Assembly (NCBI GenBank): GCA_947471035.1
Contig: CANIWJ010000003.1
Coordinates: 1 to 64,000, forward strand
Direction of reading: 5' to 3'
DNA length: 64,000 nucleotides
DNA from: Verrucomicrobiota bacterium
GTDB lineage: Bacteria; Verrucomicrobiota; Verrucomicrobiia; Opitutales; Opitutaceae
Under the pieces are notes generated by a model that was not told the origin of the DNA, did not search any database, and saw nothing but the letters and a program-made list of their open reading frames with translations. A program made the position numbers and the translations under genes. Below are positions 1-64,000 of this stretch, one piece after another (positions within the stretch are counted from its first letter, which is position 1; every line of letters starts with the position of its first letter).

Positions 1-223
1 CTTCCAGCGCCACCTCGGCTGGCAGCAAAAGGTGGGCGTGCGCTCGCTGCGCTTCTGGCTGTTCGTCACCCCTGGCATCATCGCCCACCCAGCCGGAAAA
101 ACCACCGTCAAGCTCGCCATCCCCCCCAAAGAACGCGCCTGGTGGTCACGACTTTGGGAGAAAATCCTCTCCCCCTTGCCCAACTGCAATGCAGTAGAAA
201 ACCGCCCCGTCTTCACGCCCTGA
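1..223 (+). CDS. 3' end of an upstream gene of unknown identity (partial CDS running in from upstream)
   Basis: Open frame from window edge (frame 2) to TGA at 221-223; no recognisable motif, so identity unknown. Confidence 0.3.
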   Translation, partial: FQRHLGWQQKVGVRSLRFWLFVTPGIIAHPAGKTTVKLAIPPKERAWWSRLWEKILSPLPNCNAVENRPVFTP

Positions 224-314
224 TTTTAGCCTCCTACTGCACGTTCTCGGCTTAGCACGCCGCGCTTGCCCTTGCTCTCCACCATTGCGACTGACCTAGT
301 CCATTCGACCCATC

Positions 315-809
315 ATGCGCCACTGCATCTATCCCGGCACTTTCGACCCCATCACCAACGGACACATCGACGTCCTCGAACGCGCCTCTCGACTCTTCGA
401 CAAAGTCACCGTCGCCATCGCCGCCAATCCCGGCAAAGGCCCCCTCTTCAGTCAGGAACACCGTCTCGAACTCGTACGCGCCGTCAGCACCCACCTCCCC
501 AACGTCCACGCCACCGCCTTCGATGGCCTTCTAGTGGAATTCGCCCGCGCGCAGAACGCTATCGCCGTCATTCGCGGCATCCGTGCCCTTTCCGACTTTG
601 AATTCGAGTTCAACATGGCGCTCATGAACCGACATCTCGAGCCCGCCCTCGAAACCATCTTCGTAATGCCCCGCGACACTTACAGCTACACTAGCTCCAA
701 CCTCGTTAAACAGGTCGCTAAACTTGGCGGCGATGTCCGCCATTTCGTGCCCCCATTAGTCGCCGACGCACTCCATAACGCCTACTTCGGGGCGAAGTCC
801 GAAAAATAA
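315..809 (+). CDS. coaD: phosphopantetheine adenylyltransferase
   Basis: N-term CIYPGTFDPITNGHIDVLERA (HxGH nucleotidyltransferase motif); length ~160 aa typical of CoaD. Confidence 0.9.
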   Translation: MRHCIYPGTFDPITNGHIDVLERASRLFDKVTVAIAANPGKGPLFSQEHRLELVRAVSTHLPNVHATAFDGLLVEFARAQNAIAVIRGIRALSDFEFEFNMALMNRHLEPALETIFVMPRDTYSYTSSNLVKQVAKLGGDVRHFVPPLVADALHNAYFGAKSEK

Positions 810-929
810 TTCCCGTCCCCGGCACTTTTTGTGCAACCCGAGAAGTTCATACGCGTCACCGCACTACACCTTCCGGCACCGCGCTACACTTTAAAACCGC
901 CACGAACCGCATCGACCGCCACTCCATCC

Positions 930-2318
930 ATGTCTTTTCGCCTTAGCCGTCTTATTCTCCCTGTTATTGTCTTGGCCGCTGCTGGCGGCGGTTACCTCTG
1001 GTGGCGCGACAGTGCCAAACCCGTGCCCGTCAGTTTCAAAACCGCTGGCGTTACCCGCGGCACACTCACCCAGACCGTCACCGCCACTGGCGATCTCCAG
1101 CCCGTAGCCACCGTCGAGGTCAGCTCTCAAATCTCCGGCCTCATCAAAGAGGTCCTCGTCGATTACAACTCCAAGGTAAAAGCCGGTGACGTCCTGGCTC
1201 GCATCGACCCCGCCACCTACGAGACCCGCCTCCAGTCGGCCCAAGCCGAATTAGCCAACACCAACGCCAATTACCGCCTCGTTAAGCTCAACGCCGACCG
1301 CATCAAATCCCTTAACGAACGTAACCTCGTTTCGCAGCAAGAACTCGATCAGGCCGTAGCCCAGCTCGCCCAGGCCGAGGCTCAACTCCTCATCCGCACC
1401 GCTTCGGTCGAAACCGCCAAAGTCGATCTGAACCGCTGCACCATCACCGCCCCCATTGACGGCAGCGTACTCGACCGCCCCGCCATCGCCGGCAAGACTG
1501 TCTCGGCCAGCACCTCCGCCCCAATCCTCTTCGTTTTGGTCAACGACCTCCGCCTGCTCCAAATCAAGGCCGCCATCGCCGAAGCCGACATCGGCACCGT
1601 TCGCGAAGGGCAAAACGTGGCCTTCACGGTGGACGCCTTTCCCGGTCAATCCTTTCGCGGCGTTGTCCGCCAAATCCGTAACCAACCCGTTACCCAATCC
1701 AACGTCGTCACCTACGCCACCATCATCGACGTCAACAACGACAGCCTCACTCTCAAGCCCGGTATGACCGCCAACGTCACCGTGACCGTACAGGAAAAAA
1801 CCAACGCCCTGATCGTGCCCAACGCCTCCCTCCGCGTTCGCCTTGATGAAGCACTCAAACTCCCTGCCCTTCCGCCCTCACCCGAAGTCGCCGCCGCCGC
1901 AGCAGCCAAACCCGCCGCCCCTGCAAATCCCTTCCGCGAACTCCTCAAGGAAGTCGGCTATAAAGAAGACGAAGGCCGCCCCTCCGACGAACAAATCGCC
2001 AAAGTCCGCGCCCTCGCCGCCGAGCGCGGCATTGAGCTACCTCAGCCTGGAGCCGGCGGCGGTCGTCGCCGCCCCGCCGCGTCCGCTCCAGTCTTGGAAA
2101 TCGTCCGCACCCTATTCAAACCCGTGGATCAACCCACCGGACCTCGCGCCCAGCCCATTGAAGTCCGTCTCGGTATTACCGACGGCATTAACACCGAGGT
2201 TATCGCCGGCCTCGCCCAAGACGATAAAATCATCACCGGCGTCCTCGATCCCGCTAGCGCCGCCAAGGCCGCCAGCGCCGCCCCATCCAGTCCCTTCTCG
2301 CCGCAGCGCCGCTTCTAA
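930..2318 (+). CDS. HlyD/MacA-family periplasmic adaptor subunit of a tripartite ABC efflux system
   Basis: Signal anchor, then TRGTLTQTVTATGDLQPV...VSSQISGLIKEVLVDYNSKVKAGDVLARIDP, the biotinyl-lipoyl/beta-barrel pattern of MacA/DevB adaptors. ATG at 930 preferred over the GTG at 831 used by the ORF track. Contains a Pro/Ala-rich low-complexity insert. Confidence 0.8.
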   Translation: MSFRLSRLILPVIVLAAAGGGYLWWRDSAKPVPVSFKTAGVTRGTLTQTVTATGDLQPVATVEVSSQISGLIKEVLVDYNSKVKAGDVLARIDPATYETRLQSAQAELANTNANYRLVKLNADRIKSLNERNLVSQQELDQAVAQLAQAEAQLLIRTASVETAKVDLNRCTITAPIDGSVLDRPAIAGKTVSASTSAPILFVLVNDLRLLQIKAAIAEADIGTVREGQNVAFTVDAFPGQSFRGVVRQIRNQPVTQSNVVTYATIIDVNNDSLTLKPGMTANVTVTVQEKTNALIVPNASLRVRLDEALKLPALPPSPEVAAAAAAKPAAPANPFRELLKEVGYKEDEGRPSDEQIAKVRALAAERGIELPQPGAGGGRRRPAASAPVLEIVRTLFKPVDQPTGPRAQPIEVRLGITDGINTEVIAGLAQDDKIITGVLDPASAAKAASAAPSSPFSPQRRF

Positions 2319-2348
2319 GCTCGCTACCCAACGCCCTCCCTCCTACCG

Positions 2349-3125
2349 GTGAGCACTCCCGTCGTTCAGCTTCGCGACATCCGCAAAACATACCGCAACG
2401 GCGATCTCGAAGTGCACGCCGTGCGCGGCATCTCGCTCGATATTCGCACCGGCGATTTCATTGCCATCATGGGTGCCTCCGGCTCCGGGAAATCCACCCT
2501 CATGAATACCTTGGGCTGCCTCGACCGGCCTACTTCGGGCGAATACCTGCTGGACGGCGTCAATGTCGCCGACCTCGACCGAGCCGCCCGAGCCGACCTG
2601 CGTAATCAAAAACTCGGCTTCGTTTTCCAGGGTTTTAACCTGCTCGCCCGCACTTCGGCCCTCGAAAACGTCGAGCTCCCCATGCTCTACGCCCCGCGCC
2701 GCGTCTCCGGCGAGGAAATGAAACGCCGCGCCCTCGCCGCCCTTGAAATCGTCGGCCTCGGCAAACGCTTCGACCACTTGCCCTCCCAGCTCTCCGGCGG
2801 CCAGCAACAACGCGTCGCCATCGCCCGCGCCCTCGTAAACGAACCCCGCCTGCTGCTCGCCGACGAGCCCACCGGCAACCTCGACAGCAAAACCTCCGTC
2901 GAGGTCATGGGCGTTTTTCAACGCCTGAACGAACAGGGCATAACCATCGTGATGGTCACCCACGAGCTCGACGTCGCCAGTTACTGCAAACGCATTCTCG
3001 TGGTCCGCGACGGCTTGGTCGTGCGCGACGAACCCGTGCAAAACCGGATGATAGCCGCCGAGGAACTGGCCAAACTCCACGCCGCCGAAGCCCACGCCAA
3101 ACTCACCTCCACGCCTGCGGCGTGA
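2349..3125 (+). CDS. ABC transporter ATP-binding protein (MacB/LolD/DevA-like)
   Basis: Walker [10 protein letters not shown], signature [15 protein letters not shown], Walker [13 protein letters not shown]; GTG start. Confidence 0.9.
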
Positions 3126-3226
3126 AATGACGAATGCCTAATGACGAATGGGCAAAATCACCAACTAACCAATTACCATAACCCAGCTAGGATAATTAGG
3201 CATCCGTCATTCGACATTCGTCATTT
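3126..3226. repeat. family-A repeat element (imperfect palindrome built from AATGACGAATG units) between ABC ATPase and permease genes
   Basis: AATGACGAATG-CCT-AATGACGAATG ... CCGTCATTCG-A-CATTCGTCATT; arms ~27 bp, spacer ~50 bp. Confidence 0.7.
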
Positions 3227-3229
3227 TCC

Positions 3230-4438
3230 ATGCGTCTTCTCGCCACCACCATCATAGCCCTTCGCGCCCTGCGCCGGAACAAGCTCCGCTCCGCCCTCAC
3301 CGCCCTGGGCATCATCATCGGCGTGGCCGGCGTCATCGCCACCGTAGCCATCGGCAACGGTGCCAAGGTCCAGGTGGAAAACCAGATCGCCTCCCTCGGC
3401 CGCAACGTAGTCACCGTTTTCCCCGGCAGCTTCTCCACCGGCGGCGCGCGCGGCGGCTTTGGCTCCGCCTCCACCCTCACCATCGAGGACATCGACGCCA
3501 TCCGCCGCGACGTTGCCGACATCGCCGCCATTTCCCCTGAGGTCAGCGACCGCAATCAAGTCCTGGCCAACGGCCTAAATTGGAACACCCAGGTCCGCGG
3601 CGTCAGCCCAGAATACCTCAGTGTTCGCGCTTGGGATACCGAAACCGGCACCATGTTTGGCGACCAGGATCTGCGCTCTGCCGCCAAGGTCTGCGTCATC
3701 GGCACCACCATCGCCAAACAACTTTTCCCCAACTCCGACCCCCTCGGACAGACCATCCGCATCCGCAACATCCCCTTCATTGTGCGCGGCATTCTGGTGA
3801 GCAAAGGCTTCAACTTCTTCGGCCAGGATCAGGACGACACCATCATCGTGCCCTACACCACCCACATGCGCCGCCTCAACCGCCGCACCACGGTAAACAC
3901 CATTCTCATCGAAGCCGCCAACCCCGAGGTCATGCCGCGCATCCAGGAGGAAACCACCGACTTGCTCACCCAGCGGCGCCGCGGCCGCGAACCCGATTTT
4001 ACGGTGCGTAACCAACTCGAACTCGCCCAGACCGCCACCGCTACCGCCCGCGTTATGACTCTCCTCCTCGGGGCCATCGCCGGTGTCTCCCTCTTTGTCG
4101 GCGGTATCGGCATCATGAATATCATGCTCGTGTCCGTCACAGAGCGCACCCGCGAGATCGGCATCCGTCTCGCCATCGGGGCCCACGATCGCGACATCCG
4201 CGTGCAGTTTCTCATCGAAGCCATGGTGCTCAGTGTGCTCGGCGGTATCGCCGGCGTACTCCTCGGAACCGGCCTCTCTCAAGTGCTCTCCAAATTTACC
4301 GGTTGGTCCGTACTGGTCTCGACCAACGCCGTGCTCATCTCAGTCGGCATCTCAGCCTTTGTGGGCATCGTCTTTGGCTTTTACCCCGCACATAAAGCCG
4401 CTCAGCTTGACCCTATCGAAGCCCTTCGTTTCGAGTAG
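3230..4438 (+). CDS. ABC transporter permease, FtsX/MacB-type
   Basis: N-terminal TM helix, large periplasmic domain, C-terminal 3 TM helices with the FtsX-like pattern (IGIMNIMLVSVTERTREIGIRLAIGA). Confidence 0.9.
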   Translation: MRLLATTIIALRALRRNKLRSALTALGIIIGVAGVIATVAIGNGAKVQVENQIASLGRNVVTVFPGSFSTGGARGGFGSASTLTIEDIDAIRRDVADIAAISPEVSDRNQVLANGLNWNTQVRGVSPEYLSVRAWDTETGTMFGDQDLRSAAKVCVIGTTIAKQLFPNSDPLGQTIRIRNIPFIVRGILVSKGFNFFGQDQDDTIIVPYTTHMRRLNRRTTVNTILIEAANPEVMPRIQEETTDLLTQRRRGREPDFTVRNQLELAQTATATARVMTLLLGAIAGVSLFVGGIGIMNIMLVSVTERTREIGIRLAIGAHDRDIRVQFLIEAMVLSVLGGIAGVLLGTGLSQVLSKFTGWSVLVSTNAVLISVGISAFVGIVFGFYPAHKAAQLDPIEALRFE

Positions 4439-4463
4439 TCTAGGCGGCGCACCGTCGCCTGCC

Positions 4464-5354
4464 ATGGTTTACCCAAGACGCATCACCACGCTCGCGCTCC
4501 TCTGCGCCACCCTTTTATCCGCCTCACCCGACACGGAAACCATCCTCATCGAGGCCCGGCGTCTCGTGCGCGAGCAACGCCTGCCCGAGGCCCGTTTGCC
4601 TCTGGAACAACTTCTCGCTGACCAGCCCGGCAATTCCGAGGCCACCTTGCTCCTCGCCCGGGTAAACGACCGCACCGGCCGACGCGATGACGCCCTCTCC
4701 CTTCTCGAGCCCCTCGCCAACCGTTACCCCGAAGACCCGCGCGTCATCGGCCTTTACGCCGGTATATGCATGCTCCGCGCGGGCGAACTCGGTGTCAGTT
4801 TGCGCGCCATTCGTCTGGCCCGCCGCGGACGTGAACTCATGGAAAAAGCCGTTGCACTCGCCCCCGACGAGATCGCCTACCACGAAGGTCTGGTGGATTT
4901 TTACCGCCAAGCCCCCGGCATAGTCGGCGGCGACGTGGCCAAAGCCCGCTTGCACGCCGACGCAGTTGCCCGGATCGATCCCGTTCGCGGCGCCGCCTGG
5001 CAGGCCTCGATACTGGTGCAGGAAAAAAAGTTTCCCGAAGCCCTCGCCGCTTGTGATGCCGCCCTTCGGGTTAAGCCCGACGACTACATCGCCCTGTTTA
5101 CCCTTGGCCGCACCGTCGCCGAAAGCGGACTCCGTCTCCCCGACGGGGAAGCTGCCCTCCGTCGCTGCTTTGCCGTCGTGCCCCGCCCCAGCGAGCCCAG
5201 CCATGCCGGGGTTTGGCACTGGCTGGGCCTGATCGCGGAGAAACGCCACGACCTCACCGCCGCCCGTGCCGCCTACGCCAAGGCCTTGGAAATGGAACCT
5301 TCCTTCAACCGCCCCGCCGAGGCCCTCCGTCGACTCGACAGCAAAACCGACTGA
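4464..5354 (+). CDS. TPR-repeat protein with signal peptide
   Basis: Hydrophobic N-terminus [12 protein letters not shown] followed by repeated helical TPR-like units. Start moved to ATG 4464 because the track ORF (4233) begins inside the permease gene. Confidence 0.6.
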
Positions 5355-5425
5355 ACCACCCGTCCGGCCAAGTGCTTCCTGCCGCCGTACACCCGGCTTG
5401 CGCCCCGACCGGCCCTCGCCTCAGT

Positions 5426-6028
5426 GTGCCCGCTAAATCCCTACCGCGCGTGCTCCTCGTTATCGACAACTACGACTCCTTTACCTTCAACCTCGTACAA
5501 TACTTCGGCCAACTCGGCGTGGCGCAGCGCGTCTTTCGCAACGACGAGATCACCCCCGCCGAAGCCCTCGCGCTCAACCCTGACCGCATCCTCATTTCTC
5601 CCGGCCCTTGCTCCCCCGCCGAGGCCGGCGTCTCCCTCGAAATGATCGGTGCCTTCGCCGGGAAGAAACCCATCTTGGGCGTCTGTCTTGGCCACCAGTC
5701 CATCGGCCACTACTTCGGCGGCCGAGTCGTCCGGGCCGACCGTCTCATGCACGGCAAGACCTCGCCCATCCTCCACCAAAACACCGACGTGTTCGCCGGC
5801 ATGCCCCAAAGCTTTGCCGCCACCCGCTATCATTCGCTACTCGTCGAGCGCGCCACCCTTCCCGCCTGTCTCGCCATCACCGCTGAAACCGCTGAAGGCG
5901 AAATCATGGGTCTGCGCCACCGCGAACTCCCCATCTGGGGCGTCCAATTCCACCCAGAAAGCATCGCCACCGAAGGCGGCATGCGCATCCTGGAAAATTT
6001 CCTAAAACTCAACGCGCCTAACTCCTAG
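5426..6028 (+). CDS. trpG: anthranilate/aminodeoxychorismate synthase component II (class-I glutamine amidotransferase)
   Basis: [23 protein letters not shown], catalytic GVCLGHQ and HS..FHPES triad motifs. GTG start at 5426 (or 5450) inferred; upstream part of the track ORF rejected. Confidence 0.8.
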
Positions 6029-6040
6029 GCCCCCGCTCCG

Positions 6041-6085
6041 CCTACTAGCCATACTCGCTTACCAGCTCTACTAGCTCCCTTCCGC
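6041..6085. repeat. family-B CTAGC-rich ~30-bp dispersed repeat (copy 1, trpG-nrdR intergenic)
   Basis: CTTACCAGCTCTACTAGCTCC; shares TACCAGCT(Y)TACTAGC core with the copies at 7585-7616 and 11118-11165. Confidence 0.7.
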
Positions 6086-6113
6086 TCCTCGCTCCCTGCT
6101 CTGAACTTCCACA

Positions 6114-6581
6114 ATGCGCTGTCCCAAATGCACCTCCATCGAGGATAAGGTGATCGACTCCCGCATCAGCCGCGAGGGCAACACCATCCGCCGCCGCCGC
6201 GAATGCCTGGAGTGCGGTCACCGCTTCACCACCACCGAAACCCTCGTGCGCGAAGGCATCGTCGTCCTCAAGCACGACGGCCGCCGCCAAGATTTCGACC
6301 GCGAGAAACTCACCCGCTCGGTCCGCGCCGCCTGCCACAAACGCCCCATCGACGCCGAACGCGTCAGCATGCTGGTGGACGACGTCATGGATATCCTTGA
6401 AGCCCGGCACGACACCGAAATCCCCAGCGACGCCATCGGCGAAGGCGTCATGCACCAGCTCCGTAAAATCGACCACGTCGCCTACGTGCGCTTCGCCAGT
6501 GTATACAAGGAGTTCCGCGACGTCTCCGAATTCGTCAGCGAAATCAAAGACCTCGGCAAAAAAACCGAGACACCGATCTAA
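6114..6581 (+). CDS. nrdR: transcriptional repressor NrdR
   Basis: MRCPKCTSIEDKVIDSR...CLECGHRFTTTE zinc ribbon plus ATP-cone region; 155 aa. Confidence 0.9.
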   Translation: MRCPKCTSIEDKVIDSRISREGNTIRRRRECLECGHRFTTTETLVREGIVVLKHDGRRQDFDREKLTRSVRAACHKRPIDAERVSMLVDDVMDILEARHDTEIPSDAIGEGVMHQLRKIDHVAYVRFASVYKEFRDVSEFVSEIKDLGKKTETPI

Positions 6582-6677
6582 ACCACGAATTCTCACTAAT
6601 AATCACTGATTTAAACCCCCGTCTGATTTTTCAATTAGTACCCATTAATGACCATTAGTGGTTAAAAAACTAGCCTG

Positions 6678-7196
6678 ATGCCTCCCCCGCCCGCGCCTGC
6701 CGCCCGCGACGACCTTCGCCGCCTGCACTTCGTAAACGCCCTCTTCGCCCGCCTCACTGGCGACGACCTTTACCTCGCCCGCCAAATCCAGGACGCCATC
6801 GCCTTCAGTCTGAACGAGCTCGAAATCCAGACCCGCGAACACCCCGAGTTTGCCGCCCGCTACGACGCCGCTTTCTCCGCCGCCGCCGCCCGCCTGCTCG
6901 GTGCGTTTTTCGCCGACCAACCCGGCCAAGGGTTTTTCCACTGGAACGCCCTCACCACCCTCACCTCCGCCACCCCGCTCTTCGCCCGCGCCGAGCTCAT
7001 GGCCGGCCTAAAACGCCTCGCCGCCCACCGTGAAGCCACCCTGCTGGTCACGAACTTGCGCGCCGCATTTCTGCCTCCCTCCCAACGCGAGACCACCCGC
7101 CGGCGCCGCGAATACGACGAAGCCCTCGCCTACGTGCGCGACCTCGCCGCCGCCCGTTCCCGCCCTGACGCCGACGTCCGCCTGCTCTTTCTCTAA
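6678..7196 (+). CDS. hypothetical protein
   Basis: 172-aa ORF with coding-like composition between nrdR and the HIT gene; no recognisable motif. Confidence 0.45.
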   Translation: MPPPPAPAARDDLRRLHFVNALFARLTGDDLYLARQIQDAIAFSLNELEIQTREHPEFAARYDAAFSAAAARLLGAFFADQPGQGFFHWNALTTLTSATPLFARAELMAGLKRLAAHREATLLVTNLRAAFLPPSQRETTRRRREYDEALAYVRDLAAARSRPDADVRLLFL

Positions 7197-7215
7197 CATC
7201 CCGCTAACCATTGCC

Positions 7216-7554
7216 ATGCCCACCCTCTTTCAACGCATCATCGCGCGCGAAATTCCCGCCCGTATCGAGCACGAAGACGACCACTGCATCGTCATTCACG
7301 ACATCCAGCCGCAAGCCCCCGTCCACCTTCTCATTATCCCCAAAACCGCCATCCGCCGCGTTGGCGAAGCCACGCCCGACCAGCAAGCAACCCTCGGCCA
7401 CCTCCTGCTCACCGCCGGCATGGTCGCCAAAAAACTCAACCTCGCGCGCGGCTTCCGCCTTGTCGTCAACCACGGCCCCGACGCTTGCGAAACCGTCCCG
7501 CATTTACACGTTCACCTCTTAGCCGCCCGCCAACTCGCCTGGCCCCCAGGTTAA
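7216..7554 (+). CDS. HIT-family (histidine triad) hydrolase
   Basis: MPTLFQRIIAREIPA...HLHVHLL histidine triad motif; ATG at 7216 inside the longer track ORF. Confidence 0.85.
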   Translation: MPTLFQRIIAREIPARIEHEDDHCIVIHDIQPQAPVHLLIIPKTAIRRVGEATPDQQATLGHLLLTAGMVAKKLNLARGFRLVVNHGPDACETVPHLHVHLLAARQLAWPPG

Positions 7555-7584
7555 GCCTCCCCTTTCCCCTTACCAGCTTACTAG

Positions 7585-7616
7585 CCCTACTAGCTTAAAG
7601 CTCTCCTGCCCTTCCC
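7585..7616. repeat. family-B repeat (copy 2, upstream of S8-like gene)
   Basis: CCCCTTACCAGCTTACTAGCCCTACTAGCTT. Confidence 0.7.
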
Positions 7617-7619
7617 CGC

Positions 7620-9689
7620 GTGAAGCCCGCCCCCGCCGCACGCCTCTTCTTTGTCTTCGCTTTCCTGTTCGTCGCCGTGCGCGCCGACTGGCTCGACGAC
7701 GTCGGCTACACCCGCCTGCTCCAAACCTATTCCTCCGGTGTACCCGCCTCGGTCGCGTCCGGCGTCAGTCAGATCGAGGCTCCCGACGGCGCAGCCAATT
7801 ACGCCGCCGATTCACCCGGAAAAAGCCCGACCTTAAAATCCGGTGCCTCGGGTGCAAACGGCCACGCCTCTACTGTAGCGGTTTACTACTATAGCTCTGC
7901 CTCCAGCGTTATCCCTGACACCTCAATTATCGACGCGTACAACGCCAACACTTGGCTCTACTCTGGCTTTCTAAATTATAACACAACTTCGGTCCCGCTC
8001 ACGGAGTCGCGCCGCATCCAAAACCACAGCTGGATCGCTCAGTTCGACCGCAACCAATATGCCGAATCCACGATCACCTCGGCTGTAGCAAACTACAACC
8101 AGCGCCTCGACTACGCCAGCGATCGCGACGGCTTCCTCGCCGTCGTCGGCACCAACAACGGCGCCAGCACCACCCTGCCCGACCTCATGGTCCAAGGGTA
8201 CCACAGCCTATCCGTCGGCCTTACCAGCGGCAACCACGCTGCCGGTCTCACCACCCACGACACCGCCGGCCGGATGAAACCCGACCTCGTCGCCTACGAA
8301 TCACTCACCAGTTTCGCCACCCCCCAGGTCTCCAGCGTCGCCGGCCTGCTCTCCGAAAAACTCCGTAACAACGCCTACTCTTCCGCACTCACCACCGCCG
8401 ACTACCCCCGCCTGACCAAAGCCCTCCTCCTCGCCGGTGCCACCAAGGACACTCTCGCCACCTGGTCCCGTGCCGACACCGCCAAACCCTACGACGCCAC
8501 CTACGGCGCAGGCGCGCTCAACACCCTCCTCTCCTACCGTATTCTGAGCGCCGGCCGCCAAACCGCCTCCGCCTCTTCCACTCTCGCCGAAACCGGCTGG
8601 GCCATTTCTACCGTGCGCAGCAGTACCTCCGCCTCCAGCCGAACCTACTTTTTCGACATCCCTGCCGCCACCACCGCCACCCGCTTCTCCGCCGCCCTCA
8701 CCTGGCATCGTAATCTAAGCTACCCTTTCATTTTTACCGGCACCTTCAGCACCAGCCTCCCCAACCTCGACCTCCGCCTCCACGCCGTCGCATCCGGCAC
8801 ATTCACCCTCGGCACCCAAATCGACGCCAGCCTCAGCCCCGTGGACAACGTCGAACACCTCTACCAAGCCAACCTTCCCCCCGGCCGCTACGCACTCCAA
8901 GTATCCTCCGCCGCCTCTACCGCCACCACCTACGCCCTCGCCTGGCGCACCTCGCCCACCGTCACCGTCGCAGCCACCGCCCCCACCGCCCGAGAAACCG
9001 ACCTCTCACCCGCCACCTTCACCCTCACCCGCACCGGCCCCACCACCTCCCCCCTGCTCATCCCGCTCACTTGGGGCGGCACCGCCGCCCCCGGAACCCA
9101 TTATCAAACCCCTCCCGCCACCGCGCTGATCCCCGCCGGCTCCGCCAGCACCACGCTGACCTTAACCCCCATCGCCGACGACCTCGCCCAAGGTGATCGC
9201 ACCCTCACCCTCACTGTCGTCCAGGACTTTTCCCTCTCCGTCGGCAGCTCCGCCACCGCCATCGCAACCCTCGAGGACAAACCCTACGACGCCTGGCGCT
9301 ACGCCCGCTTCACCTCCGATCAACTCGCCGACTCCACCGCCACCGGCCCCGACGCCGACCCCGACGCCGACGGCCTGCCCAACCTGCTCGAATACGCCTT
9401 TGGCCGATCCCCGCTCTCACCTGACGCCAACGACGCAATACCCGCCCCGAGCATAGACGCTAACGGCTACCTAAACCTGTCGTTTTTTCAGGCGTCCGAC
9501 CGCCCCGATCTCAGTTACCTCGTTGAATGGACCGACGACCTCACCGCCACCTGGCGCAGCGGCCCGGATTACACTACTGATGTTAACGCCGAAGCCCGTC
9601 CCACCGGTGAGCAAATTACCGTCAGCGCCGTGACACCTCTGGCCGATTCCCCCCGCCAATTCCTCCGCCTCCGGGTCACCCGTCAGTAA
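7620..9689 (+). CDS. secreted subtilisin-like (S8) serine peptidase-like protein with C-terminal extension
   Basis: Signal peptide MKPAPAARLFFVFAFLFVAVRA. Segments resemble S8 Asn/Ser regions (SGNHAAG ... LTSFATPQVSSVAGLL versus GTSMA(S/T)PHV(A/S)G.AAL). C-terminal DPDADGLPNLLEYAFG module; GTG start. Confidence 0.55.
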   Translation: MKPAPAARLFFVFAFLFVAVRADWLDDVGYTRLLQTYSSGVPASVASGVSQIEAPDGAANYAADSPGKSPTLKSGASGANGHASTVAVYYYSSASSVIPDTSIIDAYNANTWLYSGFLNYNTTSVPLTESRRIQNHSWIAQFDRNQYAESTITSAVANYNQRLDYASDRDGFLAVVGTNNGASTTLPDLMVQGYHSLSVGLTSGNHAAGLTTHDTAGRMKPDLVAYESLTSFATPQVSSVAGLLSEKLRNNAYSSALTTADYPRLTKALLLAGATKDTLATWSRADTAKPYDATYGAGALNTLLSYRILSAGRQTASASSTLAETGWAISTVRSSTSASSRTYFFDIPAATTATRFSAALTWHRNLSYPFIFTGTFSTSLPNLDLRLHAVASGTFTLGTQIDASLSPVDNVEHLYQANLPPGRYALQVSSAASTATTYALAWRTSPTVTVAATAPTARETDLSPATFTLTRTGPTTSPLLIPLTWGGTAAPGTHYQTPPATALIPAGSASTTLTLTPIADDLAQGDRTLTLTVVQDFSLSVGSSATAIATLEDKPYDAWRYARFTSDQLADSTATGPDADPDADGLPNLLEYAFGRSPLSPDANDAIPAPSIDANGYLNLSFFQASDRPDLSYLVEWTDDLTATWRSGPDYTTDVNAEARPTGEQITVSAVTPLADSPRQFLRLRVTRQ

Positions 9690-9695
9690 GCCGTC

Positions 9696-10841
9696 TCACC
9701 GTGCCTCGAAGCGCCCATCCGCCCGCTTCGCCACTGCCCGCTTTAGCTCCAGCATCATTAACGCCGCCGAAAGCTCGCCCGCGCCCAATCCCGTGGCTCC
9801 TGCTAACTCATCAACGCTCAAAATAGCCCCGCCCGAGAAACACCCCAGCACCCGCGCCTCCTCCGCGCCCAAATCTACCGGCACCTTCCGCGCGCTCGCT
9901 TGCGCCGCCCGCTCCCCGTCCGCCGGGATCGCCGCCACCCCCGCCGGACCGAAACCCTCCAGATAATTCAACTCGCTCAGCACATCGTCCACCGAGGTCA
10001 ATAATGTCGCCCCATCGCGGATCAACTGGTGACACCCCGCGCTGCTCGGCTGGTCGATCCGTCCCGGCACCGCGAATACGAGTCTCCCCTGCTCACCCGC
10101 GAATTTCGCCGTGATCATCGAGCCCCCGCTCACATCGCTCTCCACCACGATCACCGCCTGACACATTCCCGCCACGATCCGATTGCGCATCGCGAACGAC
10201 TGCTTGTCCGCCCGCCGCCCGAACGGAAACTCGGTCAGAATCATCCCGCCGCCCTCCTCGATTTTTCGATAAAGTCCCAAGTTCTCCGGCGGATAAACGA
10301 TGTCGATGCCCGTGCCCAGCACCGCCGCCGTGCGCCCCTTCGCCTCCAACGCCCCCTCGTGCGCAAACGTGTCGATCCCGCGCGCCAACCCGCTCACCAC
10401 GCAAAACCCCAGCTTGGCCAAATCGTAACCCAGTTTCTTCGCCGTCGCCTGCCCATAGAGCGTAGTCCGCCGCGACCCCACGATCGCCACACACGGCGCG
10501 TCCACCGCATAGTCGCCCCGCCGATACAGCCCCAACGGAGCATCCGCCAACTCCTTCAACAAGGGCGGATACCCCGCATCCCGCCGACTCACAAACGTCG
10601 CCCCCGCCTGCGCCAGCCACTCCTCCTCTTTCGCCAGATCCACCAAGGCCCGCCACCCGCGCAGATTCGCGCTGATCTTCGGCCCCACCCCGCGCACCGC
10701 CTCCAACTCCCGCTGCGGCGCATCGAGCAAACGCGTCGGATCGTCCTCAAACGCAGCCAACAGCCGATTCGTCGTGATCGGCCCGATGTCGGGCAGCGCA
10801 TTCAAAACCAAAAACGCCTGGGTGGCCGTCAACTCGCTCAT
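9696..10841 (-). CDS. dprA: DNA-processing protein DprA (Smf)
   Basis: Rossmann-like DprA core GIDTFAHEGAL...AVLGTGIDIVYPPEN...VVESDVSGGSMITAKFAGEQGR. Start ATG at 10841 overlaps the nnr stop (ATGA). Confidence 0.85.
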   Translation of the reverse strand: MSELTATQAFLVLNALPDIGPITTNRLLAAFEDDPTRLLDAPQRELEAVRGVGPKISANLRGWRALVDLAKEEEWLAQAGATFVSRRDAGYPPLLKELADAPLGLYRRGDYAVDAPCVAIVGSRRTTLYGQATAKKLGYDLAKLGFCVVSGLARGIDTFAHEGALEAKGRTAAVLGTGIDIVYPPENLGLYRKIEEGGGMILTEFPFGRRADKQSFAMRNRIVAGMCQAVIVVESDVSGGSMITAKFAGEQGRLVFAVPGRIDQPSSAGCHQLIRDGATLLTSVDDVLSELNYLEGFGPAGVAAIPADGERAAQASARKVPVDLGAEEARVLGCFSGGAILSVDELAGATGLGAGELSAALMMLELKRAVAKRADGRFEAR

Positions 10842-12451
10842 GGCCGTGAATCCCGCAACACCGGTCCGAGAAAGTCCAGCAGCTCCGTCGTCCGCACCGC
10901 CACCTGCCCCCGCGCCCGCGCCAGCGAGTCCGCCGCCATCCCGTGCCACACCACCCCGCGCGCCGCCGCCCCCAGCGCATCCTCCGGCGTTTGCGCCAAC
11001 AAACCGCCAATCAAACCCGCCAACACATCCCCGCTCCCGCCCCGCGCCAAAACCGGCCCGCCGAAAAAACTGTGGTAAACCGCTCCCTGCTCCCCACTCC
11101 TAGCGCCCCCAGCGCTACTCCCCTTAACTAGCTCTACCAACTTACTAGCTCTACTAGCTTCCCCGCCCCCCGCTCCCACCGTTTCAATCCGCGTCACCGG
11201 CCCCTTGCGCACTACCACCGCGCCCTCCGGCACTGCCTCTGCGATCCGCGCCCATTCGCCCGCATGAGGCGTCAGCACCCGCGCCGCGCTGCCCCGCGCC
11301 ACCACCTCCGGCCGCAAGGCATCCGCATCGATCACCAGCGGTCTCGGCGAGGCCGCTACGATCTCACCCGCCAACGCTAGCGTCTCCCGCTCGGTTCCCA
11401 TGCCCGGCCCCAGCACCACCGCCGTCGCCCGCCCGAACGCCTCGCGCACCAGCCCAAACCCTTCCAAGGCCAGCCCGCCCTCCGGCGTCTCTGGCAAGCC
11501 AAACCACATCGCCTCCGGCACCTGCGCGACAAACGCCGGCACCAACGATTCCGGCACCGCCGCCGTGACCAAGCCTGCCCCCGCCCGCAATGCAGCCAAG
11601 GTCGCCATCAACGCCGCCCCTGCATACCGCCGCGACCCCGCCACGATCAGTACCTGCCCAAACGTCCGCTTGTCACTCCTTGCCACCCGTAACGCTCTCA
11701 CCCTCTCCAAGACCCCCGCCCCCAGCCCCAAGTAACCTATTGGGTTACTTGGTAGCGGAAAACCGAGATCGAGGAAGCGCACCCGCCCGGCGTTTTCCAA
11801 AGTCAACAACGGCGATTTCACGCTGCCCGTCGCGTAGGTAAAATCCGCCCGAAACGCGTCCGCCGCATCCAGTCCGCTGGGCAAATCCACCGCCGCCCGA
11901 AGCCGGATCGGATATGCGTTAACCCGCGCCAGAACCGAGGCCACCACACCCTCCAACGGCGGCCTAAACTGAAACCCCAAAACCCCGTCCAAAACCATCT
12001 CATACCCTGCCTTCCAATCCCTCCCGTCCAAGCCCACTCGTCGAACTCCCCGCTCCCCGCCCCCTGCCGCAAGCTCCAAAGCCCGCCGCGTCAAAGGCCG
12101 CAATACCCGCTCGCCGAAAACCAACAACACATCCACCGCTATCCCCGGATACCGTGCGCGCAGTTCGGCTGCCGCCAGCAAAGCGTCGCCCGCGTTGTGC
12201 CCCTTGCCGACCAAAACCAGCACGCGGGCATCCGAGGGAAATTCGCCTAGCTCCGCATAATCCCGCAACACCCCGTCGGCCACCGCCCGACCCGCCACCC
12301 GCATCGCCGCCCACTCGCGCGCTTCGTCCCCCGCGAAATACTCCGCCTCAAAGACCCGCGCCTCGTCACAACTCAAAATCGGATAAGTTCCAGTGATCAC
12401 CGCGACAAAATGACGAATTCTCACTTCACATAGCGAGCACCACCGGTGCAT
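10838..12451 (-). CDS. nnr: bifunctional NAD(P)H-hydrate repair enzyme Nnr (epimerase/ADP-dependent dehydratase)
   Basis: YjeF-N LVLVGKGHNAGDALLAA and YjeF-C GGSGDVLAGLIGGLLAQ motifs. Contains an in-frame copy of repeat family B. The 5' end overlaps a family-A repeat, so the true start may be a downstream GTG. Confidence 0.8.
   Translation of the reverse strand: MHRWCSLCEVRIRHFVAVITGTYPILSCDEARVFEAEYFAGDEAREWAAMRVAGRAVADGVLRDYAELGEFPSDARVLVLVGKGHNAGDALLAAAELRARYPGIAVDVLLVFGERVLRPLTRRALELAAGGGERGVRRVGLDGRDWKAGYEMVLDGVLGFQFRPPLEGVVASVLARVNAYPIRLRAAVDLPSGLDAADAFRADFTYATGSVKSPLLTLENAGRVRFLDLGFPLPSNPIGYLGLGAGVLERVRALRVARSDKRTFGQVLIVAGSRRYAGAALMATLAALRAGAGLVTAAVPESLVPAFVAQVPEAMWFGLPETPEGGLALEGFGLVREAFGRATAVVLGPGMGTERETLALAGEIVAASPRPLVIDADALRPEVVARGSAARVLTPHAGEWARIAEAVPEGAVVVRKGPVTRIETVGAGGGEASRASKLVELVKGSSAGGARSGEQGAVYHSFFGGPVLARGGSGDVLAGLIGGLLAQTPEDALGAAARGVVWHGMAADSLARARGQVAVRTTELLDFLGPVLRDSRP
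11118..11165. repeat. family-B repeat (copy 3) inserted in-frame inside nnr
   Basis: CTCCCCTTAACTAGCTCTACCAACTTACTAGCTCTACTAGCTTCCCC lies within the uninterrupted nnr ORF. Confidence 0.7.
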
Positions 12452-12507
12452 CCACCCGCCGCATAACTCATAGATGCCTTGATTATTACGGCTCCCTTTT
12501 CGCTAAA

Positions 12508-13815
12508 CTACGACCCCGCCCGCCGCCCCACTCCCGGGCGCGGAGAAACGATTCGCACCGGCACCGGCTCACCCACCGAGCGGGCCGCCACTTCGCGGAT
12601 CTTATCCTTTTTGCTCTTTCGCCGCCCTTTGATGCCGCCGCCATCAGGCGCGACCAACGGCGACGCCGCCTCCGTCTCGTGCGGCGCAAATCCCTCGATC
12701 TGTTCCCGCTCCAGCGTCAGCCCGTGCAACTTCTCGATCAGGCAAAAATGCGCGTGCGTGCTGGCGCTCACGAAACTGATCGCCACCCCCGCCTCGCCCG
12801 CCCGTCCCGTGCGCCCGATGCGGTGCGTGTAGTCCACCGCCGAACGCGGCAGATCGTAGTTCACCACCACTGGCAGCTTGGGAATGTCGATTCCGCGCGC
12901 CACCAGATCGGTCGCGATCAACACCTTAACTTTCCCTGTTTTTAAATCCGCCAGCGCCTGGGTTCGGGCCCCCTGGCTCAACTCCCCGTGCAGGGCCGCC
13001 GCCGCGATACCCGCGCGCCCTAGCTTTTCCGCCACATGCTCGGTCGCGTATTTCGTCGCCACAAACACCAGCACACCCGACCACGGATTCGTCTCGATCA
13101 AATGCCGCAACAACTGCGTGCGGCGCGGCACGTCCACTTCGATCACCCGTTGTAAAATCTCCGGAGCGGCCTCCTCTGTCACCGGTGCCTCGATACGCAC
13201 CGGGGCGCGCAGCAAGGCAGCCGCCAGCGCCTGCACTTCGGGCGGAAACGTCGCGGAAAACAACAAACTCTGCCGCCGCTTCGGCAGCAAACCGACGATG
13301 CGATCAAGCTCAGCCTTGAACCCCAGATCGAGCAGCCGGTCCGCCTCGTCCAGCACCAGGACCGACACCTCCGCCAGCGAGAGCGCATTGTGGTCGATAA
13401 GATCGAGCAAGCGCCCCGGCGTGGCGACCAGAAGATCGGCCCCGCCGCCCAGCGCCATCATCTGTGGGTTGATCGACAGACCGCCCACCGCCACCAGCGT
13501 CTTGAGCGGCTGGGGTAGGTAACGCGCATAACGCCGCACCGCCTCCACCACCTGCGTGGCCAGTTCCCGAGTCGGCACCAAAATCAATGCGCTCACAAAC
13601 CGCCCGTCCGGCCGCCGCGCCGCCGCCAGCTTTTGCACCAAGGGCAACGCAAACGCGGCCGTTTTTCCCGACCCCGTCTGCGCCGACGCCCAGACGTCCC
13701 CACCCTTCAAAATCACCGGAATCGCCTCCGCTTGGATCGGCGTCGGCACCTCGTAATGCCATGCCGCCACGGCGCGCTGCAACGGTTCGGAAAGTCCCAA
13801 ATTAGAAAACGACAT
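12508..13815 (-). CDS. DEAD-box ATP-dependent RNA helicase (RhlE-like)
   Basis: Q-motif/Walker A AQTGSGKTAAF, PTRELA, DEAD (VLDEAD), SAT, HRIGRTGR motifs. Confidence 0.9.
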   Translation of the reverse strand: MSFSNLGLSEPLQRAVAAWHYEVPTPIQAEAIPVILKGGDVWASAQTGSGKTAAFALPLVQKLAAARRPDGRFVSALILVPTRELATQVVEAVRRYARYLPQPLKTLVAVGGLSINPQMMALGGGADLLVATPGRLLDLIDHNALSLAEVSVLVLDEADRLLDLGFKAELDRIVGLLPKRRQSLLFSATFPPEVQALAAALLRAPVRIEAPVTEEAAPEILQRVIEVDVPRRTQLLRHLIETNPWSGVLVFVATKYATEHVAEKLGRAGIAAAALHGELSQGARTQALADLKTGKVKVLIATDLVARGIDIPKLPVVVNYDLPRSAVDYTHRIGRTGRAGEAGVAISFVSASTHAHFCLIEKLHGLTLEREQIEGFAPHETEAASPLVAPDGGGIKGRRKSKKDKIREVAARSVGEPVPVRIVSPRPGVGRRAGS

Positions 13816-14079
13816 GCCGGGAAACGTGCCGCCCTCCCCGCACAAAGCCACGAAATGTTGCGGTAACTTTTTCGGAGCCGCTCAAACGCCTTCCTTCTGT
13901 AGTCTGGACACACCGTCTGCATACGTTTGCCGAGTCCGCTCGATTGCTAGTCTAGCCGCGTTCGTAAATGCTCGGATTTGTGCTAGTCGGGGTCGGTCTT
14001 GTCCACCCCTTGAAAAAACCAAGCTTCCGCCCCGCCTTCTGTATCTTCATTAACCAGTCCACTCACTTCCTCCCTACCC

Positions 14080-15174
14080 ATGAGCCTTACCCTCCGCGAT
14101 AAATCATCCGTCGTTTTCGACCAAGTCTCCCTCGGCGAAGTCATGCTTCGTCTCGACCCCGGCGAGGGTCGCATCCGCACCGCCCGTTCCTTCGCGGCCT
14201 GGGAAGGCGGCGGCGAGTACAACACCTCCCGCGGCCTGCGCAAATGCTTCGGCCTCAAGACCGCCGTCGCCACCGCTTTCGTTGATAACGAAATCGGTCA
14301 CCTCGTCGAAGACTTCATCATGCAGGGTGGCGTCGCCACCGACTTCATCAAATGGCGCGAGGACGACGGCATCGGCCGCACCGTGCGCAACGGGCTCAAC
14401 TTCACCGAGCGCGGCTTCGGCATCCGCGGCGCAGTCGGCAACCCCGACCGTGGCAACACCGCCGCTTCCCAGATCAAGCCCGGTGATTTCGATTGGGACC
14501 ACATTTTCGGCAAGCTCGGCGCCCGCTGGTTCCACACCGGCGGCATCTTCGCCGCCCTCTCCACCTCGACCGCCGAGGCGACCATCGAAGCGGTTAAAGC
14601 CGCCAACAAACACGGCGTCATCGTCTCCTACGATCTCAACTACCGCCCCTCGCTCTGGAAGACCATCGGCGGCCTCAAAAAAGCCCAGGAGGTCAACCGC
14701 GAGATCGCCAAATACGTGGATGTCATGATCGGCAACGAAGAGGACTTCACCGCTTCGCTCGGCTTCGCCGTCAAGGGTGCCGAGGACCTCAAACACATCG
14801 AGACCGATGCATTTAAGACCATGATCGAGACCGCTGTGAAGGAATTCCCCAACTTCAAGGTCGCCGCCACCACGCTGCGTCACGTGCACACCGCCACGGT
14901 TAACGACTGGTCGGCCATCCTCTGGCACGACGGCCAGTTTTACGAGAGCAAGCAATACCCCCGCCTGGAGATCCTCGACCGCGTCGGCGGCGGCGACTCC
15001 TTTGCCAGCGGCCTCCAGTTCGGCTTCCTCGAATTCAACGATCCGAAAAAAGCCGTTGAATACGGAGCCGCCCACGGTGCCCTGGCCTCCACCACCCCTG
15101 GCGACACCTCCATGGCTACCCGCAAAGAGGTCGAAAAAACCATCGGTGGCGGCGGCGCCCGTGTCGTTCGTTAA
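14080..15174 (+). CDS. PfkB-family sugar kinase (ketodeoxygluconokinase-like)
   Basis: Ribokinase-fold signatures including C-terminal DRVGGGDSFASG (anion hole/ATP site). Confidence 0.8.
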   Translation: MSLTLRDKSSVVFDQVSLGEVMLRLDPGEGRIRTARSFAAWEGGGEYNTSRGLRKCFGLKTAVATAFVDNEIGHLVEDFIMQGGVATDFIKWREDDGIGRTVRNGLNFTERGFGIRGAVGNPDRGNTAASQIKPGDFDWDHIFGKLGARWFHTGGIFAALSTSTAEATIEAVKAANKHGVIVSYDLNYRPSLWKTIGGLKKAQEVNREIAKYVDVMIGNEEDFTASLGFAVKGAEDLKHIETDAFKTMIETAVKEFPNFKVAATTLRHVHTATVNDWSAILWHDGQFYESKQYPRLEILDRVGGGDSFASGLQFGFLEFNDPKKAVEYGAAHGALASTTPGDTSMATRKEVEKTIGGGGARVVR

Positions 15175-15209
15175 GCCGGGAAAACACATCGTTTCAGTAG
15201 GCTTCACCT

Positions 15210-15246
15210 GGCCGGCCGCGCTCCTCAGCGCGGCCGGCTTTTTTTA
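15210..15246 (+). terminator. Rho-independent terminator after the kinase gene
   Basis: GGCCGGCCGCGC-loop-GCGCGGCCGGC stem followed by TTTTTTT. Confidence 0.75.
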
Positions 15247-15733
15247 TGCGGGAAACAACCGCCCTCGCTCGTCCCCCCTTCTCTACGCCTCGCCGTTGGA
15301 GCCCCGCCTTTAGGCGGTCCCTCTCTTCGCGCGACTAGTCCCCGGCCAAAGCCGGAACTCCAACTCAAGCCCCGGCCGACACCCAATCTTAACCGCCAGA
15401 AACATCCGCGCACTTGGCACGAGCGATGCAACGTGCATGTTGAACACAACAAAACCAAATGACGCCCTCCTTATCCATCATCGCCCTTCGCTCCGCCGGT
15501 GCTTCCAACGTGAAGACTGCGCAATGCGTCCACGGCCTGATGCAGGGCGCGCAAAAACATTGGTGCCAACAACACCAATCGTGTTGTCCGGTCCGACGAG
15601 TCTGAGCCGTAAAAGCGGCTTCATTTTGAAACTAAGACTCTTCTAGCCGGCGGCCACCAAACGGCCCCGAGCATCTGCATTGTGACGTGATAATTATTTC
15701 AGCTTTTCCAAAACCATTTCCTCTATCTTTCCT

Positions 15734-16120
15734 ATGAACACGATCCTTCCGCCTACGCTGTCCAGCAGTCGTCGTCCGGGCCGTTCCGTCTCCGCCGTGA
15801 ATAGTGAGACGCGCAGCCCGCATTACGATTGCCAACCGCACGGCGACCGCGTGGAGCTGACGGTTTTCCTGCCTGGCGTGGATGCCGCTGGCGTTGAAAT
15901 CGTGGTGCGCGGACCCGATCTCGTGGTAGTTGGCCGCAAGACCCACTCCGTGCGGGTCAATTTCGCCGCCGCCAACCTGGAAAGCGTCCAACTCGACTAC
16001 GAACTCCGTCTGCGCCTCGGTCGCGACCTCGACTACTCCACCCTCTCAGCCGAACTCTCCGATGGCATCCTAAGTGTGAATATACCGCGTCGGAGCTCTG
16101 CACTCGCTCACGCCGCGTGA
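15734..16120 (+). CDS. Hsp20/alpha-crystallin family small heat-shock protein
   Basis: Alpha-crystallin domain pattern ELTVFLPGVDAAGVEIVV...YELRLRLGRDLDYSTLSAELSDGILSVNIP. Confidence 0.8.
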   Translation: MNTILPPTLSSSRRPGRSVSAVNSETRSPHYDCQPHGDRVELTVFLPGVDAAGVEIVVRGPDLVVVGRKTHSVRVNFAAANLESVQLDYELRLRLGRDLDYSTLSAELSDGILSVNIPRRSSALAHAA

Positions 16121-16157
16121 GGTTTTTCGGGTTAAAATACGAAAAAGCCCTGCGTTA

Positions 16158-16193
16158 ACCCCGGGTCGCTCCCGCAGCGATCCGGGGTTTTTG
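16158..16193 (+). terminator. Rho-independent terminator after the Hsp20 gene
   Basis: AACCCCGGGTCGC-loop-GCGATCCGGGGTT stem followed by TTTTT. Confidence 0.75.
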
Positions 16194-16228
16194 TTAACGG
16201 ACACAGCGCCGGAGTATTTGATCGCCAA

Positions 16229-16912
16229 TTACTTAACCAAGTCGTGATACATGCACCAGCGGGTCAGGCCCACCACATCGCGCACGCCCAACTTGGCGTG
16301 AATGTTGGCCCGGTGTTTTTCAACCGTGCGTGTGCTTAAATTCAGTTTCGTCGCGACTTCCTTGGACGAGAGCGCCGCTGCCACCAGTTTGGCAATCTGC
16401 AGCTCGCGCGTCGTAAGCACGTCGGGAAGGACATTCTGTGCGTCGCCGGGCAACACCACCGCAGGCTCGGCCGCAACCTTGGCCAAGCCTGCCGTGCTGG
16501 TGTAGCTCAAACCACCAGCCAGAACACTGCGGATAGTCTTGGCGAGCTCCACCGAACTGGCGGTTTTGTCACCGAAGCCTTGCACGCCAAGCTTGAGTAA
16601 CTCTCTTGGCAAATCACCGCGCGGATGGGCGGTCATAAGCAGCACAATCATATCCGGCAAGGTGGGTCTTAGCGTGCGCACGACCTCTACGCCTTGCTGA
16701 TCTGGAAGATGTAAATCAAGTAAAAGTGCCTCGGGTTTATCCCGTAAACAGGCAGCCACACCTTCCTTGGCCGTGCCGAACTCGCCGATCAAGTCCACGC
16801 CAGCTATCTTCTTCAATACCTGACGTAAAAACTGCCGGTAAACCGGATCGTCCTCGATCATCACCACCCGGATGACTGGCGAATAGACTGTGGATTTTTG
16901 AGATTTAGACAT
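16229..16912 (-). CDS. LuxR/NarL-family two-component response regulator
   Basis: Receiver domain (VVMIEDDPV...LLLDLHLPD...) plus C-terminal LuxR HTH (LTTRELQIAKLVAAALSSKEVATKLNLSTRTVEKHRANIHAKLG). Confidence 0.85.
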   Translation of the reverse strand: MSKSQKSTVYSPVIRVVMIEDDPVYRQFLRQVLKKIAGVDLIGEFGTAKEGVAACLRDKPEALLLDLHLPDQQGVEVVRTLRPTLPDMIVLLMTAHPRGDLPRELLKLGVQGFGDKTASSVELAKTIRSVLAGGLSYTSTAGLAKVAAEPAVVLPGDAQNVLPDVLTTRELQIAKLVAAALSSKEVATKLNLSTRTVEKHRANIHAKLGVRDVVGLTRWCMYHDLVK

Positions 16913-16999
16913 GGTCTGTGACCCACCTCAGGTCGCCACAGCAAACGCGCCCTCGCCTCCAGCGCAAGGGCAACCCTACGTAGTTGCACGTAATTCCGC

Positions 17000-17893
17000 C
17001 TAAAGCTCCGGCACCAACCAATGCACGCCCCCGGCCGCTCCATCGCCCTGGGCCAGCACCGGGGCCAGCCAACGCGCCATCGCATCCAAGGGGCGGGCAC
17101 TGCCCCAAGGCGGATTGATAACCAACAAACCGCAGCCCCAGACTTTCAGTCCGGCACCGTCGCCCGCGATAAGTAGCTCGACCGTGTAGCAGGGCGGCAA
17201 TTTCGGCAAAGCCAGCAACTGCCGGTAAAACGCATCCACCCGGGCGCGAGCCGTGAGTGGATACCACACCGCAAACGTGCCTCCGGGCAAACGTGCCAAG
17301 CCCTCACGCAAGGCGGTGATCACATTTGTCCATTCGTCCGCCGCCTCGAAGGGCGGATCGATCAAAACCAGTGCCCGGCGCTCCGGTGGAGGCAGGTATG
17401 CCCGCACCGCCGTGTACCCATCCATGGCTTGAACGGAGCAGCGGCGAACCCCACGAAAACTATCCACCAACGCGGCGGCCTCGTCCGGTTGACGCTCACA
17501 GAGCAACGCGCGGTCCTGCGCCCGCAAGGCCGCCTGAGCCAGCCACGGTGAGCCGGGGTAAAATCGGGGGAACTCGCCCTCCTCCGTGCCACCCTCGTTC
17601 GCCGTGCGGGTGGCTTGATCAAACATCCGCACCGCCTCGGCGTACGCTTGAAGCTCAGGCGGAAGATCGCGCCGCCCCCATATCCGCCCCAGCCCGTTCG
17701 GCCACTCAGCCTCACGCTCGCGCGTGGTGCCGGTGGCTGCCTCCTTTAGATCATAGCCGCCCCGGCCGGCATGCGAATCGAGGTAGAGAAACCCTTTTTC
17801 CTTCGCCTGAAGCCCGGCGATGAGCCTGAGCAAGGTGGCGTGTTTGAGCACGTCGGCAAAGTTAGCCGCGTGAAAATGGTGACGGTAGTTCAC
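17000..17893 (-). CDS. rlmJ: 23S rRNA (adenine2030-N6)-methyltransferase RlmJ
   Basis: N-terminus MNYRHHFHAANFADVLKHATLL...YLDSHAGRGGY is characteristic of RlmJ/YhiR. Confidence 0.85.
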   Translation of the reverse strand: MNYRHHFHAANFADVLKHATLLRLIAGLQAKEKGFLYLDSHAGRGGYDLKEAATGTTREREAEWPNGLGRIWGRRDLPPELQAYAEAVRMFDQATRTANEGGTEEGEFPRFYPGSPWLAQAALRAQDRALLCERQPDEAAALVDSFRGVRRCSVQAMDGYTAVRAYLPPPERRALVLIDPPFEAADEWTNVITALREGLARLPGGTFAVWYPLTARARVDAFYRQLLALPKLPPCYTVELLIAGDGAGLKVWGCGLLVINPPWGSARPLDAMARWLAPVLAQGDGAAGGVHWLVPEL

Positions 17894-18393
17894 GCGCGGG
17901 CCGTCACGGGGACTTTGACCACGGTCTTACGCACCAGGGATGTTGGCCCGTCCGCCAGCGATGGCATGTGCCCATCCACCGGGAAAAAGACTGCCGCCTC
18001 GCCCGCCAGCACCCGCAAGGTCGAGCCGCCTTCGTGAGCGGCGTAAAACATCAGGTCGCGCTCGCTGCGCAAATCCTCGGTTAGGGAAAGTTGGTTCACC
18101 TCAATCACGCGCATCAATTCCCGCCCCGCGACCACCACCTGCACGTCGATGTGTTTCTCATGCGCTTCCCAACGGCCTTCGCTAGCCGGTTTCGTGTCGT
18201 AAGCCTGCTCCAAGGCAAACACCCCGTCGCCCAGTTCGATCCGTTCCGTCGCACCCACCGGCACGGCGGCGATACGGGCTGCCTCGATCGAGCCCGGCGT
18301 CAGGCAACGCGCCACATAGCCCAGCGCCAGAACGAAGCCCGGCGACGAAGCTAACTGCGAACGAACCGTGGAAAGAGAGCCAAAGAGTGCCAT
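17890..18393 (-). CDS. YhcH/YjgK/YiaL (DUF386) family protein
   Basis: Cupin-like family pattern (MALFGSL...WEAHEKHIDVQVVVAGRELM...FFPVDGH). Start trimmed to ATG 18393; upstream Arg-rich extension rejected. Confidence 0.55.
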   Translation of the reverse strand: MALFGSLSTVRSQLASSPGFVLALGYVARCLTPGSIEAARIAAVPVGATERIELGDGVFALEQAYDTKPASEGRWEAHEKHIDVQVVVAGRELMRVIEVNQLSLTEDLRSERDLMFYAAHEGGSTLRVLAGEAAVFFPVDGHMPSLADGPTSLVRKTVVKVPVTARA

Positions 18394-18460
18394 AAGTTGT
18401 CCAGTTGACTGCGCCCCGCGCCGGCTGGCAAGTCGGCTCGTTCTGCGATTCGTTCCGCGC

Positions 18461-19210
18461 CTAAAGCTTGGGCCATTCGGCGACCGGCGGGGAGAAAAAA
18501 TCCTTCGGCAATTCCGGGTTCGCCACGTAGCTTTCAATCACACTTTCGTGCAGCATCCGCCCCTCCGATTCCACCCGAATACGATGGGGTAAAAGCACTC
18601 CTGCCACCGCTCTGAAATCACTATAAATCGTGACCATTCGGACCTCTTGCCCGGCCAGTTTTCTACGCACCTCACGCCGGGTCAGCAGGTGGGTCTCATC
18701 ATCGAGATAAAGCGTGCTTACCTCGCTGTAGTTTAACGTCGCCAACAAACTCTGGTAAGTCGTCCCTCCGATCATCGTCTCGCCAGCGTAGTCCAGGCTG
18801 ATTCGGCGCGTTTGATAGTCATACAAGGGCGAATCAAACTCCGCCTCCTGCACAAAAAGACGTTCCTCTTCACGCCCCAAACGCATGGGCGGCTTGAGCG
18901 CGTCGGCTTTTTTCCACGGCACGTGCACCCCGTCAAAAGCCCGCACCAGCGAGCCTGCCTCGCCCACCGTCTCGATACGCACCGAGCGCGGTCGCGCCAC
19001 ATGAAGAATAAAAGGCACCGAACGCTCACCGATGCGGGTTTCACCGACCGCGCGCCAACTCGCCAGCGCAGTCATGGCCTGGGTTCCCCCCGTCGCCTCG
19101 GTCGCGATTCGCGCCAGGTCGGCAGCCAGATCCGACCTGCCCGCATTCGTAGCCACACCGAGCGCGATCAACACCAAACCCACTCGCGTAAATCGCCCAA
19201 AACGTTTCAT
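18461..19210 (-). CDS. secreted LolA-like/outer-membrane lipoprotein-sorting-like hypothetical protein
   Basis: Signal peptide MKRFGRFTRVGLVLIALGVA; all-beta-like composition; paralogous to the 40575-41324 product. Confidence 0.5.
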   Translation of the reverse strand: MKRFGRFTRVGLVLIALGVATNAGRSDLAADLARIATEATGGTQAMTALASWRAVGETRIGERSVPFILHVARPRSVRIETVGEAGSLVRAFDGVHVPWKKADALKPPMRLGREEERLFVQEAEFDSPLYDYQTRRISLDYAGETMIGGTTYQSLLATLNYSEVSTLYLDDETHLLTRREVRRKLAGQEVRMVTIYSDFRAVAGVLLPHRIRVESEGRMLHESVIESYVANPELPKDFFSPPVAEWPKL

Positions 19211-19310
19211 GCCCACATGCCGCGCTCAGCTTGCCCGCCGTGCAAGCCGTAAGCCGCCCGACCGCTTTGCGCTGGCGCCCGACTCTTCGGCGGGCTTTAC
19301 CCTTCGGGCT

Positions 19311-19643
19311 ATGGCAATGGAATTCGGCTGGTGGGTCCGCGACCCTGAACAAGGCAAATATCAGGTATGGGTCGTGTTTCACGGCGGCACCGTCACGTGG
19401 CAACGCCACCAAGGCCACCATACCGCCTGGGAACCCTTGGAGCCGATCACCGCCGAGCTCTGGGATCGTCTCATGGATGAAGCCGCCAAACGCGTGCCTC
19501 GTCGCCTGATGTCCCCCAAGCAGTTCGACGAACTCAAACGCCTCCGCGCCGCCGCCGAAGACTCCGGCACCCCCAAACCGCTCAAGCGTGGCGCCCACCT
19601 CAAGCGGGCCCGTGACCTGCCTGCTCCGCCAGACTCACTCTAG
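19311..19643 (+). CDS. hypothetical small protein
   Basis: 110-aa ORF MAMEFGWWVRDPEQGKYQVWVVFHGG...; the upstream part of the track ORF is antisense to the neighbouring gene and was rejected. Confidence 0.35.
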   Translation: MAMEFGWWVRDPEQGKYQVWVVFHGGTVTWQRHQGHHTAWEPLEPITAELWDRLMDEAAKRVPRRLMSPKQFDELKRLRAAAEDSGTPKPLKRGAHLKRARDLPAPPDSL

Positions 19644-19667
19644 CCACTGATACCCCGCTCTACCGGC

Positions 19668-20207
19668 CTACCTGGAAAACTGGGCCCAAATATAGCGAAA
19701 CGAACCGGCGAAATCCTTCGGGCGCTCGCGCAACGCTTGATTCAAACTCTCTCGGTCAAACCAAGCTCCGTCCATGATTTCGGCCGGGTGTAACTGAAAC
19801 GGCCCTTCGTGCTCCACCCGATAAACCCAGACGAACTCCATGCCAGTCTCGCGCCTTGCGTCCAGCCGCAGCCAGCGGGTCAACACATCCGGGCCCGACA
19901 CCACCACGCCGATCTCCTCCGCCAGCTCGCGCACCGCTGCCTGATCGTAATCTTCGCCCGCATCCACATGACCCGAGCACGAGGCGCACCATCGGCCTGG
20001 TGCAGAGTCCTTGAGCATCGAGCGGCGCTGCAAAAACACCCGGCCCGCCTGATCAAAACACAGCACATGCACCGCCCGGTGCCTCAGCTTGTTGGCGTGC
20101 ACGTAGTCACGCCGTGCCTGCCCTGTGACGTGGTCATGCTCGTCCACCACATCAAAAAGCTCGTCCGCGCGCTGCGCCAGTCCCTCAACCTTTACATTCA
20201 CTTCCAT
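19668..20207 (-). CDS. NUDIX hydrolase
   Basis: Nudix box GHVDAGEDYDQAAVRELAEEIG. Confidence 0.8.
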   Translation of the reverse strand: MEVNVKVEGLAQRADELFDVVDEHDHVTGQARRDYVHANKLRHRAVHVLCFDQAGRVFLQRRSMLKDSAPGRWCASCSGHVDAGEDYDQAAVRELAEEIGVVVSGPDVLTRWLRLDARRETGMEFVWVYRVEHEGPFQLHPAEIMDGAWFDRESLNQALRERPKDFAGSFRYIWAQFSR

Positions 20208-20244
20208 GTGTGTCCTTTCGTGACCTTTAATTTCCCCGCACGCC

Positions 20245-20718
20245 ATGCCGAAAATCGACGTCAATCAAGTAGCTGAAATCCTCAAACGTAACGACATCGA
20301 CCCTGCCCTTTTACGGCAGATCGTCGAAGAGATGAACCAGGCGGTGGAACCCGAAGTGGACGAAGAGAAACCACCCGCGGTGAAAAAACAGTTTTCCATC
20401 CTCGTTTCTGATCCGGACAACCAACTGCCCGAAAAAGCCGAGTTCACCGGCTGGGTTTTCCAGATTCCGGAAGACGCTTCCGTGACCAGCACGACCGAAC
20501 GTATCCACAAAGCCGCCTACGAGTTCAATACCACCAAGAAAGGCCGCATGATGCCCGCAAAGACTCTGGCCGACGCCATTGAAAACATCCCGGCCAAGGC
20601 GTTTAAAGAGCAGCAGGTTTGGGTGAAAACCAAGGCCCCGGTCTTTGTCATTCGCACCGACAACCTCATTCCCACCGAGAAAACCGAGCGTGACACCCGC
20701 CGCGGCCGGGCTAGCTGA
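20245..20718 (+). CDS. hypothetical protein (charged, Lys/Glu-rich)
   Basis: 157-aa ORF with ATG start; local GC lower than surroundings; no recognisable motif. Confidence 0.45.
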   Translation: MPKIDVNQVAEILKRNDIDPALLRQIVEEMNQAVEPEVDEEKPPAVKKQFSILVSDPDNQLPEKAEFTGWVFQIPEDASVTSTTERIHKAAYEFNTTKKGRMMPAKTLADAIENIPAKAFKEQQVWVKTKAPVFVIRTDNLIPTEKTERDTRRGRAS

Positions 20719-20903
20719 GGTCGGTTTAGGGCGTGCCCGGGTTTAAACTCTGTCCGGCGGGAGCGTGGAGCGCGGCTCGGCCAAGGCGCGAGAGGCGGAG
20801 GTGGGCCAGCGGCCCATGCCGCCTTTCGCAACGCCTGACCAGCGTGCTCCACGCTTTCCCCGCAGGGCCTTGGCGACGGGCGAAGATTAAACCAAGACTC
20901 GCC

Positions 20904-23501
20904 CTAGGCCTCTAACACCTGTCGGATCACCTTGGCAAAATCGGTGATTCGGTAGGGCTTGGGAATCATACCGGAGAATCCATAAGCGCGAAAATCGCTC
21001 ATAACCGGATCGCTCGAATAACCGCTGCTGACGATAGCTCTTACGGTGGGGTCGATCTCCTTCATCCGCCGCAGTGCCTCCAAGCCACCCATGCCACCCG
21101 GCACAGTCAGGTCCATGATCACCAGATCAAAACGACGCCCATTGGCCAGTGCCTCACGGTAGGCGTTTACCGCATCCTCGCCTTCGGGAACGGTCGTCAC
21201 GCCAAAGCCGATTCGTTTCAGCAACTGCGAAGCCATTTCCCGGATAGCCTGTTCGTCATCCATGAGCAGCACGCGGCCGTTCATCGGGCCGGTGCCAAAG
21301 GGATTTGCCGTCGCGGGCTTTTCCGGCACGGCACTTCTCGTAGCCGGCAGCCAGATCCGGAAAGTCGTGCCGCGCCCGAGCTCCGACTCCAATTCGATGT
21401 ACCCACCGTGTTTCTTGACCACCGCATAGACCGTGGCCAATCCAAGACCGCTACCTTCTTGTTTGGTCGTAAAGTAGGGATCGAAGATTTTGCTGACATG
21501 CTCGGGGCGGATGCCCCCACCCGTATCCGCTACCGACAGCCGTACCGCTGCACTGGTTAATCCGGTGCGCACCGGGGGCGCACCGTCATTGGATAGGTTT
21601 ATCCAAATAACACCGCCCGTGGGCATCGCTTGCACGGCATTGAGCACTAGGTTTTGCACCACTTGGCCAATCTGGCCCTTGTCCACATCGGCCGACCAGA
21701 GATCATTTTCGATCTCGAACTCGCACTTCACTTTCGACCCATGCAGGGAAAATTGAGCTGTCTCGCGCACCACTTCGGCCAATTGCACCGCCGACCGAAT
21801 CGGATCCCCGCCCTTGGCAAAAGTTAGCAACTGCTGCGTCAAATCCCGCGCCCGCATTAAACCCTTCTCCGCCTCGTTCAGCCACTGCACCCCGCCCTCC
21901 TGGATTTGTGAGTCCAGGGTCGCCAGGGTCACGTTGCCCATGATTACGGTCAGAAGATTATTGAAATCGTGAGCGATGCCGCCCGCCAGCACGCCAACGG
22001 ATTCGAGCTTGGTCGCACGTAGCATTTCTGCCTCGAGCTTGGCCCGCTCCGTGACATCACGCAGCACCAACACCACGCCCGCCGGTTGGCTGGAAACATC
22101 GCGAATCGGTGCACAACGCCCTTCGACCAATCGACTCACCCCTTGCCTGTGCAAAATCACGGTCGCTGGCGGTAACTCCACCACCAAGGCGTCGGACAAC
22201 GCCCGTAGATGCGGCGAGGGCAACGCCTCGCGCGTGCGCTCGTGTTGCAAGGGACACACGTCCGAAAGCACTCGTCCGATCGCCGCCCCGTCCGTCCAGC
22301 CGGTCAGCTGCTCCGCCGCATCGTTGAGATAATTAATCACTCCGTGCCGATTGGTGGTCACCACCGCTTCCACCATCGCGCGCAAGGTAACTTTCAAACG
22401 CTCGCGCTCAGAGGCCAATTCCTCCTCGGCGACTTTTCGGGCGTTGATGTCCGAGTGCGTGCCGACCAGCCGGATGGGTTTGCCCACCGAGTCAAACTGC
22501 GCCAGCCCGCGAGCCATCACCCAGCGGTATTGGCCGTCCTGGCACAACAACCGGTATTCCACCCGGTAACCCTCCGTGCGTTCGCTTAAATGCCGCTGCA
22601 TCTCCCGCACCATCGCGGCGCGATCCTCGGGATGCACCAAAGCCTCCCAAGCCTCCCGTGAAGCCTCCAAATCACCCGGCGCATAGCCCAGCATCTCGCG
22701 ACTGCGCTCCGAGAGAAAAAACTGCCCGGTGATAAAATCGATTTCCCAGATGCCGGCGTTGATTCCTCGCACCGCCAGATGCCAGCGATCCTCGCTGTGC
22801 TGCAAACGCTCCTGCGTGCTGCGCAAATCACTCACGTCAGTGAAAACCGACATCGCCCGAGAGTAATCGGGTCGCCCCCCCTCAACGGGCACCGACCAGT
22901 GCAAAATCGAGTGCACCACTTGCCCATCCAGTCGGCTAAAAGTCACATTATGCACCAGCTCCGTCTTTCCCGCCCAGAGCAAGGCCAGTTCCTCGGCAAA
23001 GACGGTCGAAAAATTCGGAGCAAACACGCCCATGTTCGCTCTTAAGGCCGCCAAATCCGCTATGCCCCCCAATGCCAATGCAGTCCGATTGGCCGCCGAG
23101 ATAGATAACTGCAAAAACTGCGTCCGCACCACCTCGGGATTGGCCGCCAGAAAGGCGCGGATGTCCTTTACCCCCTCTTTGCGTCGCGCCTCCAACCACG
23201 CCACCTGCGGACGCATATCCACGATTAGCACCGCTACCGGCGCGTTCTCAAACAGGAACTGCATGCGCGAAGCCGCCATGGCCGAGGTCCGAACTCTACG
23301 ACGATAATACGCACGCCAGACTCCTGCCGCAATCAACCCCGCCAGCAAACCCAAGCCGATCGATACGGACCAACCCGCAGCCTCACCAGGTATTGGCTCA
23401 GGCCGCTGCACTTGATCCGCCCACGCAGTAAACGGCAAACCGGTCAGTGCAAGCACGACCGTGCCTAGTGGGTTACCCCATGATTTTTTAAGCGGTTCCA
23501 T
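20904..23501 (-). CDS. hybrid sensor histidine kinase/response regulator with PAS domains
   Basis: Two N-terminal TM segments, PAS-like repeats, HisKA H-box (IAHDFNNLLTVIMGNV), HATPase (DTGGGIRPEHVSKIFDPYFTTK...GSGLGLATVY), C-terminal receiver (LLMDDE...DLVIMDLTVPGGMGG). Confidence 0.9.
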   Translation of the reverse strand: MEPLKKSWGNPLGTVVLALTGLPFTAWADQVQRPEPIPGEAAGWSVSIGLGLLAGLIAAGVWRAYYRRRVRTSAMAASRMQFLFENAPVAVLIVDMRPQVAWLEARRKEGVKDIRAFLAANPEVVRTQFLQLSISAANRTALALGGIADLAALRANMGVFAPNFSTVFAEELALLWAGKTELVHNVTFSRLDGQVVHSILHWSVPVEGGRPDYSRAMSVFTDVSDLRSTQERLQHSEDRWHLAVRGINAGIWEIDFITGQFFLSERSREMLGYAPGDLEASREAWEALVHPEDRAAMVREMQRHLSERTEGYRVEYRLLCQDGQYRWVMARGLAQFDSVGKPIRLVGTHSDINARKVAEEELASERERLKVTLRAMVEAVVTTNRHGVINYLNDAAEQLTGWTDGAAIGRVLSDVCPLQHERTREALPSPHLRALSDALVVELPPATVILHRQGVSRLVEGRCAPIRDVSSQPAGVVLVLRDVTERAKLEAEMLRATKLESVGVLAGGIAHDFNNLLTVIMGNVTLATLDSQIQEGGVQWLNEAEKGLMRARDLTQQLLTFAKGGDPIRSAVQLAEVVRETAQFSLHGSKVKCEFEIENDLWSADVDKGQIGQVVQNLVLNAVQAMPTGGVIWINLSNDGAPPVRTGLTSAAVRLSVADTGGGIRPEHVSKIFDPYFTTKQEGSGLGLATVYAVVKKHGGYIELESELGRGTTFRIWLPATRSAVPEKPATANPFGTGPMNGRVLLMDDEQAIREMASQLLKRIGFGVTTVPEGEDAVNAYREALANGRRFDLVIMDLTVPGGMGGLEALRRMKEIDPTVRAIVSSGYSSDPVMSDFRAYGFSGMIPKPYRITDFAKVIRQVLEA

Positions 23502-23654
23502 ACACGTAGGTGAAAGCCTTCTAAGCACCCACCCAAAACATCAAAAGTCGAGGGAGAATACGGACCGCCCTCATGCCTTAACCGATGCAAAGACTAAGAA
23601 ACATAAGCTGAGATCATACTAATTAAAGCCAAGGGATCGTCCCCTCCCCCGCGT

Positions 23655-24011
23655 ATGACCCCCTGCATGAAACTCACTTCCACCATCCTAGTCCTTGCCC
23701 TGCTCGCGCCCTTTGCCGCCCTGAAGGCCGAACCTGCCCCGAGCACGGTTTCCCCCGCCCTCAAAGCCGCCTATCCCCTCACCACCTGCGTCGTCTCCGA
23801 CGAGGCCCTCGAAGGCGGCGGCATGGGGGGCCCCATTGACTACATCCACAAGGAGGCCGGCCAACCCGACCGCCTCGTCCGCTTTTGCTGCTCCGATTGC
23901 GTGAAAGATTTCAAGAAAGACCCGGCCAAATACCTCGCTAAAATCGACGCCGCCGCGAAATCCAAAGCCGCCCCTAAAGCCGACGCCGCCCACACCGGCC
24001 ACATGCACTAA
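23655..24011 (+). CDS. periplasmic YHS/TRASH-like metal-binding protein
   Basis: Signal peptide; C..(x)..FCCSDCVKDFKKDPAKYL pattern resembling the YHS domain; C-terminal HTGHMH tail; located directly upstream of czcCBA. Confidence 0.55.
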   Translation: MTPCMKLTSTILVLALLAPFAALKAEPAPSTVSPALKAAYPLTTCVVSDEALEGGGMGGPIDYIHKEAGQPDRLVRFCCSDCVKDFKKDPAKYLAKIDAAAKSKAAPKADAAHTGHMH

Positions 24012-24086
24012 GCGGTAACCCTCCGCAGCCGCTTCCGCCACCCAAACGCCCCAATCGGGCACGCAGCTACTGCTTTGCCCAACGCC

Positions 24087-25346
24087 ATGAAATCCCGTCT
24101 GTCGCTCACCTTACTGCTCGCCGTTTGGTCGCCCGTTGTAGCCCAAGAGCCACCCATCCCGGCCTCACCAACGGCCTTAACCCTCGAACAGGTCTTTAAC
24201 GCCATTCGAAACACCCATCCAGCGCTCGTCGCCGCCCGCTCGACTACCGCCGCCGCCGCCGCACGCAGCGATCAGGAAAAAGCCTGGATGGCCCCCAAAG
24301 TCGGGCTAAGCCTCAACCGGGAAGACACCAACCTCGTCGATTACCATGAGCTCGAAGTCATGGTTTCCCAAGAGTTGCCCTTAAGCGGCCGCCCTCGTCT
24401 CCGTGCCCAAGCCGCCGATGCCGAGGCCGGCGTCGCCTCCGCCCAAGCCCGCCGCCGCGAGTGGATGCTACTCAACCAAGTCCGCAACGCCTACACCCGC
24501 CTCGCCGCCGCTGACGCCCGCCTCGAAGCCAACACTCGTCTCCGCGCAAACCTCGACCAATTCCGCCCGCTCGCCCGCCAAGCCTACGAAGTCGGACGCC
24601 GCCCCCAGTCCGAGCTCCTCGCCCTCGAAACCGAACTCGCCAAACTCGACGCCGAACTCGCCGAACTTACCGGCATGCGCGCCCAGGAAGCCGCTATGCT
24701 CAACGCCCTTCTGCTTCGTCCCGCTTCGGCGGCGATACCCCTCTTGGCACTACCCGAGCCAACCGCTCCTTCACTTGACCTATCCGAAGCCGTAAACCGC
24801 GCCCGCGCCCTCAGTCCCGAAATAGCCGTCGCACGTCGCGAAACCGACGCCGCCCGCGCCAAACTCGCCGTCGTTCAAAAAAACCGCGCCATCGACCCCG
24901 AACTCTCCGTCACCGCCCGCCGCATGAAAAACTCCGGCGATGTCGTTACCAGCTACGATACTGCCATCTCCTTTTCCATTCCTTGGGCCAATCCGGGGCG
25001 CACCCGTTCAGAACTCGCCGAGGCCCGTAGTCGCGTAACCGCCGCCCGGGCCGAGGTCGAGGCCGGCGAAGCCGAAATCGCCGGCATGGTCGCCACCTCC
25101 CACACCCGAGCCACCACCACTTACGCGCAGATAAAACGCTACACGGAAGAAATCCTTCCCCTCACCCGCGCCAGCACCGAAGCCGCCCGCCGCGATTACG
25201 AGGCCGGCCGCGAACCCCTCATCGCCGTGCTCGCCGCCCAGCGCATGACGCTGGAAGCCGAGCTTAAACTCGTAGAACTCCGCGTCTACCACGCCCTCGC
25301 TTCCGCCGAACTTTGCTTCCTCTCCGGCCAAGACCTCCAACCATGA
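24087..25346 (+). CDS. czcC: TolC-family outer-membrane efflux protein (CzcC/CusC-like)
   Basis: Signal peptide, two OEP repeats with Ala/Leu-rich coiled coils; ATG at 24087 chosen over the TTG of the track. Confidence 0.85.
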   Translation: MKSRLSLTLLLAVWSPVVAQEPPIPASPTALTLEQVFNAIRNTHPALVAARSTTAAAAARSDQEKAWMAPKVGLSLNREDTNLVDYHELEVMVSQELPLSGRPRLRAQAADAEAGVASAQARRREWMLLNQVRNAYTRLAAADARLEANTRLRANLDQFRPLARQAYEVGRRPQSELLALETELAKLDAELAELTGMRAQEAAMLNALLLRPASAAIPLLALPEPTAPSLDLSEAVNRARALSPEIAVARRETDAARAKLAVVQKNRAIDPELSVTARRMKNSGDVVTSYDTAISFSIPWANPGRTRSELAEARSRVTAARAEVEAGEAEIAGMVATSHTRATTTYAQIKRYTEEILPLTRASTEAARRDYEAGREPLIAVLAAQRMTLEAELKLVELRVYHALASAELCFLSGQDLQP

Positions 25347-26989
25347 AAGCACGTACCTTTTTCACCCTCGTCCTTGTTGCCGGTCTCGCCGCCGCCGCCG
25401 GCTACCAAGCCGCGCTTCACACCATGAAGCCGACCCCGGTTCAAACCGCGACCGAAGCCCGGAAAATAAAGTTTTACCAGTCGCCGATGCATCCGTGGAT
25501 CAAGTCCGATCAACCCGGCAAGTGCACGATCTGCGGCATGACGCTCATGCCTGTTTACGAGGGCGAGGCGGGTGTCTCCACCGACCCCAGCCTAGTCACC
25601 CTCGCGGCCTCCTCCGCCTCCGTCATCGGCGTGCAGACCGCCGAGATTCGTCGCGCTCCGCTGGTGCGCACCCTTCGTGTGGCCGGCATCATCGACGACG
25701 ACGAAAGCCGTCATCGCTATCTATCCGCCTACACCGACGCCCGTATCGAAAAACTTTACGTTCACACCACAGGCGTCGAAGTCGCCGCCGGCGAACCGCT
25801 CGCCGTGCTTTACAGCCCCGAACTGCTCACCGCCCGCCAAGAGTTTCACTCCCTTGCCCGTACCAACTCGACTCTACTCGGTGCCGCGCGCGAAAAACTT
25901 ATTCGCCTCGGCCTCCTGGAACAACAAATCGACGCCCTCGCCCTTGCCTCCGAAGTCAGCCGCGAAACCGAAATTCTGGCCCCGCTCTCCGGCACCGTGG
26001 TTGCCCGCAGCGAAACCGCCTACGCCGGTGGCTACGTGAAGGCCGGCGACATGCTCTTCGCCATCGGGGACTTTAAACAAATGTGGTTCGTTTTCGACGC
26101 CTACGAACCCGACCTGCCCGCGCTACGGATCGGCCAAACCGTGGAAATCTCCGTCCCCTCGCTCGCGGGCCAAACCCTCAGCGCGCCCATCACCTTCATC
26201 GACCCCAACCTCAACGAAATGACCCGCACCGCCAAGGTCCGCGTCGTGCTTGAAAACACCGACCGCCGCCTCCGCCACCGGATAACCGCCACCGGTCGCG
26301 TCACCCTCGAAACTCCCGAAACCCTCATCGCCCCGCGTAGCGCCGTGCTTCACACCCAGCGCGAACCCATGGCTTACGTCGAACTCGGCGACCGCACCTA
26401 CGAACCCAGATCGCTCAAACTGGGTCGCACCGGCGACGACGCAGTCGAAATTCTCGACGGTCTCGCCCCCGGCGAAAAAGTCGTCACCCAAGGCGCGCTG
26501 CTGATCGACGGCCAGGCCCAACTCGCCCACAGCGCCAACGGCAACGATTCGCCTCCCCCCGCGCCCCACGACCACGCTGCGCCCGCCCCCACCGCAATAC
26601 CCTCCAACAACCAGCCACTCTTCCAAACATCCGCCGAGGCCGCCGCCGCGCTCTCCGCCGACGACCTCGCCGCCTACGCCAAACTCCTGCCCGCTCTGAC
26701 CGCCGCCGTGCACCAATCCGGCGAGGCCCACGAAACCCTGATGCCGCTCGCCGCCGCCCTCGTGCCGGGTCCCGATCTCACCACTGCCCGCGCCCCGTTC
26801 GAGGCGTTTAGCAGCGCCGTCGCCGATCTCGCCCGCGCCTTGCCGGTGGAGCAACGCGGGGGCCTGCGAATTTTTCAATGCCCCATGGCCCCGGTCACGC
26901 GCAAGGCGCGCTGGCTCCAGCACGACGACGCCGTGCGAAACCCCTTTTTCGGTTCCGCCATGCTGGAGTGCGGCAACGAGCTCAAGTAA
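25343..26989 (+). CDS. czcB: RND efflux periplasmic adaptor (CzcB/CusB-like) with N- and C-terminal metal-binding extensions
   Basis: N-terminal YQSPMHPWIKSDQPGKCTICGMTL (CusB/SilB-type YxxPMHP...CxxCGM motif); membrane-fusion core; C-terminal FQCPMAP...NPFFGSAMLECG module; start ATG overlaps the czcC stop (ATGA). Confidence 0.85.
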   Translation: MKARTFFTLVLVAGLAAAAGYQAALHTMKPTPVQTATEARKIKFYQSPMHPWIKSDQPGKCTICGMTLMPVYEGEAGVSTDPSLVTLAASSASVIGVQTAEIRRAPLVRTLRVAGIIDDDESRHRYLSAYTDARIEKLYVHTTGVEVAAGEPLAVLYSPELLTARQEFHSLARTNSTLLGAAREKLIRLGLLEQQIDALALASEVSRETEILAPLSGTVVARSETAYAGGYVKAGDMLFAIGDFKQMWFVFDAYEPDLPALRIGQTVEISVPSLAGQTLSAPITFIDPNLNEMTRTAKVRVVLENTDRRLRHRITATGRVTLETPETLIAPRSAVLHTQREPMAYVELGDRTYEPRSLKLGRTGDDAVEILDGLAPGEKVVTQGALLIDGQAQLAHSANGNDSPPPAPHDHAAPAPTAIPSNNQPLFQTSAEAAAALSADDLAAYAKLLPALTAAVHQSGEAHETLMPLAAALVPGPDLTTARAPFEAFSSAVADLARALPVEQRGGLRIFQCPMAPVTRKARWLQHDDAVRNPFFGSAMLECGNELK

Positions 26990-26995
26990 CGCGCC

Positions 26996-29900
26996 ATGAT
27001 CGCCTTCATCATCCGCTGGTCGCTGCACAACCGCTTCATCGTCCTCGCCGCCTTCGTCGCACTCTGCGCCTGGGGCGTGGTCGCGCTGAAACGCGTGCCG
27101 GTGGACGCCATTCCCGATCTTTCCGAGAATCAAGTGATCGTTTACGCCGACTTGCCCGGCCGCTCGCCCCAGGAAGTCGAAGATCAGATCACCTACCCGC
27201 TCTCAGTCTCCCTCCAAGGCTTGGCCGGCGTAAAAACCGTGCGCGCCACGTCCATGTTCGGCTTCTCGTTTCTCACCGTTATTTTCGACGACAAAATCGA
27301 AAACTACTTCGCCCGGACGCGGGTGCTGGAGCGTCTGAATTCCTTAGGAGAACTTCTGCCGTCCGCCGTCACCGCACGCCTCGGGCCCGACGCCACCGGC
27401 CTCGGCTGGGTTTATCAATATTACCTAAAGGACGCCTCCGGGAAACAAGACCTCGGCTCCCTGCGCGCCCTGCAAGATACGTTTATCCGTTATCAACTCG
27501 CCGCCACCCCCGGCGTCGCCGAGGTCGCCAGCATCGGTGGTTTCGTCCGCCAGTATCAAATCGAGGTTTCGGCCCTGAAACTAAAACAGTTCGGCCTCTC
27601 CCTCGGCGAAGTGATTGACGCCGTCGGGGCCAGCAACGCCAACGTCGGCGGCAAAACCCTGGAGGAAAACGGCGCCGAATATATCGTGCGCGGCGTCGGC
27701 TTGGTAACCTCACCCGCCGATCTGGAAAAGATCCCGCTCATGCCGCGCGGTGGTGTGCCGCTCACCCTGCGCGATGTCGCCACCGTGCAGATCGGCGGCG
27801 AGTTCCGGCGCGGAGCGCTCGATGTGGATGGCCGCGCCGTGGTCGGCGGCATCGTCGTGATGCGCTACGGCGAAAATGCCTATCAAGTCATCCAAGACGT
27901 AAAGGCTCGCCTAGCCACCCTCGCCCCCGGCCTGCCCGCCGGCGTCACGGTCGCGCCATTTTACGACCGGGCCGACCTGATCCAGCGCGCGATCGATACG
28001 CTCAAGCACGCGCTCACCGAAGAGATTATTCTGGTAACGCTCGCCCACATCCTCTTCCTGTTTCACTTCCGCAGCATCCTGATCGTCACGCTGCCGCTGC
28101 CGGCGTCGATCCTGGTTTCGTTTATCCTCATGGATCGTTTCGGCATTCCGTCGAACATCATGTCGCTGACCGGCATCGCCATCTCCATCGGCGTGCTAGT
28201 CGATGCCGGTATCGTCATGACCGAAAACGTCATTCGCCACTGCGAACGCGCCGAGGAAGAGCTCCGCCGGCGACTCACCCCACCGGAGGTTTTTCAACAC
28301 ACGCTGGAAGCCGCCACCCAAGTCGGGCGTCCGATGTTTTTCTCGATGATGATCATCATCCTGGCCTTCGTTCCGGTGTTCCTGCTCTCGGGTCAGGAGG
28401 GAAAGCTCTTTCACCCGCTCGCCTACACCAAGAGTTTCGCCCTACTCGGCGCGGTCATTCTAGCCATCACCGCCGTGCCGGTTTTCTGCACTTACCTCGT
28501 TCGCGGTCCCTTCAAGCCCGAGAGCGAAAACTGGCTGATGAAGTTTCTCCTCCTCGGCTACGAGCCCTTGCTCGATTGGGCGCTCACCCATCGCAAAACC
28601 GTCATGTCCCTCGCCGCCACGCTATTGGTCATCACGTCCGTCATCGCCTTCGGCCTCCCTCAGCCGATTTCGTCATTCGTCATTCGTCATTCGTCATTGC
28701 CGGAGCGTTTCACGCGAGGGTTCGGCTCCGAGTTCATGCCCACGCTTGAGGAAGGCTCGCTGCTCTTCATGCCTGTGTTGCTGCCGTCCACCTCGCTCAC
28801 CGAAGTAAACCGCATCATGAGCTGGCAGGACAAGGTCATCGCCTCGCACCCCGAGGTCGTCTCCGTGGCCGGAAAACTCGGCCGCGCCGACACCGCCACC
28901 GACCCCGCTCCGGTCGAGATGATCGAGACCACCATCCTGCTCAAACCCGCCTCCGAGTGGCGACCCGGTGTCACCAAGGCAAAAATCATCTCGGAGCTTT
29001 CGGAACGGCTCACCCAAGTGCCCGGCTACGTGCCCGGTTTTCTCCAGCCGATCGAGAATCGCATTCTGATGACGAGCACGGGCATTCGCGCCCAAGTCGG
29101 CGTAAAGATTTTCGGCGACAACATCGACGCGCTCCAGGCCAAAGCATTCGAGATTGAGCGCGTGATCGCAGGTATTTCCGGCGCGACTGGCGTCGCACCC
29201 TCGCGTGCCCAGGGCAAACCCTACCTCGAAATCACGCCGGATCGCGAAGCCCTGCGCCGCTACGGCCTGCGCGTGGCCGACGTGTTTTCCTACGTCGAAA
29301 CCGGCATCGGCGGCGCCGTCGCCACGACTACGCTAAAAGGCCGTGAACGCTGGCCGGTGCAGGTCCGGCTGGAGCGAGCTGACCGCGACGATCTCGATAA
29401 AATCGGCGACTTATTAATCCCCACCCCCTCCGGGCCGTTCGTTCCGTTGCGCCAGATCGCGGCCATCAAACGAGTTGTCGGCGCCAGTGAGATTCAGAGC
29501 GAAAATGGACGTCTCCGCGTCTTCGTCCAGGCCAACGTCCAAAACCGCGACCTCGGCGGCTTCGTGGACGAAATTAAAGCCAAAGTAACCCAATCGGTTA
29601 CTTTGGATCCGGGCATGACCATCGAGTATTCCGGCCAATACGAACACCAGATCCGTGCCCGCCAGACCCTCGCCTACGTGTTCCCGGCGGTGATCGTGAT
29701 CATCTTTATCCTGCTGGTAATGACGTTTCGCAGCGTTCCCGAGGCTGCGCATGTTATCCTCGCCGTGCCCTTTGCCCTCACCGGTGGCGTGATTCTCCAA
29801 TCCATCCTCGGCTTCAATTTTAGCGTGGCAGTCTGGGTCGGATACATCGCGCTTTTCGGCACCGCTATCCAGACCGGCGTGGTAATGGTAGTGTATCTGG

Positions 29901-30214
29901 AGGAAGCGGTAGTTTCCCTCCGCAAGCAACTCGGCCGGGAGCTGACCCGCAAGGAACTGGTCGATGCGATCAAAGTCGGCGCGCGCCTCCGCTTGCGCCC
30001 CAAGGTGATGACGGTCGCCACCACCGTCGCCTCGCTGCTGCCGATATTCTGGAGCGCGCGGACTGGAGTAGAAGTGATGCAACCCATCGCCGCCCCCGTA
30101 GTCGGCGGCATGCTATCGTCACTGCTGCATATCCTTCTAGTCACCCCGGTCATTTTCGCCTGGCTGCACGAACGTCGCCTCCCGAAGGAATCGAACAACC
30201 CAGCTTCTGTGTAA
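26996..30214 (+). CDS. czcA: heavy-metal efflux RND transporter (CzcA/CusA family)
   Basis: 1072 aa, 12-TM RND architecture with HME-type conserved segments; contains a heptamer-repeat insertion at 28670-28697. Confidence 0.95.
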   Translation: MIAFIIRWSLHNRFIVLAAFVALCAWGVVALKRVPVDAIPDLSENQVIVYADLPGRSPQEVEDQITYPLSVSLQGLAGVKTVRATSMFGFSFLTVIFDDKIENYFARTRVLERLNSLGELLPSAVTARLGPDATGLGWVYQYYLKDASGKQDLGSLRALQDTFIRYQLAATPGVAEVASIGGFVRQYQIEVSALKLKQFGLSLGEVIDAVGASNANVGGKTLEENGAEYIVRGVGLVTSPADLEKIPLMPRGGVPLTLRDVATVQIGGEFRRGALDVDGRAVVGGIVVMRYGENAYQVIQDVKARLATLAPGLPAGVTVAPFYDRADLIQRAIDTLKHALTEEIILVTLAHILFLFHFRSILIVTLPLPASILVSFILMDRFGIPSNIMSLTGIAISIGVLVDAGIVMTENVIRHCERAEEELRRRLTPPEVFQHTLEAATQVGRPMFFSMMIIILAFVPVFLLSGQEGKLFHPLAYTKSFALLGAVILAITAVPVFCTYLVRGPFKPESENWLMKFLLLGYEPLLDWALTHRKTVMSLAATLLVITSVIAFGLPQPISSFVIRHSSLPERFTRGFGSEFMPTLEEGSLLFMPVLLPSTSLTEVNRIMSWQDKVIASHPEVVSVAGKLGRADTATDPAPVEMIETTILLKPASEWRPGVTKAKIISELSERLTQVPGYVPGFLQPIENRILMTSTGIRAQVGVKIFGDNIDALQAKAFEIERVIAGISGATGVAPSRAQGKPYLEITPDREALRRYGLRVADVFSYVETGIGGAVATTTLKGRERWPVQVRLERADRDDLDKIGDLLIPTPSGPFVPLRQIAAIKRVVGASEIQSENGRLRVFVQANVQNRDLGGFVDEIKAKVTQSVTLDPGMTIEYSGQYEHQIRARQTLAYVFPAVIVIIFILLVMTFRSVPEAAHVILAVPFALTGGVILQSILGFNFSVAVWVGYIALFGTAIQTGVVMVVYLEEAVVSLRKQLGRELTRKELVDAIKVGARLRLRPKVMTVATTVASLLPIFWSARTGVEVMQPIAAPVVGGMLSSLLHILLVTPVIFAWLHERRLPKESNNPASV
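28670..28697. repeat. four perfect tandem copies of heptamer TCGTCAT (reverse of ATGACGA, family A) inside czcA
   Basis: TCGTCAT x4 read directly; encodes the SFVIRHSS segment of the periplasmic loop. Confidence 0.85.
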
Positions 30215-30234
30215 CCCCCAAAGCTCGCCCCTAC

Positions 30235-30278
30235 GCTGCGGCGATGAAGAACCGCAGCGTAGGGCGAGAAGTGATCAA
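30235..30278. terminator. bidirectional terminator hairpin between convergent czcA and flotillin-like genes
   Basis: CTCGCCCCTACGCTGCGG-loop-CCGCAGCGTAGGGCGAG, a 17-bp near-perfect stem. Confidence 0.7.
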
Positions 30279-30280
30279 CC

Positions 30281-32647
30281 TTAACTCTTACGCTCAGCGC
30301 TAGCTGCGGTCGGCGACTTGGCTTCAAGCTCTTCGGGTTTCACGGTGAAGCTGCGCCCGGTTAACTTCTCCAGCAGGCTGATGCCAAAGAATCCATTCAT
30401 CAGATCATTGCCGCCGGCGCCGCCCGCGCCACCGCCGCCGATGACGAGGTTCTCGGGGATGAGCTTGAGCGTGCCGGTGGCGATTTTTTCTACCACGCGA
30501 ATCTGGCCGAACACATCCTTCCCCATCGCATCGACTTCGAGGCGGTAGGCTTCGGCGGTAGATTGGCCCTTCGCCAGGATAACTTCTGCCTCAGCATTAC
30601 CGATCTTGGCCGTGGCTTCGGACTGGGCCTCAGCGGTCACCTTGGTCGCTTCAGCTTGGGCGGCAGCGCGGAGCTTGATCGCTTCGGATTCACCGGTGGC
30701 CTGAAGAATGGCGGCGACCTTGGAACCTTCCGCTTCCTTCACTTTACCTTCGGCCAAATTCTTCTGGATTTCCACGTTACGCTCGGACTCTACGACCTTA
30801 GGCTGCATGGCCGCCTGAGCGGTCGCATTTTCCAAGGCGCGGCGCTCGTCCTGCGCCTCTTTCTGAGTGGCGTAGGTTTTCTTCTCTTGTTCGGCAATCT
30901 GACGGTCCGTGACGGTTTTGGTCAGCTCGGCTGGCAGCACCACGTCAGCGATCAGCGTATCCTTGGAATCGATGTGGTGAACGCGGAGAACGCCGTCGAT
31001 GTGGGTTTTGGCTTTTTCCTGAAGCTGTTTGCGCTCGGTGTAGAGATCGAGGGCTTTGATGTATTGGGATGCGTTGCGGAAGTGAGAGCTGATGGCCGGC
31101 TCCAACACCTGGGAAATCATGTTTTTAACGGACCCGAGGTTGGCGATCACCTTGGGGGCGTTTTTCATCGGGATGTGGATGATGACGCTTACGTCCATGT
31201 TGACGTTGAACGCATCGGCGGTGCGCAAAGTGATCGTTTTGAGATTCGAATCGAGCTCGTGAGCGCTGGAACGGGTGTCGGCCCAGTTGAGCAGGATTTG
31301 CGTCGTAGGAACGATATCGACCTTGAGTATCTTCGTATTGAGCGGGTGCTTGCCGGGCTGAAGCGGGTCGGCCCAGATGCCCTTGTTTCCATTGGCCACG
31401 ATTTTGGCGTTCACCGCATCGTCCGTGAGGTCAGCACCGTCGGGACCGACGTAACTGGTAACCACGCCGCAGAAGCCGATATCGACGCGAATCATCGGCG
31501 CTTTTTCTACTGACGCGAACCAGGGGTTAATCGCATAGTTACCGGCGCGTAGAACGGGGATCTGGAGGCCCTTTTGGCCTCCGGAAGCGAGGAACGCAGC
31601 CGGATCCTGGAAGTTATTATGGGTGCCCAGGGGCAGCTCTTCGGCGGCGATTTTTGAGGAATCGACGATGGGTTTACCCTCAAGGATGGTAACAATGCCG
31701 ACTTGGTCCGCCTCAATGTTGGTCCAGTCCACCACGCTGATAACTTTGAAGAGGGCGGGATTAATCCGGTAGCGGCCCGGCATTAGCACATCGAGTTGGC
31801 GGCCCTTTTCCCCGCCGTTGTTAATAAAGGCTTCGCCGTCGTAAAAACTGTTATGCCCAGGAACCTTCAGGGCAAGGAGTCGGCCTTCAGGGATACGCGC
31901 ACCGTCGGTCGCCTCGACCAGCCCGATCTGACCGCCCTTGATTTCGGTAATCGGGCGTTTCTCGATACGGAAAAGAATGGTGTTAATACGATAGAAACCC
32001 GGGGTCAGGAAGGCGATCTGCGGTCCTTTTTGTCCACCGTTGTTGATGAAGGCTTGCGCGTCTTGAAAGCTATCACAGGCGACGGGCGATCCAAAGTTTC
32101 CGCCAGCGCGGGTCACCGGTTGGCCGGCGATGGCCTCGACGTAGCCGACCTCGTTGTCGTCGATCATGATCGCATCCACGATCTCCACCTCGAATAGAGC
32201 CGGATTAATCTTATATTCACCCTCAGGCAGTATGGCGAGCTGGGGGCCCTTTTCGCCGCCGTTGCGCAAGAAGGCTTCTCCATCTTGAAACAGATCACAT
32301 TCGATACTTTTGGCCATATAGTTACCCGACGGAATGGGGGCACCGGTGATCGCGCGAACCACACCGACCTGATTGGACGGGATGACCAAAAACCGATGTT
32401 TGGAGGTGCGGAAAATGAACGGGATCAGAAAGTGGAAACCAGGGCCAAGCACACGAGCCTGCACGCCCACTTCACTGCTAAGTGCGACTGTGCGGCCATC
32501 GGGCATTTGACGACCAAACCAACGGCGTTCAAGCGTCACGATTTCATCACCACCAGCGATCGTGATCGAGTTATAGATAACGACCAACAGGGGAACACCC
32601 CAAAGGACGTAGACGATATTCTGGACGATGAAATCAAGGATAGGCAT
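30281..32647 (-). CDS. flotillin-like SPFH/band-7 family protein with five N-terminal tandem partial-SPFH repeats
   Basis: N-terminal TM helix; five ~70-75-aa repeats each containing VG.V...G.P..G and NGG.KG.Q...L.PG.Y.INP.LF motifs; SPFH core; Glu/Ala-rich coiled coil (AEAQSEATAKIGNAEAEV); flotillin-type C-terminus (GGGGAGGAGGNDLMNGF). Confidence 0.8.
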   Translation of the reverse strand: MPILDFIVQNIVYVLWGVPLLVVIYNSITIAGGDEIVTLERRWFGRQMPDGRTVALSSEVGVQARVLGPGFHFLIPFIFRTSKHRFLVIPSNQVGVVRAITGAPIPSGNYMAKSIECDLFQDGEAFLRNGGEKGPQLAILPEGEYKINPALFEVEIVDAIMIDDNEVGYVEAIAGQPVTRAGGNFGSPVACDSFQDAQAFINNGGQKGPQIAFLTPGFYRINTILFRIEKRPITEIKGGQIGLVEATDGARIPEGRLLALKVPGHNSFYDGEAFINNGGEKGRQLDVLMPGRYRINPALFKVISVVDWTNIEADQVGIVTILEGKPIVDSSKIAAEELPLGTHNNFQDPAAFLASGGQKGLQIPVLRAGNYAINPWFASVEKAPMIRVDIGFCGVVTSYVGPDGADLTDDAVNAKIVANGNKGIWADPLQPGKHPLNTKILKVDIVPTTQILLNWADTRSSAHELDSNLKTITLRTADAFNVNMDVSVIIHIPMKNAPKVIANLGSVKNMISQVLEPAISSHFRNASQYIKALDLYTERKQLQEKAKTHIDGVLRVHHIDSKDTLIADVVLPAELTKTVTDRQIAEQEKKTYATQKEAQDERRALENATAQAAMQPKVVESERNVEIQKNLAEGKVKEAEGSKVAAILQATGESEAIKLRAAAQAEATKVTAEAQSEATAKIGNAEAEVILAKGQSTAEAYRLEVDAMGKDVFGQIRVVEKIATGTLKLIPENLVIGGGGAGGAGGNDLMNGFFGISLLEKLTGRSFTVKPEELEAKSPTAASAERKS

Positions 32648-32838
32648 GGAAGGAACGGTATTAGGGAGGGACCGATGGTTTTTTCTCAGTTAGGCCGACG
32701 ACTTTGCGAAAGACCCGCACCACCGCATCGCACAAACCACTTTCTGGCAAGAGAGTTGCGACGCAACCCGAGCCGTGAAGCTCTTTCCCAAGTATTTTTA
32801 CACCGCGCTGCCACGTTAAAGTCCGACGCAGATTTAGA

Positions 32839-33387
32839 GTGTATTTAAGCCCTTTATTGAGGCACTTTTTTAGTCGCGTGATTTCCCCTGAAAAACACCT
32901 CGCTTATGCTTTGGGTTACATGGAGCTCGGGCTTTTCGCCGAAGCCCGTGCGGAGCTTGTGCCGCTGCCACCCGACTTCGCCGCCAGTCCCGCCGCGCTC
33001 GGTGTCCGGCTGGAAATAGCGATGGCCGAATCGCTCTGGCAGGAGGTGCTCGTTCTGGCTGAAGCATTGGTCGGAAACGACGCCAAACTGGAGCGTCCAT
33101 GGGTCGCCTGGGCCTATGCGTTGCGGGAACTGGAACGCATTACCGAAGCGCAGGAAACCTTGCTCACCGGCCGCCGCCTCATCTCCCGGCCCAGTGTCTT
33201 GGTGGACTACAATCTGGCCTGCTACGCCGCTCTGCTGGGCGAACTGGACGAAGCGCGCGCCCTCTTGGTCGATGTTTTTAACCGCGACAAAAGCTGGCGC
33301 GAGGTGGCCAAATGCGACCCTGACCTCGCGGTGCTTTTTCCTCAAGCAGCCAAAAAGAAAAAGCCCCGTCCGGCGGACGGGGCTTGA
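32839..33387 (+). CDS. TPR-like hypothetical protein
   Basis: Helical repeat composition; start uncertain (GTG 32839, or the ATG at about 32920 where the product would begin MELGLF). Confidence 0.4.
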   Translation: MYLSPLLRHFFSRVISPEKHLAYALGYMELGLFAEARAELVPLPPDFAASPAALGVRLEIAMAESLWQEVLVLAEALVGNDAKLERPWVAWAYALRELERITEAQETLLTGRRLISRPSVLVDYNLACYAALLGELDEARALLVDVFNRDKSWREVAKCDPDLAVLFPQAAKKKKPRPADGA

Positions 33388-33425
33388 AACTCAAACGCGA
33401 TAGGAGTCGCGCATTCGCGCTCGGC

Positions 33426-34196
33426 TTACTTGATCGCGATCGCTGCGGTGACCAGCTCGACAAAGCTGCGGGCCTCAAGGCTCGCGCCACCGATTAGACC
33501 GCCGTCGATGTCCTTCTGAGCCAAAAGCTCGGGGGCGTTTGCGGGCTTCATGGAGCCGCCGTAGAGGATGCGTACTTTCTGGGCGATGGCGTCGCCGAAG
33601 AGCTTTACGAGGAGGCTACGGATGAACGCGTGCACTTCCTGCGCCTGTTCGGTGCTGGCGACCTTGCCGGTGCCGATGGCCCATACGGGTTCGTAGGCGA
33701 TGACGACGTTGGTCGCCAAATCCTTGGAAACGCCCTCAAGGCCGGCTTCGAGCTGGGTCTGAACCACCTTGAGTGTGCTGCCGCTCTCACGCTCGGCGAG
33801 AGTCTCGCCGACACAGAGGATGGGCTTCAACTGGGCCTTCAGGGCAGCCAGCACCTTCTGGTTGATGAAGGCGTCGGACTCGTGGAAATAACTGCGGCGC
33901 TCACTATGGCCGAGAATGACGTGCGAGACAAAGAGGGCGCGGAGCATTCCGGCTGAGATCTCGCCAGTGTAGGCACCTGAAGCCTCGGGGTGCATGTTTT
34001 GGGCACCGAGCTTTACGGTCGAACCTTCGAGTTTGGCGGCGGCGCTTTCCAGTCCGGTGAAGGGCGGGCACACCACGACTTCGACGTCGTTTTGTTTACC
34101 AGCAGCGGCGACGATATCGGCCACGAGGGCGACGCCGTCGGCGGCGGTTTTGTTCATCTTCCAGTTACCAGCGATGAGTTTTTTGCGGAGGGACAT
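33426..34196 (-). CDS. tpiA: triose-phosphate isomerase
   Basis: AGNWKMN, catalytic GHSERR and AYEPVWAIGTG signatures. Confidence 0.95.
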   Translation of the reverse strand: MSLRKKLIAGNWKMNKTAADGVALVADIVAAAGKQNDVEVVVCPPFTGLESAAAKLEGSTVKLGAQNMHPEASGAYTGEISAGMLRALFVSHVILGHSERRSYFHESDAFINQKVLAALKAQLKPILCVGETLAERESGSTLKVVQTQLEAGLEGVSKDLATNVVIAYEPVWAIGTGKVASTEQAQEVHAFIRSLLVKLFGDAIAQKVRILYGGSMKPANAPELLAQKDIDGGLIGGASLEARSFVELVTAAIAIK

Positions 34197-34296
34197 AAAT
34201 TTAAATTTTTACGGGAGAAAACGGAGGTACCGGAGAAGAAAACAGGTCGATGACTCGATCTGTTCCCTCCGTTACCTCCTGTATGCTTTTGGGATC

Positions 34297-35541
34297 TTAG
34301 CTTTCCAAAAACACGACGCCGGGCAGGGCCTTGCCTTCGAGGAACTCGAGGGAAGCGCCGCCGCCGGTGGAACAATGCGAGACCTTCTTGGCCACGCCGA
34401 ATTTCTTGGCTGCGGTGGCGGTGTCGCCGCCGCCAACCACGGTGATGGCTCCGCCCGCAGTGGCCTCGGCGATGGCATCGGCCATGGCCTTGGTTGCGCC
34501 AGCGAACTTCTCGAACTCAAACACGCCGGCCGGACCGTTCCAGATGATGGTCTTGGAGGCGAGAATGGCGGTGCGGTAGAGCGCGATGGACTTGGGACCG
34601 GCGTCGAGACCTTGCCAGCCGGCGGGGATGCCGGAGTCGTCGTCCACCGCCTGGGTGGCGGCGTCGGGGGCGAATTTATCGGCGGCGATGTAATCGACCG
34701 GGAAAATCAGTTCCACGCCCTTGGCCTGGGCCTCGTTGACGAGGTCCTGCACGATCTTCGCGCCTTCGACGTCGAAGAGGCTGTCGCCGATCTGCTTGCC
34801 GTAAACGACCTTCTTGAAGGTGTAGGCCATGCCGCCGCCGATGATGATCTTGTTGGCCTTGCCGAGGAGGTTCTTGATGAGGGGAATCTTGTCGGCGATT
34901 TTGGCTCCGCCGAGGATGGCGAGCAGAGGACGCTGGGGGTTGTCCAGCACTTTGGCGAAAGCATCGAGCTCGGCCTGCATGAGGAATCCGGCGGCCTTCT
35001 GCGGCAGGGTGACGCCAACCATGGAACTGTGGGCGCGATGAGCGGTGCCGAAGGCATCGTTCACGAACACATCACCGAGCTTGGTTAGGGAGGCGCGGAA
35101 GGCGGTGACGGCGACAGGATCGGCCTTCTTGGAGGTGCCGTCCTCGAGCTTCACTTTGCCCTCTTCCTCGATGTGGAAACGGAGATTTTCCAACAACACG
35201 ACCTCGCCTGGGACGAGTTTGGCGCAGGCGGCCTCAATCGCTGGACCGACGCAGTCGTCGAGGAACTTGACTGGCTTGCCGAGTAGCTTTTCGAGCTCGG
35301 CCGCGACAGGCTTGAGCGAGAACTTCTCGATGCGCTGACCGTCGGGACGACCGAGGTGCGACATGAGCACAACCGAGGCACCCTGCTCGAGGGCGAACTT
35401 GACCGTGGGCAACGCAGCGGCGATGCGGGCGGTGTTGGTGATCGCGCCGGTCTGCTTGTCCTGCGGGACGTTAAAATCGACGCGCATGAGCACGCGTTTG
35501 CCGGCAAGGGCTAGGTCGCGGATGGATTTATATTTGGCCAT
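34297..35541 (-). CDS. pgk: phosphoglycerate kinase
   Basis: RVDFNVP N-terminal motif; typical Pgk length and hinge/ATP-binding segments. Confidence 0.95.
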
Positions 35542-35662
35542 GGGAAGGATGCGTAAAAAAGAAAACCACAGAAGACACGAAGTTCACGGAGAGGCAGCTG
35601 AATCGCCTCCGTGTTCCCCGTGTCCTCCGTGGTTTATATTAAGAGTTTGGAAAAAACTCAGA

Positions 35663-36883
<1,221 letters not shown>

Positions 36884-39334
36884 CTATTCGGCAATCCATA
36901 GACCGCAGCTTAGGGCGGGCATAAAGAGCGACGGCGTAACCTTGCGCGAACCCGCGATCCGGCCGGGTGCGAGAAAACGCTCTTGATCCGCCAACTGCCA
37001 CCAGTGGAGCGCCGCCCGTTCATCCAACGCGATGCTGACATCGGAGGTAGTGCCGTTGACCGCAAACAAGAGCCGCTGCGGTCCCTGGCTGAGATCGGCA
37101 TTATACATGATGGCCACCGCGCTACTGCCTTCGGCCCAGCGAAACTCAAAAAATCCTTCCGTGGCTCGGGAAAAATGCCTGAGCAAACGACCGGCTTCGG
37201 ATAGGCGAAACGCAATCCAGTCCGCAAAATAGGCGTGGGTGGCGGGAAACCGGAAAATACGCGCGTAGTCCAAGGCGTTGAGATCGCCGCGCTGGTAGGT
37301 GTTGTTCACCCCGTGCTTCGACTTAAGGAAATCCTGCCCCGCCGAAATCATCGGGATGCCGATGGAACAAAACAAGGTTGCCACCATAAGATGAGTGCGG
37401 ATGCGGTCATTAACAGTGGGTAAATGGCCGTCGTGGTTGGCGTTTTCGGTGATGACGTCGATCCAGCAACGGTCGTCGTGCGACTCTGTATAATTGACCG
37501 TCTGGGCCGGCCATTTGGCGTAATACCAAGGCGACCCCTTGATGAAGTACTCGACCGTCTCGCGCGGCACGCCCCCGCGCACATAGTCGCGCAGAAAATT
37601 GCGGTATCCGTCATTCCAAGACGCCCAACCGGTGTCGCGCAGCTCGCCCGCCGCATGTCCGCGAAAACTCCAGGGCTCGGCGATCAGGATCACGTCGGGT
37701 TTGATCCGCTTCAACGCCGTCTCGACTTCGCGCAACACGGCCGGGCCGACCAGATCGGCGAGATCAAAGCGGAAGCCATCTACGCCGAAGAACTCCAGCC
37801 AGTGGGCGCAGCTGTCGATGATTAGCCGCTTGGCCATCGCCGCCGAGGTGCGCAGGTCATTACCGCAACCGCTCCAGTTTGCCATCTGTCCGGCCGCGTC
37901 CTGCTCAAAGTAGTAGAGCTTGTCCAAAAAGACCAAATGCGCCGGTTCGCCCACATGGTTGTAAACCACGTCCACCACCACCGCGATGCCTCGGGCATGA
38001 AAGGCCCGCACCAATTCCTGCAACTCCCGCAGACCCGACGCCGCGTCCGGCCGCGTGGCGTAGGCACTCGCCGGTGCGAAGTAATTCACCGTCATGTAGC
38101 CCCAGTGATACTCCTCCTGTGTCACGCTGTCGAACTCCTGCAAGGGCTGGAGCTCGACGCAGTTCACCCCTAGCCGGGAAAGGTAAAAATCCGGATCCTC
38201 GACCCATGCCTTCAGGTCGGCAAAACCCCGCCGCATCCGGTCCCCCTGCGCGTTCGGTGCATAAGCCACCAGATCACGCACATGCGCCTCGCAAATTACT
38301 AGATCGTGCCAGGCGGGGGTCTGGAAGTTATCCAGCGGTATCGCCGACCCGATGCGTGCACGATCCACCACGATACCCGGCCCTTCACGGCCCACCGTAG
38401 CCAGAGCATAAGGGTCGAGAATACGACGTTTGGGATCAAACACTCCGAACGCATCGCAGGGACCGTCCACCTGATACCAATAATACCAACCATGCAGATT
38501 ACCCTCCAAGATGATCTGCCATACGCCAGCCGCACCTTCCGCATCGGAGCGGCGAGCCAGACGGTAACGTAAGGCGGTTTCCTGGGTGGACAAAGTGGAC
38601 TGCAATACGAGCTCCACAGATTTGGCGCGGGGCGCGAACAGCCGGAACACCGTCATTTCCCCGCTCGGCAAGGCCCCGAGCGGTAATGAAGTGCCTAACT
38701 CAAAGAAAAACCGGCCCGGCCGCAGCGGCACTTCCTCGACCGCGCGACCTTCCGACCAACGCACGGTGAGGTTCCCGGACAAATCCGCCGGGGCGCTCAG
38801 GTCGAAGGTAAACAAATGCCAACCAGTGCGGTCGGGTTGAATTTCCCGGTTCAGATTCCCGCTCTCATCCCGCACCGCATTAGGTGCCGACCAATCCACC
38901 GGCAACCACTGGTGCGAACCTGTAACGAACTTAAACCGCGCCCCGGCCTGCACCACTTCGGATGCCGGTCCTCGCCAGACCAAGACGGAGCGACCAGCAC
39001 GCAATCCGTGCACCATGGCCCACGAAGCTTCGTCAGCCCCGCGCCAGCCATTGAACTCCCCCGCCACATGCACGGTCTGAGTCTTGATGTTTACGTCCGG
39101 ATAAGACGCCGGATCGAAAACAAATTCGATCTCATCCTCGCTCGGGAAATGATATCCGCTGACTAAGGCGAAGTTTTCCGACGACACCTGAGTGAGCTTG
39201 CGCAGCCGCAGCTTGCCGCCACCGACCACAAACACCGGTACGCTGCGCCCCTCCCAGTCCTGGCGTAATTCTATAATTCCCCGCGTCGGGGACTCTAGTG
39301 TGGCGGAGACGAGGGCATTTGCACGGGAAGCCAT
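36884..39334 (-). CDS. GH13 alpha-1,6-glucan debranching-type enzyme (pullulanase/isoamylase-like)
   Basis: GH13 regions I-III: [27 protein letters not shown]; N-terminal beta-sandwich (CBM48-like). Start set at ATG 39334 because the longer track ORF to 39943 is antisense to mnmA. Confidence 0.7.
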
Positions 39335-39442
39335 TCTGAAACCGATAATTCCGCTCAATCCCTCACGCACAAGCCCCAAGCCACCGCCTGCGCTGGACAT
39401 TTCCTCGACTGCGGACAGACGCTCCGCCCCGCGTTTTTCCAC

Positions 39443-40552
39443 ATGACCGCCGTTTCCACCCCCGAAAAAATACTCGTCGCCCTGTCCGGTGGCGTGGACA
39501 GCTCCGTCGCCGCACTGCGTCTGCGTGACGCCGGAGTGCCCATCGAGGCGGCCTACATGAAAAACTGGATCAACGAGGACAACATCCTCGGCGATTGCCC
39601 TTGGGAACAAGACATCACCGACGCCAGACGCGTAGCCGATCAGCTCGGCATCCCATTCCGCGTGGTTAACCTGATGGAGGAATACCGGGAGAAGGTCGTC
39701 GCCTATCTGCTCGACGAATACACCCGGGGCCTCACGCCCAACCCCGATGTGATGTGCAACCGCGAAATCAAGTTTGGCGTGCTCCGCCAATGGGCGCGCG
39801 AACACGGATTTTCCGCCATCGCCACCGGACACTACGCCCGACGCGCTCCCCTGCCCGACCGCTCCGGCGACTTCGCCCTGCTCGAAGGCGCGGACCCAAA
39901 CAAGGACCAATCCTATTTCCTCGCCATGCTCTCGCAGGACCAACTGCGCGACGCGCGGTTTCCGGTCGGCGATTTACTCAAACCCGATTTGCGCGCGCTC
40001 GCCCTCCGCGCCGGCCTGGCCACCGCCGAGAAAAAAGACAGCCAGGGCATCTGCTTCATCGGTCAGGTGAAAATGGCCGACTTCCTGCGCGCCTACGTGC
40101 ACGACGCCCCCGGCCCCATCGTGCGGGCCGACGATGAGCGCATCCTCGGGGAACATCGCGGGCTACACTTTTTCACTCTCGGCCAGCGCAAGGGCATCGG
40201 CATCCCTTCCAATACCGACGGGAAGGCCTACGTGGTGGTCGGCAAACGCGCCGCCGACCGCGCCCTCTTGGTGGCGTTTGATGGCGCCTCCGCGCCCGGA
40301 CTTTTTACTCGTGAAGTGGAGATTCGGGGACTGCGCTGGAACACGCCTACGCCTCCAAGTCCGGCCGATGGTCCGCGCGAGTTCGAAGGCCGAGTGCGTT
40401 ATCGCGATGCGCGAGTCCGGCTGCGGTTCACCCCTACCGGACCAGACTCAGGACAGGTGGTCTTTGCCGAGCCGCAGCGCGGTCTCGCCGCCGGGCAGAT
40501 TTTCGCCCTCTACGAAGGCCCGCGCCTGCTCGGCGGCGGCGTTTACCTATAG
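39443..40552 (+). CDS. mnmA: tRNA-specific 2-thiouridylase MnmA
   Basis: PP-loop [12 protein letters not shown]; conserved MnmA core. Confidence 0.9.
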
Positions 40553-40574
40553 CCGAAAATCGGCAGGCGAAAAC

Positions 40575-41324
40575 TTAAGGATTTAGCGTCGGGATGGCGA
40601 AGGACGCCGCATCGACTGCGGGGTTTACCTCAATGGTCGAAAAGGTGACGCGTATGGTTCGTGTGCTGCCGTCCGCCAGCTGAGCGGTCGTGATAATGCG
40701 TTGCGGAAAATGCAGACCGGCGACCTTGATTTCACCTTCTTCGCGAATCTGTGTGCCGCTATCGGTTTGAGTCAGCACGAGGCGACCGGACGAAAGTTCA
40801 AAACTGCGAATAAAGACAATGTCGGGCGCGTGGATGAACGCGATCTGGCGACAAGCAACCTTGTCCACCGTGGCGAGCCCACGGTCCTCGATTTTTCCGC
40901 CTTGGTTCTCCAAGCCACGGTAAAAAGCGAGGTTTTCAAACGTATTGGCCCGCAAGCGCTTGATTTGGTCGGGACCGAGTAACGTAACCTGCCAGCGGGT
41001 GGCTTCGGCGGGATCAGTGACTTGTTGCCAAGCATCGTAACCGTCGAGCGCGGTGACTTCGACTCGATTCCCCGTGGTCGCGGTAATGCGTTGCCGAAAA
41101 GGTTGTTGAAAGAGGATTTCGAGCTGGGCCGGAGGCGAAGCAGTGTCACCGACCTCAAGTTTACCGACCATGCGCAGGCTGGTTACCGCCGTGAGCGCCG
41201 CTTCTGAGCCGAGGTAGGCACGGGCTTGGTTGAGAATCGCGAGCGGGGAATCCGCGCGAACCCCCACTACGCAAAGGAAGAAAACAGCGGAAATATAAAG
41301 GAGCGAACGAAGAGGTGAGGCCAT
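40575..41324 (-). CDS. secreted LolA-like hypothetical protein (paralog of 18461-19210)
   Basis: Signal peptide MASPLRSLLYISAVFFLCVVGVRA; similar domain layout and a C-terminal ...VNP.....F..P ending shared with the other copy. Confidence 0.5.
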   Translation of the reverse strand: MASPLRSLLYISAVFFLCVVGVRADSPLAILNQARAYLGSEAALTAVTSLRMVGKLEVGDTASPPAQLEILFQQPFRQRITATTGNRVEVTALDGYDAWQQVTDPAEATRWQVTLLGPDQIKRLRANTFENLAFYRGLENQGGKIEDRGLATVDKVACRQIAFIHAPDIVFIRSFELSSGRLVLTQTDSGTQIREEGEIKVAGLHFPQRIITTAQLADGSTRTIRVTFSTIEVNPAVDAASFAIPTLNP

Positions 41325-41448
41325 GACAAAGGGGATTAAGGAAACAGGATTGTGAACGTAAGAACGCAGCCGCACGTCGAGGTTCCGTGTTAGAGCACCT
41401 TAGTAGCTTGGCTCGCCTGGTCGGCGCCGAGCCCGGCACGGCAAACGC

Positions 41449-42987
<1,539 letters not shown>

Positions 42988-43137
42988 GTGGTAAACGAAA
43001 AAAGAAGCCCAGCCCGTGGCGTGAGGGCAAGGAGCGATTGGCAAGGGCGGCGAACAAGTGCCCGGTGGAAATTTCGGTCCAAATTCTCGCTACGGCGCGC
43101 TTGTGCACGGAGGTTTTCAGGGTTTGTCCCATTTGCC

Positions 43138-43452
43138 ATGCTTTCCACCTCTCTTGATCGCCTGCGTCTCGTCGGCCTGCTTGAAGGCCTATCCTTCTTG
43201 ATTTTGATGTTTATCGCCATGCCGCTCAAATACCTAGCCGGCCAACCCCTCGCGGTGCGTTACGTCGGTATGGCGCACGGCATCCTGTTTCTCCTCTACC
43301 TGCTGGCCCTCGTTCCGGTAGTACTAGATAACCGTTGGAGTTGGAAAACCGCCGCATTGGGACTGCTCGCCAGCCTGCTGCCGGGCGGCCCGTTCGTCTT
43401 CGATGCCCGTGTGCTCAAACCGCTTTCCGAGGCGAACAAGACCAAGGGTTGA
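43138..43452 (+). CDS. DUF3817-like small membrane protein
   Basis: 104 aa, 3 predicted TM helices; upstream portion of the track ORF rejected. Confidence 0.5.
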
Positions 43453-43491
43453 CGACCAGCCCACAAAGCGCCGACATACCCGCCGCAACGC

Positions 43492-43577
43492 GCCTCCGTG
43501 GTGGAATGGCAGACACACGAGACTTAAAATCTTTTGTCCGAAAGGGCGTGCCGGTTCGACTCCGGCCGGGGGCACCA
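43492..43577 (+). tRNA. tRNA-Leu (anticodon UAA)
   Basis: Manual fold: acceptor GCCUCCG/CGGGGGC, anticodon loop CUUAAAA (UAA), long variable arm, T-arm GCCGG-UUCGACU-CCGGC, encoded CCA. Confidence 0.8.
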
Positions 43578-43679
43578 GCGCTGCGAAGAGTCGGTCAGGA
43601 AAAAAACTAAACGACTCTGTGAACGCGGAATGTTTTTCCCGGTTTACCCGCGCGACCGCAGCCCCAGCATACGCCAACG

Positions 43680-44057
43680 ATGAAGGAAGTTCCGCTCTCC
43701 GTATTTCTCGCGCCGCTGTTCATGCTTTTTGAGCTGGTGCAGCTTTTCGCGGCGGAACGTTTGCTCGGGGTAAAACAAATCCTCGCCGGCGGCGATCCCC
43801 GCCAAAAAGGACCGGGCGAGTGGGTCTCCGCCCTCTGGGCCGGAGCCATGCTGGCAGAAGGCGCTTGGTTAATGTGGATGCTCACCGCCCGCCCCACCCG
43901 CCTTCACGCCATTTGCATGCTCGTAATCTGGCTGGTCGGTTTCGGTCTTCGCCACAACTGCCCGCTTAAACGGGTGCTCGTCATCCTTACCCTTGAGGGC
44001 GCGCTGCGCCTCGGACTGATGCTTTCCCTGCTCGGCAGCGCTTGGCGCGCATTATAG
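43680..44057 (+). CDS. hypothetical small membrane protein
   Basis: 125-aa ORF with 3-4 hydrophobic segments; no recognisable motif. Confidence 0.4.
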
Positions 44058-44064
44058 GCCGCGC

Positions 44065-45132
44065 CTACTCCGCACTCGGTGGCGCAGCCTCGTAAGCCGG
44101 CCAGTTGGCGAGCAGCGCCGCCACCACCGTAGAGCCCACTTGGTGAGCCGCTTCCAACGCGGGCAGCATGCCCTGATACTCGGCTACCATGCTGGCGGCG
44201 GCACTCTGGCCCACCGGCGGCATGGAGAAATTGCTCCCCGTGCGCAGCACCAGCACGCGCCCGAAATCCACCCGGTGCATCGCGGCCAAACGCGTGAGGG
44301 CGTTGGCGATACCGTGATCCTCCATGTTGGTCATGACCGCGAGGCCGCGACCTTCGGTGTAGAGCGCGGTCCAGTCCTCGGCCCATTTCTGCATCACCGC
44401 GCCATGCCAATACCGGCAGGCCGCGAAACTATCGCCCAACATGACTCGCGGTCCGGCCCCCACGGCGGGGAAATCCCCGGCGTAAAGCGCCCGGTGGGCC
44501 GACGCCTCAGGAGAATCGGCCAGCTTCAAACCCTTGGTTTTCGTGTAGGCCCAAGCGACCAGTCCGGGCGAGAGCGTCCATGTCATGGGCTTGGGCGCCC
44601 AGGCCGGAATAACCGGTTTGCCCAGCGGAGTCTTGTTGCCCAGCGCCATGATGCCGTAGGGCCAGTCGGCGGGCGCCTCGCGCGAATCGATTTCGTAGGC
44701 GATGTCGCCGTCGATCACGTAGCGTGCCCAGGCCGCGCTGCCCTCGGCGGCCAGTCGGGGGTTCACGCCTGCAATGCCGTTGACCAACCAATACGAGCGC
44801 GAGAAATCGAAACGCGGATCAAGCCCGAGGGCCAACACCTGCAAGCTGGCCCGTACCGTCGTGCCGGAGACCACGCCATAAACCCCCGTCGTCGGGTTGT
44901 AACGCACGGGGTGGTCCAAACCAGGCACTGTAAGCGTCTCGGTGAGTTTTTCGCGCTCAGCCCAAAACTGGAACTCGCCGGGTGCGTCGCCCGTGTCGGC
45001 TCCGATCTCAAACGTGGAAACGACCACGACTTTCGGCCGGTGCATAGGCTCCGCCACACCGAGACAGACGGCGACCGAGATAAAAAAAACGGCGGAAAAA
45101 GCACGCCGCCAAGAGACAGTGAACGGGTTCAT
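44065..45132 (-). CDS. purine nucleoside permease-like (NUP-family) secreted protein
   Basis: Signal peptide MNPFTVSWRRAFSAVFFISVAVCLGVA; overall resemblance to the purine nucleoside permease family, a weak recollection-based call. Confidence 0.45.
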   Translation of the reverse strand: MNPFTVSWRRAFSAVFFISVAVCLGVAEPMHRPKVVVVSTFEIGADTGDAPGEFQFWAEREKLTETLTVPGLDHPVRYNPTTGVYGVVSGTTVRASLQVLALGLDPRFDFSRSYWLVNGIAGVNPRLAAEGSAAWARYVIDGDIAYEIDSREAPADWPYGIMALGNKTPLGKPVIPAWAPKPMTWTLSPGLVAWAYTKTKGLKLADSPEASAHRALYAGDFPAVGAGPRVMLGDSFAACRYWHGAVMQKWAEDWTALYTEGRGLAVMTNMEDHGIANALTRLAAMHRVDFGRVLVLRTGSNFSMPPVGQSAAASMVAEYQGMLPALEAAHQVGSTVVAALLANWPAYEAAPPSAE

Positions 45133-45178
45133 GGCGCTCCCCGCCGCAAGGCGCATGCCATCGAGCCCGCCAAGCTGC

Positions 45179-46108
45179 TCAAACCTGGGTGCGGAAATAA
45201 GCGATAGTGCGCGCCAGCCCTTCTTCAAGCGCCACGGTGGGAGCCCAGTTGTTCAGATGTTTTTGAGCCAAGGTGATGTCGGGGCAGCGTTGCTTGGGGT
45301 CGTCGCCGGGCAAGGGTCGGTGCACGATCTTCGACTTGCTGCCGGTGAGTTTGAGCGTGAGCTCAGCCAGCTGGAGCATGGTAAACTCGCCAGGGTTGCC
45401 GATGTTGATCGGACCAGTCACCGCGGTCTGGTTCATGAGGCGGACAAAGCCCTCGATGAGGTCGTCCACATAGCAGAACGAACGCGTCTGGAGGCCGTCG
45501 CCGTAGATCGTGATATCTTCGCCGCGTAGCGCCTGCACGATGAAGTTGGAGACCACGCGACCGTCGTTCGGATGCATGCGCGGTCCGTAGGTGTTGAAGA
45601 TGCGCACGATACGAATATCGACCTGGTTTTGCCGGTGATAATCCATGAACAGCGTCTCGGCCACGCGCTTGCCTTCGTCATAACAGGAGCGGATGCCGAT
45701 GGGGTTGACGTTGCCCCAGTAGCTCTCCGGCTGTGGATGCAGCGCCGGGTCGCCGTAAACCTCCGAAGTGCTGGCTTGGAAAACGCGGGCGTGGGTGCGT
45801 TTGGCCAGACCGAGGCAGTTGATCGCGCCCATTACGGAGGTTTTCACCGTCTTGATCGCGTTGTATTGGTAGTGGGGCGGCGAGGCCGGGCAGGCTAGAT
45901 TGTAGATTTGGTCCACCTCAAACTTGAAAGGGTCGATCACATCATGGCGCACTAGCTCGAAGTCAGACCGGCCGTGCAGGTGGGCGATGTTGCTTTTCCG
46001 CCCGGTGAAGAAGTTGTCGAGGCAGATAACGTCGTTGCCGTCCTTGAGGAGGCGATCGCAAAGGTGAGAACCGAGAAAGCCAGCGCCGCCGGTGACGAGA
46101 ATACGCAT
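45179..46108 (-). CDS. uxs: UDP-glucuronate decarboxylase (UDP-xylose synthase)
   Basis: SDR-e fold [10 protein letters not shown]; YxxxK; strong UXS-like conservation throughout. Confidence 0.9.
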
Positions 46109-46177
46109 GGAGAAAAGCAGAGGGAAAAGTTAAGAGACGGAAAGACGTAAAAGACCGTGATAGAGATCGCGGTCGCC

Positions 46178-47317
46178 TTACCGCGCCGCCGCGCCTGCCT
46201 CGTAACGGGCCACCCAGGCGCGGTGCCACGGACCGTAATCCCCCGCCTCGATATGGGCCCGGGCCTGCGCCATCAGATCGAGATAAAACGCGAGATTATG
46301 AACGGTGAGCAGGGTGCAGCCGAGCATCTCGCCCGCGACCATGAGGTGACGCAAATAGGCGCGGGAGAAATTCGTGGTGTAGTTGCGCGCATCAGGGTGG
46401 ATAGGGCCGGGATCGGCACGGAAGCGCTCGTTCTTGAGGTTGAGCGGTCCGTCGGGCGTGAAGACCAAACCGTTGCGCGCCACCCGGCTGGGCAGCACGC
46501 AGTCAAACATGTCCACGCCCAGCGCGACCATTTTCAATAACTGCGGCGGCGTGCCCAGCCCCATGGTATAGCGGGGTTTGTCCACTGGCATGAACGGCGT
46601 GGTCGCCCCGACCTGTTTAAGCATTTCCGGCTCCGGCTCGCCAACGCTCACTCCGCCCACCGCGTAACCGGGGAAATCCAGCGCGGCGAGCGACTCGGCC
46701 GCCTCGCGCCGGAGGTCGTCGTAGGTGGAGCCCTGCACGATGGCGAAAACGTGGTGTCCGGCGGCGAGGAAGCCGTTGTCGGTCGCGATCTGCTTGCAGC
46801 GCGTTGCCCAGCGCAGGGAGCGCGCACAGGCTTCGGCGGTGGCGTCGCGCTCGCAGGGCCAGGGCGGGCACTCGTCGATCACCATGGCGATGTCGCTGCC
46901 GAGGTTGGCCTGAATGGTCATCACCTCTTGCGGGCCGAGGAAGAGCTTTTTGCCGTCGAGGTGGCTTTGAAATTCCACGCCGTCGTCGTGCATCTTGCGC
47001 AGCTTGGCCAAGGAAAACACCTGAAAGCCGCCGCTGTCGGTGAGGATTGGTCCGTCCCACCCCATGAACGCATGCAAGCCGCCCAGCTCCTTAACCAGCT
47101 CGCTAGTGGGGCGTAGATTGAGGTGGTAGGTGTTGCCCAAGATGATCTGCGCGCCGAGTTCGCGCAGTTGCACCGGGGTGACGCCTTTCACCGTGCCCTG
47201 CGTGCCGACCGGCATGAAGATGGGCGTTTCGATGACACCATGGCGGGTTCGCAGCCGTCCCCGGCGGGCGGCGGTGCTGGTATCGGTTTTAAGCAAGTCG
47301 AAGTGCGGGACGGGCAT
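46178..47317 (-). CDS. tgt: tRNA-guanine transglycosylase (queuine tRNA-ribosyltransferase)
   Basis: FMPVGTQGTVKG, LGNTYHL, zinc-binding C-terminal region. Confidence 0.9.
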   Translation of the reverse strand: MPVPHFDLLKTDTSTAARRGRLRTRHGVIETPIFMPVGTQGTVKGVTPVQLRELGAQIILGNTYHLNLRPTSELVKELGGLHAFMGWDGPILTDSGGFQVFSLAKLRKMHDDGVEFQSHLDGKKLFLGPQEVMTIQANLGSDIAMVIDECPPWPCERDATAEACARSLRWATRCKQIATDNGFLAAGHHVFAIVQGSTYDDLRREAAESLAALDFPGYAVGGVSVGEPEPEMLKQVGATTPFMPVDKPRYTMGLGTPPQLLKMVALGVDMFDCVLPSRVARNGLVFTPDGPLNLKNERFRADPGPIHPDARNYTTNFSRAYLRHLMVAGEMLGCTLLTVHNLAFYLDLMAQARAHIEAGDYGPWHRAWVARYEAGAAAR

Positions 47318-47379
47318 GCCACCTAACATCCAACAGCGGAGCCGCTGCCTCCAATCCTGAATTTGCGCGGCTTCGTATT

Positions 47380-48042
47380 CTAACGCGGATTTTCAAAAAC
47401 TGCGGCGCGTTCGGCGGGCGTGAGTTCGCGCCAGGCCCCGGGCGTGGCGAGCAAGTCGAGGGTCGCGAGCGTGACGCGGCCGATGCGCATGCGCAGCAAA
47501 CGCAAGGTGGGGTGGCCGATGGCGGCGGTCATGCGACGGACCTGGCGGTTTTTCCCCTCGTGCAAGGCGAGCGAGAGCCAGCTATCGGGGACGTTTTTAC
47601 GAAAACGAACGGGCGGATCGCGGGGAGGCAGGCGGGCGATCTCGGGCTCCGGAATACCTCGCACGCGGACCGGGGCGCAGGCGTGGTCGGGCAGGCGCAC
47701 GCCGGCCGCGAGCCGGGCGAGGGCGGCGACGTCGGGGATACGTTCCACCTGCACCCAGTATTCGCGTTCGTGGGCGTGGCGGGGATCGAGCAGGCGAGTG
47801 TTGACACCAGATTCGTCGGATAGGAGGAGCAGGCCCTCGCTGTCGGCGTCGAGCCGCCCGAGCGGATAAACCCGGGGCGGCAGCTTGGGAACGAGATCGG
47901 CCAAAGTCCGCCATTTCGAGCCGGGCTCGGGGGTGAACTGGGAGAGCACGCCATAGGGTTTGTGAAGAGCGATGAGCACGATGAGCAAAGCCAGTATTGA
48001 CGAATGCCCAATGTCCAATGACCAATGTGCAGGCTGGCACAC
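47380..48042 (-). CDS. rluE: RluE/RsuA-family rRNA pseudouridine synthase
   Basis: LHKPYGVLSQF...LGRLDADSEGLLLLSD catalytic-Asp motif; 5' end overlaps a family-A repeat, so the true start may be a downstream GTG/TTG. Confidence 0.75.
   Translation of the reverse strand: MCQPAHWSLDIGHSSILALLIVLIALHKPYGVLSQFTPEPGSKWRTLADLVPKLPPRVYPLGRLDADSEGLLLLSDESGVNTRLLDPRHAHEREYWVQVERIPDVAALARLAAGVRLPDHACAPVRVRGIPEPEIARLPPRDPPVRFRKNVPDSWLSLALHEGKNRQVRRMTAAIGHPTLRLLRMRIGRVTLATLDLLATPGAWRELTPAERAAVFENPR
47997..48030. repeat. family-A repeat copy (TGACGAATGCCCAATGTCCAATGACCAATG) at the 5' end of rluE
   Basis: Direct 11-bp AATGNCNAATG-type units; near-identical in its first 16 bp to the left arm of the 3126 element. 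Confidence 0.65.
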
Positions 48043-48074
48043 GGGCGGGATGAGGGTTTGCTGAAGCCAATCTT

Positions 48075-49070
48075 ATGCGCGCCATCCAACTTATCGCAGT
48101 TAACCAACTCGAAATCCGTGAAGTTGCCGATCCGGTTCCCATGCCGGGCGAGGCGGTGGTTAAAGTCGCGGCGGCGGCGCTCAACCACCGTGATGTGTGG
48201 ATCAAACTAGGCCAGTATGCGGGGCTGAAATTCCCCTCGATCCCGGGCTCGGACGGGGTGGGCGAAGTGATGGCGGTGGGCACGGCGGCGGACGCGGCCT
48301 GGGTGGGAAAACGGGTGGTGATTAATCCCTCGTTCGGCTGGGGAGATCGCCAGGATACGCAGGGCGCTGATTTTTCGATTTTGGGCCTGCCGCGCGAAGG
48401 CACCCTGGCGGAGCGGTTGGCGGTGCCGGTGACGCAACTGGCCCTGGCGCCGGAGCACTTGAGTGACGAGGCGGCGGCGGCGCTGCCGCTGGCCGGGCTC
48501 ACAGCATGGCGGGCGGTGATGAGCCGTGCGCGTTTGCAAGCGGGAGAGCGTATATTGATCGGGGGCATTGGCGGCGGCACGGCCTTGTTTGCGTTGCAGT
48601 TCGCGGTGGCGGCGGGCGCGGAAGTGTGGGTGACCTCATCGCGGCCGGAAAAAATCGCCCGCGCGATGGCGCTGGGGGCGCGAGGCGGCTTTGACTACGC
48701 CAAACCGGGCTGGGCGGAGGCGGCGCAAGCGGCGGCGGGCGGACTTTTTGACGTGATTATCGACAGCGCCGGGGGCAACGGCTTCGAGTCCTTGGTAGAT
48801 CTGGCTGCACCGGGCGGGCGGATCGTCTTTTTCGGCGCTACACGGGGAAACCCAAACGTCCTGCCGATGCGGAAGATTTTCTGGCGTCAACTCAGTCTGC
48901 TTGGCTCCACCATGGGCAGCCCGGCGGATTGGACAGAGATGCTGGCGGCCGTCACCCGGCATCGCATCGAGCCGGTGGTGAGCGAGGTATTTTCCTTTGC
49001 CGAGGCCGCGCGGGCTTTTGAGCAGATGGAGCGCGGCGAGCAGTTTGGAAAAATCGTACTTAAACCGTGA
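48075..49070 (+). CDS. MDR-family zinc-type alcohol dehydrogenase/quinone oxidoreductase
   Basis: GroES-like N-domain and Rossmann GGIGGGTALFALQFA. Confidence 0.8.
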   Translation: MRAIQLIAVNQLEIREVADPVPMPGEAVVKVAAAALNHRDVWIKLGQYAGLKFPSIPGSDGVGEVMAVGTAADAAWVGKRVVINPSFGWGDRQDTQGADFSILGLPREGTLAERLAVPVTQLALAPEHLSDEAAAALPLAGLTAWRAVMSRARLQAGERILIGGIGGGTALFALQFAVAAGAEVWVTSSRPEKIARAMALGARGGFDYAKPGWAEAAQAAAGGLFDVIIDSAGGNGFESLVDLAAPGGRIVFFGATRGNPNVLPMRKIFWRQLSLLGSTMGSPADWTEMLAAVTRHRIEPVVSEVFSFAEAARAFEQMERGEQFGKIVLKP

Positions 49071-49178
49071 TGGCGCTCGAATGAAACCGCAGACGAGAAC
49101 GAGCGTCGTATTCAGGGTGTTGCCAAGCCCGGTCCGGCCTGCCTGCATCGCGAACTCCCTTCCCTAATCCCCTACCCC

Positions 49179-49766
49179 GTGAAGTCCTGTTTACGCAGTT
49201 TTGTTTTTCTGGCCGGTGCGGGCGTGCTGAGTCTGCCGGGCATGGATTTCTCGAATCTGACCGCTCGCTCGCCGTTTGCGCCAGCCGGTGCGGGCCGGTC
49301 CGATTCCGCTCCGGTGGAGGCATCTCAGTTGGAATTTCGTAGCATCGCATCGGATCAAGGCGGCGTGATGTTTAGCGTTTTTGACCTGACGGCGAATCGC
49401 GGGCGTTGGCTGCGCTTGGGCGAAGCGGGGCCGACGGTGGTCAAATCTTACGATGCCGCGGAGAGCCAGATTCAGGTCGAGCACCAAGGGAAAGTTATCC
49501 CGCTAAAGCTGAAGCGCGCCACCATCCAGGCGGGGGCGGCGATGCCAATGCCGGTCATGCCTGCGGTTCAGACCATGGCGGGCTCAGCCGCGAATGCCGG
49601 CATCGGCACGGCGGCATCGCCGAACGATGCGCGGCGTTTGGAATCGGTCGCGGCCGAAGTGCGGCGGCGGCGCGCGCTGCGCACTGCCGCCCAAACCCCG
49701 GCACCCGCAAGCGCCCCGGCCACGGGCACGGCGGCTCCCGTCGTGCCGCCACCGCCGGTGCCTTAA
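49179..49766 (+). CDS. hypothetical secreted protein upstream of the T2SS pseudopilin operon
   Basis: Signal peptide; Ala/Pro-rich C-terminus; GTG start; no recognisable motif. Confidence 0.4.
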   Translation: MKSCLRSFVFLAGAGVLSLPGMDFSNLTARSPFAPAGAGRSDSAPVEASQLEFRSIASDQGGVMFSVFDLTANRGRWLRLGEAGPTVVKSYDAAESQIQVEHQGKVIPLKLKRATIQAGAAMPMPVMPAVQTMAGSAANAGIGTAASPNDARRLESVAAEVRRRRALRTAAQTPAPASAPATGTAAPVVPPPPVP

Positions 49767-49796
49767 ATTTCGTTTTTTAACCCTCTGCTTTTTCTC

Positions 49797-50252
49797 ATGC
49801 GTTCATCCTTAAACGTTCATTTCCCTGAAAACCTTCGTGCCCGGCGGGCATTTACCCTGCTCGAAATTCTGGTTGTCCTGGCGATTATCGGACTGCTGGT
49901 CGGCCTCGGAGTGAAGAACGCCGACAAAATCCTCGGCAGCAGCCAGGCGTCCATCGCCGGAATTTTCGTTAACGATACGATGAAAACCTCGCTGGTGCGC
50001 TACCGGATCGATTTGGGCGACTACCCCTCAACGGCGGAAGGCTTGGAGGCGCTGGTGACGCCGCCCGCCAGCAAGGCCGAACGGTGGAAGGGACCCTATA
50101 TCGAGGCCAAGGGCGGCAAACTGCCTCACGATCCGTGGTCCGAGCTCTATCAGTATCGCTATCCCGGCACCCAAAACAAAGGCAGCTACGATCTCTTCTC
50201 CAAGGGCCCGGATAAGACCGAGGGTACCGAGGACGACATCGGCAACTGGTAG
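49797..50252 (+). CDS. gspG: type II secretion system major pseudopilin GspG
   Basis: Prepilin-type leader/cleavage-methylation site RRAFTLLEILVVLAIIGLL; conserved GspG C-terminal HDPWSELYQYRYPG. Confidence 0.9.
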   Translation: MRSSLNVHFPENLRARRAFTLLEILVVLAIIGLLVGLGVKNADKILGSSQASIAGIFVNDTMKTSLVRYRIDLGDYPSTAEGLEALVTPPASKAERWKGPYIEAKGGKLPHDPWSELYQYRYPGTQNKGSYDLFSKGPDKTEGTEDDIGNW

Positions 50253-50263
50253 GATCTGAACGT

Positions 50264-50800
50264 GTGCGCGTGGCGTTTTACGATGTCGGGGCCGGAGGCG
50301 GTTTAAACGCGGGGAGGGCTCGCGGAACCCCGGGGTTTACGTTGCTGGAAATCCTGCTCGTGCTAACGCTCATCGCGTTGCTCGGCTCAGTGATGATCGG
50401 GGGCGCGGCTTCGCTTCTGAAAGCATCCAAAGAACAGGATCCCGAGTCGGCTTTATTGGCCTTGCTGCAGAAAACCCGGGGCGAGGCGGTGGAGAAAAAC
50501 CAAGTCGTCGAACTCGTGCAGCAACCCGAGGAACAAAGTTTCCTGCTGAGCACGGGCGGCGTGGAGGTTTTGCCTAAAACCGAAGGCGGCGCGCGAGTGA
50601 CTTTATTACGCGCCGAGTTTTCCGGGGCTTCCCTGATCGGCGGCCAGTTGGAGGAACGTCCGCTGGAGCGCATTCGGTTTTACCCTGACGGGGCCTGCGA
50701 TCCGATGCGGGTGCAGGTGCGGCGGGGAGAGGTGCGGAGGGTATATGCGATCGACCCATGGACCGCCGCGCCCCTGCCCGAAGGAGGGAAGGCGCGATGA
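50264..50800 (+). CDS. prepilin-type minor pseudopilin (GspH-like)
   Basis: TPGFTLLEILLVLTLIALL N-terminal methylation domain. Confidence 0.6.
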   Translation: MRVAFYDVGAGGGLNAGRARGTPGFTLLEILLVLTLIALLGSVMIGGAASLLKASKEQDPESALLALLQKTRGEAVEKNQVVELVQQPEEQSFLLSTGGVEVLPKTEGGARVTLLRAEFSGASLIGGQLEERPLERIRFYPDGACDPMRVQVRRGEVRRVYAIDPWTAAPLPEGGKAR

Positions 50801-51264
50801 AACCGTTACCATCCCTGCGCCGGGGATTTACGCTGGTGGAGGTATTGGTCGCGCTGGCGATTTTCGCGCTCTCAGCGGTGGTGCTGGGCGCCTCCTACGT
50901 GAACCTGATCAAACTGCACGCCGCGCTGCGCGCCCGCGATACCAACGAGGACGATCAACGCTGGGTGCGCGCGGCGTTGCTGGCCGAGCCCGACCGGGGG
51001 CTGGCCGAGCGCGGAGGCGATGTGGTGTTGCCCGATGGACGGCGCGCGATCTGGCGGGCCACGATCACGCCGACCGGAGTAAGCGACTTGTTTGATGTGG
51101 CGCTCGAACTGGAGGCCCCGCCCCCGAGCGGATCGGGTGAGTCGGTGAGAAGCACGGTCACGTTGCGTTTGCTCCGGCCCACCTGGTCCACCGAGGCGGA
51201 TCGAAACCTTCTGGTTCAGCGCGCAAGGCAGCGTCTGCAACGCGAACGGGAGGCTTTGCGATGA
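50797..51264 (+). CDS. prepilin-type minor pseudopilin (GspI-like)
   Basis: RRGFTLVEVLVALAIFAL; ATGA overlap with the upstream gene. Confidence 0.6.
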   Translation: MKPLPSLRRGFTLVEVLVALAIFALSAVVLGASYVNLIKLHAALRARDTNEDDQRWVRAALLAEPDRGLAERGGDVVLPDGRRAIWRATITPTGVSDLFDVALELEAPPPSGSGESVRSTVTLRLLRPTWSTEADRNLLVQRARQRLQREREALR

Positions 51265-51947
51265 AGCCGTGCCCAGATAAAAACAGACGCCCTATCCGTA
51301 ATATCCAAAGGAGGGGCGGGCGGGCGTTCACCTTGTTGGAGATGTTGCTCTCGCTCACCCTGATGGCGGCGCTGCTGGTGGCGTTGAACGTCTTTGTTTT
51401 CTCGATGGCGGAAGTCTGGGGGCAGGGCCGGGACGAGCGTTTGTTTCTCCAGCATGTGCGCGCCGTGGTGCGGAATGTGGACGATACGCTGCGCCGCGCC
51501 GCGCTGGGGCCGGAAGGCTCGGGCTTGGAGATGAAGGAAGTGGCCAACGAATCGGGGCAACGCCACCCGGAGCTCTGCTTTGTTTTGGCGGATGGCGGAC
51601 GTTTGCTGGCCGGAGCCTGGCCCGAGACGCCCCTGCCCGACGTGGAGCTTTCCTACGGGGTGGAAGACGGCAAGGGCCTGTGCCTGCACTGGAAATCGCG
51701 GCTGGAAACCCGTTTTGCGGATGAGACGCCTCGCTCCACCGTGGTATCGCCATTCGTGGTGGCGATGAGCTGGGATTACTACGACGACAGCTTTAAACGC
51801 TGGGAAAATCTTGAAGAACCGAGGCGCGAAGCGGACGGCAGCTATGCGGCACCGCGCCGCCTGCGCCTGCGTTTCGAACTCGGTAAACTCAAGGCCGAGC
51901 GCATCGTCGCGATCCCGGTTTTAGGCGAGGGGGCGACGACCAACTAA
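51261..51947 (+). CDS. prepilin-type minor pseudopilin (GspJ-like)
   Basis: GRAFTLLEMLLSLTLMAAL; ATGA overlap with the upstream gene. Confidence 0.6.
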   Translation: MKPCPDKNRRPIRNIQRRGGRAFTLLEMLLSLTLMAALLVALNVFVFSMAEVWGQGRDERLFLQHVRAVVRNVDDTLRRAALGPEGSGLEMKEVANESGQRHPELCFVLADGGRLLAGAWPETPLPDVELSYGVEDGKGLCLHWKSRLETRFADETPRSTVVSPFVVAMSWDYYDDSFKRWENLEEPRREADGSYAAPRRLRLRFELGKLKAERIVAIPVLGEGATTN

Positions 51948-51948
51948 A

Positions 51949-53121
51949 ATGAAAGCCTGCGCGTCTAATTCGTCCCGGCGGGGTTCGGTTATCGTCGTAG
52001 TGTTGGTCACCCTGATGCTCGCTGCGCTGATGCTGGTGAAATTTATGGAAGGCAGCGCGGTGGAGTTGACCCTGGCCACCCGGCAAGCGGATCGCGACCG
52101 GTTGCGCACCGACGCCTACTCCGCCTTGGAAACCGCGCTTGCCGTGATGGCCGAAGTGAAACGCATCGACAAAGAACTCAACACTCCGGCGCAGGGCTGG
52201 GCCGACCCCTACGCCTACGCCGGTGAAACGCCCCGCGAAGGCGTGCAGGTGGAGTTTTCGTATCAGGACGAAAGCGGCAAAGCCTCGCTGCCTAAAATGA
52301 AGTTCGAGGAATTGGTCGAACTGGCCCAGTCCCTCGGCCTGGGCGAATCGGATGCGAAACGGTTCGCCGACGGACTCTTCGTTTGGATGCACGAGAACCA
52401 TACCCCGCAGGAAATCGCGGCGGAGGCGGGTAACTACGAACGTGCCACCCTCCCACACGTGCCGCCCAAGCGCTCGCTGCGGTCATGGGACGAGCTGCGT
52501 GCGGTCCTGGTCGCGCGGGAGTATGTTTACGATCCGGCGGACGGCACGCTGACTTCGTTTGGCCGGTCTTTTCAGGACGCGGTTTCGCTCTATGATTTTA
52601 AGGCGAGCAACGTGAACGCGCTCGCCCCGGGGCTCGGCGTGGCGCGTGGCTGGGATACGACCCAAATTAATGCAGTGGGCAGTTATCAAACCGGGAAAAA
52701 CGGTCGTCCGCCCGGCGCCCCCCCCTGGTTTCGCAGCATGGAAGACGTCACCCCCATCCTCGGGGCCAACGCGGATATGGCCGGTCTGGATGCCACCGCA
52801 AAACTGATCCGGGTGCAGGTGACGGTGCGCGAAGGCGCGGGCGCCTTCCGGCTGGAGGCGCTGGTCACGGATGACGATGCGATTGCCCTGCCCAAGGCGG
52901 CCGAAGCCGCAGTTCCCACCGCCCCCGGGGCGACCCCGAAGCCAGTGGCAAAGGTCCCGGACGCGGTAGGAACAGCCCGGGAAAATCCCGAAAAATCGAC
53001 GACCGGAAAACGCGAGGAAAAGTTGAACTACCCGTTTCACATCCTTGAAGTGTCTGAAACCAGCGGCCCCCCACCCGACGTCATCCTACCTGAAAAAGCA
53101 GCAGCCGAACCCACCCTTTAA
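51949..53121 (+). CDS. GspK-like minor pseudopilin
   Basis: N-terminal hydrophobic helix SVIVVVLVTLMLAALMLV without a classic G/A-F cleavage motif; size (~390 aa) and position typical of GspK. Confidence 0.55.
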   Translation: MKACASNSSRRGSVIVVVLVTLMLAALMLVKFMEGSAVELTLATRQADRDRLRTDAYSALETALAVMAEVKRIDKELNTPAQGWADPYAYAGETPREGVQVEFSYQDESGKASLPKMKFEELVELAQSLGLGESDAKRFADGLFVWMHENHTPQEIAAEAGNYERATLPHVPPKRSLRSWDELRAVLVAREYVYDPADGTLTSFGRSFQDAVSLYDFKASNVNALAPGLGVARGWDTTQINAVGSYQTGKNGRPPGAPPWFRSMEDVTPILGANADMAGLDATAKLIRVQVTVREGAGAFRLEALVTDDDAIALPKAAEAAVPTAPGATPKPVAKVPDAVGTARENPEKSTTGKREEKLNYPFHILEVSETSGPPPDVILPEKAAAEPTL

Positions 53122-54245
53122 TGCGCGCGCTTTCCCGATTCCTGCCCTCCGCCCCGCCGCCCTCGCCCTGTTTGCTGGCGCGGGGCGAGGCCTTTTTTGT
53201 GCGCCGCGCGACGCTGGTCGCCGACGAACCGGCGGCGGCGCAACTGCTGCTCGCGGTCGAGGGCATGGCTCCGTTCCCGCCGGAACAGCTTTACCACGGC
53301 CACGTGTTGTCGGCGGACGGCCGCGCCGCCCTGGTTTTCGCAAGTTTCCGGCGGCGTTTTACGGCCGAGGAGACGGCGGATTGGGTGACGGCGGCGCTGG
53401 TAACGGCGGAGTTTGTGCCCTTGCTGGCCGTGAGCGGTGAAGGCGACCGAATCGTGGTCCACGTAGGTGGAGAGCGTATCTCCGCGCTGGCCTGGCGCAG
53501 CGGGGAAGATCTGCCCGAGGCGGTGCTGGTGCGGCAAGGGGGCGAGGACGGAGTGCAAGTGGTGATCCAAGAGCTGCGCGCCCGGGTAAATTTTGGCGCC
53601 GACGTCACCGTGCAGCAGTTGACAGGGACGCTGGCCTTGTTGCCCGAGTCGAATGGTGCGCTTGAAGCGCTGTGCGAGGGCCAAAGCCTCGGATCCGTGC
53701 CCGCCGCGCGGCTGGCGGGGGCGGATGTGCGTGATCCAGATTTCTTGCTCGAGCGCCGGCGCGCGGAGCAGCGTGATGTGTGGCTGTGGCGCGGTTTGCT
53801 CGGCGTGGCGGCGCTGCTGGCGCTGTCGGCGATTTTGGATGTGGGCGCGGGAGCCTTCGGAATCTACGGCAGCAAACTCCGGGCCCAAGTGGTGGCGCAG
53901 ACCGATGCGGTGCGCCAGACCGAGACGGCGCAGTCGCTGGCCAACCGAATCGCGGAGTTGAGCGAGAAGCGGCTGATGCCGTTTGAGATGCTCGCGTTGA
54001 TCAACCCGGCGCGGCCGGACTCGGTGGTTTTTCAACGCGTGGTCACACGCGGCCTCACCGCACTGGAGGTGGAGGCGCAGGCAAATAACGCCGAGGACGT
54101 CGGCAGCTACTCAAACGCACTCAAAGCCTTACCCGCGCTCTCCTCGGTCAAGACCCGGGTGGACGGAGTGCGGGACGGGGTGACGCGCTTCGTGCTCACC
54201 TTGGAATTCAAACCGGAAGCCCTGCGCAACGGAGGTGCCCAATGA
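53121..54245 (+). CDS. GspL/PilM-PilN-like T2SS assembly protein
   Basis: Cytoplasmic N-domain, central TM helix (LLGVAALLALSAIL), periplasmic PilN-like C-domain; TAATG overlap with gspK. Confidence 0.5.
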   Translation: MRALSRFLPSAPPPSPCLLARGEAFFVRRATLVADEPAAAQLLLAVEGMAPFPPEQLYHGHVLSADGRAALVFASFRRRFTAEETADWVTAALVTAEFVPLLAVSGEGDRIVVHVGGERISALAWRSGEDLPEAVLVRQGGEDGVQVVIQELRARVNFGADVTVQQLTGTLALLPESNGALEALCEGQSLGSVPAARLAGADVRDPDFLLERRRAEQRDVWLWRGLLGVAALLALSAILDVGAGAFGIYGSKLRAQVVAQTDAVRQTETAQSLANRIAELSEKRLMPFEMLALINPARPDSVVFQRVVTRGLTALEVEAQANNAEDVGSYSNALKALPALSSVKTRVDGVRDGVTRFVLTLEFKPEALRNGGAQ

Positions 54246-54790
54246 ACGCTTTAAAACTCTGGTTTTTGAGTCGGCTCTTTCGCGAAAAGATCCTGGTTCT
54301 GGCGTTTATGCTGCTGGCGGCGCTAATCTGGCTTTCGGGGGCGGTGGATCGCCTGCAAAGCCGGATGCGCCTGGTGCGTGCAGCTGATGCGGAACTGGCG
54401 ACGCAGGCGATCTGGTTGCAAAACCGGTCGGCGATCGACGAGGCGGCGGCGGCGGCGGTGCACAACCTCGAACCGGCGCGCACCCTCGACGCCACTTTTT
54501 TGGTCGCCGAGATGCAGGCAATGGCGGGACGCGCGGGCCTGGCGGTTTCGATCGAGCCGCCGCGCACCCAGCGTTCGCCTCAATTCGCCGTGCACACCGT
54601 ACTGGTGACCAGCCGTCGGGCCGATCTAGCCAACGTGCTGCGGTTTTACCAGGAACTGGCAGCCAAGGCTCCGTATGTCGGCTTGGAGCAGGTAACGCTG
54701 CGTATCGATCGCAGCGCGCCGGGCGCGGTGAACGCGGATCTTCAGGTGGCCTCGGTGGAGCTGGTGAGGGAAGCCGAAGTTAAAAAGTGA
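54242..54790 (+). CDS. GspM/PilO-like T2SS assembly protein
   Basis: Single N-terminal TM helix (ILVLAFMLLAALIWL) and ~150-aa periplasmic domain; ATGA overlap. Confidence 0.5.
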   Translation: MNALKLWFLSRLFREKILVLAFMLLAALIWLSGAVDRLQSRMRLVRAADAELATQAIWLQNRSAIDEAAAAAVHNLEPARTLDATFLVAEMQAMAGRAGLAVSIEPPRTQRSPQFAVHTVLVTSRRADLANVLRFYQELAAKAPYVGLEQVTLRIDRSAPGAVNADLQVASVELVREAEVKK

Positions 54791-54872
54791 CACGCTGAAG
54801 CGCCGATTAGCGGGAGGCTGCGATTTTTGCGCTCGTAGCTGGCCTAAATCCAGCTCCCGTAGGGCGCACCTC

Positions 54873-55715
54873 ATGAGCCAAGTTCAACAAGCGCGAAAAT
54901 CAGGATTTTATAAATTGTATCGGGCCTTGCGTAAGTCGCGCCACTTCCCCCGCGCCTACTTCGAGATCCTTTCCACTCTATTTCGCAATCGGGCGGACTG
55001 GACCTGCATCAACTACGGCTACAAACCGTCGGGCGGCACCGAACTGGCGCTGGAGGCGCGGGACGAAAGCGAACGTTATCCCTTGCAGCTTTATCACCTC
55101 GTGGCCTCGGGTGCGGACCTGAACGGGCGGGATGTGCTGGAGATAAGCTCGGGGCGAGGCGGCGGCGCGTCATTTGTCGCCCGCTACCATCGGCCGCGTA
55201 GCTACACGGGCATGGATATTGCGGCGAGCGCGGTGCGTTTTTGCAAACGCCAGCATCAGGTGCCAGGACTCACCTTTGTGCAGGGCGATGCGATGGCGTT
55301 GCCGATGGCGGATGCCTCGTTTGACGCGGTCTTGAGCGTGGAAGCTTCGCATAACTACACCGACCGTGCGCACGTTTTTCGCCAAATCCACCGTCTACTG
55401 AGACCGGGCGGGCATTTTCTCTACACCGATGTGCTGACTCATTCCCTGTATCTGAAGGCCGTGGGTTTTCTGCGCGAGTCGGGTTTCGAGATTCTAAAAG
55501 ATGAAGTCATCAGTCCGGAGGTGCTCGCGTCGATGCAGGCGGAGGACGCGCGCAAGCTGCGCATGATCGAGAGCTGCATGCCCAAGTTTTTGAATCGTTT
55601 CGCCCGTTTCTGCGTGGGCACGACCGACTCGTATCCCTACCTCAAAATCAAGGAGGGCGAGAGCACCTATTTCCGCGTGGTGGCGCGTCGGCTGGAGCCG
55701 ATCAAGGCGGGCTAA
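54873..55715 (+). CDS. class I SAM-dependent methyltransferase
   Basis: Motif I VLEISSGRGGGA; methyltransferase-type-11-like motifs DAVLSVEASHN, LLRPGGHF. Confidence 0.8.
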   Translation: MSQVQQARKSGFYKLYRALRKSRHFPRAYFEILSTLFRNRADWTCINYGYKPSGGTELALEARDESERYPLQLYHLVASGADLNGRDVLEISSGRGGGASFVARYHRPRSYTGMDIAASAVRFCKRQHQVPGLTFVQGDAMALPMADASFDAVLSVEASHNYTDRAHVFRQIHRLLRPGGHFLYTDVLTHSLYLKAVGFLRESGFEILKDEVISPEVLASMQAEDARKLRMIESCMPKFLNRFARFCVGTTDSYPYLKIKEGESTYFRVVARRLEPIKAG

Positions 55716-55745
55716 ACAACTGAAGCGCGGGCGAATCGGCAGGGA

Positions 55746-57227
55746 TCAAACCACGGGCGCGGAAGGCGTGCCGTGGCCGAAGAGGTTGCGCTTCTTGATC
55801 GCAGCGGCGACAGGCACGGGAACCATGCTTTCCCACGAGGGATCGTGGCGGCGAATACGCTCCAATACATCCCGGGAAAACACGTTTAGGATCTCGGGAT
55901 TATAGCCCACGATGCACTCCAAATAGTGGTTTTCGAGTAAATGCTGGTAGAGGCTGCGCAAGTTGGGCGCGACCTGTACGTTTCGAGCATTGATCAACAC
56001 ATCCTTGGCGAACGGCGAGGTGGCCGCGACGGCGTTATGCCCGGCGAGGTAACGGTCGTAGGCAGCCTGCTGCATCGGGTAGATGTAGAGCCGGACGCTG
56101 TTGCGGAAGAGGCGGCCAAAGTTCTCCAGAATACCGCCTTCGAGGTGCTCGTAGTATTTCTCGTTAAAAATCTCCAAGAGGTTGTTTATGCCCATCGCAA
56201 CACCGATCATTTCTTTGGTGTAGCGTCGGAAATAGGAGGTGAGCCGGTAGTATTCGCTATAGTTGGAAATAAGCACGGTGCAGCCGATGTCGCCCAGCAT
56301 GTCCACCCGAGAGAGGAAGTCGGCAGGGTCGAGCGAACCGCCGGCGAGCAGATTGTTCATCGTGATCTCCAGCAGCACGATGATGTCTTTGCCCTGAACA
56401 TCCGGCTCCTGCATGAACTGGGCGCAGGCGCAGTTGAGCATGTCTACGTTGACGTGGGTGACGGGACGGAAGCTTCCGCGTTCCACCAGGATGGCTTTCT
56501 TGTAGAGGACTTCGGAGGGCTGGAGCACGTCGCCGTTGGGCCCGAAAAGAACGGCATTGGTAAGGCCATTACGCACAAGATGGAGCGACATCAGGCGATT
56601 ATCGACGTCCGCAAAGGCCGGACCGGCGAATTTAAGCATGTCGATTTCGATGCGGTCCGAACCTAGATTGTCAGCCAAAGAGGCGGTGAATTTTTCCAAA
56701 TCGTCCCGCAGATATAGGGCGGCATAAATGAGGTTGGTGCCCACGATTCCAATGGCCTCCTGCTGACGGAGGTTGTCCTTGTCCCACATGCGTACGTGGA
56801 GCACGACATCACTGGGGATTGGGCTGCCTGGCTCCGGTTGGAAGCGGATGCCCATCCAGCCGTGGCAGTCATTGTTTCCCTTAAAAGATTTGGCGGCGAC
56901 GGTGTCGGCGAAGACAAAGAACTTGGTGGTGGCGCCGCGTTTTTCGCGCAGGCGTTCGAGGAGCAGGGTGTACTCGTGGTCCAGCATGGTCACGAGCCGT
57001 TCGCGCGAGACGTAACGCGGAGCCTTGCCGTAGATGGCGTCGCTGAAGGTCATGTCATAAGCCGACATGGATTTGGCGATGGTACCGGCGGCACCGCCGG
57101 CCTGGAAAAAGACCCGGGCCACCTCTTGTCCGGCTCCGATTTCGGCGAAGGTGCCGTACTTCGAGTCGTCGAGATTAATGGTGAGGGCCTTGCGGTTGGT
57201 GGTCAGGAGCGCGTCGGACTTTTCCAT
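55746..57227 (-). CDS. conserved hypothetical cytoplasmic protein (493 aa), function not assignable
   Basis: Long ORF with good coding composition; no recognisable family signature. Confidence 0.55.
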   Translation of the reverse strand: MEKSDALLTTNRKALTINLDDSKYGTFAEIGAGQEVARVFFQAGGAAGTIAKSMSAYDMTFSDAIYGKAPRYVSRERLVTMLDHEYTLLLERLREKRGATTKFFVFADTVAAKSFKGNNDCHGWMGIRFQPEPGSPIPSDVVLHVRMWDKDNLRQQEAIGIVGTNLIYAALYLRDDLEKFTASLADNLGSDRIEIDMLKFAGPAFADVDNRLMSLHLVRNGLTNAVLFGPNGDVLQPSEVLYKKAILVERGSFRPVTHVNVDMLNCACAQFMQEPDVQGKDIIVLLEITMNNLLAGGSLDPADFLSRVDMLGDIGCTVLISNYSEYYRLTSYFRRYTKEMIGVAMGINNLLEIFNEKYYEHLEGGILENFGRLFRNSVRLYIYPMQQAAYDRYLAGHNAVAATSPFAKDVLINARNVQVAPNLRSLYQHLLENHYLECIVGYNPEILNVFSRDVLERIRRHDPSWESMVPVPVAAAIKKRNLFGHGTPSAPVV

Positions 57228-57361
57228 GCGCCTGATAAGGGTGGAAACTTTCCCCGGTGCAAAGCGCTTATAGTCCGAGCCCGCAAATTTTGTTCTAAGA
57301 TTTTACTAAAGTTCAGATGCGTCTCGCCCGCAGGCGTGCTCGCCACCTACGTTGGCGCGAT

Positions 57362-59167
57362 ATGAAAGCGTTTTTCGCCTCGTTCATCGGAACCTTGTTG
57401 GCCCTGGCCGCCTTTTGCGTGGCTGCGGTCGTGCTGGTACTGGGGGGCTTTGCCTTCCTGGTGTCTGCCGGCGGAAGCAAGGCGATGCAGGTTGAGAACG
57501 GATCCTACCTTGTGCTTAATCTGGATGGCACGAACCTCACTGATGCACCGCCGTTGGTCGAGGAAGGAGGCTTGGGTGATTTGCTACGAGGCGATGCGCC
57601 CCGGCCCATCGCGATCCGGCAAGCCACGGCAGGGTTGCATCATGCGGCCACGGATCACCGGATTCGCGGGGTTTTTATTACCGGCAGCTTTTCCCCTTCG
57701 GGCTTCGGAACGGGGTTTGCGGCCTTAACCGAGTTTCGCGCCGCGCTGGCCGAGGTGAAGGCGGCGGGGAAGCCGGTGAAGGCTTATTTTGACGAGATCG
57801 GCACCTCCGAAATGTATGTGTCGGCTGTAGCCAACGAAATCGTGCTCAACCCCTTTGGACTGGTGGCGATGCCCGGGCTGGCCAGCGAGCCGATGTTTTA
57901 CGGGGCGGCCTTCGAAAAGTGGGGCGTGGGCGTGCAAGTGACGCGCTCCGGCAAATACAAAGGCGCGGTCGAGCCGTTCATTCGCAAGGACCTCAGTCCT
58001 GAGAACCGGGAACAGCTCACCGTGTTGCTCACCGATTTGTGGACCAACGTGCGCAACGATATCGCCTCGGCGCGCGGCATCAAAACCGAGGCTTTGCAGA
58101 CGCTGGTGGACGCGGAAGGTTTGATCACGCCGGAATCGGCGCACGAAGCCGGACTAGTGACCGCGATCGGCTATCGGGACGAAGTCTTGGATGCCTTGCG
58201 CAAGGAGACCGGGGTCGAGGCGGGCGATCCGTTTCTCCAGGTGTCATTTGCCGATTATCTGGCCCTGCTGCCCAAACCCGGCGCGGGGTACGGCACGGTG
58301 GCGGTGGTTTATGCCGAGGGGGAAATCGTGGACGGAGACGGCGGCGAGGGCGAGGTCGGTGGCGCTTCCTATGCCCGCGAGTTGCGCGCGCTGCGCGAAG
58401 ACGAGGATGTGCAGGCCGTGGTGCTGCGGGTAAACAGTCCGGGCGGCTCGGCCTCGGCGGCGGAGGAAATGCTCCGCGAGCTACGCCTGTTGAGCGCGAA
58501 AAAACCGGTGGTTATTTCCATGGGCAGTTACGCCGCTTCAGGCGGTTACTGGATCTCCGCTTTTGGCGACCGCATCTTCACCGAGCCCTCGACCGTCACC
58601 GGGTCCATCGGCGTATTTGGCGTGCAATTCGATGTGGAGAAACTCTCCGCCTCCATCGGCTTGACTTGGGATCGGGTGCAGACGGGACAGAAAGCCGGCA
58701 TGATGACCAACGCCCGCCCGAAATCGCCGGGCGAACTGGCGGTTTTTCAACGCCTGGTGGATCACACTTACGACCAATTTCTGGAGCGCGTGGCGGAAGG
58801 GCGTTCGTTGGATAAGGCGCGCGTGCACGCCATGGCCCAAGGGCGAGTTTGGTCCGGAACGCAGGCGGTAAAACTTGGCTTGGCCGATGAAATTGGCGGG
58901 CTCGACCAAGCAATCGCCCATGCCGCCAAGCTGGGCAAAATCGAGGGCGAGCCCGACATTTATGAGTTCCCCGGAACCCTCCCCTTTGGCGAGGCCATGG
59001 CGGAAGCTTTTCGTCACGGGACCAGTCCCGAAGCCCGGCTGGCCAAGGTGCGCGGGCCGGCCGGACGTATGATCAGGCAAGTGGAAGAACAGGTGCAAAT
59101 GCTGGATCGTTTTAATGATCCGCGCGGTGTTTACGCCCGGCTCCCGCTTGACCTGCGCGTTCGCTAA
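57362..59167 (+). CDS. sppA: signal peptide peptidase SppA (protease IV, 67K type)
   Basis: N-terminal TM helix; duplicated ClpP/crotonase-like domains; catalytic segment ISMGSYAASGGYWIS. Confidence 0.9.
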   Translation: MKAFFASFIGTLLALAAFCVAAVVLVLGGFAFLVSAGGSKAMQVENGSYLVLNLDGTNLTDAPPLVEEGGLGDLLRGDAPRPIAIRQATAGLHHAATDHRIRGVFITGSFSPSGFGTGFAALTEFRAALAEVKAAGKPVKAYFDEIGTSEMYVSAVANEIVLNPFGLVAMPGLASEPMFYGAAFEKWGVGVQVTRSGKYKGAVEPFIRKDLSPENREQLTVLLTDLWTNVRNDIASARGIKTEALQTLVDAEGLITPESAHEAGLVTAIGYRDEVLDALRKETGVEAGDPFLQVSFADYLALLPKPGAGYGTVAVVYAEGEIVDGDGGEGEVGGASYARELRALREDEDVQAVVLRVNSPGGSASAAEEMLRELRLLSAKKPVVISMGSYAASGGYWISAFGDRIFTEPSTVTGSIGVFGVQFDVEKLSASIGLTWDRVQTGQKAGMMTNARPKSPGELAVFQRLVDHTYDQFLERVAEGRSLDKARVHAMAQGRVWSGTQAVKLGLADEIGGLDQAIAHAAKLGKIEGEPDIYEFPGTLPFGEAMAEAFRHGTSPEARLAKVRGPAGRMIRQVEEQVQMLDRFNDPRGVYARLPLDLRVR

Positions 59168-59200
59168 AACGGCTTAATCGTTCAACTCTCAACCACCACC

Positions 59201-59746
59201 ATGACCACCACCCGACTCCTGGAAGACGTTCCCGCCACCCTGATCCCGGCCGGCACCCCGACCACACTCGCGGCGGGCGAGGGCGTGCACATTGTGCAAA
59301 CCCTGGGCGGCAACGTCACCGTGCGCACCGACCACGGGCTGTTTCGTATCAGTCGTGAACACGCCGCCGCCATCGCCGGTCTGGATCTGGAAAAACTCGA
59401 CGCCGAGGCCGGTGCGAGCGCGCCGGGCGGAGAGTTTGGCGAGCCGATGGTATGGGAGGCGCTCAAAGGTTGTTTCGACCCGGAGATTCCGGTTAACATC
59501 GTGGATCTGGGTCTGGTTTACGATCTCGACATCGACGACAGTCCGGCCGGCGGCAAACGCGTGGATGTTAAAATGACCCTGACCGCGCCCGGCTGCGGCA
59601 TGGGGCCGGTGATTGCCGAGGATGCGCGGCAACGGGTGGCGGCACTGCCCGGAGTGACTGAGGCGCGAGTGCACATCGTCTGGGATCCGCAATGGGCGCC
59701 GCAGATGATCTCTGCGGCGGGACGCAAGCAACTGGGCATCGAGTGA
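59201..59746 (+). CDS. DUF59/MIP18-family Fe-S cluster assembly protein (SufT-like)
   Basis: C-terminal DUF59 pattern VWEALKGCFDPEIPVNIVDLGLVYDL...LTAPGCGMGPVI. Confidence 0.7.
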   Translation: MTTTRLLEDVPATLIPAGTPTTLAAGEGVHIVQTLGGNVTVRTDHGLFRISREHAAAIAGLDLEKLDAEAGASAPGGEFGEPMVWEALKGCFDPEIPVNIVDLGLVYDLDIDDSPAGGKRVDVKMTLTAPGCGMGPVIAEDARQRVAALPGVTEARVHIVWDPQWAPQMISAAGRKQLGIE

Positions 59747-60861
59747 AAATCGCGCTCGTCACCGAAACCTACCCGCCGGAGGTAAACGGCGTGGCGATGA
59801 CCCTCAGCCGTCTGGTCGGCGGGATGAGGGAGCGTGGGCATTCGGTACAGGTGGTGCGGCCCCGGCAAAAAAACGAAACCATCCCGACCGCCGACCTGCT
59901 GGTTCCGGGCATGGCGATTCCCTTCTACTCCAGCTTGCGAATCGGTTTACCGGCCTTGGCGCGGTTGGAAGAGCGCTGGCGGATAGAGCGACCCGACCTG
60001 GTGCACGTGGCGACGGAGGGACCGCTCGGCCTCGCCTCGCTCTCGGCGGCGGCTCGGCTCGGGCTGCCGGTGACCTCTAGCTTTCACACCAATTTCCATG
60101 CTTACGGCGGGCATTACGGGGTGGCCGCCCTGCGCGACGCCACTCTGGCCTACTTGCGCTGGTTTCATAATCGCACCCGCTGCACCTTGGTCCCGACCCG
60201 GCAGATGGTTGGTCAGCTGGCGGCGGAACGCTTTCGCGGCCTGGGCGTGATGGCGCGCGGGGTGGACACGCAATTATTTGATCCGGCGCGCCGCAGCGCC
60301 GCCCTGCGGGCCGAATGGGGCGTGGGCCCGGAGGACCCCGTCGTGCTCTACGTCGGGCGCATGGCGGCGGAGAAAAACCTCGGTGTGGCGGTGGCGGGAT
60401 TTTTGAGCCTGCGCGAGCGGGTGCCGAACGCCCGCTTCGTGCTGGTCGGCGACGGACCGGCACGCGAGGGGCTGGCCCGCGAGCATCCAGAGTTCCATTA
60501 CGCGGGAATGCGGCGCGGCGCGGAGCTCGCGACTTACTATGCCTCGGGCGATATTTTTGTCTTCGCCAGTGTGACCGAGACCTTTGGCAACGTGGTCACC
60601 GAGGCATTGGCCAGTGGGTTGGTGGCGGTGGCCTACGACTACGCGGCGACACGCGAGTATGTGCGTGATAGCGTGAACGGCTTTTCGGCTGCGTTTGATC
60701 GACCGGAGGCGTTTCAGGCAGCGGTCGCGCGGGCGCTCGCAGCGAGAGAACGTTGGCCGCAGATTCGAGCCGAGGCGCGCACGACCGCGCTGGGCCTTAC
60801 GTGGCAAGCGGTGGTGGCACGCTTCGAGACCGACCTTCGGGCGGCGGCTAATCTGGGTTAA
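59743..60861 (+). CDS. GT4-family glycosyltransferase
   Basis: GT-B N-domain KIALVTETYPPEVNGVAMT; C-terminal E.FG..V.EA motif (TETFGNVVTEALASG). GTG start overlaps the upstream stop (GTGA). Confidence 0.8.
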   Translation: MKIALVTETYPPEVNGVAMTLSRLVGGMRERGHSVQVVRPRQKNETIPTADLLVPGMAIPFYSSLRIGLPALARLEERWRIERPDLVHVATEGPLGLASLSAAARLGLPVTSSFHTNFHAYGGHYGVAALRDATLAYLRWFHNRTRCTLVPTRQMVGQLAAERFRGLGVMARGVDTQLFDPARRSAALRAEWGVGPEDPVVLYVGRMAAEKNLGVAVAGFLSLRERVPNARFVLVGDGPAREGLAREHPEFHYAGMRRGAELATYYASGDIFVFASVTETFGNVVTEALASGLVAVAYDYAATREYVRDSVNGFSAAFDRPEAFQAAVARALAARERWPQIRAEARTTALGLTWQAVVARFETDLRAAANLG

Positions 60862-60876
60862 CCTAATCCGCCGAGT

Positions 60877-61866
60877 TCAGACGATCTTGAGTTTGGGCAA
60901 GTCTTGACCGTCCACCAGGCCGACGGGTTTGCCCTTGGCATCGACCACGATGAGATCGTCGATTTTGTGGGCTTCAAACATGCGCAGGGCCTCCACGCCG
61001 AGGGCGTCGGTGGAGATGGTCTTGGGCGTGCGGGTCATGAAGGTGGAAACGGTTTTTTGCAGGAAATCCGGTCCGGTCAGAGCGCTGCGGCGGAAGTCTC
61101 CGTCGGTGAGGATACCGGTAAGTTTGCCGTTTTTGGGATGCACGAGGGCGATGCTACCGCTGCGCGCCTTGGTCATGCGCAGGATGGCATCTTGCAGAGT
61201 GATGGAATCGGGGGCGACCGGCAGGCGATCGCCGGCACGCATGATGTCGCCAACCTTGAGCAGGAGCACCCGGCCAAGATTGCCGGCTGGATGGAAACGG
61301 GCGAAGTCGTCGCGGGTGAGGCCACGGGCTTCAAGCAACACCATCGCCAAGGCATCACCCAGCGCGAGGGCGGCGGTGGTGCTGGCGGTGGGGGCAAGAG
61401 CGAGCGGACAGGCCTCCTTGGGCACGACGTAGATGAGGCGCAGCTCGCAACCGTGGGCGAGGTCGGAGTCGGGCTTGGCGGTGAAGGCCACCAGCTTGAC
61501 CCCGAAGCGGCGCAGCACGGGCACAAGTTTCAACACTTCGTCGGTCTGGCCGCTGTTGGAAAGGATCAACGCCAGGTCGCCCTCGGCCACCATGCCCAGG
61601 TCGCCGTGCAGAGCCTGGGTGGCGTCGAGGAAACAGGAGGAAGCGCCCGTGCTGTTAAAGGTCCCCGCGAGTTTTTGGGCGATGTGAGCCGATTTACCCA
61701 CGCCGGTGAAAATAATTTTTCTACCCGCTGCCACGGCTTCGTGGAGGGCGCGGGTAACGGCCACGAAGTCCGCTCCCAACGCCTGCCGGGTGGCTTCAAT
61801 GGCCTCCTGCTCAATGCGGAGGGCCTGGCGGGCACGACGGAGGACGAAGGTGGAGTCGAGTGTCAT
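60877..61866 (-). CDS. kdsD: KpsF/GutQ-family arabinose-5-phosphate isomerase
   Basis: SIS domain (IIFTGVGKSAHIAQK...ILSNSGQTDE) plus tandem CBS domains. Confidence 0.9.
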   Translation of the reverse strand: MTLDSTFVLRRARQALRIEQEAIEATRQALGADFVAVTRALHEAVAAGRKIIFTGVGKSAHIAQKLAGTFNSTGASSCFLDATQALHGDLGMVAEGDLALILSNSGQTDEVLKLVPVLRRFGVKLVAFTAKPDSDLAHGCELRLIYVVPKEACPLALAPTASTTAALALGDALAMVLLEARGLTRDDFARFHPAGNLGRVLLLKVGDIMRAGDRLPVAPDSITLQDAILRMTKARSGSIALVHPKNGKLTGILTDGDFRRSALTGPDFLQKTVSTFMTRTPKTISTDALGVEALRMFEAHKIDDLIVVDAKGKPVGLVDGQDLPKLKIV

Positions 61867-61951
61867 TTAGGATTTGTGTCCTTGGTGGAGTCGGGAGACT
61901 TGGACTTCCTCTTTTTGCGTTCAATTACCTTTTGCCTTTTCGTTTTGCGCC

Positions 61952-62869
61952 ATGCGCCGCCTGCCGACTCTCCTGCTTCTCACTTCGCTCACCCTGCTCG
62001 GGCTGGCTTCCTCGGGCTGTGTCCCTCAATCGGTGCTGCCTTTCGCAGCCGAGGTCGATGATCCCGACTACCGGCGCGGCAAGGAACTATTACGCATGGG
62101 CCGCGAGGCGGACGCGTTAAAAACCTTTCTCAAGGTGATTGATCAGCGCGGGGGAGCGGCCGCTGAGTCGCACCTCGAAGCGGGCATCCTTTACCACAAG
62201 CACATCAAGGACCCGATTTCCGCCATTTACCACTATCGGCGCTACCGGGAGTTGCGGCCCAACAGCGAGCAGTCCCGACTGGTTTTGCAGAGCATCGAAG
62301 CCTGCATCCGCGAATTCGCCCGCACCCTTCCGGCCCAGCCATTGGACAACCAGGTGGATCGCACCGACATGATGGACGCGATCGACCGCCTTCAGCGCGA
62401 GAACCTGCAACTTAAGGAGCAAGTCACCGCCGCTCGGGCCGCCATCCTTGACAGCTCGCGTCCCACTGTCGGCGGCGGGTCAACGGCGCCGGGTGAAAGT
62501 GTTTTTTCGCTAAATCCGGCGCCTTTAGTCGAGCCCTCGCAGGGCGGTTACACTCCGGGCGGCAGCACCGCACCGGAATACTCCACCCCCGTGGGCGTGG
62601 TTCCGGTGACCACGCCATCGCAGACTCTGATCCTGAACCCGCCGCCCGCGACGACGGCGACGCGGACCACGCCGCCCGCCAATCCCAGTCCGTCCCCCGC
62701 CGCCGGTGTGCGCCGCCACGTGGTGGCCAAGGGCGATACGCTCCAATCCATTTCCATGCGCTACTACGGCACGCGTTCGCGCTTCCGCGACATCTACGCG
62801 GCCAACCGTGATGTGATGCCCAATGAAGGCACGCTGCGCCTCGGCATGGAGTTAAAAATCCCGCAATAA
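61952..62869 (+). CDS. LysM-domain lipoprotein with TPR-like N-region
   Basis: Lipobox LLGLASSGC; C-terminal LysM (HVVAKGDTLQSISMRYYG...LRLGMELKIP). Confidence 0.7.
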   Translation: MRRLPTLLLLTSLTLLGLASSGCVPQSVLPFAAEVDDPDYRRGKELLRMGREADALKTFLKVIDQRGGAAAESHLEAGILYHKHIKDPISAIYHYRRYRELRPNSEQSRLVLQSIEACIREFARTLPAQPLDNQVDRTDMMDAIDRLQRENLQLKEQVTAARAAILDSSRPTVGGGSTAPGESVFSLNPAPLVEPSQGGYTPGGSTAPEYSTPVGVVPVTTPSQTLILNPPPATTATRTTPPANPSPSPAAGVRRHVVAKGDTLQSISMRYYGTRSRFRDIYAANRDVMPNEGTLRLGMELKIPQ

Positions 62870-62903
62870 CCCACAGCCCCCCGCCGCCGAAGGTCGTTAT
62901 CCC

Positions 62904-64000
62904 ATGCCCTCCACCTCACGCCGCACTGCCGTCTTTACCGAATCGTTGATCCGGGAGATGTCCCGGGTGGCGGCCCAACATGGCGCGATCAACCTCGCCC
63001 AGGGCTTTCCCGACGGCGATCCCCCGGCGGCACTGGTCGAGGCGGCGCGGGCGGCGATGGATGCCGGTCGTCACCAATATGCGGTTACGTGGGGCGCGCC
63101 GGAGCTGCGTGACGCGCTCGCGGCCAAGCTGACCCGCTGCACCGGTCTTGCGGTCGATCCCCAGCGCGAATTAGTCGTCACTTGCGGCGCCACCGAGGCG
63201 ATGATGGTCGCGATGATGACGGTGTGCGATCCGGGCGACCGGGTGGGGCTGTTTTCACCGTTTTACGAGAACTACAACGCGGACGCCATTCTGACCGGGG
63301 CCACGCCGGTGCACGTGCGGCTGAATCCGCCGGGCTACGGTTTCGACCCGGCCGAACTGCGCTCCGCCTTCGCCAGCGGCGGCGGGCTGAAAGCCTTTAT
63401 CCTTTGCAACCCGTCCAACCCGTGCGGCCGCGTTTTCACCCGCGCCGAACTGCTCCAAATCGCGGCGCTAGCGGAGGAATTCGATACCTTCGTAATTACC
63501 GACGAAGTCTACGAGCACCTCGTATTTGATGGCCGGGAACACGTTTACTTCGCCGCGCTGCCGGGAATGGCGAAGCGAACCTTGTCGTGCTCCTCGCTCT
63601 CAAAGACCTTCTCCATCACCGGCTGGCGGCTAGGCTACGTTCACGCCCCCGCCGAGGTGATCGCCCAGGCGCGCAAGGTGCATGATTTTCTCACCGTCGG
63701 CGCGGCCGCGCCCTTGCAACATGCCGTAGTGACGGCTTTGGGCTGGGGCCCCGACTATTACGCCGGACTGGCGAAGGAATACCAATCCCGCCGCGACCTT
63801 TTGCTCGGCTACCTTGATCAAACCGGACTGGCCTATTCGCGGCCCGAGGGCGCGTATTTCGTAATGCTGGACGTGACGCCACTGGGCTTCACCAGCGATG
63901 TGGAGTGCGCGCACTGGATGGCGCGCGAAATCGGTGTCGCGCCGGTGCCGGGGTCGTCGTTTTTCCCGTATCCGGAAAACCGGTATGTGCGGCTGAATTT
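62904..64000 (+). CDS. PLP-dependent class I/II aminotransferase (partial, 3' end beyond window)
   Basis: Fold-type I aminotransferase segments including PLP-lysine context SLSKTFSITGWRLGY; no stop before window end. Confidence 0.8.
   Translation, partial: MPSTSRRTAVFTESLIREMSRVAAQHGAINLAQGFPDGDPPAALVEAARAAMDAGRHQYAVTWGAPELRDALAAKLTRCTGLAVDPQRELVVTCGATEAMMVAMMTVCDPGDRVGLFSPFYENYNADAILTGATPVHVRLNPPGYGFDPAELRSAFASGGGLKAFILCNPSNPCGRVFTRAELLQIAALAEEFDTFVITDEVYEHLVFDGREHVYFAALPGMAKRTLSCSSLSKTFSITGWRLGYVHAPAEVIAQARKVHDFLTVGAAAPLQHAVVTALGWGPDYYAGLAKEYQSRRDLLLGYLDQTGLAYSRPEGAYFVMLDVTPLGFTSDVECAHWMAREIGVAPVPGSSFFPYPENRYVRLN

What the first reader, a model, noticed from the sequence alone, without database searches (positions are those of the whole stretch)
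11118..11165. Short CTAGC-rich dispersed repeat (family B) inserted in-frame inside the conserved nnr gene
Family B is a ~30-45-bp element with core TACCARCT(Y)TACTAGCYCTACTAGCT. Two copies are intergenic (6041-6085 and 7585-7616). A third copy lies inside the uninterrupted nnr reading frame, where it encodes roughly ...GGEASRASKLVELVKGSSAGG... . This falls in the loop just before the conserved GGSGDVLAG dehydratase motif, a place where Nnr homologues normally have a short linker. In-frame protein-coding insertions of a palindrome-containing mobile repeat are well known for Rickettsia palindromic elements but are rare elsewhere. CTAG is normally a strongly avoided tetranucleotide in bacteria, which makes the element conspicuous.
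Basis: seen in the sequence. Interest (0 to 1): 0.7.

Follow-up and report, generated by a model that had tools for sequence, protein, structure and literature searches.

The report
Stray tandem nonamer repeat inside nnr
A 36-base run of 8-10-base repeats sits in-frame in a surface loop of the NAD(P)H-repair enzyme Nnr; it is a misplaced copy of an apparently undescribed Opitutaceae repeat family that normally lies just upstream of start codons.

Summary
The window has three arrays of 8-10-bp units (consensus CTACYAGCT): 6043-6077, 7571-7596 and 11125-11160. The third lies inside the intact nnr ORF and encodes EASRASKLVELVK.

The Nnr loop is about 23 aa longer than in roughly 70%-identical orthologues. 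An 88%-identical relative carries the same insert in decayed form. AlphaFold places it in a low-confidence beta-hairpin loop just before GGSGDVLAG.

The comparison with Rickettsia palindromic elements (RPEs) does not hold. The element has no hairpin and no terminal inverted repeats. It is a dispersed, oriented tandem-repeat family, multi-copy in at least five Opitutaceae or Verrucomicrobia genomes assembled from metagenomes (MAGs). In 367 kb I found 74 arrays of 2-19 units.
- 45 of 66 assessable arrays end a median 11 nt upstream of a start codon in the gene's orientation (9 in reverse; p about 1e-12).
- At least 26 of 41 fill tight junctions between co-directional genes.
- The leaders are G-poor, lack a Shine-Dalgarno (SD) motif and fold weakly.

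Unit number differs between species (3 versus 19), and one array is present or absent between close relatives. Coding copies are rare, about 5 of 66.

Best reading: the nnr copy is a tolerated, antisense, in-frame stray. What the family does is inferred only; most likely it is an unstructured leader or intercistronic spacer. It is a new variant of known kinds.

The parts
11125..11160 (+). Core array inside nnr: four units (10+8+9+9 = 36 nt), in the family's + orientation and so antisense to nnr. Translated on the minus strand as E431-K443, EASRASKLVELVK.
   Evidence: Sequence; pattern matches; Tandem Repeats Finder row 11127-11159, period 9; translation.
11090..11167 (-). Approximate whole lineage-specific insert in Nnr (residues about 429-454). 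It consists of the core array plus C-rich flanks that look like decayed units, with GCT or GCG every 7-10 nt.
   Evidence: Loop is 50 aa against 27-28 aa in L112 and L113; alignment A1; AlphaFold pLDDT below 50 for residues 429-454, between strands 420-424 and 458-461.
10838..12451 (-). nnr, the bifunctional NAD(P)H-hydrate epimerase/dehydratase and host gene. The ORF is intact. The true start is probably about 17-18 codons downstream of the first ATG.
   Evidence: ORF; Pfam PF03853 and PF01256; orthologues; closest solved structure is T. maritima Nnr, 2ax3.
6043..6077 (+). Array of four units in the 85-nt spacer between a GATase gene (stop at 6026-6028) and nrdR (ATG 6114). It is co-oriented with nrdR.
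   Evidence: An array sits upstream of nrdR in four genomes.
7571..7596 (+). Array of three units in the 65-nt spacer between a HIT-family gene (ends 7554) and a 689-aa gene (GTG 7620). The close relative lacks it.
   Evidence: Clean 44-nt presence/absence difference against L109.

Best explanation
The segment at 11125-11160 is a stray copy of a lineage-specific family of oriented tandem arrays. Units are 8-9 bp, consensus (C)TACYAGCT(C/T).

Shown: in Opitutaceae these arrays normally occupy the last few dozen bases before a start codon, co-oriented with the gene, often filling the whole spacer between two co-directional genes.

Shown for the nnr copy:
- It lies in the opposite orientation to nnr.
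- It is read in the two antisense frames that lack TAG: GCT-AGT-AGA gives ASR and CTA-GTA-GAG gives LVE.
- One 8-bp and one 10-bp unit compensate, so the 36 nt keep the frame.
- It sits in a length-variable beta-hairpin loop just before the GGSGD motif, and the predicted fold is otherwise intact.
- It was already present in the common ancestor of two species-level lineages.
- It has since diverged at about the rate of the rest of the gene.

Inferred for the nnr copy:
- The insert is tolerated rather than functional in Nnr.
- It arose by ectopic copying of a leader-type array, or by seeding followed by slippage.

Inferred for the family:
- Arrays grow and shrink by replication slippage and decay by T-to-C change (CTAG to CCAG to CCCG).
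- The arrays are transcribed as part of the mRNA.
- The strong orientation and position bias reflects selection at RNA level for a G-poor, unstructured, SD-free leader or intercistronic spacer, in a clade where SD pairing is scarce.
For: Identity with the family:
- Exact 17-mer shared with the intergenic copies, 0 expected by chance.
- Multi-copy only in five verrucomicrobial MAGs in a 596-Gb scan. Single hits in other phyla are at about the chance level of roughly 280, by my estimate.

Normal niche:
- 74 arrays in 367 kb. Spacing is 9 bp 232 times and 8 bp 96 times.
- 45 of 66 arrays have a start codon within 60 nt downstream in the same orientation, against 9 in reverse and 26% at random positions; p = 7e-13. 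The median gap is 11 nt.
- 26 of 41 lie about 15 nt after the stop of a co-directional upstream gene.

RNA properties:
- Leaders fold at -14.2 kcal/mol, against -31.5 for random 100-mers and -26.2 for their antisense.
- There is no structure signal (z about 0).
- 0 of 46 array-to-start spacers holds an SD-like tetramer.
- The Opitutaceae relative IMCC26134 is reported as SD-scarce (PMC10783764).

Dynamics:
- The same gene carries 3 versus 19 units in two genomes.
- Arrays sit upstream of nrdR in four genomes with 4-fold-site identity of 0.88 to 0.60.
- A 44-nt presence/absence difference separates the window from L109.

The nnr insert:
- It is present only in P0001 and P0002 among 28 orthologues.
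- The relative has the same four units with six substitutions, four of them T/C or A/G transitions.
- Nucleotide identity is 0.871 in the insert against 0.873 for the whole gene.
- Loops without the insert are 27-28 aa in L112 and L113.
- AlphaFold gives pLDDT 85 overall but below 50 for residues 429-454, between two strands.

Not an artefact: the sequence is identical in three independent assemblies of each species.

Recurrence in coding DNA: there is a sense-oriented TSS-repeat insert in an amidase domain.
Against: - No expression data exist. Transcription of the arrays and translation of the insert are both inferred.
- Only 2 of about 21 called genes in the first 22 kb of the window carry arrays, so the family cannot be a general initiation signal.
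- A neutral, self-renewing repeat tolerated in only one orientation would give the same statistics.
- No copying mechanism is identified: no inverted repeats, no clear target-site duplication, no associated enzyme.
- In-situ origin of the nnr array cannot be excluded.
- The 44-nt difference could be a deletion in the relative rather than an insertion in the window lineage.
- Start codons in the loci were called with a crude ORF and GC3 rule, not a gene finder. That rule gave poor results when I used it to call whole genes.
Confidence: 0.75

Rival explanations
1. RPE-like miniature mobile element. On this view a discrete palindrome-bearing element of 30-45 bp transposes and preferentially creates in-frame fusions with host genes.
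For: The family is dispersed and multi-copy. One locus shows presence/absence between close relatives, with similar C-rich decamers (CCCTTTCCCC and CCCTTCCCC) on both sides. There are in-frame copies in nnr and in an amidase.
Against: There are no terminal inverted repeats and no hairpin. Length runs from 2 to 19 units rather than being fixed. About 5 of 66 arrays are coding, against nearly half for RPEs (PMC10969869). No single peptide is conserved: the antisense frames give ASR and LVE and the sense frame gives TSS. Orientation follows the downstream gene.
Confidence: 0.05
2. Neutral or selfish self-renewing microsatellite. The arrays have no benefit. They arise and expand by slippage and persist only where harmless, namely leaders in the sense orientation and flexible protein loops.
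For: The array upstream of nrdR differs at 8 of 36 positions between the window and L109, against 12% divergence at 4-fold sites, so there is no constraint on the exact sequence. Unit number is unconstrained, 3 versus 19. Some arrays cluster in non-coding stretches away from any start, as in L020 and L070. Few genes carry arrays.
Against: Persistence at the same locus (nrdR) across genomes with up to 40% synonymous divergence is unexpected for useless DNA in bacteria. The same unit is kept across several genera-level genomes. The extreme orientation bias still requires RNA-level or transcription-level selection.
Confidence: 0.3
3. DNA-level regulatory element. The arrays would be promoters (for example TTACCA-N16-TAGCTT), or tandem operator sites for a protein that binds 8-9-bp direct repeats cooperatively, as MetJ does on met boxes or TrpR on CTAG half-sites (both from memory).
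For: Position just upstream of genes, orientation bias, and CTAG repeated at 8-9-bp spacing. Hexamers resembling -35 and -10 can be read in the repeat; this comes from my inspection of the sequence.
Against: The sigma-70 consensus scan finds no site in either intergenic array. Many arrays end only 0-6 nt before the ATG, so the last unit cannot be a -10 element for that gene. Most arrays sit about 15 nt after an upstream co-directional stop, which fits a position inside an operon. The downstream genes are functionally unrelated.
Confidence: 0.12
4. The nnr repeat arose in situ, by duplication and slippage from a chance seed in the loop, and resembles the family only by convergence.
For: By my estimate a single exact 9-mer seed is expected by chance in roughly 1-2% of genes. 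The loop tolerates length change.
Against: The insert shares the family's unit order, including the 8-bp TACCAACT unit followed by two CTAG units, as in the copy at 7571-7596. It also has leader-like decayed flanks. Only a few unit sequences expand in this genome.
Confidence: 0.1

Closest known systems
Mycobacterial interspersed repetitive units (MIRUs); description from memory, Supply et al. 1997
   Same: Dispersed tandem repeats that lie in the spacers between co-directional genes of operons, in a fixed orientation relative to those genes. Unit number differs between lineages.
   Different: MIRU units are 46-101 bp and carry small ORFs that overlap the neighbouring stop and start codons. Here the units are 8-9 bp and contain no ATG. 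They are separated from the stop by about 15 nt and from the start by about 11 nt. No unit-number polymorphism was seen within a population.
Cyanobacterial STRR heptamer repeats and small dispersed repeats; from memory, Mazel 1990 and Elhai 2008
   Same: Very short units repeated in tandem at many dispersed loci of one clade, occasionally inside genes. The window also holds a heptamer family, (TTCGTCA)n, that behaves in the same way.
   Different: Different phylum and different unit length and sequence. To my knowledge the tight, oriented association with start codons has not been described for STRR.
Rickettsia palindromic elements (PMC10969869)
   Same: Repeat DNA inserted in-frame into conserved enzymes at places where the fold tolerates it.
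   Different: RPEs are about 150 bp, palindromic, encode a conserved peptide, and lie in ORFs in nearly half of cases. This family is a non-palindromic tandem array, is mostly non-coding, and is read in different frames in different genes.
REP/BIME and REPIN elements (PMC3116915)
   Same: Short extragenic repeats, abundant in intercistronic spacers.
   Different: REPs are hairpin-forming palindromes mobilised by RAYT transposases. Here there is no hairpin, and no such enzyme was looked for.

Membership tests
Rickettsia palindromic element / MITE | Terminal inverted repeats or an overall palindromic structure able to form a hairpin | tested here: not met
   RNA folds of both strands across the element give z-scores from -1.7 to +0.4 with no element-wide hairpin. 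The only palindromes are CTAG and AGCT.
Rickettsia palindromic element / MITE | Fixed element length (about 100-150 bp for RPEs) | tested here: not met
   Arrays have 2-19 units of 8-9 bp, median 5.
Rickettsia palindromic element / MITE | High frequency of in-frame insertion into ORFs, encoding a conserved peptide | tested here: not met
   About 5 of 66 arrays are coding. The peptides differ by frame: ASRAS/LVELV in nnr and TSSTSS in the amidase.
Rickettsia palindromic element / MITE | Target-site duplication | tested here: inconclusive
   At the one presence/absence locus, similar C-rich decamers flank the array. The same pattern fits a deletion between direct repeats, and no outgroup with the same gene order was found.
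MIRU-like intercistronic tandem repeats | Located between co-directional genes and oriented with them | tested here: met
   26 of 41 arrays lie within about 15 nt (median) of an upstream co-directional stop. 45 arrays are co-oriented with the downstream start against 9 in reverse. Gene ends were called with a crude GC3 rule.
MIRU-like intercistronic tandem repeats | Unit of 46-101 bp with a small ORF overlapping the flanking stop and start codons | tested here: not met
   Units are 8-9 bp with no ATG, and there are gaps on both sides.
STRR-type short tandemly repeated repetitive sequences | Short unit repeated in tandem at many dispersed loci of a genome | tested here: met
   74 arrays in 367 kb from five MAGs plus the window.
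STRR-type short tandemly repeated repetitive sequences | Heptamer unit of one of the described STRR sequences, in heterocystous cyanobacteria | tested here: not met
   The unit is CTACYAGCT, 8-9 bp, and the host is Opitutaceae.
Phase-variable simple-sequence-repeat contingency locus | Unit number varies within a population and switches expression | tested here: not met
   All three arrays are identical in independent assemblies from different samples, for both species. Consensus assemblies would hide minority variants, so this is a weak test.
Nnr (YjeF_N + Carb_kinase bifunctional NAD(P)H-hydrate repair enzyme), the host gene | Both domains present, with the GGSGD motif of the dehydratase | tested here: met
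   PF03853 at 1.4e-21 and PF01256 at 2e-42. GGSGD is invariant in A1. The best solved-structure match is 2ax3 at 3.9e-36. The model has pTM 0.86.

The most novel reading that the evidence does not exclude
The CTACYAGCT arrays are a clade-specific functional module of mRNA leaders. On this reading they are a sequence-defined, unstructured platform for ribosome standby or re-initiation, which partly substitutes for Shine-Dalgarno pairing in SD-scarce Opitutaceae. Unit number would tune translation of the downstream cistron. Coding copies such as the one in nnr would be by-products of the module's spread.
Probability: 0.15. Interest if true: 0.8.

Novelty: new variant of a known kind. Interest (0 to 1): 0.5.

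Why it matters
If the family-level picture holds, Opitutaceae carry a repeat class I could not find described. It consists of very short tandem units tied to start codons in one orientation, in a clade where Shine-Dalgarno pairing is scarce. That gives a concrete, testable handle on how translation starts, or how cistrons are spaced, without an SD.

It also shows a route by which non-coding repeat DNA becomes protein sequence in the loops of conserved enzymes: Nnr, an amidase and an AcrB-family pump.

There are practical consequences:
- The arrays break assemblies. Eight of 74 lie at contig ends.
- They inflate loop lengths in orthologue alignments.
- Their sense strand is open in two frames, so they can mislead start-codon calling.

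For Nnr itself the insert is probably of no consequence.

Tried and rejected
- Rfam at gathering thresholds over the whole window found only a tRNA, so no known RNA family covers the arrays.
- Folding both strands gave no structure beyond shuffled controls. I therefore rejected a structured RNA, a terminator and a REP-like hairpin.
- The sigma-70 and terminator consensus scan of 5000-12600 found nothing in the arrays.
- A home-made GC3-based gene caller proved unreliable at 62% GC: it missed known genes and picked an antisense ORF. I dropped it and used only local tests around each array.
- I tried to polarise the 44-nt difference with more distant relatives (P0003, P0017). Gene order differs there, so no outgroup was available.
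- Literature searches for the repeat sequence and for Opitutaceae or Verrucomicrobia repeats returned nothing relevant.
- Assembly artefact was rejected, because three independent assemblies are identical.
- I wondered whether the unit pairs with 16S rRNA, since AGCUAGUAG resembles helix 11 of E. coli 16S from memory. There is no 16S gene in the window or the loci, so this was not tested and I make no claim.
- I did not run the metagenome scan, because the genome scan gave enough loci.

Full report
**What is in the window**

The + strand carries three short tandem arrays of one unit family.
- 6043-6077: TACTAGCCA, TACTCGCT, TACCAGCTC, TACTAGCTC.
- 7571-7596: TACCAGCT, TACTAGCCC, TACTAGCTT.
- 11125-11160: TAACTAGCTC, TACCAACT, TACTAGCTC, TACTAGCTT.

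The 17-mer TACTAGCYCTACTAGCT, allowing up to two mismatches, matches four times against 0.00 expected. CTACTAGC matches four times against 0.26 expected. CTAG is about four-fold under-represented in the window, 55 against about 220, and 7 of the 55 lie in these arrays. The repeat finder and Tandem Repeats Finder recover the same family.

Two corrections apply: the coordinates of the second intergenic copy are shifted, and the element holds only tetranucleotide palindromes.

**The host gene and the insert**

ORF 10838-12451 (minus strand, 537 aa) has YjeF_N and Carb_kinase domains. Its best solved relative is T. maritima Nnr. Its closest database relatives are Opitutaceae and other Verrucomicrobia proteins.

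In an alignment of 28 orthologues, only the window protein and one 88%-identical protein (P0002) carry GGEASRASKLVELVKGSSAGG or GGEAGRAGKLLELVKGSSAG. All others have a short, variable loop at that point. At DNA level the loop is 50 codons here, against 27-28 in two relatives at about 70% identity.

The array is antisense to nnr. It is read as GCT-AGT-AGA (ASR) and then, after the 8-bp unit, as CTA-GTA-GAG (LVE). The third antisense frame would hit TAG. The unit lengths 10+8+9+9 sum to 36, which keeps the frame.

The C-rich DNA on both sides of the four good units has GCT or GCG every 7-10 nt. The flanks of the intergenic arrays look the same. The whole insert of about 70 nt therefore looks like an array with decayed edges.

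An AlphaFold model (mean pLDDT 85, pTM 0.86) has its main low-confidence internal segment at residues 429-454, between strands 420-424 and 458-461. That is a beta-hairpin loop ahead of GGSGDVLAG.

The same sequence occurs in three independent assemblies from different samples, so it is not an assembly artefact.

**Age and evolution of the insert**

The relative (L109-L111) is syntenic. It has the same four units at the same place, with six substitutions, four of them T/C or A/G transitions: TTACTAGCTC, TAACAGCT, TGCCAGCTC, TACCAGCTT. The insert therefore predates the split of the two lineages.

Nucleotide identity is 0.871 in the insert and 0.873 over the whole gene. Amino-acid identity is 0.84 against 0.89. 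The insert drifts with the gene and shows no sign of special constraint.

**The family outside the window**

I scanned one genome per species (596 Gb) for TACYAGCYCTACTAGCT. Multi-copy hits are confined to six MAGs:
- two Opitutaceae MAGs;
- an Opitutus-like MAG;
- a Verrucomicrobia MAG;
- a high-GC MAG labelled Akkermansia;
- one Bacteroidaceae-labelled MAG with look-alike arrays.

Single hits in other phyla are about what chance predicts, by my estimate of roughly 280 for this pattern.

In 367 kb (45 verrucomicrobial loci, the window and L109) I found 74 arrays of 2-19 units, median 5. Unit spacing was 9 bp 232 times and 8 bp 96 times. The dominant units were TACCAGCTC, TACTAGCTC, TACTAGCT and TACCAGCT. 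Eight arrays lie at contig ends, as expected for repeats that break assemblies.

**Where the arrays sit**

Of 66 assessable arrays, 45 are followed within 60 nt, on the same strand, by the start of a long ORF with high GC3 (40 of them ATG). Only 9 (2 ATG) have such a start in the reverse orientation. At random positions the figure is 26% (12% for ATG). The p-values are 7e-13 and 3e-21. The median gap from the last unit to the start codon is 11 nt.

Arrays on opposite strands within one locus each face their own gene. Orientation therefore tracks the gene and not the replication strand.

For 26 of 41 start-proximal arrays, a co-directional coding ORF ends a median of about 15 nt upstream. In these cases the array fills nearly the whole intercistronic spacer. 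Both intergenic copies in the window are of this kind, in spacers of 85 and 65 nt according to the collection's gene calls.

None of the 46 array-to-start spacers contains GGAG, GAGG or AGGA. The spacers are 51% C and 12% G. Leaders from -70 to +30 fold at -14.2 kcal/mol, against -31.5 for random 100-mers from the same loci and -26.2 for their own antisense. There is no structure beyond shuffled controls.

A published survey lists the Opitutaceae relative IMCC26134 among SD-scarce organisms (PMC10783764). Its Nnr is P0109.

**Dynamics**

- nrdR has an array upstream in four genomes. Their 4-fold-site identities to the window are 0.88, 0.78 and 0.60. Unit content ranges from four imperfect units to at least eight perfect ones.
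- One orthologous 303-aa gene has 3 units in one MAG and 19 in another.
- The array upstream of the 689-aa gene is absent from the 88% relative. The difference is a clean 44 nt, flanked by similar C-rich decamers. That fits either an insertion or a deletion between direct repeats.
- Between the window and L109, the nrdR array differs at 8 of 36 positions, while 4-fold sites differ by 12%. The exact sequence is therefore not conserved.
- No unit-number differences were seen among assemblies of one species.

**Other coding copies**

An amidase in one MAG has a sense-oriented in-frame copy, LTSSTSSTSSTSFTSSTSST. It lies inside the PF01425 match, with GC3 of 0.94 and 0.88 on either side. Among 79 aligned orthologues the TSS-repeat tract is seen only in that protein. 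The linker itself is hypervariable and often S/T-rich.

A 259-aa ORF appears to start upstream of an array and to read it as TSTSLTSSTSSTS.

Coding copies thus recur but are rare, about 5 of 66. They use whichever frames lack TAG.

**Interpretation**

Shown:
- A dispersed, oriented tandem-array family exists.
- Its usual position is start-proximal and often intercistronic.
- The leaders that contain it are G-poor, SD-free and weakly folding.
- Unit number turns over between species.
- The nnr copy is an inherited, in-frame, antisense stray in a loop that tolerates length change.

Inferred:
- The arrays are transcribed within mRNAs.
- Orientation is enforced at RNA level, as an unstructured leader or spacer.
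- Arrays grow by slippage and decay by T-to-C change.
- The nnr insert has no function.

Three readings remain open:
- The arrays may confer no benefit.
- They may act at DNA level.
- The nnr array may have grown in situ.

The RPE analogy fails on every structural criterion and holds only for the outcome, namely repeat DNA translated inside an enzyme.

**Novelty and score**

I found no description of this repeat in the searchable literature. It combines traits of MIRUs (oriented, intercistronic), STRRs (very short tandem units, dispersed) and RPEs (occasional in-frame copies). I rate it a new variant of known kinds.

Interest is 0.5. The nnr insert alone is a curiosity. The oriented, start-codon-linked family in an SD-scarce clade is the more interesting result, and it is directly testable.

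Noticed in passing
window 3126-3150, 3196-3229, 28669-28698: A second short tandem-repeat family, with heptamer unit TTCGTCA (reverse complement AATGACG). One array ends directly at the ATG (3230) of a MacB/FtsX-type permease gene. A reverse-oriented array begins right after the stop of the preceding ABC gene (3125). A perfect 4.3-unit array lies in-frame inside an AcrB-family pump gene (26996-30214), reads ISSFVIRHSS, and falls exactly where the Pfam ACR_tran match is split, at residue 556. It is absent from the other loci fetched.
   Followed up: partly
window 11732-11748 and 29585-29601; L011, L015, L082, L088: A palindrome GTAACC-N5-GGTTAC, with 2 matches against 0 expected. The first lies in the linker between the two Nnr domains and encodes SNPIGY. 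Many Opitutaceae Nnr orthologues have CNPIGY, CNQFGY or CHQSGD at the same place. P0054 has four tandem copies and P0052 and P0053 have two. This suggests a second repeat that is translated inside nnr.
   Followed up: partly
Alignment A1 (Nnr orthologues P0014, P0025, P0040, P0054, P0060, P0120): Nnr of this clade carries several independent lineage-specific insertions at different loops, some internally repetitive. Examples are TGMATGMATG in P0025 and a duplicated EREQARGLPAG in P0120. In-frame gain of repeat DNA may be a general habit of these genomes.
   Followed up: no
L001, L034, L067, L099, L100 (MAG labelled Bacteroidaceae HGM05072, GC 0.53-0.57): Long non-coding arrays, up to about 24 units, of a look-alike 9-bp unit CTRCTRGYT. 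This MAG is outside the Opitutaceae. Whether they are related to the family, convergent, or a binning error is unknown.
   Followed up: partly
L020 1230-3730 and L070 6337-7580: Clusters of four or five arrays within 1-2.5 kb of apparently non-coding DNA, away from any start codon. They are interspersed with another recurring motif (cggttaaaaacc). These do not fit the start-proximal pattern.
   Followed up: no
window 838-22451 (upstream regions of the called genes): Most genes lack a recognisable Shine-Dalgarno motif. Upstream regions of the + strand genes are C/T-rich (for example cttcctccctaccc-ATG). Those of several minus-strand genes are G-richer. The + strand is C-rich overall, with 21487 C against 18187 G.
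   Followed up: partly
window 31792-32290: Three copies of a 55-nt segment, 71-78% identical to the reference copy, at exact 222-nt spacing. This is probably an internal 74-aa repeat of a protein on one of the strands.
   Followed up: no
window 14874-14961: Nine clustered mismatches between the window and the otherwise identical metagenome contig L106. A second assembly, L107, is identical to the window over 13.7 kb. This looks like a small patch of strain variation inside the PfkB-family gene.
   Followed up: no

Follow-up and report, generated by a model that had tools for sequence, protein, structure and literature searches.

An in-frame heptanucleotide array in the TM7–PC1 linker of an Opitutaceae CusA pump: a coding segment probably built from, and turned over by, 7-nt repeats

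Introduction

Rickettsia palindromic elements are inserted in frame inside protein-coding genes. Among long-unit simple sequence repeats (SSRs), the heptanucleotide class is the most abundant in many bacteria, and polymerase slippage has been proposed for it, according to the literature cited in PMC4679880 and PMC4692102. The described families, namely the cyanobacterial STRR, TAACTGA of Beggiatoaceae, Cyanobacteria and Bacteroidetes, GGGAATC of Xanthomonas and GGGGAYT of Nostoc, form short head-to-tail 7-nt arrays with a modal size of about 3–4 units and one stop-free orientation, and one unit recurs at many loci or in many phyla, often as hairpin-capable inverted pairs. A preference for four units has been reported for GGGAATC (PMC4692102), one orientation of TAACTGA is stop-free and translatable (PMC4679880), and the discussion in the latter source describes the binding of heptamer repeats by cold-shock proteins. 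Heptanucleotide units are also found in phase-variable SSR loci, such as H. influenzae hmw1A/hmw2A and TonB-dependent receptor genes, where a change of one or two units shifts the reading frame; the documented tracts have 8–38 units and differ between strains (PMC2651432).

In this study, we analysed a heptamer array inside a cusA-like gene of a Verrucomicrobiota bacterium (Opitutaceae), carried on a 64,000-nt stretch of DNA (hereafter, the window). This array shares with the long-unit SSRs the head-to-tail arrangement, the array size, the stop-free orientation and a unit that recurs elsewhere. In contrast to those families, which lie very largely between genes and are depleted in coding sequence, it lies in frame in a conserved gene, and its position in that gene carries several different units across alleles. 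In the searchable literature, we found no paper on the unit TCGTCAY/AATGACG or its peptide, and none on heptamer repeats in Verrucomicrobia.

Results

The host gene and its operon

The array and its host operon occupy the following positions in the window.

24075–25346, plus strand: gene for a TolC/OMF-like outer-membrane factor, same operon; NCBIfam TolC-family matches, all under the curated cutoffs
25313–26989, plus strand: cusB-like gene for a membrane-fusion (periplasmic adaptor) protein, upstream in the same operon; NCBIfam matches to CusB, CzcB and RND_mfp
26996–30214, plus strand: cusA-like heavy-metal-efflux RND pump gene, 1072 aa, intact ORF, Met triad conserved
28661–28717, plus strand: hypervariable clade-specific linker Q556–R574, 19 aa, from the end of TM7 (AFGLP) to the start of periplasmic subdomain PC1 (GFGSEFMP)
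28669–28698, plus strand: full periodic array, 30 nt or 10 codons, with the perfect units at 28670–28697; encodes S559–L568 (SSFVIRHSSL)

The pump scored 1054 bits against TIGR00914 (cutoff, 701.45), which places it in the CusA/CzcA HME-RND family, and E. coli CusA aligned with it over residues 1–1063 (E=7e-261). M592, M642 and M692 aligned with the Cu(I)/Ag(I) triad M573, M623 and M672 of CusA and were invariant across a 66-sequence alignment. The system thus resembles E. coli CusA (PDB 3K07 / 3T51) and CusCBA in its full-length homology, its three-methionine site and the adaptor and outer-membrane factor genes upstream, but it differs at one point: approximately four residues (WPLN-K) follow TM7 in E. 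coli CusA, compared with a 19-aa linker in the window pump. The repeat tract ends 24 residues before M592, the equivalent of M573. Judged from the intact ORF, the invariant Met triad and the upstream cusB and outer-membrane factor genes, the pump looks functional.

The heptamer tract

The preliminary description had reported four exact copies of TCGTCAT inside a czcA-like ORF, and this was confirmed both by direct reading of the sequence, which gave four exact tandem units at 28670–28697, and by Tandem Repeats Finder (28669–28698, period 7, 4.3 copies, 100% matches). In a lag scan of the 64-kb window for periods 4–12, the tract was the sole 4-unit array with at least 90% self-identity, and the same scan detected no such array in block-shuffled sequences. 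Its lag-7 score was 21/21, and none of 3100 further 28-nt windows along the gene reached this value. The unit of 7 nt is not divisible by 3, so that the expected frameshift of the gene upon a change in unit number holds for a gain or loss of one or two units; as it stands, the repeat is in frame.

RNA folding around the tract was no better than that of shuffled sequences (z=+0.49). No inverted partner (RTGACGA)n was detected within 150–200 nt, nor any significant inverted repeat involving the tract, and an Rfam scan of the window returned tRNA only, with no family on the tract. Programmed ribosomal frameshifting at the tract was considered and rejected, as a slippery heptamer of the form X XXY YYZ is absent from it.

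Related heptamer elements in the window and in other genomes

Three further sites in the window had been assigned to the same repeat family, designated family A.

3126–3226, no strand assigned: intergenic family A element, two inverted arms of approximately four heptamer units each, forming a long hairpin
12410–12416, minus strand: single TCGTCAT unit (AAATGACGAATT), too short for family assignment
48003–48028, plus strand: imperfect heptamer array AATGCCC AATGTCC AATGACC AATGT, with a family resemblance (AATGNCC units)

The element at 3126–3226 lies between co-directional ORFs (2349–3125 and 3230–4438), and its arms read AATGACG AATGCCT AATGACG AATGGG ... CATCCG TCATTCG ACATTCG TCATT (AATGACG / AATGYCK). 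Its predicted RNA fold had an energy of −30.2 kcal/mol (z=−4.18), and none of 200 shuffled sequences was as stable. The 14-mer TCGTCATTCGTCAT, allowing up to two mismatches, occurred seven times in comparison with 0.44 expected, and all four matches beyond the cusA tract were within this element. The proposed kinship of the tract unit with family A therefore stands for 3126–3226, of whose AATGACG arms the unit is the reverse complement, but it is weak for the single unit at 12410–12416 and amounts to a resemblance at 48003–48028. In reverse complement, the AATGACC unit at the last site corresponds to TTGGTCA, the STRR unit of cyanobacteria.

A genome scan with (TCGTCAY)x3 revealed arrays of at least three units in at least 120 species genomes, with 129 tracts among the matches listed, which include neither the window's own genome nor any cusA copy. 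Among these listed matches, arrays of three units (n=67) and four units (n=40) were counted, and 44 of the 129 tracts had an upstream (RTGACGA)n partner, compared with none for a control motif. Such hairpin elements were also located in frame inside genes, namely, in a Ser/Thr kinase domain (L043), an HrpB HA2 domain (L115), a polysaccharide flippase (L082) and an FtsX permease (L083). The only stop-free orientation of the unit is TCGTCAY, which is the orientation found in cusA. Of the perfect SSR arrays in these genomes (819 kb), 188 had period 7, and no other period between 4 and 12 accounted for more than 13. The TCGTCAY/AATGACG unit is a member of a widespread and often hairpin-forming heptamer family of many phyla (at least seven).

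The TM7–PC1 linker in homologues

The encoded segment had been described as not seen in CusA/CzcA homologues. This held for E. coli CusA, in which alignment to the PDB structure showed a gap of approximately 15–21 aa between TM7 and GGEFLP, but not for the closest relatives, since a linker of 16–20 aa was present at the site in all 120 of the closest homologues (79–91% identity, Opitutaceae). Alignment to the CusA structure, a check suggested in the preliminary description, and alignment of the 120 homologues placed the segment in a variable loop between TM7 and the first periplasmic domain. An AlphaFold2 model of the pump placed TM7 at residues 533–552 and a short helix at 556–565, with low confidence; the mean pLDDT of the model was 62, which allows no more than a rough placement of the linker.

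Linkers of 16, 19 and 20 aa were distinguished, and their length differences are not multiples of 7 nt, indicating that simple slippage alone cannot interconvert the types. The commonest 16-aa linker (the RAVNARLPDSIARHTS type; lag-7 self-match 9/21 in L131) showed no periodicity, so that a heptamer origin of all linkers is an extrapolation. The gene L131, a sister of the window gene, has no TCGTCAY array and carries this different 16-aa linker at the site rather than an empty site. The peptide SSFVIRHSS is, in our interpretation, a tolerated spacer and not a functional motif.

Copy number in relatives

The DNA of 14 orthologous alleles was compared. The perfect TCGTCAT x4 array was shared by the window gene and three others (L001, L003 and L004), which form two lineages at approximately 82% DNA identity (82.5% between the window gene and L001). 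Seven further alleles (L002 and L005–L010; 77–83% DNA identity) contained decayed 4-unit arrays in a linker of the same 19-aa length. All 11 TCGTCAY-type alleles, four perfect and seven decayed, thus had exactly four units and equal linker length, with no indel. A frame-independent pattern (at least two units, then 14–26 nt, then the GFGSEFMP codons) was applied to a metagenome collection and detected two loci only, with four units each; no copy-number variant was found among the 11 alleles or in this search. To look for truncated or frameshifted alleles, proteins were searched with a query that stopped at the tract; the matches were short CusA fragments only, none of the TCGTCAY type. As a separate observation, three CusA fragments of other lineages and other linker types (P0121, P0126 and P0127), on error-prone short contigs, have their frame broken inside the linker.

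Exactly four copies in all relatives, together with a conserved surrounding segment, had been named beforehand as the outcome that would mark ancestral sequence and not an insertion; the count was always four, but the linker sequence was hypervariable. On these comparisons, the tract is old and its length is fixed, and they lend no support to phase variation or to a recent insertion.

Different heptamers at the same site

Other alleles carried different 4-unit heptamer arrays at the same cusA site, with the units CTCTCAA, CTCTCAG and CCTCTCG. The linker of L132 consists of three TCTCAAC units and one CCTCAAC, that of L133 of four CTCTCAG-type units, and that of L134 of four CCTCTCG-type units; L134 also has a single local TCGTCAC unit (TTCGTCAC). 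In 13 of the 14 orthologous genes, the lag-7 self-match of the linker was 14–21 of 21, unmatched by the approximately 3100 other 28-nt windows of each gene; at lags other than 7, the linkers of the 14 genes showed nothing. At the protein level, 30 of 121 linkers, belonging to at least five unit families, matched a translated perfect heptamer array at eight or more of ten residues, compared with none of 600 random segments from the same proteins.

The distribution of linker types on the gene tree was patchy and incongruent with the rest of the gene. Between L133 and L134, the first 1647 nt were 100% identical, the linker of approximately 50 nt was wholly different, and the downstream sequence was approximately 93% identical. 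As far as the aligned alleles indicate, recombination has reassorted the linker types across the gene tree, with a junction at the linker in at least one near-identical pair. A diversity-generating retroelement target was rejected as a candidate, as the allele differences appear to be whole-array replacements, not adenine-directed substitutions.

A T/C difference at position 7 of the unit was common to all four units despite falling on codon positions 1, 2, 3 and 1 (F/L, I/T, H/H and L/L), and the A/G difference between L132 and L133 was likewise shared unit-wide. The tract is poor in its codons, being the 6th-lowest of 1063 ten-codon windows, and TCA accounts for 5% of Ser codons. Because one position of the pump carries at least three to five different heptamers across alleles, the DNA repeat, and not selection on protein or codons, appears to dictate the linker peptide. 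Furthermore, the perfect array did not differ between two lineages that use different codons for 40% of their shared amino acids, and the tract, at 11 codons, was the longest stretch of codon identity in the gene (a-priori P of approximately 0.01). Such identity is unexpected under neutral decay and may reflect a nucleotide-level constraint, homogenization or a small conversion patch.

Discussion

The best reading of these results is that heptanucleotide repeats gave rise to the pump linker and account for its turnover. The tract is probably (at a rough estimate, 0.68) an old in-frame heptanucleotide array, similar to the STRR type of long-unit SSR, in a clade-specific and permissive TM7–PC1 linker of the Opitutaceae CusA copper/silver pump. 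Such a linker would have arisen by 7-nt slippage during the replication of pyrimidine-rich DNA, and the same process would occasionally re-make it. Only array lengths that keep the frame would survive, so that the count stays at four. The arrays would then decay by point substitution to an ordinary-looking linker peptide, while alleles would be exchanged through homologous recombination.

The preliminary description had left two origins open, a potential phase-variation tract and a tolerated in-frame mobile-repeat insertion, and neither was borne out. Phase variation, in which slipped-strand mispairing of the unit would switch cusA ON and OFF by frameshift within populations, is decidedly improbable. 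The perfection of the array, its unit length, its retention across approximately 17% DNA divergence and the parallel unit-wide substitutions, which suggest unit turnover on evolutionary time scales, are consistent with it, and the fragments P0121, P0126 and P0127 break frame in the linker; however, these fragments belong to other linker types on error-prone short contigs, and the decayed arrays of most relatives indicate that perfection is not maintained. The exact count of four in 11 of 11 alleles and at both metagenomic loci contrasts with the 8–38 strain-variable units of documented tracts. In addition, this is an inner-membrane pump of an environmental bacterium, and metal-efflux pumps are not known among the surface antigens that phase variation typically targets. 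A functional nucleic-acid or translational signal, such as a putative binding site for a heptamer-recognizing protein or a rare-codon pause after TM7 that would aid insertion or folding, is the least credible of the alternatives. It would account for the nucleotide identity of the tract between diverged lineages and for a codon adaptation directly after TM7 that is among the lowest in the gene, and cold-shock proteins offer a precedent for binding in the discussion referred to above, but most orthologues have decayed or wholly different linkers and yet intact pumps, and the tract has neither a predicted RNA structure nor an Rfam match.

Insertion of a mobile repeat deserves somewhat more weight, although we regard it as unlikely. 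By analogy with the Rickettsia palindromic elements, the tract might be the remnant of a putatively mobile family A hairpin that was inserted in frame and later lost one arm. The unit is that of the intergenic hairpin at 3126–3226, about a third of the listed tracts elsewhere (44/129) have the upstream inverted partner, hairpin elements lie in frame in bona fide genes (L043, L115, L082 and L083), and the cusA tract has the sole stop-free orientation. Like the Rickettsia elements, and as in these four genes, its repeat adds a translated peptide to an otherwise conserved protein, at a permissive surface or loop position. In contrast to them, the cusA tract consists of one array of direct repeats, with no palindromic counterpart nearby and no notable folding, and non-homologous arrays occupy the same site. 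The 4-unit array stands at the same codons in orthologues at 77–83% DNA identity, and any insertion must therefore be ancient; units as different as CTCTCAR and CCTCTCG at this site also imply that a single mobile family is insufficient.

A bolder form of the preferred reading, that of a linker made and turned over by heptamer repeats, is possible but tentative. In Opitutaceae CusA, the TM7–PC1 linker may be a hotspot of repeated birth, homogenization and replacement of heptamer arrays, a coding stretch made de novo from 7-nt repeats and still being rewritten, by a process common to the (AATGACG)n/(TCGTCAT)n arrays that are spread through at least seven phyla and occasionally lie in frame in conserved genes (kinase, helicase, flippase and ABC permease). 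If this were true, it would point to an active heptamer-generating or heptamer-mobilizing mechanism and not to passive slippage alone.

Heptanucleotide repeats are the commonest long-unit microsatellites in many bacteria and are regarded as essentially intergenic, while the cusA locus shows translated arrays. For annotators, peptides of the SSFVIRHSS type in Verrucomicrobiota, Planctomycetota and other proteins carry a warning, as they are repeat-derived. For the pump itself, little probably follows from the repeat, as the linker seems to serve as a tolerant spacer. As a compact natural system, the cusA linker bears on how 7-nt slippage or repeat mobilization creates and overwrites coding sequence, on how frame constraints fix array length, and on how recombination spreads such alleles.

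The TCGTCAT tract and its host gene

Direct reading of the sequence, a lag scan and shuffled controls confirmed the perfect fourfold TCGTCAT repeat that the preliminary description had placed within the pump gene. Including the T that flanks it at either end, the array is periodic over 28669–28698 (30 nt, ten codons). When the entire 64-kb window was scanned for periods of 4 to 12, four units with 90% self-identity or better were detected at this tract alone, and nowhere in shuffled sequence. The two-unit 14-mer, allowing up to two mismatches, occurred seven times in the window against 0.44 expected, and the four matches outside the tract were all located within an intergenic element at 3126–3226. 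The tract is beyond chance. The relevant features are as follows.

24075–25346: TolC-like gene, upstream of the pump gene
25313–26989: CusB-like adaptor gene, upstream of the pump gene
26996–30214 (+): cusA-like pump gene, 1072 aa
28670–28697: TCGTCAT x4 in the pump gene, peptide S559-SFVIRHSS-L568

The pump ORF scored 1054 bits against TIGR00914 (cutoff 701), identifying a heavy-metal-efflux RND pump of the CusA/CzcA family, and is clearly nearer CusA (full-length match to Escherichia coli CusA, E=7e-261) than ZneA (E=1e-158). Its best homologues, at 79–91% identity, belong to the Opitutaceae (Rariglobus, Nibricoccus, Lacunisphaera and strain TAV5). The metal-site methionines of CusA align with M592, M642 and M692 and are invariant among 66 homologues, so the pump looks functional. 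The codons of the tract are poor: TCA accounts for 5% of Ser codons, and of the 1063 ten-codon windows in the gene, the one covering the tract is the sixth lowest.

Cumulative GC skew in the window reaches its minimum where cusA ends and the convergent ORF 30281..32647 (–) starts; values are strongly negative (–0.1 to –0.4) over approximately the first 30 kb and slightly positive thereafter. Coding-strand composition together with the switch of gene orientation is the likely cause, a replication landmark being a less likely alternative. The sole Rfam match in the window is a tRNA gene at 43492–43574.

The tract lies in a hypervariable linker

The tract falls within a 19-aa linker (Q556–R574), directly past the membrane and 24 residues ahead of the equivalent of CusA M573. 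An AlphaFold2 model places TM7 at 533–552 and a short helix at 556–565 (low confidence, mean pLDDT 62). Aligned with E. coli CusA, the pump has approximately 15–21 extra residues after TM7 and ahead of GGEFLP. A linker of 16–20 aa between AFGLP and GFGSEFMP was, however, present in all 120 closest homologues, being hypervariable between almost invariant flanks; the segment once described as not seen in homologues is thus lacking in distant ones, as the gap in E. coli CusA indicates, but not in close ones. A direct repeat, TTCGGC, at 28652–28657 and 28721–28726 (encoding A-FG-LP and G-FG-SEF) brackets the linker, and could be a coincidence or the trace of a duplication or insertion that made it.

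Unit number and unit sequence among orthologues

We compared the DNA of 14 orthologous genes. The orthologue L001 (82.5% DNA identity to the window) and two JGI contigs approximately 96% identical to it (L003 and L004) each carry exactly TCGTCAT x4, and orthologues at 77–83% identity carry decayed four-unit arrays with the 19-aa length unchanged. All 11 alleles of the TCGTCAY type have four units, with no indels in the linker. A frame-independent pattern search of metagenomes, able to detect any allele with two or more units, returned two loci only, both with four. The same four units without indels across diverged orthologues indicate that the tract is old and that its length is fixed at four. 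In other lineages, three fragmentary CusA proteins (P0121, P0126 and P0127, the last on a 111-kb contig) lose frame or meet a stop inside the same linker; these breaks could stem from faulty assembly, or the genes could be true pseudogenes produced by slippage in heptamer-type linkers.

Linker arrays in cusA orthologues
L007: TCGTCAC TTGTCAC TCGTTAC TCGTCAC, decayed
L008: TCGTCAC TCGCCAC TCGTCAC TTGTCGC, decayed
L009: TCGTCAC TCATCAC TCGTCAC TCACCAC, decayed
L010, L006, L005, L002: decayed further than L007–L009
L132: TCTCAAC x3 + CCTCAAC, encoding ...VSQLSTLNPQLAA...
L133: CTCTCAG CTCTAAG CCCTCAG CTCTCAG
L134: CCTCTCG CCTCTCG CCTGAAG CCTCTCG, 'short' 16-aa linker RFVTSRLSPEASRYLT

Position 7 of the unit is T in the window and the L001–L005 group and C in L007–L010, identically in all four units, even though the change hits codon positions 1, 2, 3 and 1 (F/L, I/T, H/H and L/L). 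Similarly, three units share an A/G difference between L132 and L133, each at a different codon position. On these comparisons, and given the poor codons of the tract, the peptide appears to be dictated by the DNA repeat and not the reverse. Such parallel changes may reflect concerted evolution, in which slippage turns the units over, or a context-dependent mutational hotspot, for example one where bases of a methylated motif are deaminated.

Of the codons that specify the same amino acid in the window and L001, 40% differ, yet nowhere in the gene do identical codons run on for longer than at the tract (11 codons, residues 557–567; P approximately 0.01 for a region chosen a priori), which is only suggestive because 10-codon identical runs exist elsewhere in the gene. 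This identity could reflect nucleotide-level constraint, biased homogenization or a small conversion patch.

Different heptamer arrays occupy the same site

In 13 of the 14 genes, the lag-7 score of the linker was 14–21 of 21, equalled by none of approximately 3100 other 28-nt windows per gene, and other lags gave no signal at the linker; the L131 linker (RALNEKLPPSISAHTG) alone was aperiodic. At the protein level, 30 of 121 linkers agreed in at least 8 of 10 residues with the peptide that some perfect heptamer array would encode, compared with 0 of 600 random segments of the same proteins. These represent at least five unit families (TCGTCAY, CTCTCAR, GCCTCTC, CGTCTCT and TCCCGCC). The commonest 16-aa linker (RAVNARLPDSIARHTS) gave no heptamer signal in this test; it resembles decayed SRLPPPASRL-type linkers, to which it may be related.

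In a neighbour-joining tree of pump homologues with the linker masked, linker types were scattered. In P0002, the sister of the window gene, the linker is short and aperiodic; the TCGTCAY type is found at no fewer than six separate positions in the tree, and the SQLSTLNPQL type at more than one. The orthologues L133 and L134 (P0045/P0047) are 100% identical over their first 1647 nt, wholly different over the approximately 50-nt linker and approximately 93% identical downstream; a single lone TTCGTCAC unit precedes the CCTCTCG-type array of L134. The two genes are mosaics of one another, recombined at the linker; linker types thus behave as alleles moved by homologous recombination, so independent origin is not required for each occurrence.

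The heptamer family beyond cusA

The element at 3126–3226 is an intergenic hairpin of approximately 100 nt whose two inverted arms each comprise about four heptamer units (AATGACG/AATGYCK; –30.2 kcal/mol, z=–4.18). It is situated exactly in the gap that separates the stop codon of ORF 2349..3125 from the start codon of the co-directional ORF 3230..4438, and could be a terminator, an mRNA stabilizer or a REP-like element. An imperfect array (AATGCCC AATGTCC AATGACC AATGT) was observed at 48003–48028, approximately 45 nt upstream of ORF 48075..49070; its AATGACC unit, read as reverse complement, equals the TTGGTCA unit of cyanobacterial STRR sequences. A further array of the AATGTCC family, CATTGGA x2.9, is situated at 2955–2974 in L001 and 9136–9155 in L004, within the short spacer separating cusB from cusA; both of these orthologues have the perfect TCGTCAT x4 as well.

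In a scan for (TCGTCAY)x3 that took a single genome from each species, we found arrays in at least 120 species (L011–L130) of at least seven phyla.

Taxa of 80 loci among the matches listed (approximate counts)
Verrucomicrobiota: 29
Chloroflexota: 12
Acidobacteriota: 8
Planctomycetota: 6
Bacteroidota and allies: 6
Proteobacteria, Myxococcota and Desulfobacterota: 6
Cyanobacteria: 5
Unclassified or other: 8

The loci listed (L011–L130) contained 129 tracts, mostly of three (67) or four (40) units, with five in 9, six in 7 and nine or more in 6. An (RTGACGA)n partner within 150 nt lay upstream of 44 of the 129 and downstream of one (none for a control motif); approximately one-third of the listed arrays thus form hairpins, nearly always ordered (RTGACGA)n–loop–(TCGTCAY)n. 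The 819 kb of listed loci contained 188 perfect period-7 arrays, 59 of them not of the seed unit, against at most 13 for each other period from 4 to 12. Only the TCGTCAY orientation is translatable because the reverse strand has TGA in every frame. In-frame elements were found in a Ser/Thr kinase of a Pedosphaera MAG (L043, Pkinase domain uninterrupted across it), the HA2 domain of an HrpB helicase (L115), a polysaccharide flippase (L082) and an FtsX permease (L083), giving peptides such as RMTNDE...HSSFVIRHSS. Translated within bona fide genes, these heptamer hairpins and arrays resemble Rickettsia palindromic elements.

Discussion

The preliminary description offered a tolerated mobile-repeat insertion or a phase-variation tract. 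The repeat is real and extra relative to distant homologues, but phase variation and absence from close homologues were not borne out. Phase-variable heptanucleotide tracts on record have 8–38 units and vary from strain to strain (PMC2651432), whereas the cusA tract has four and its copy number is invariant in relatives, making phase variation improbable. An ancient insertion of a hairpin element, for which the in-frame elements in other genes offer a parallel, is somewhat less improbable but still unlikely, since partner-motif, inverted-repeat and RNA-fold searches revealed no second arm or predicted structure at the cusA tract. Least probable of all is that the tract serves as a cis-acting or translational signal.

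We consider it fairly probable (approximately 0.7) that the linker is a permissive segment, built and rewritten by heptamer repeats, whose alleles are shuffled by recombination. In many bacterial genomes, no long-unit SSR class is reported to be more abundant than heptanucleotide repeats, and polymerase slippage has been proposed as their cause (PMC4679880, PMC4692102). The known families (TAACTGA, GGGAATC with four units preferred, GGGGAYT and cyanobacterial STRR) are essentially intergenic (PMC4679880, PMC4692102). Neither the TCGTCAY unit nor its peptide had a match in the searchable literature, and the family appears undescribed. In contrast to the described families, the cusA array is translated, fixed in length and located inside a conserved gene, at a site that holds one of several different arrays at the same codons. 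The class of sequence to which the cusA array belongs is known, but its situation is unusual.
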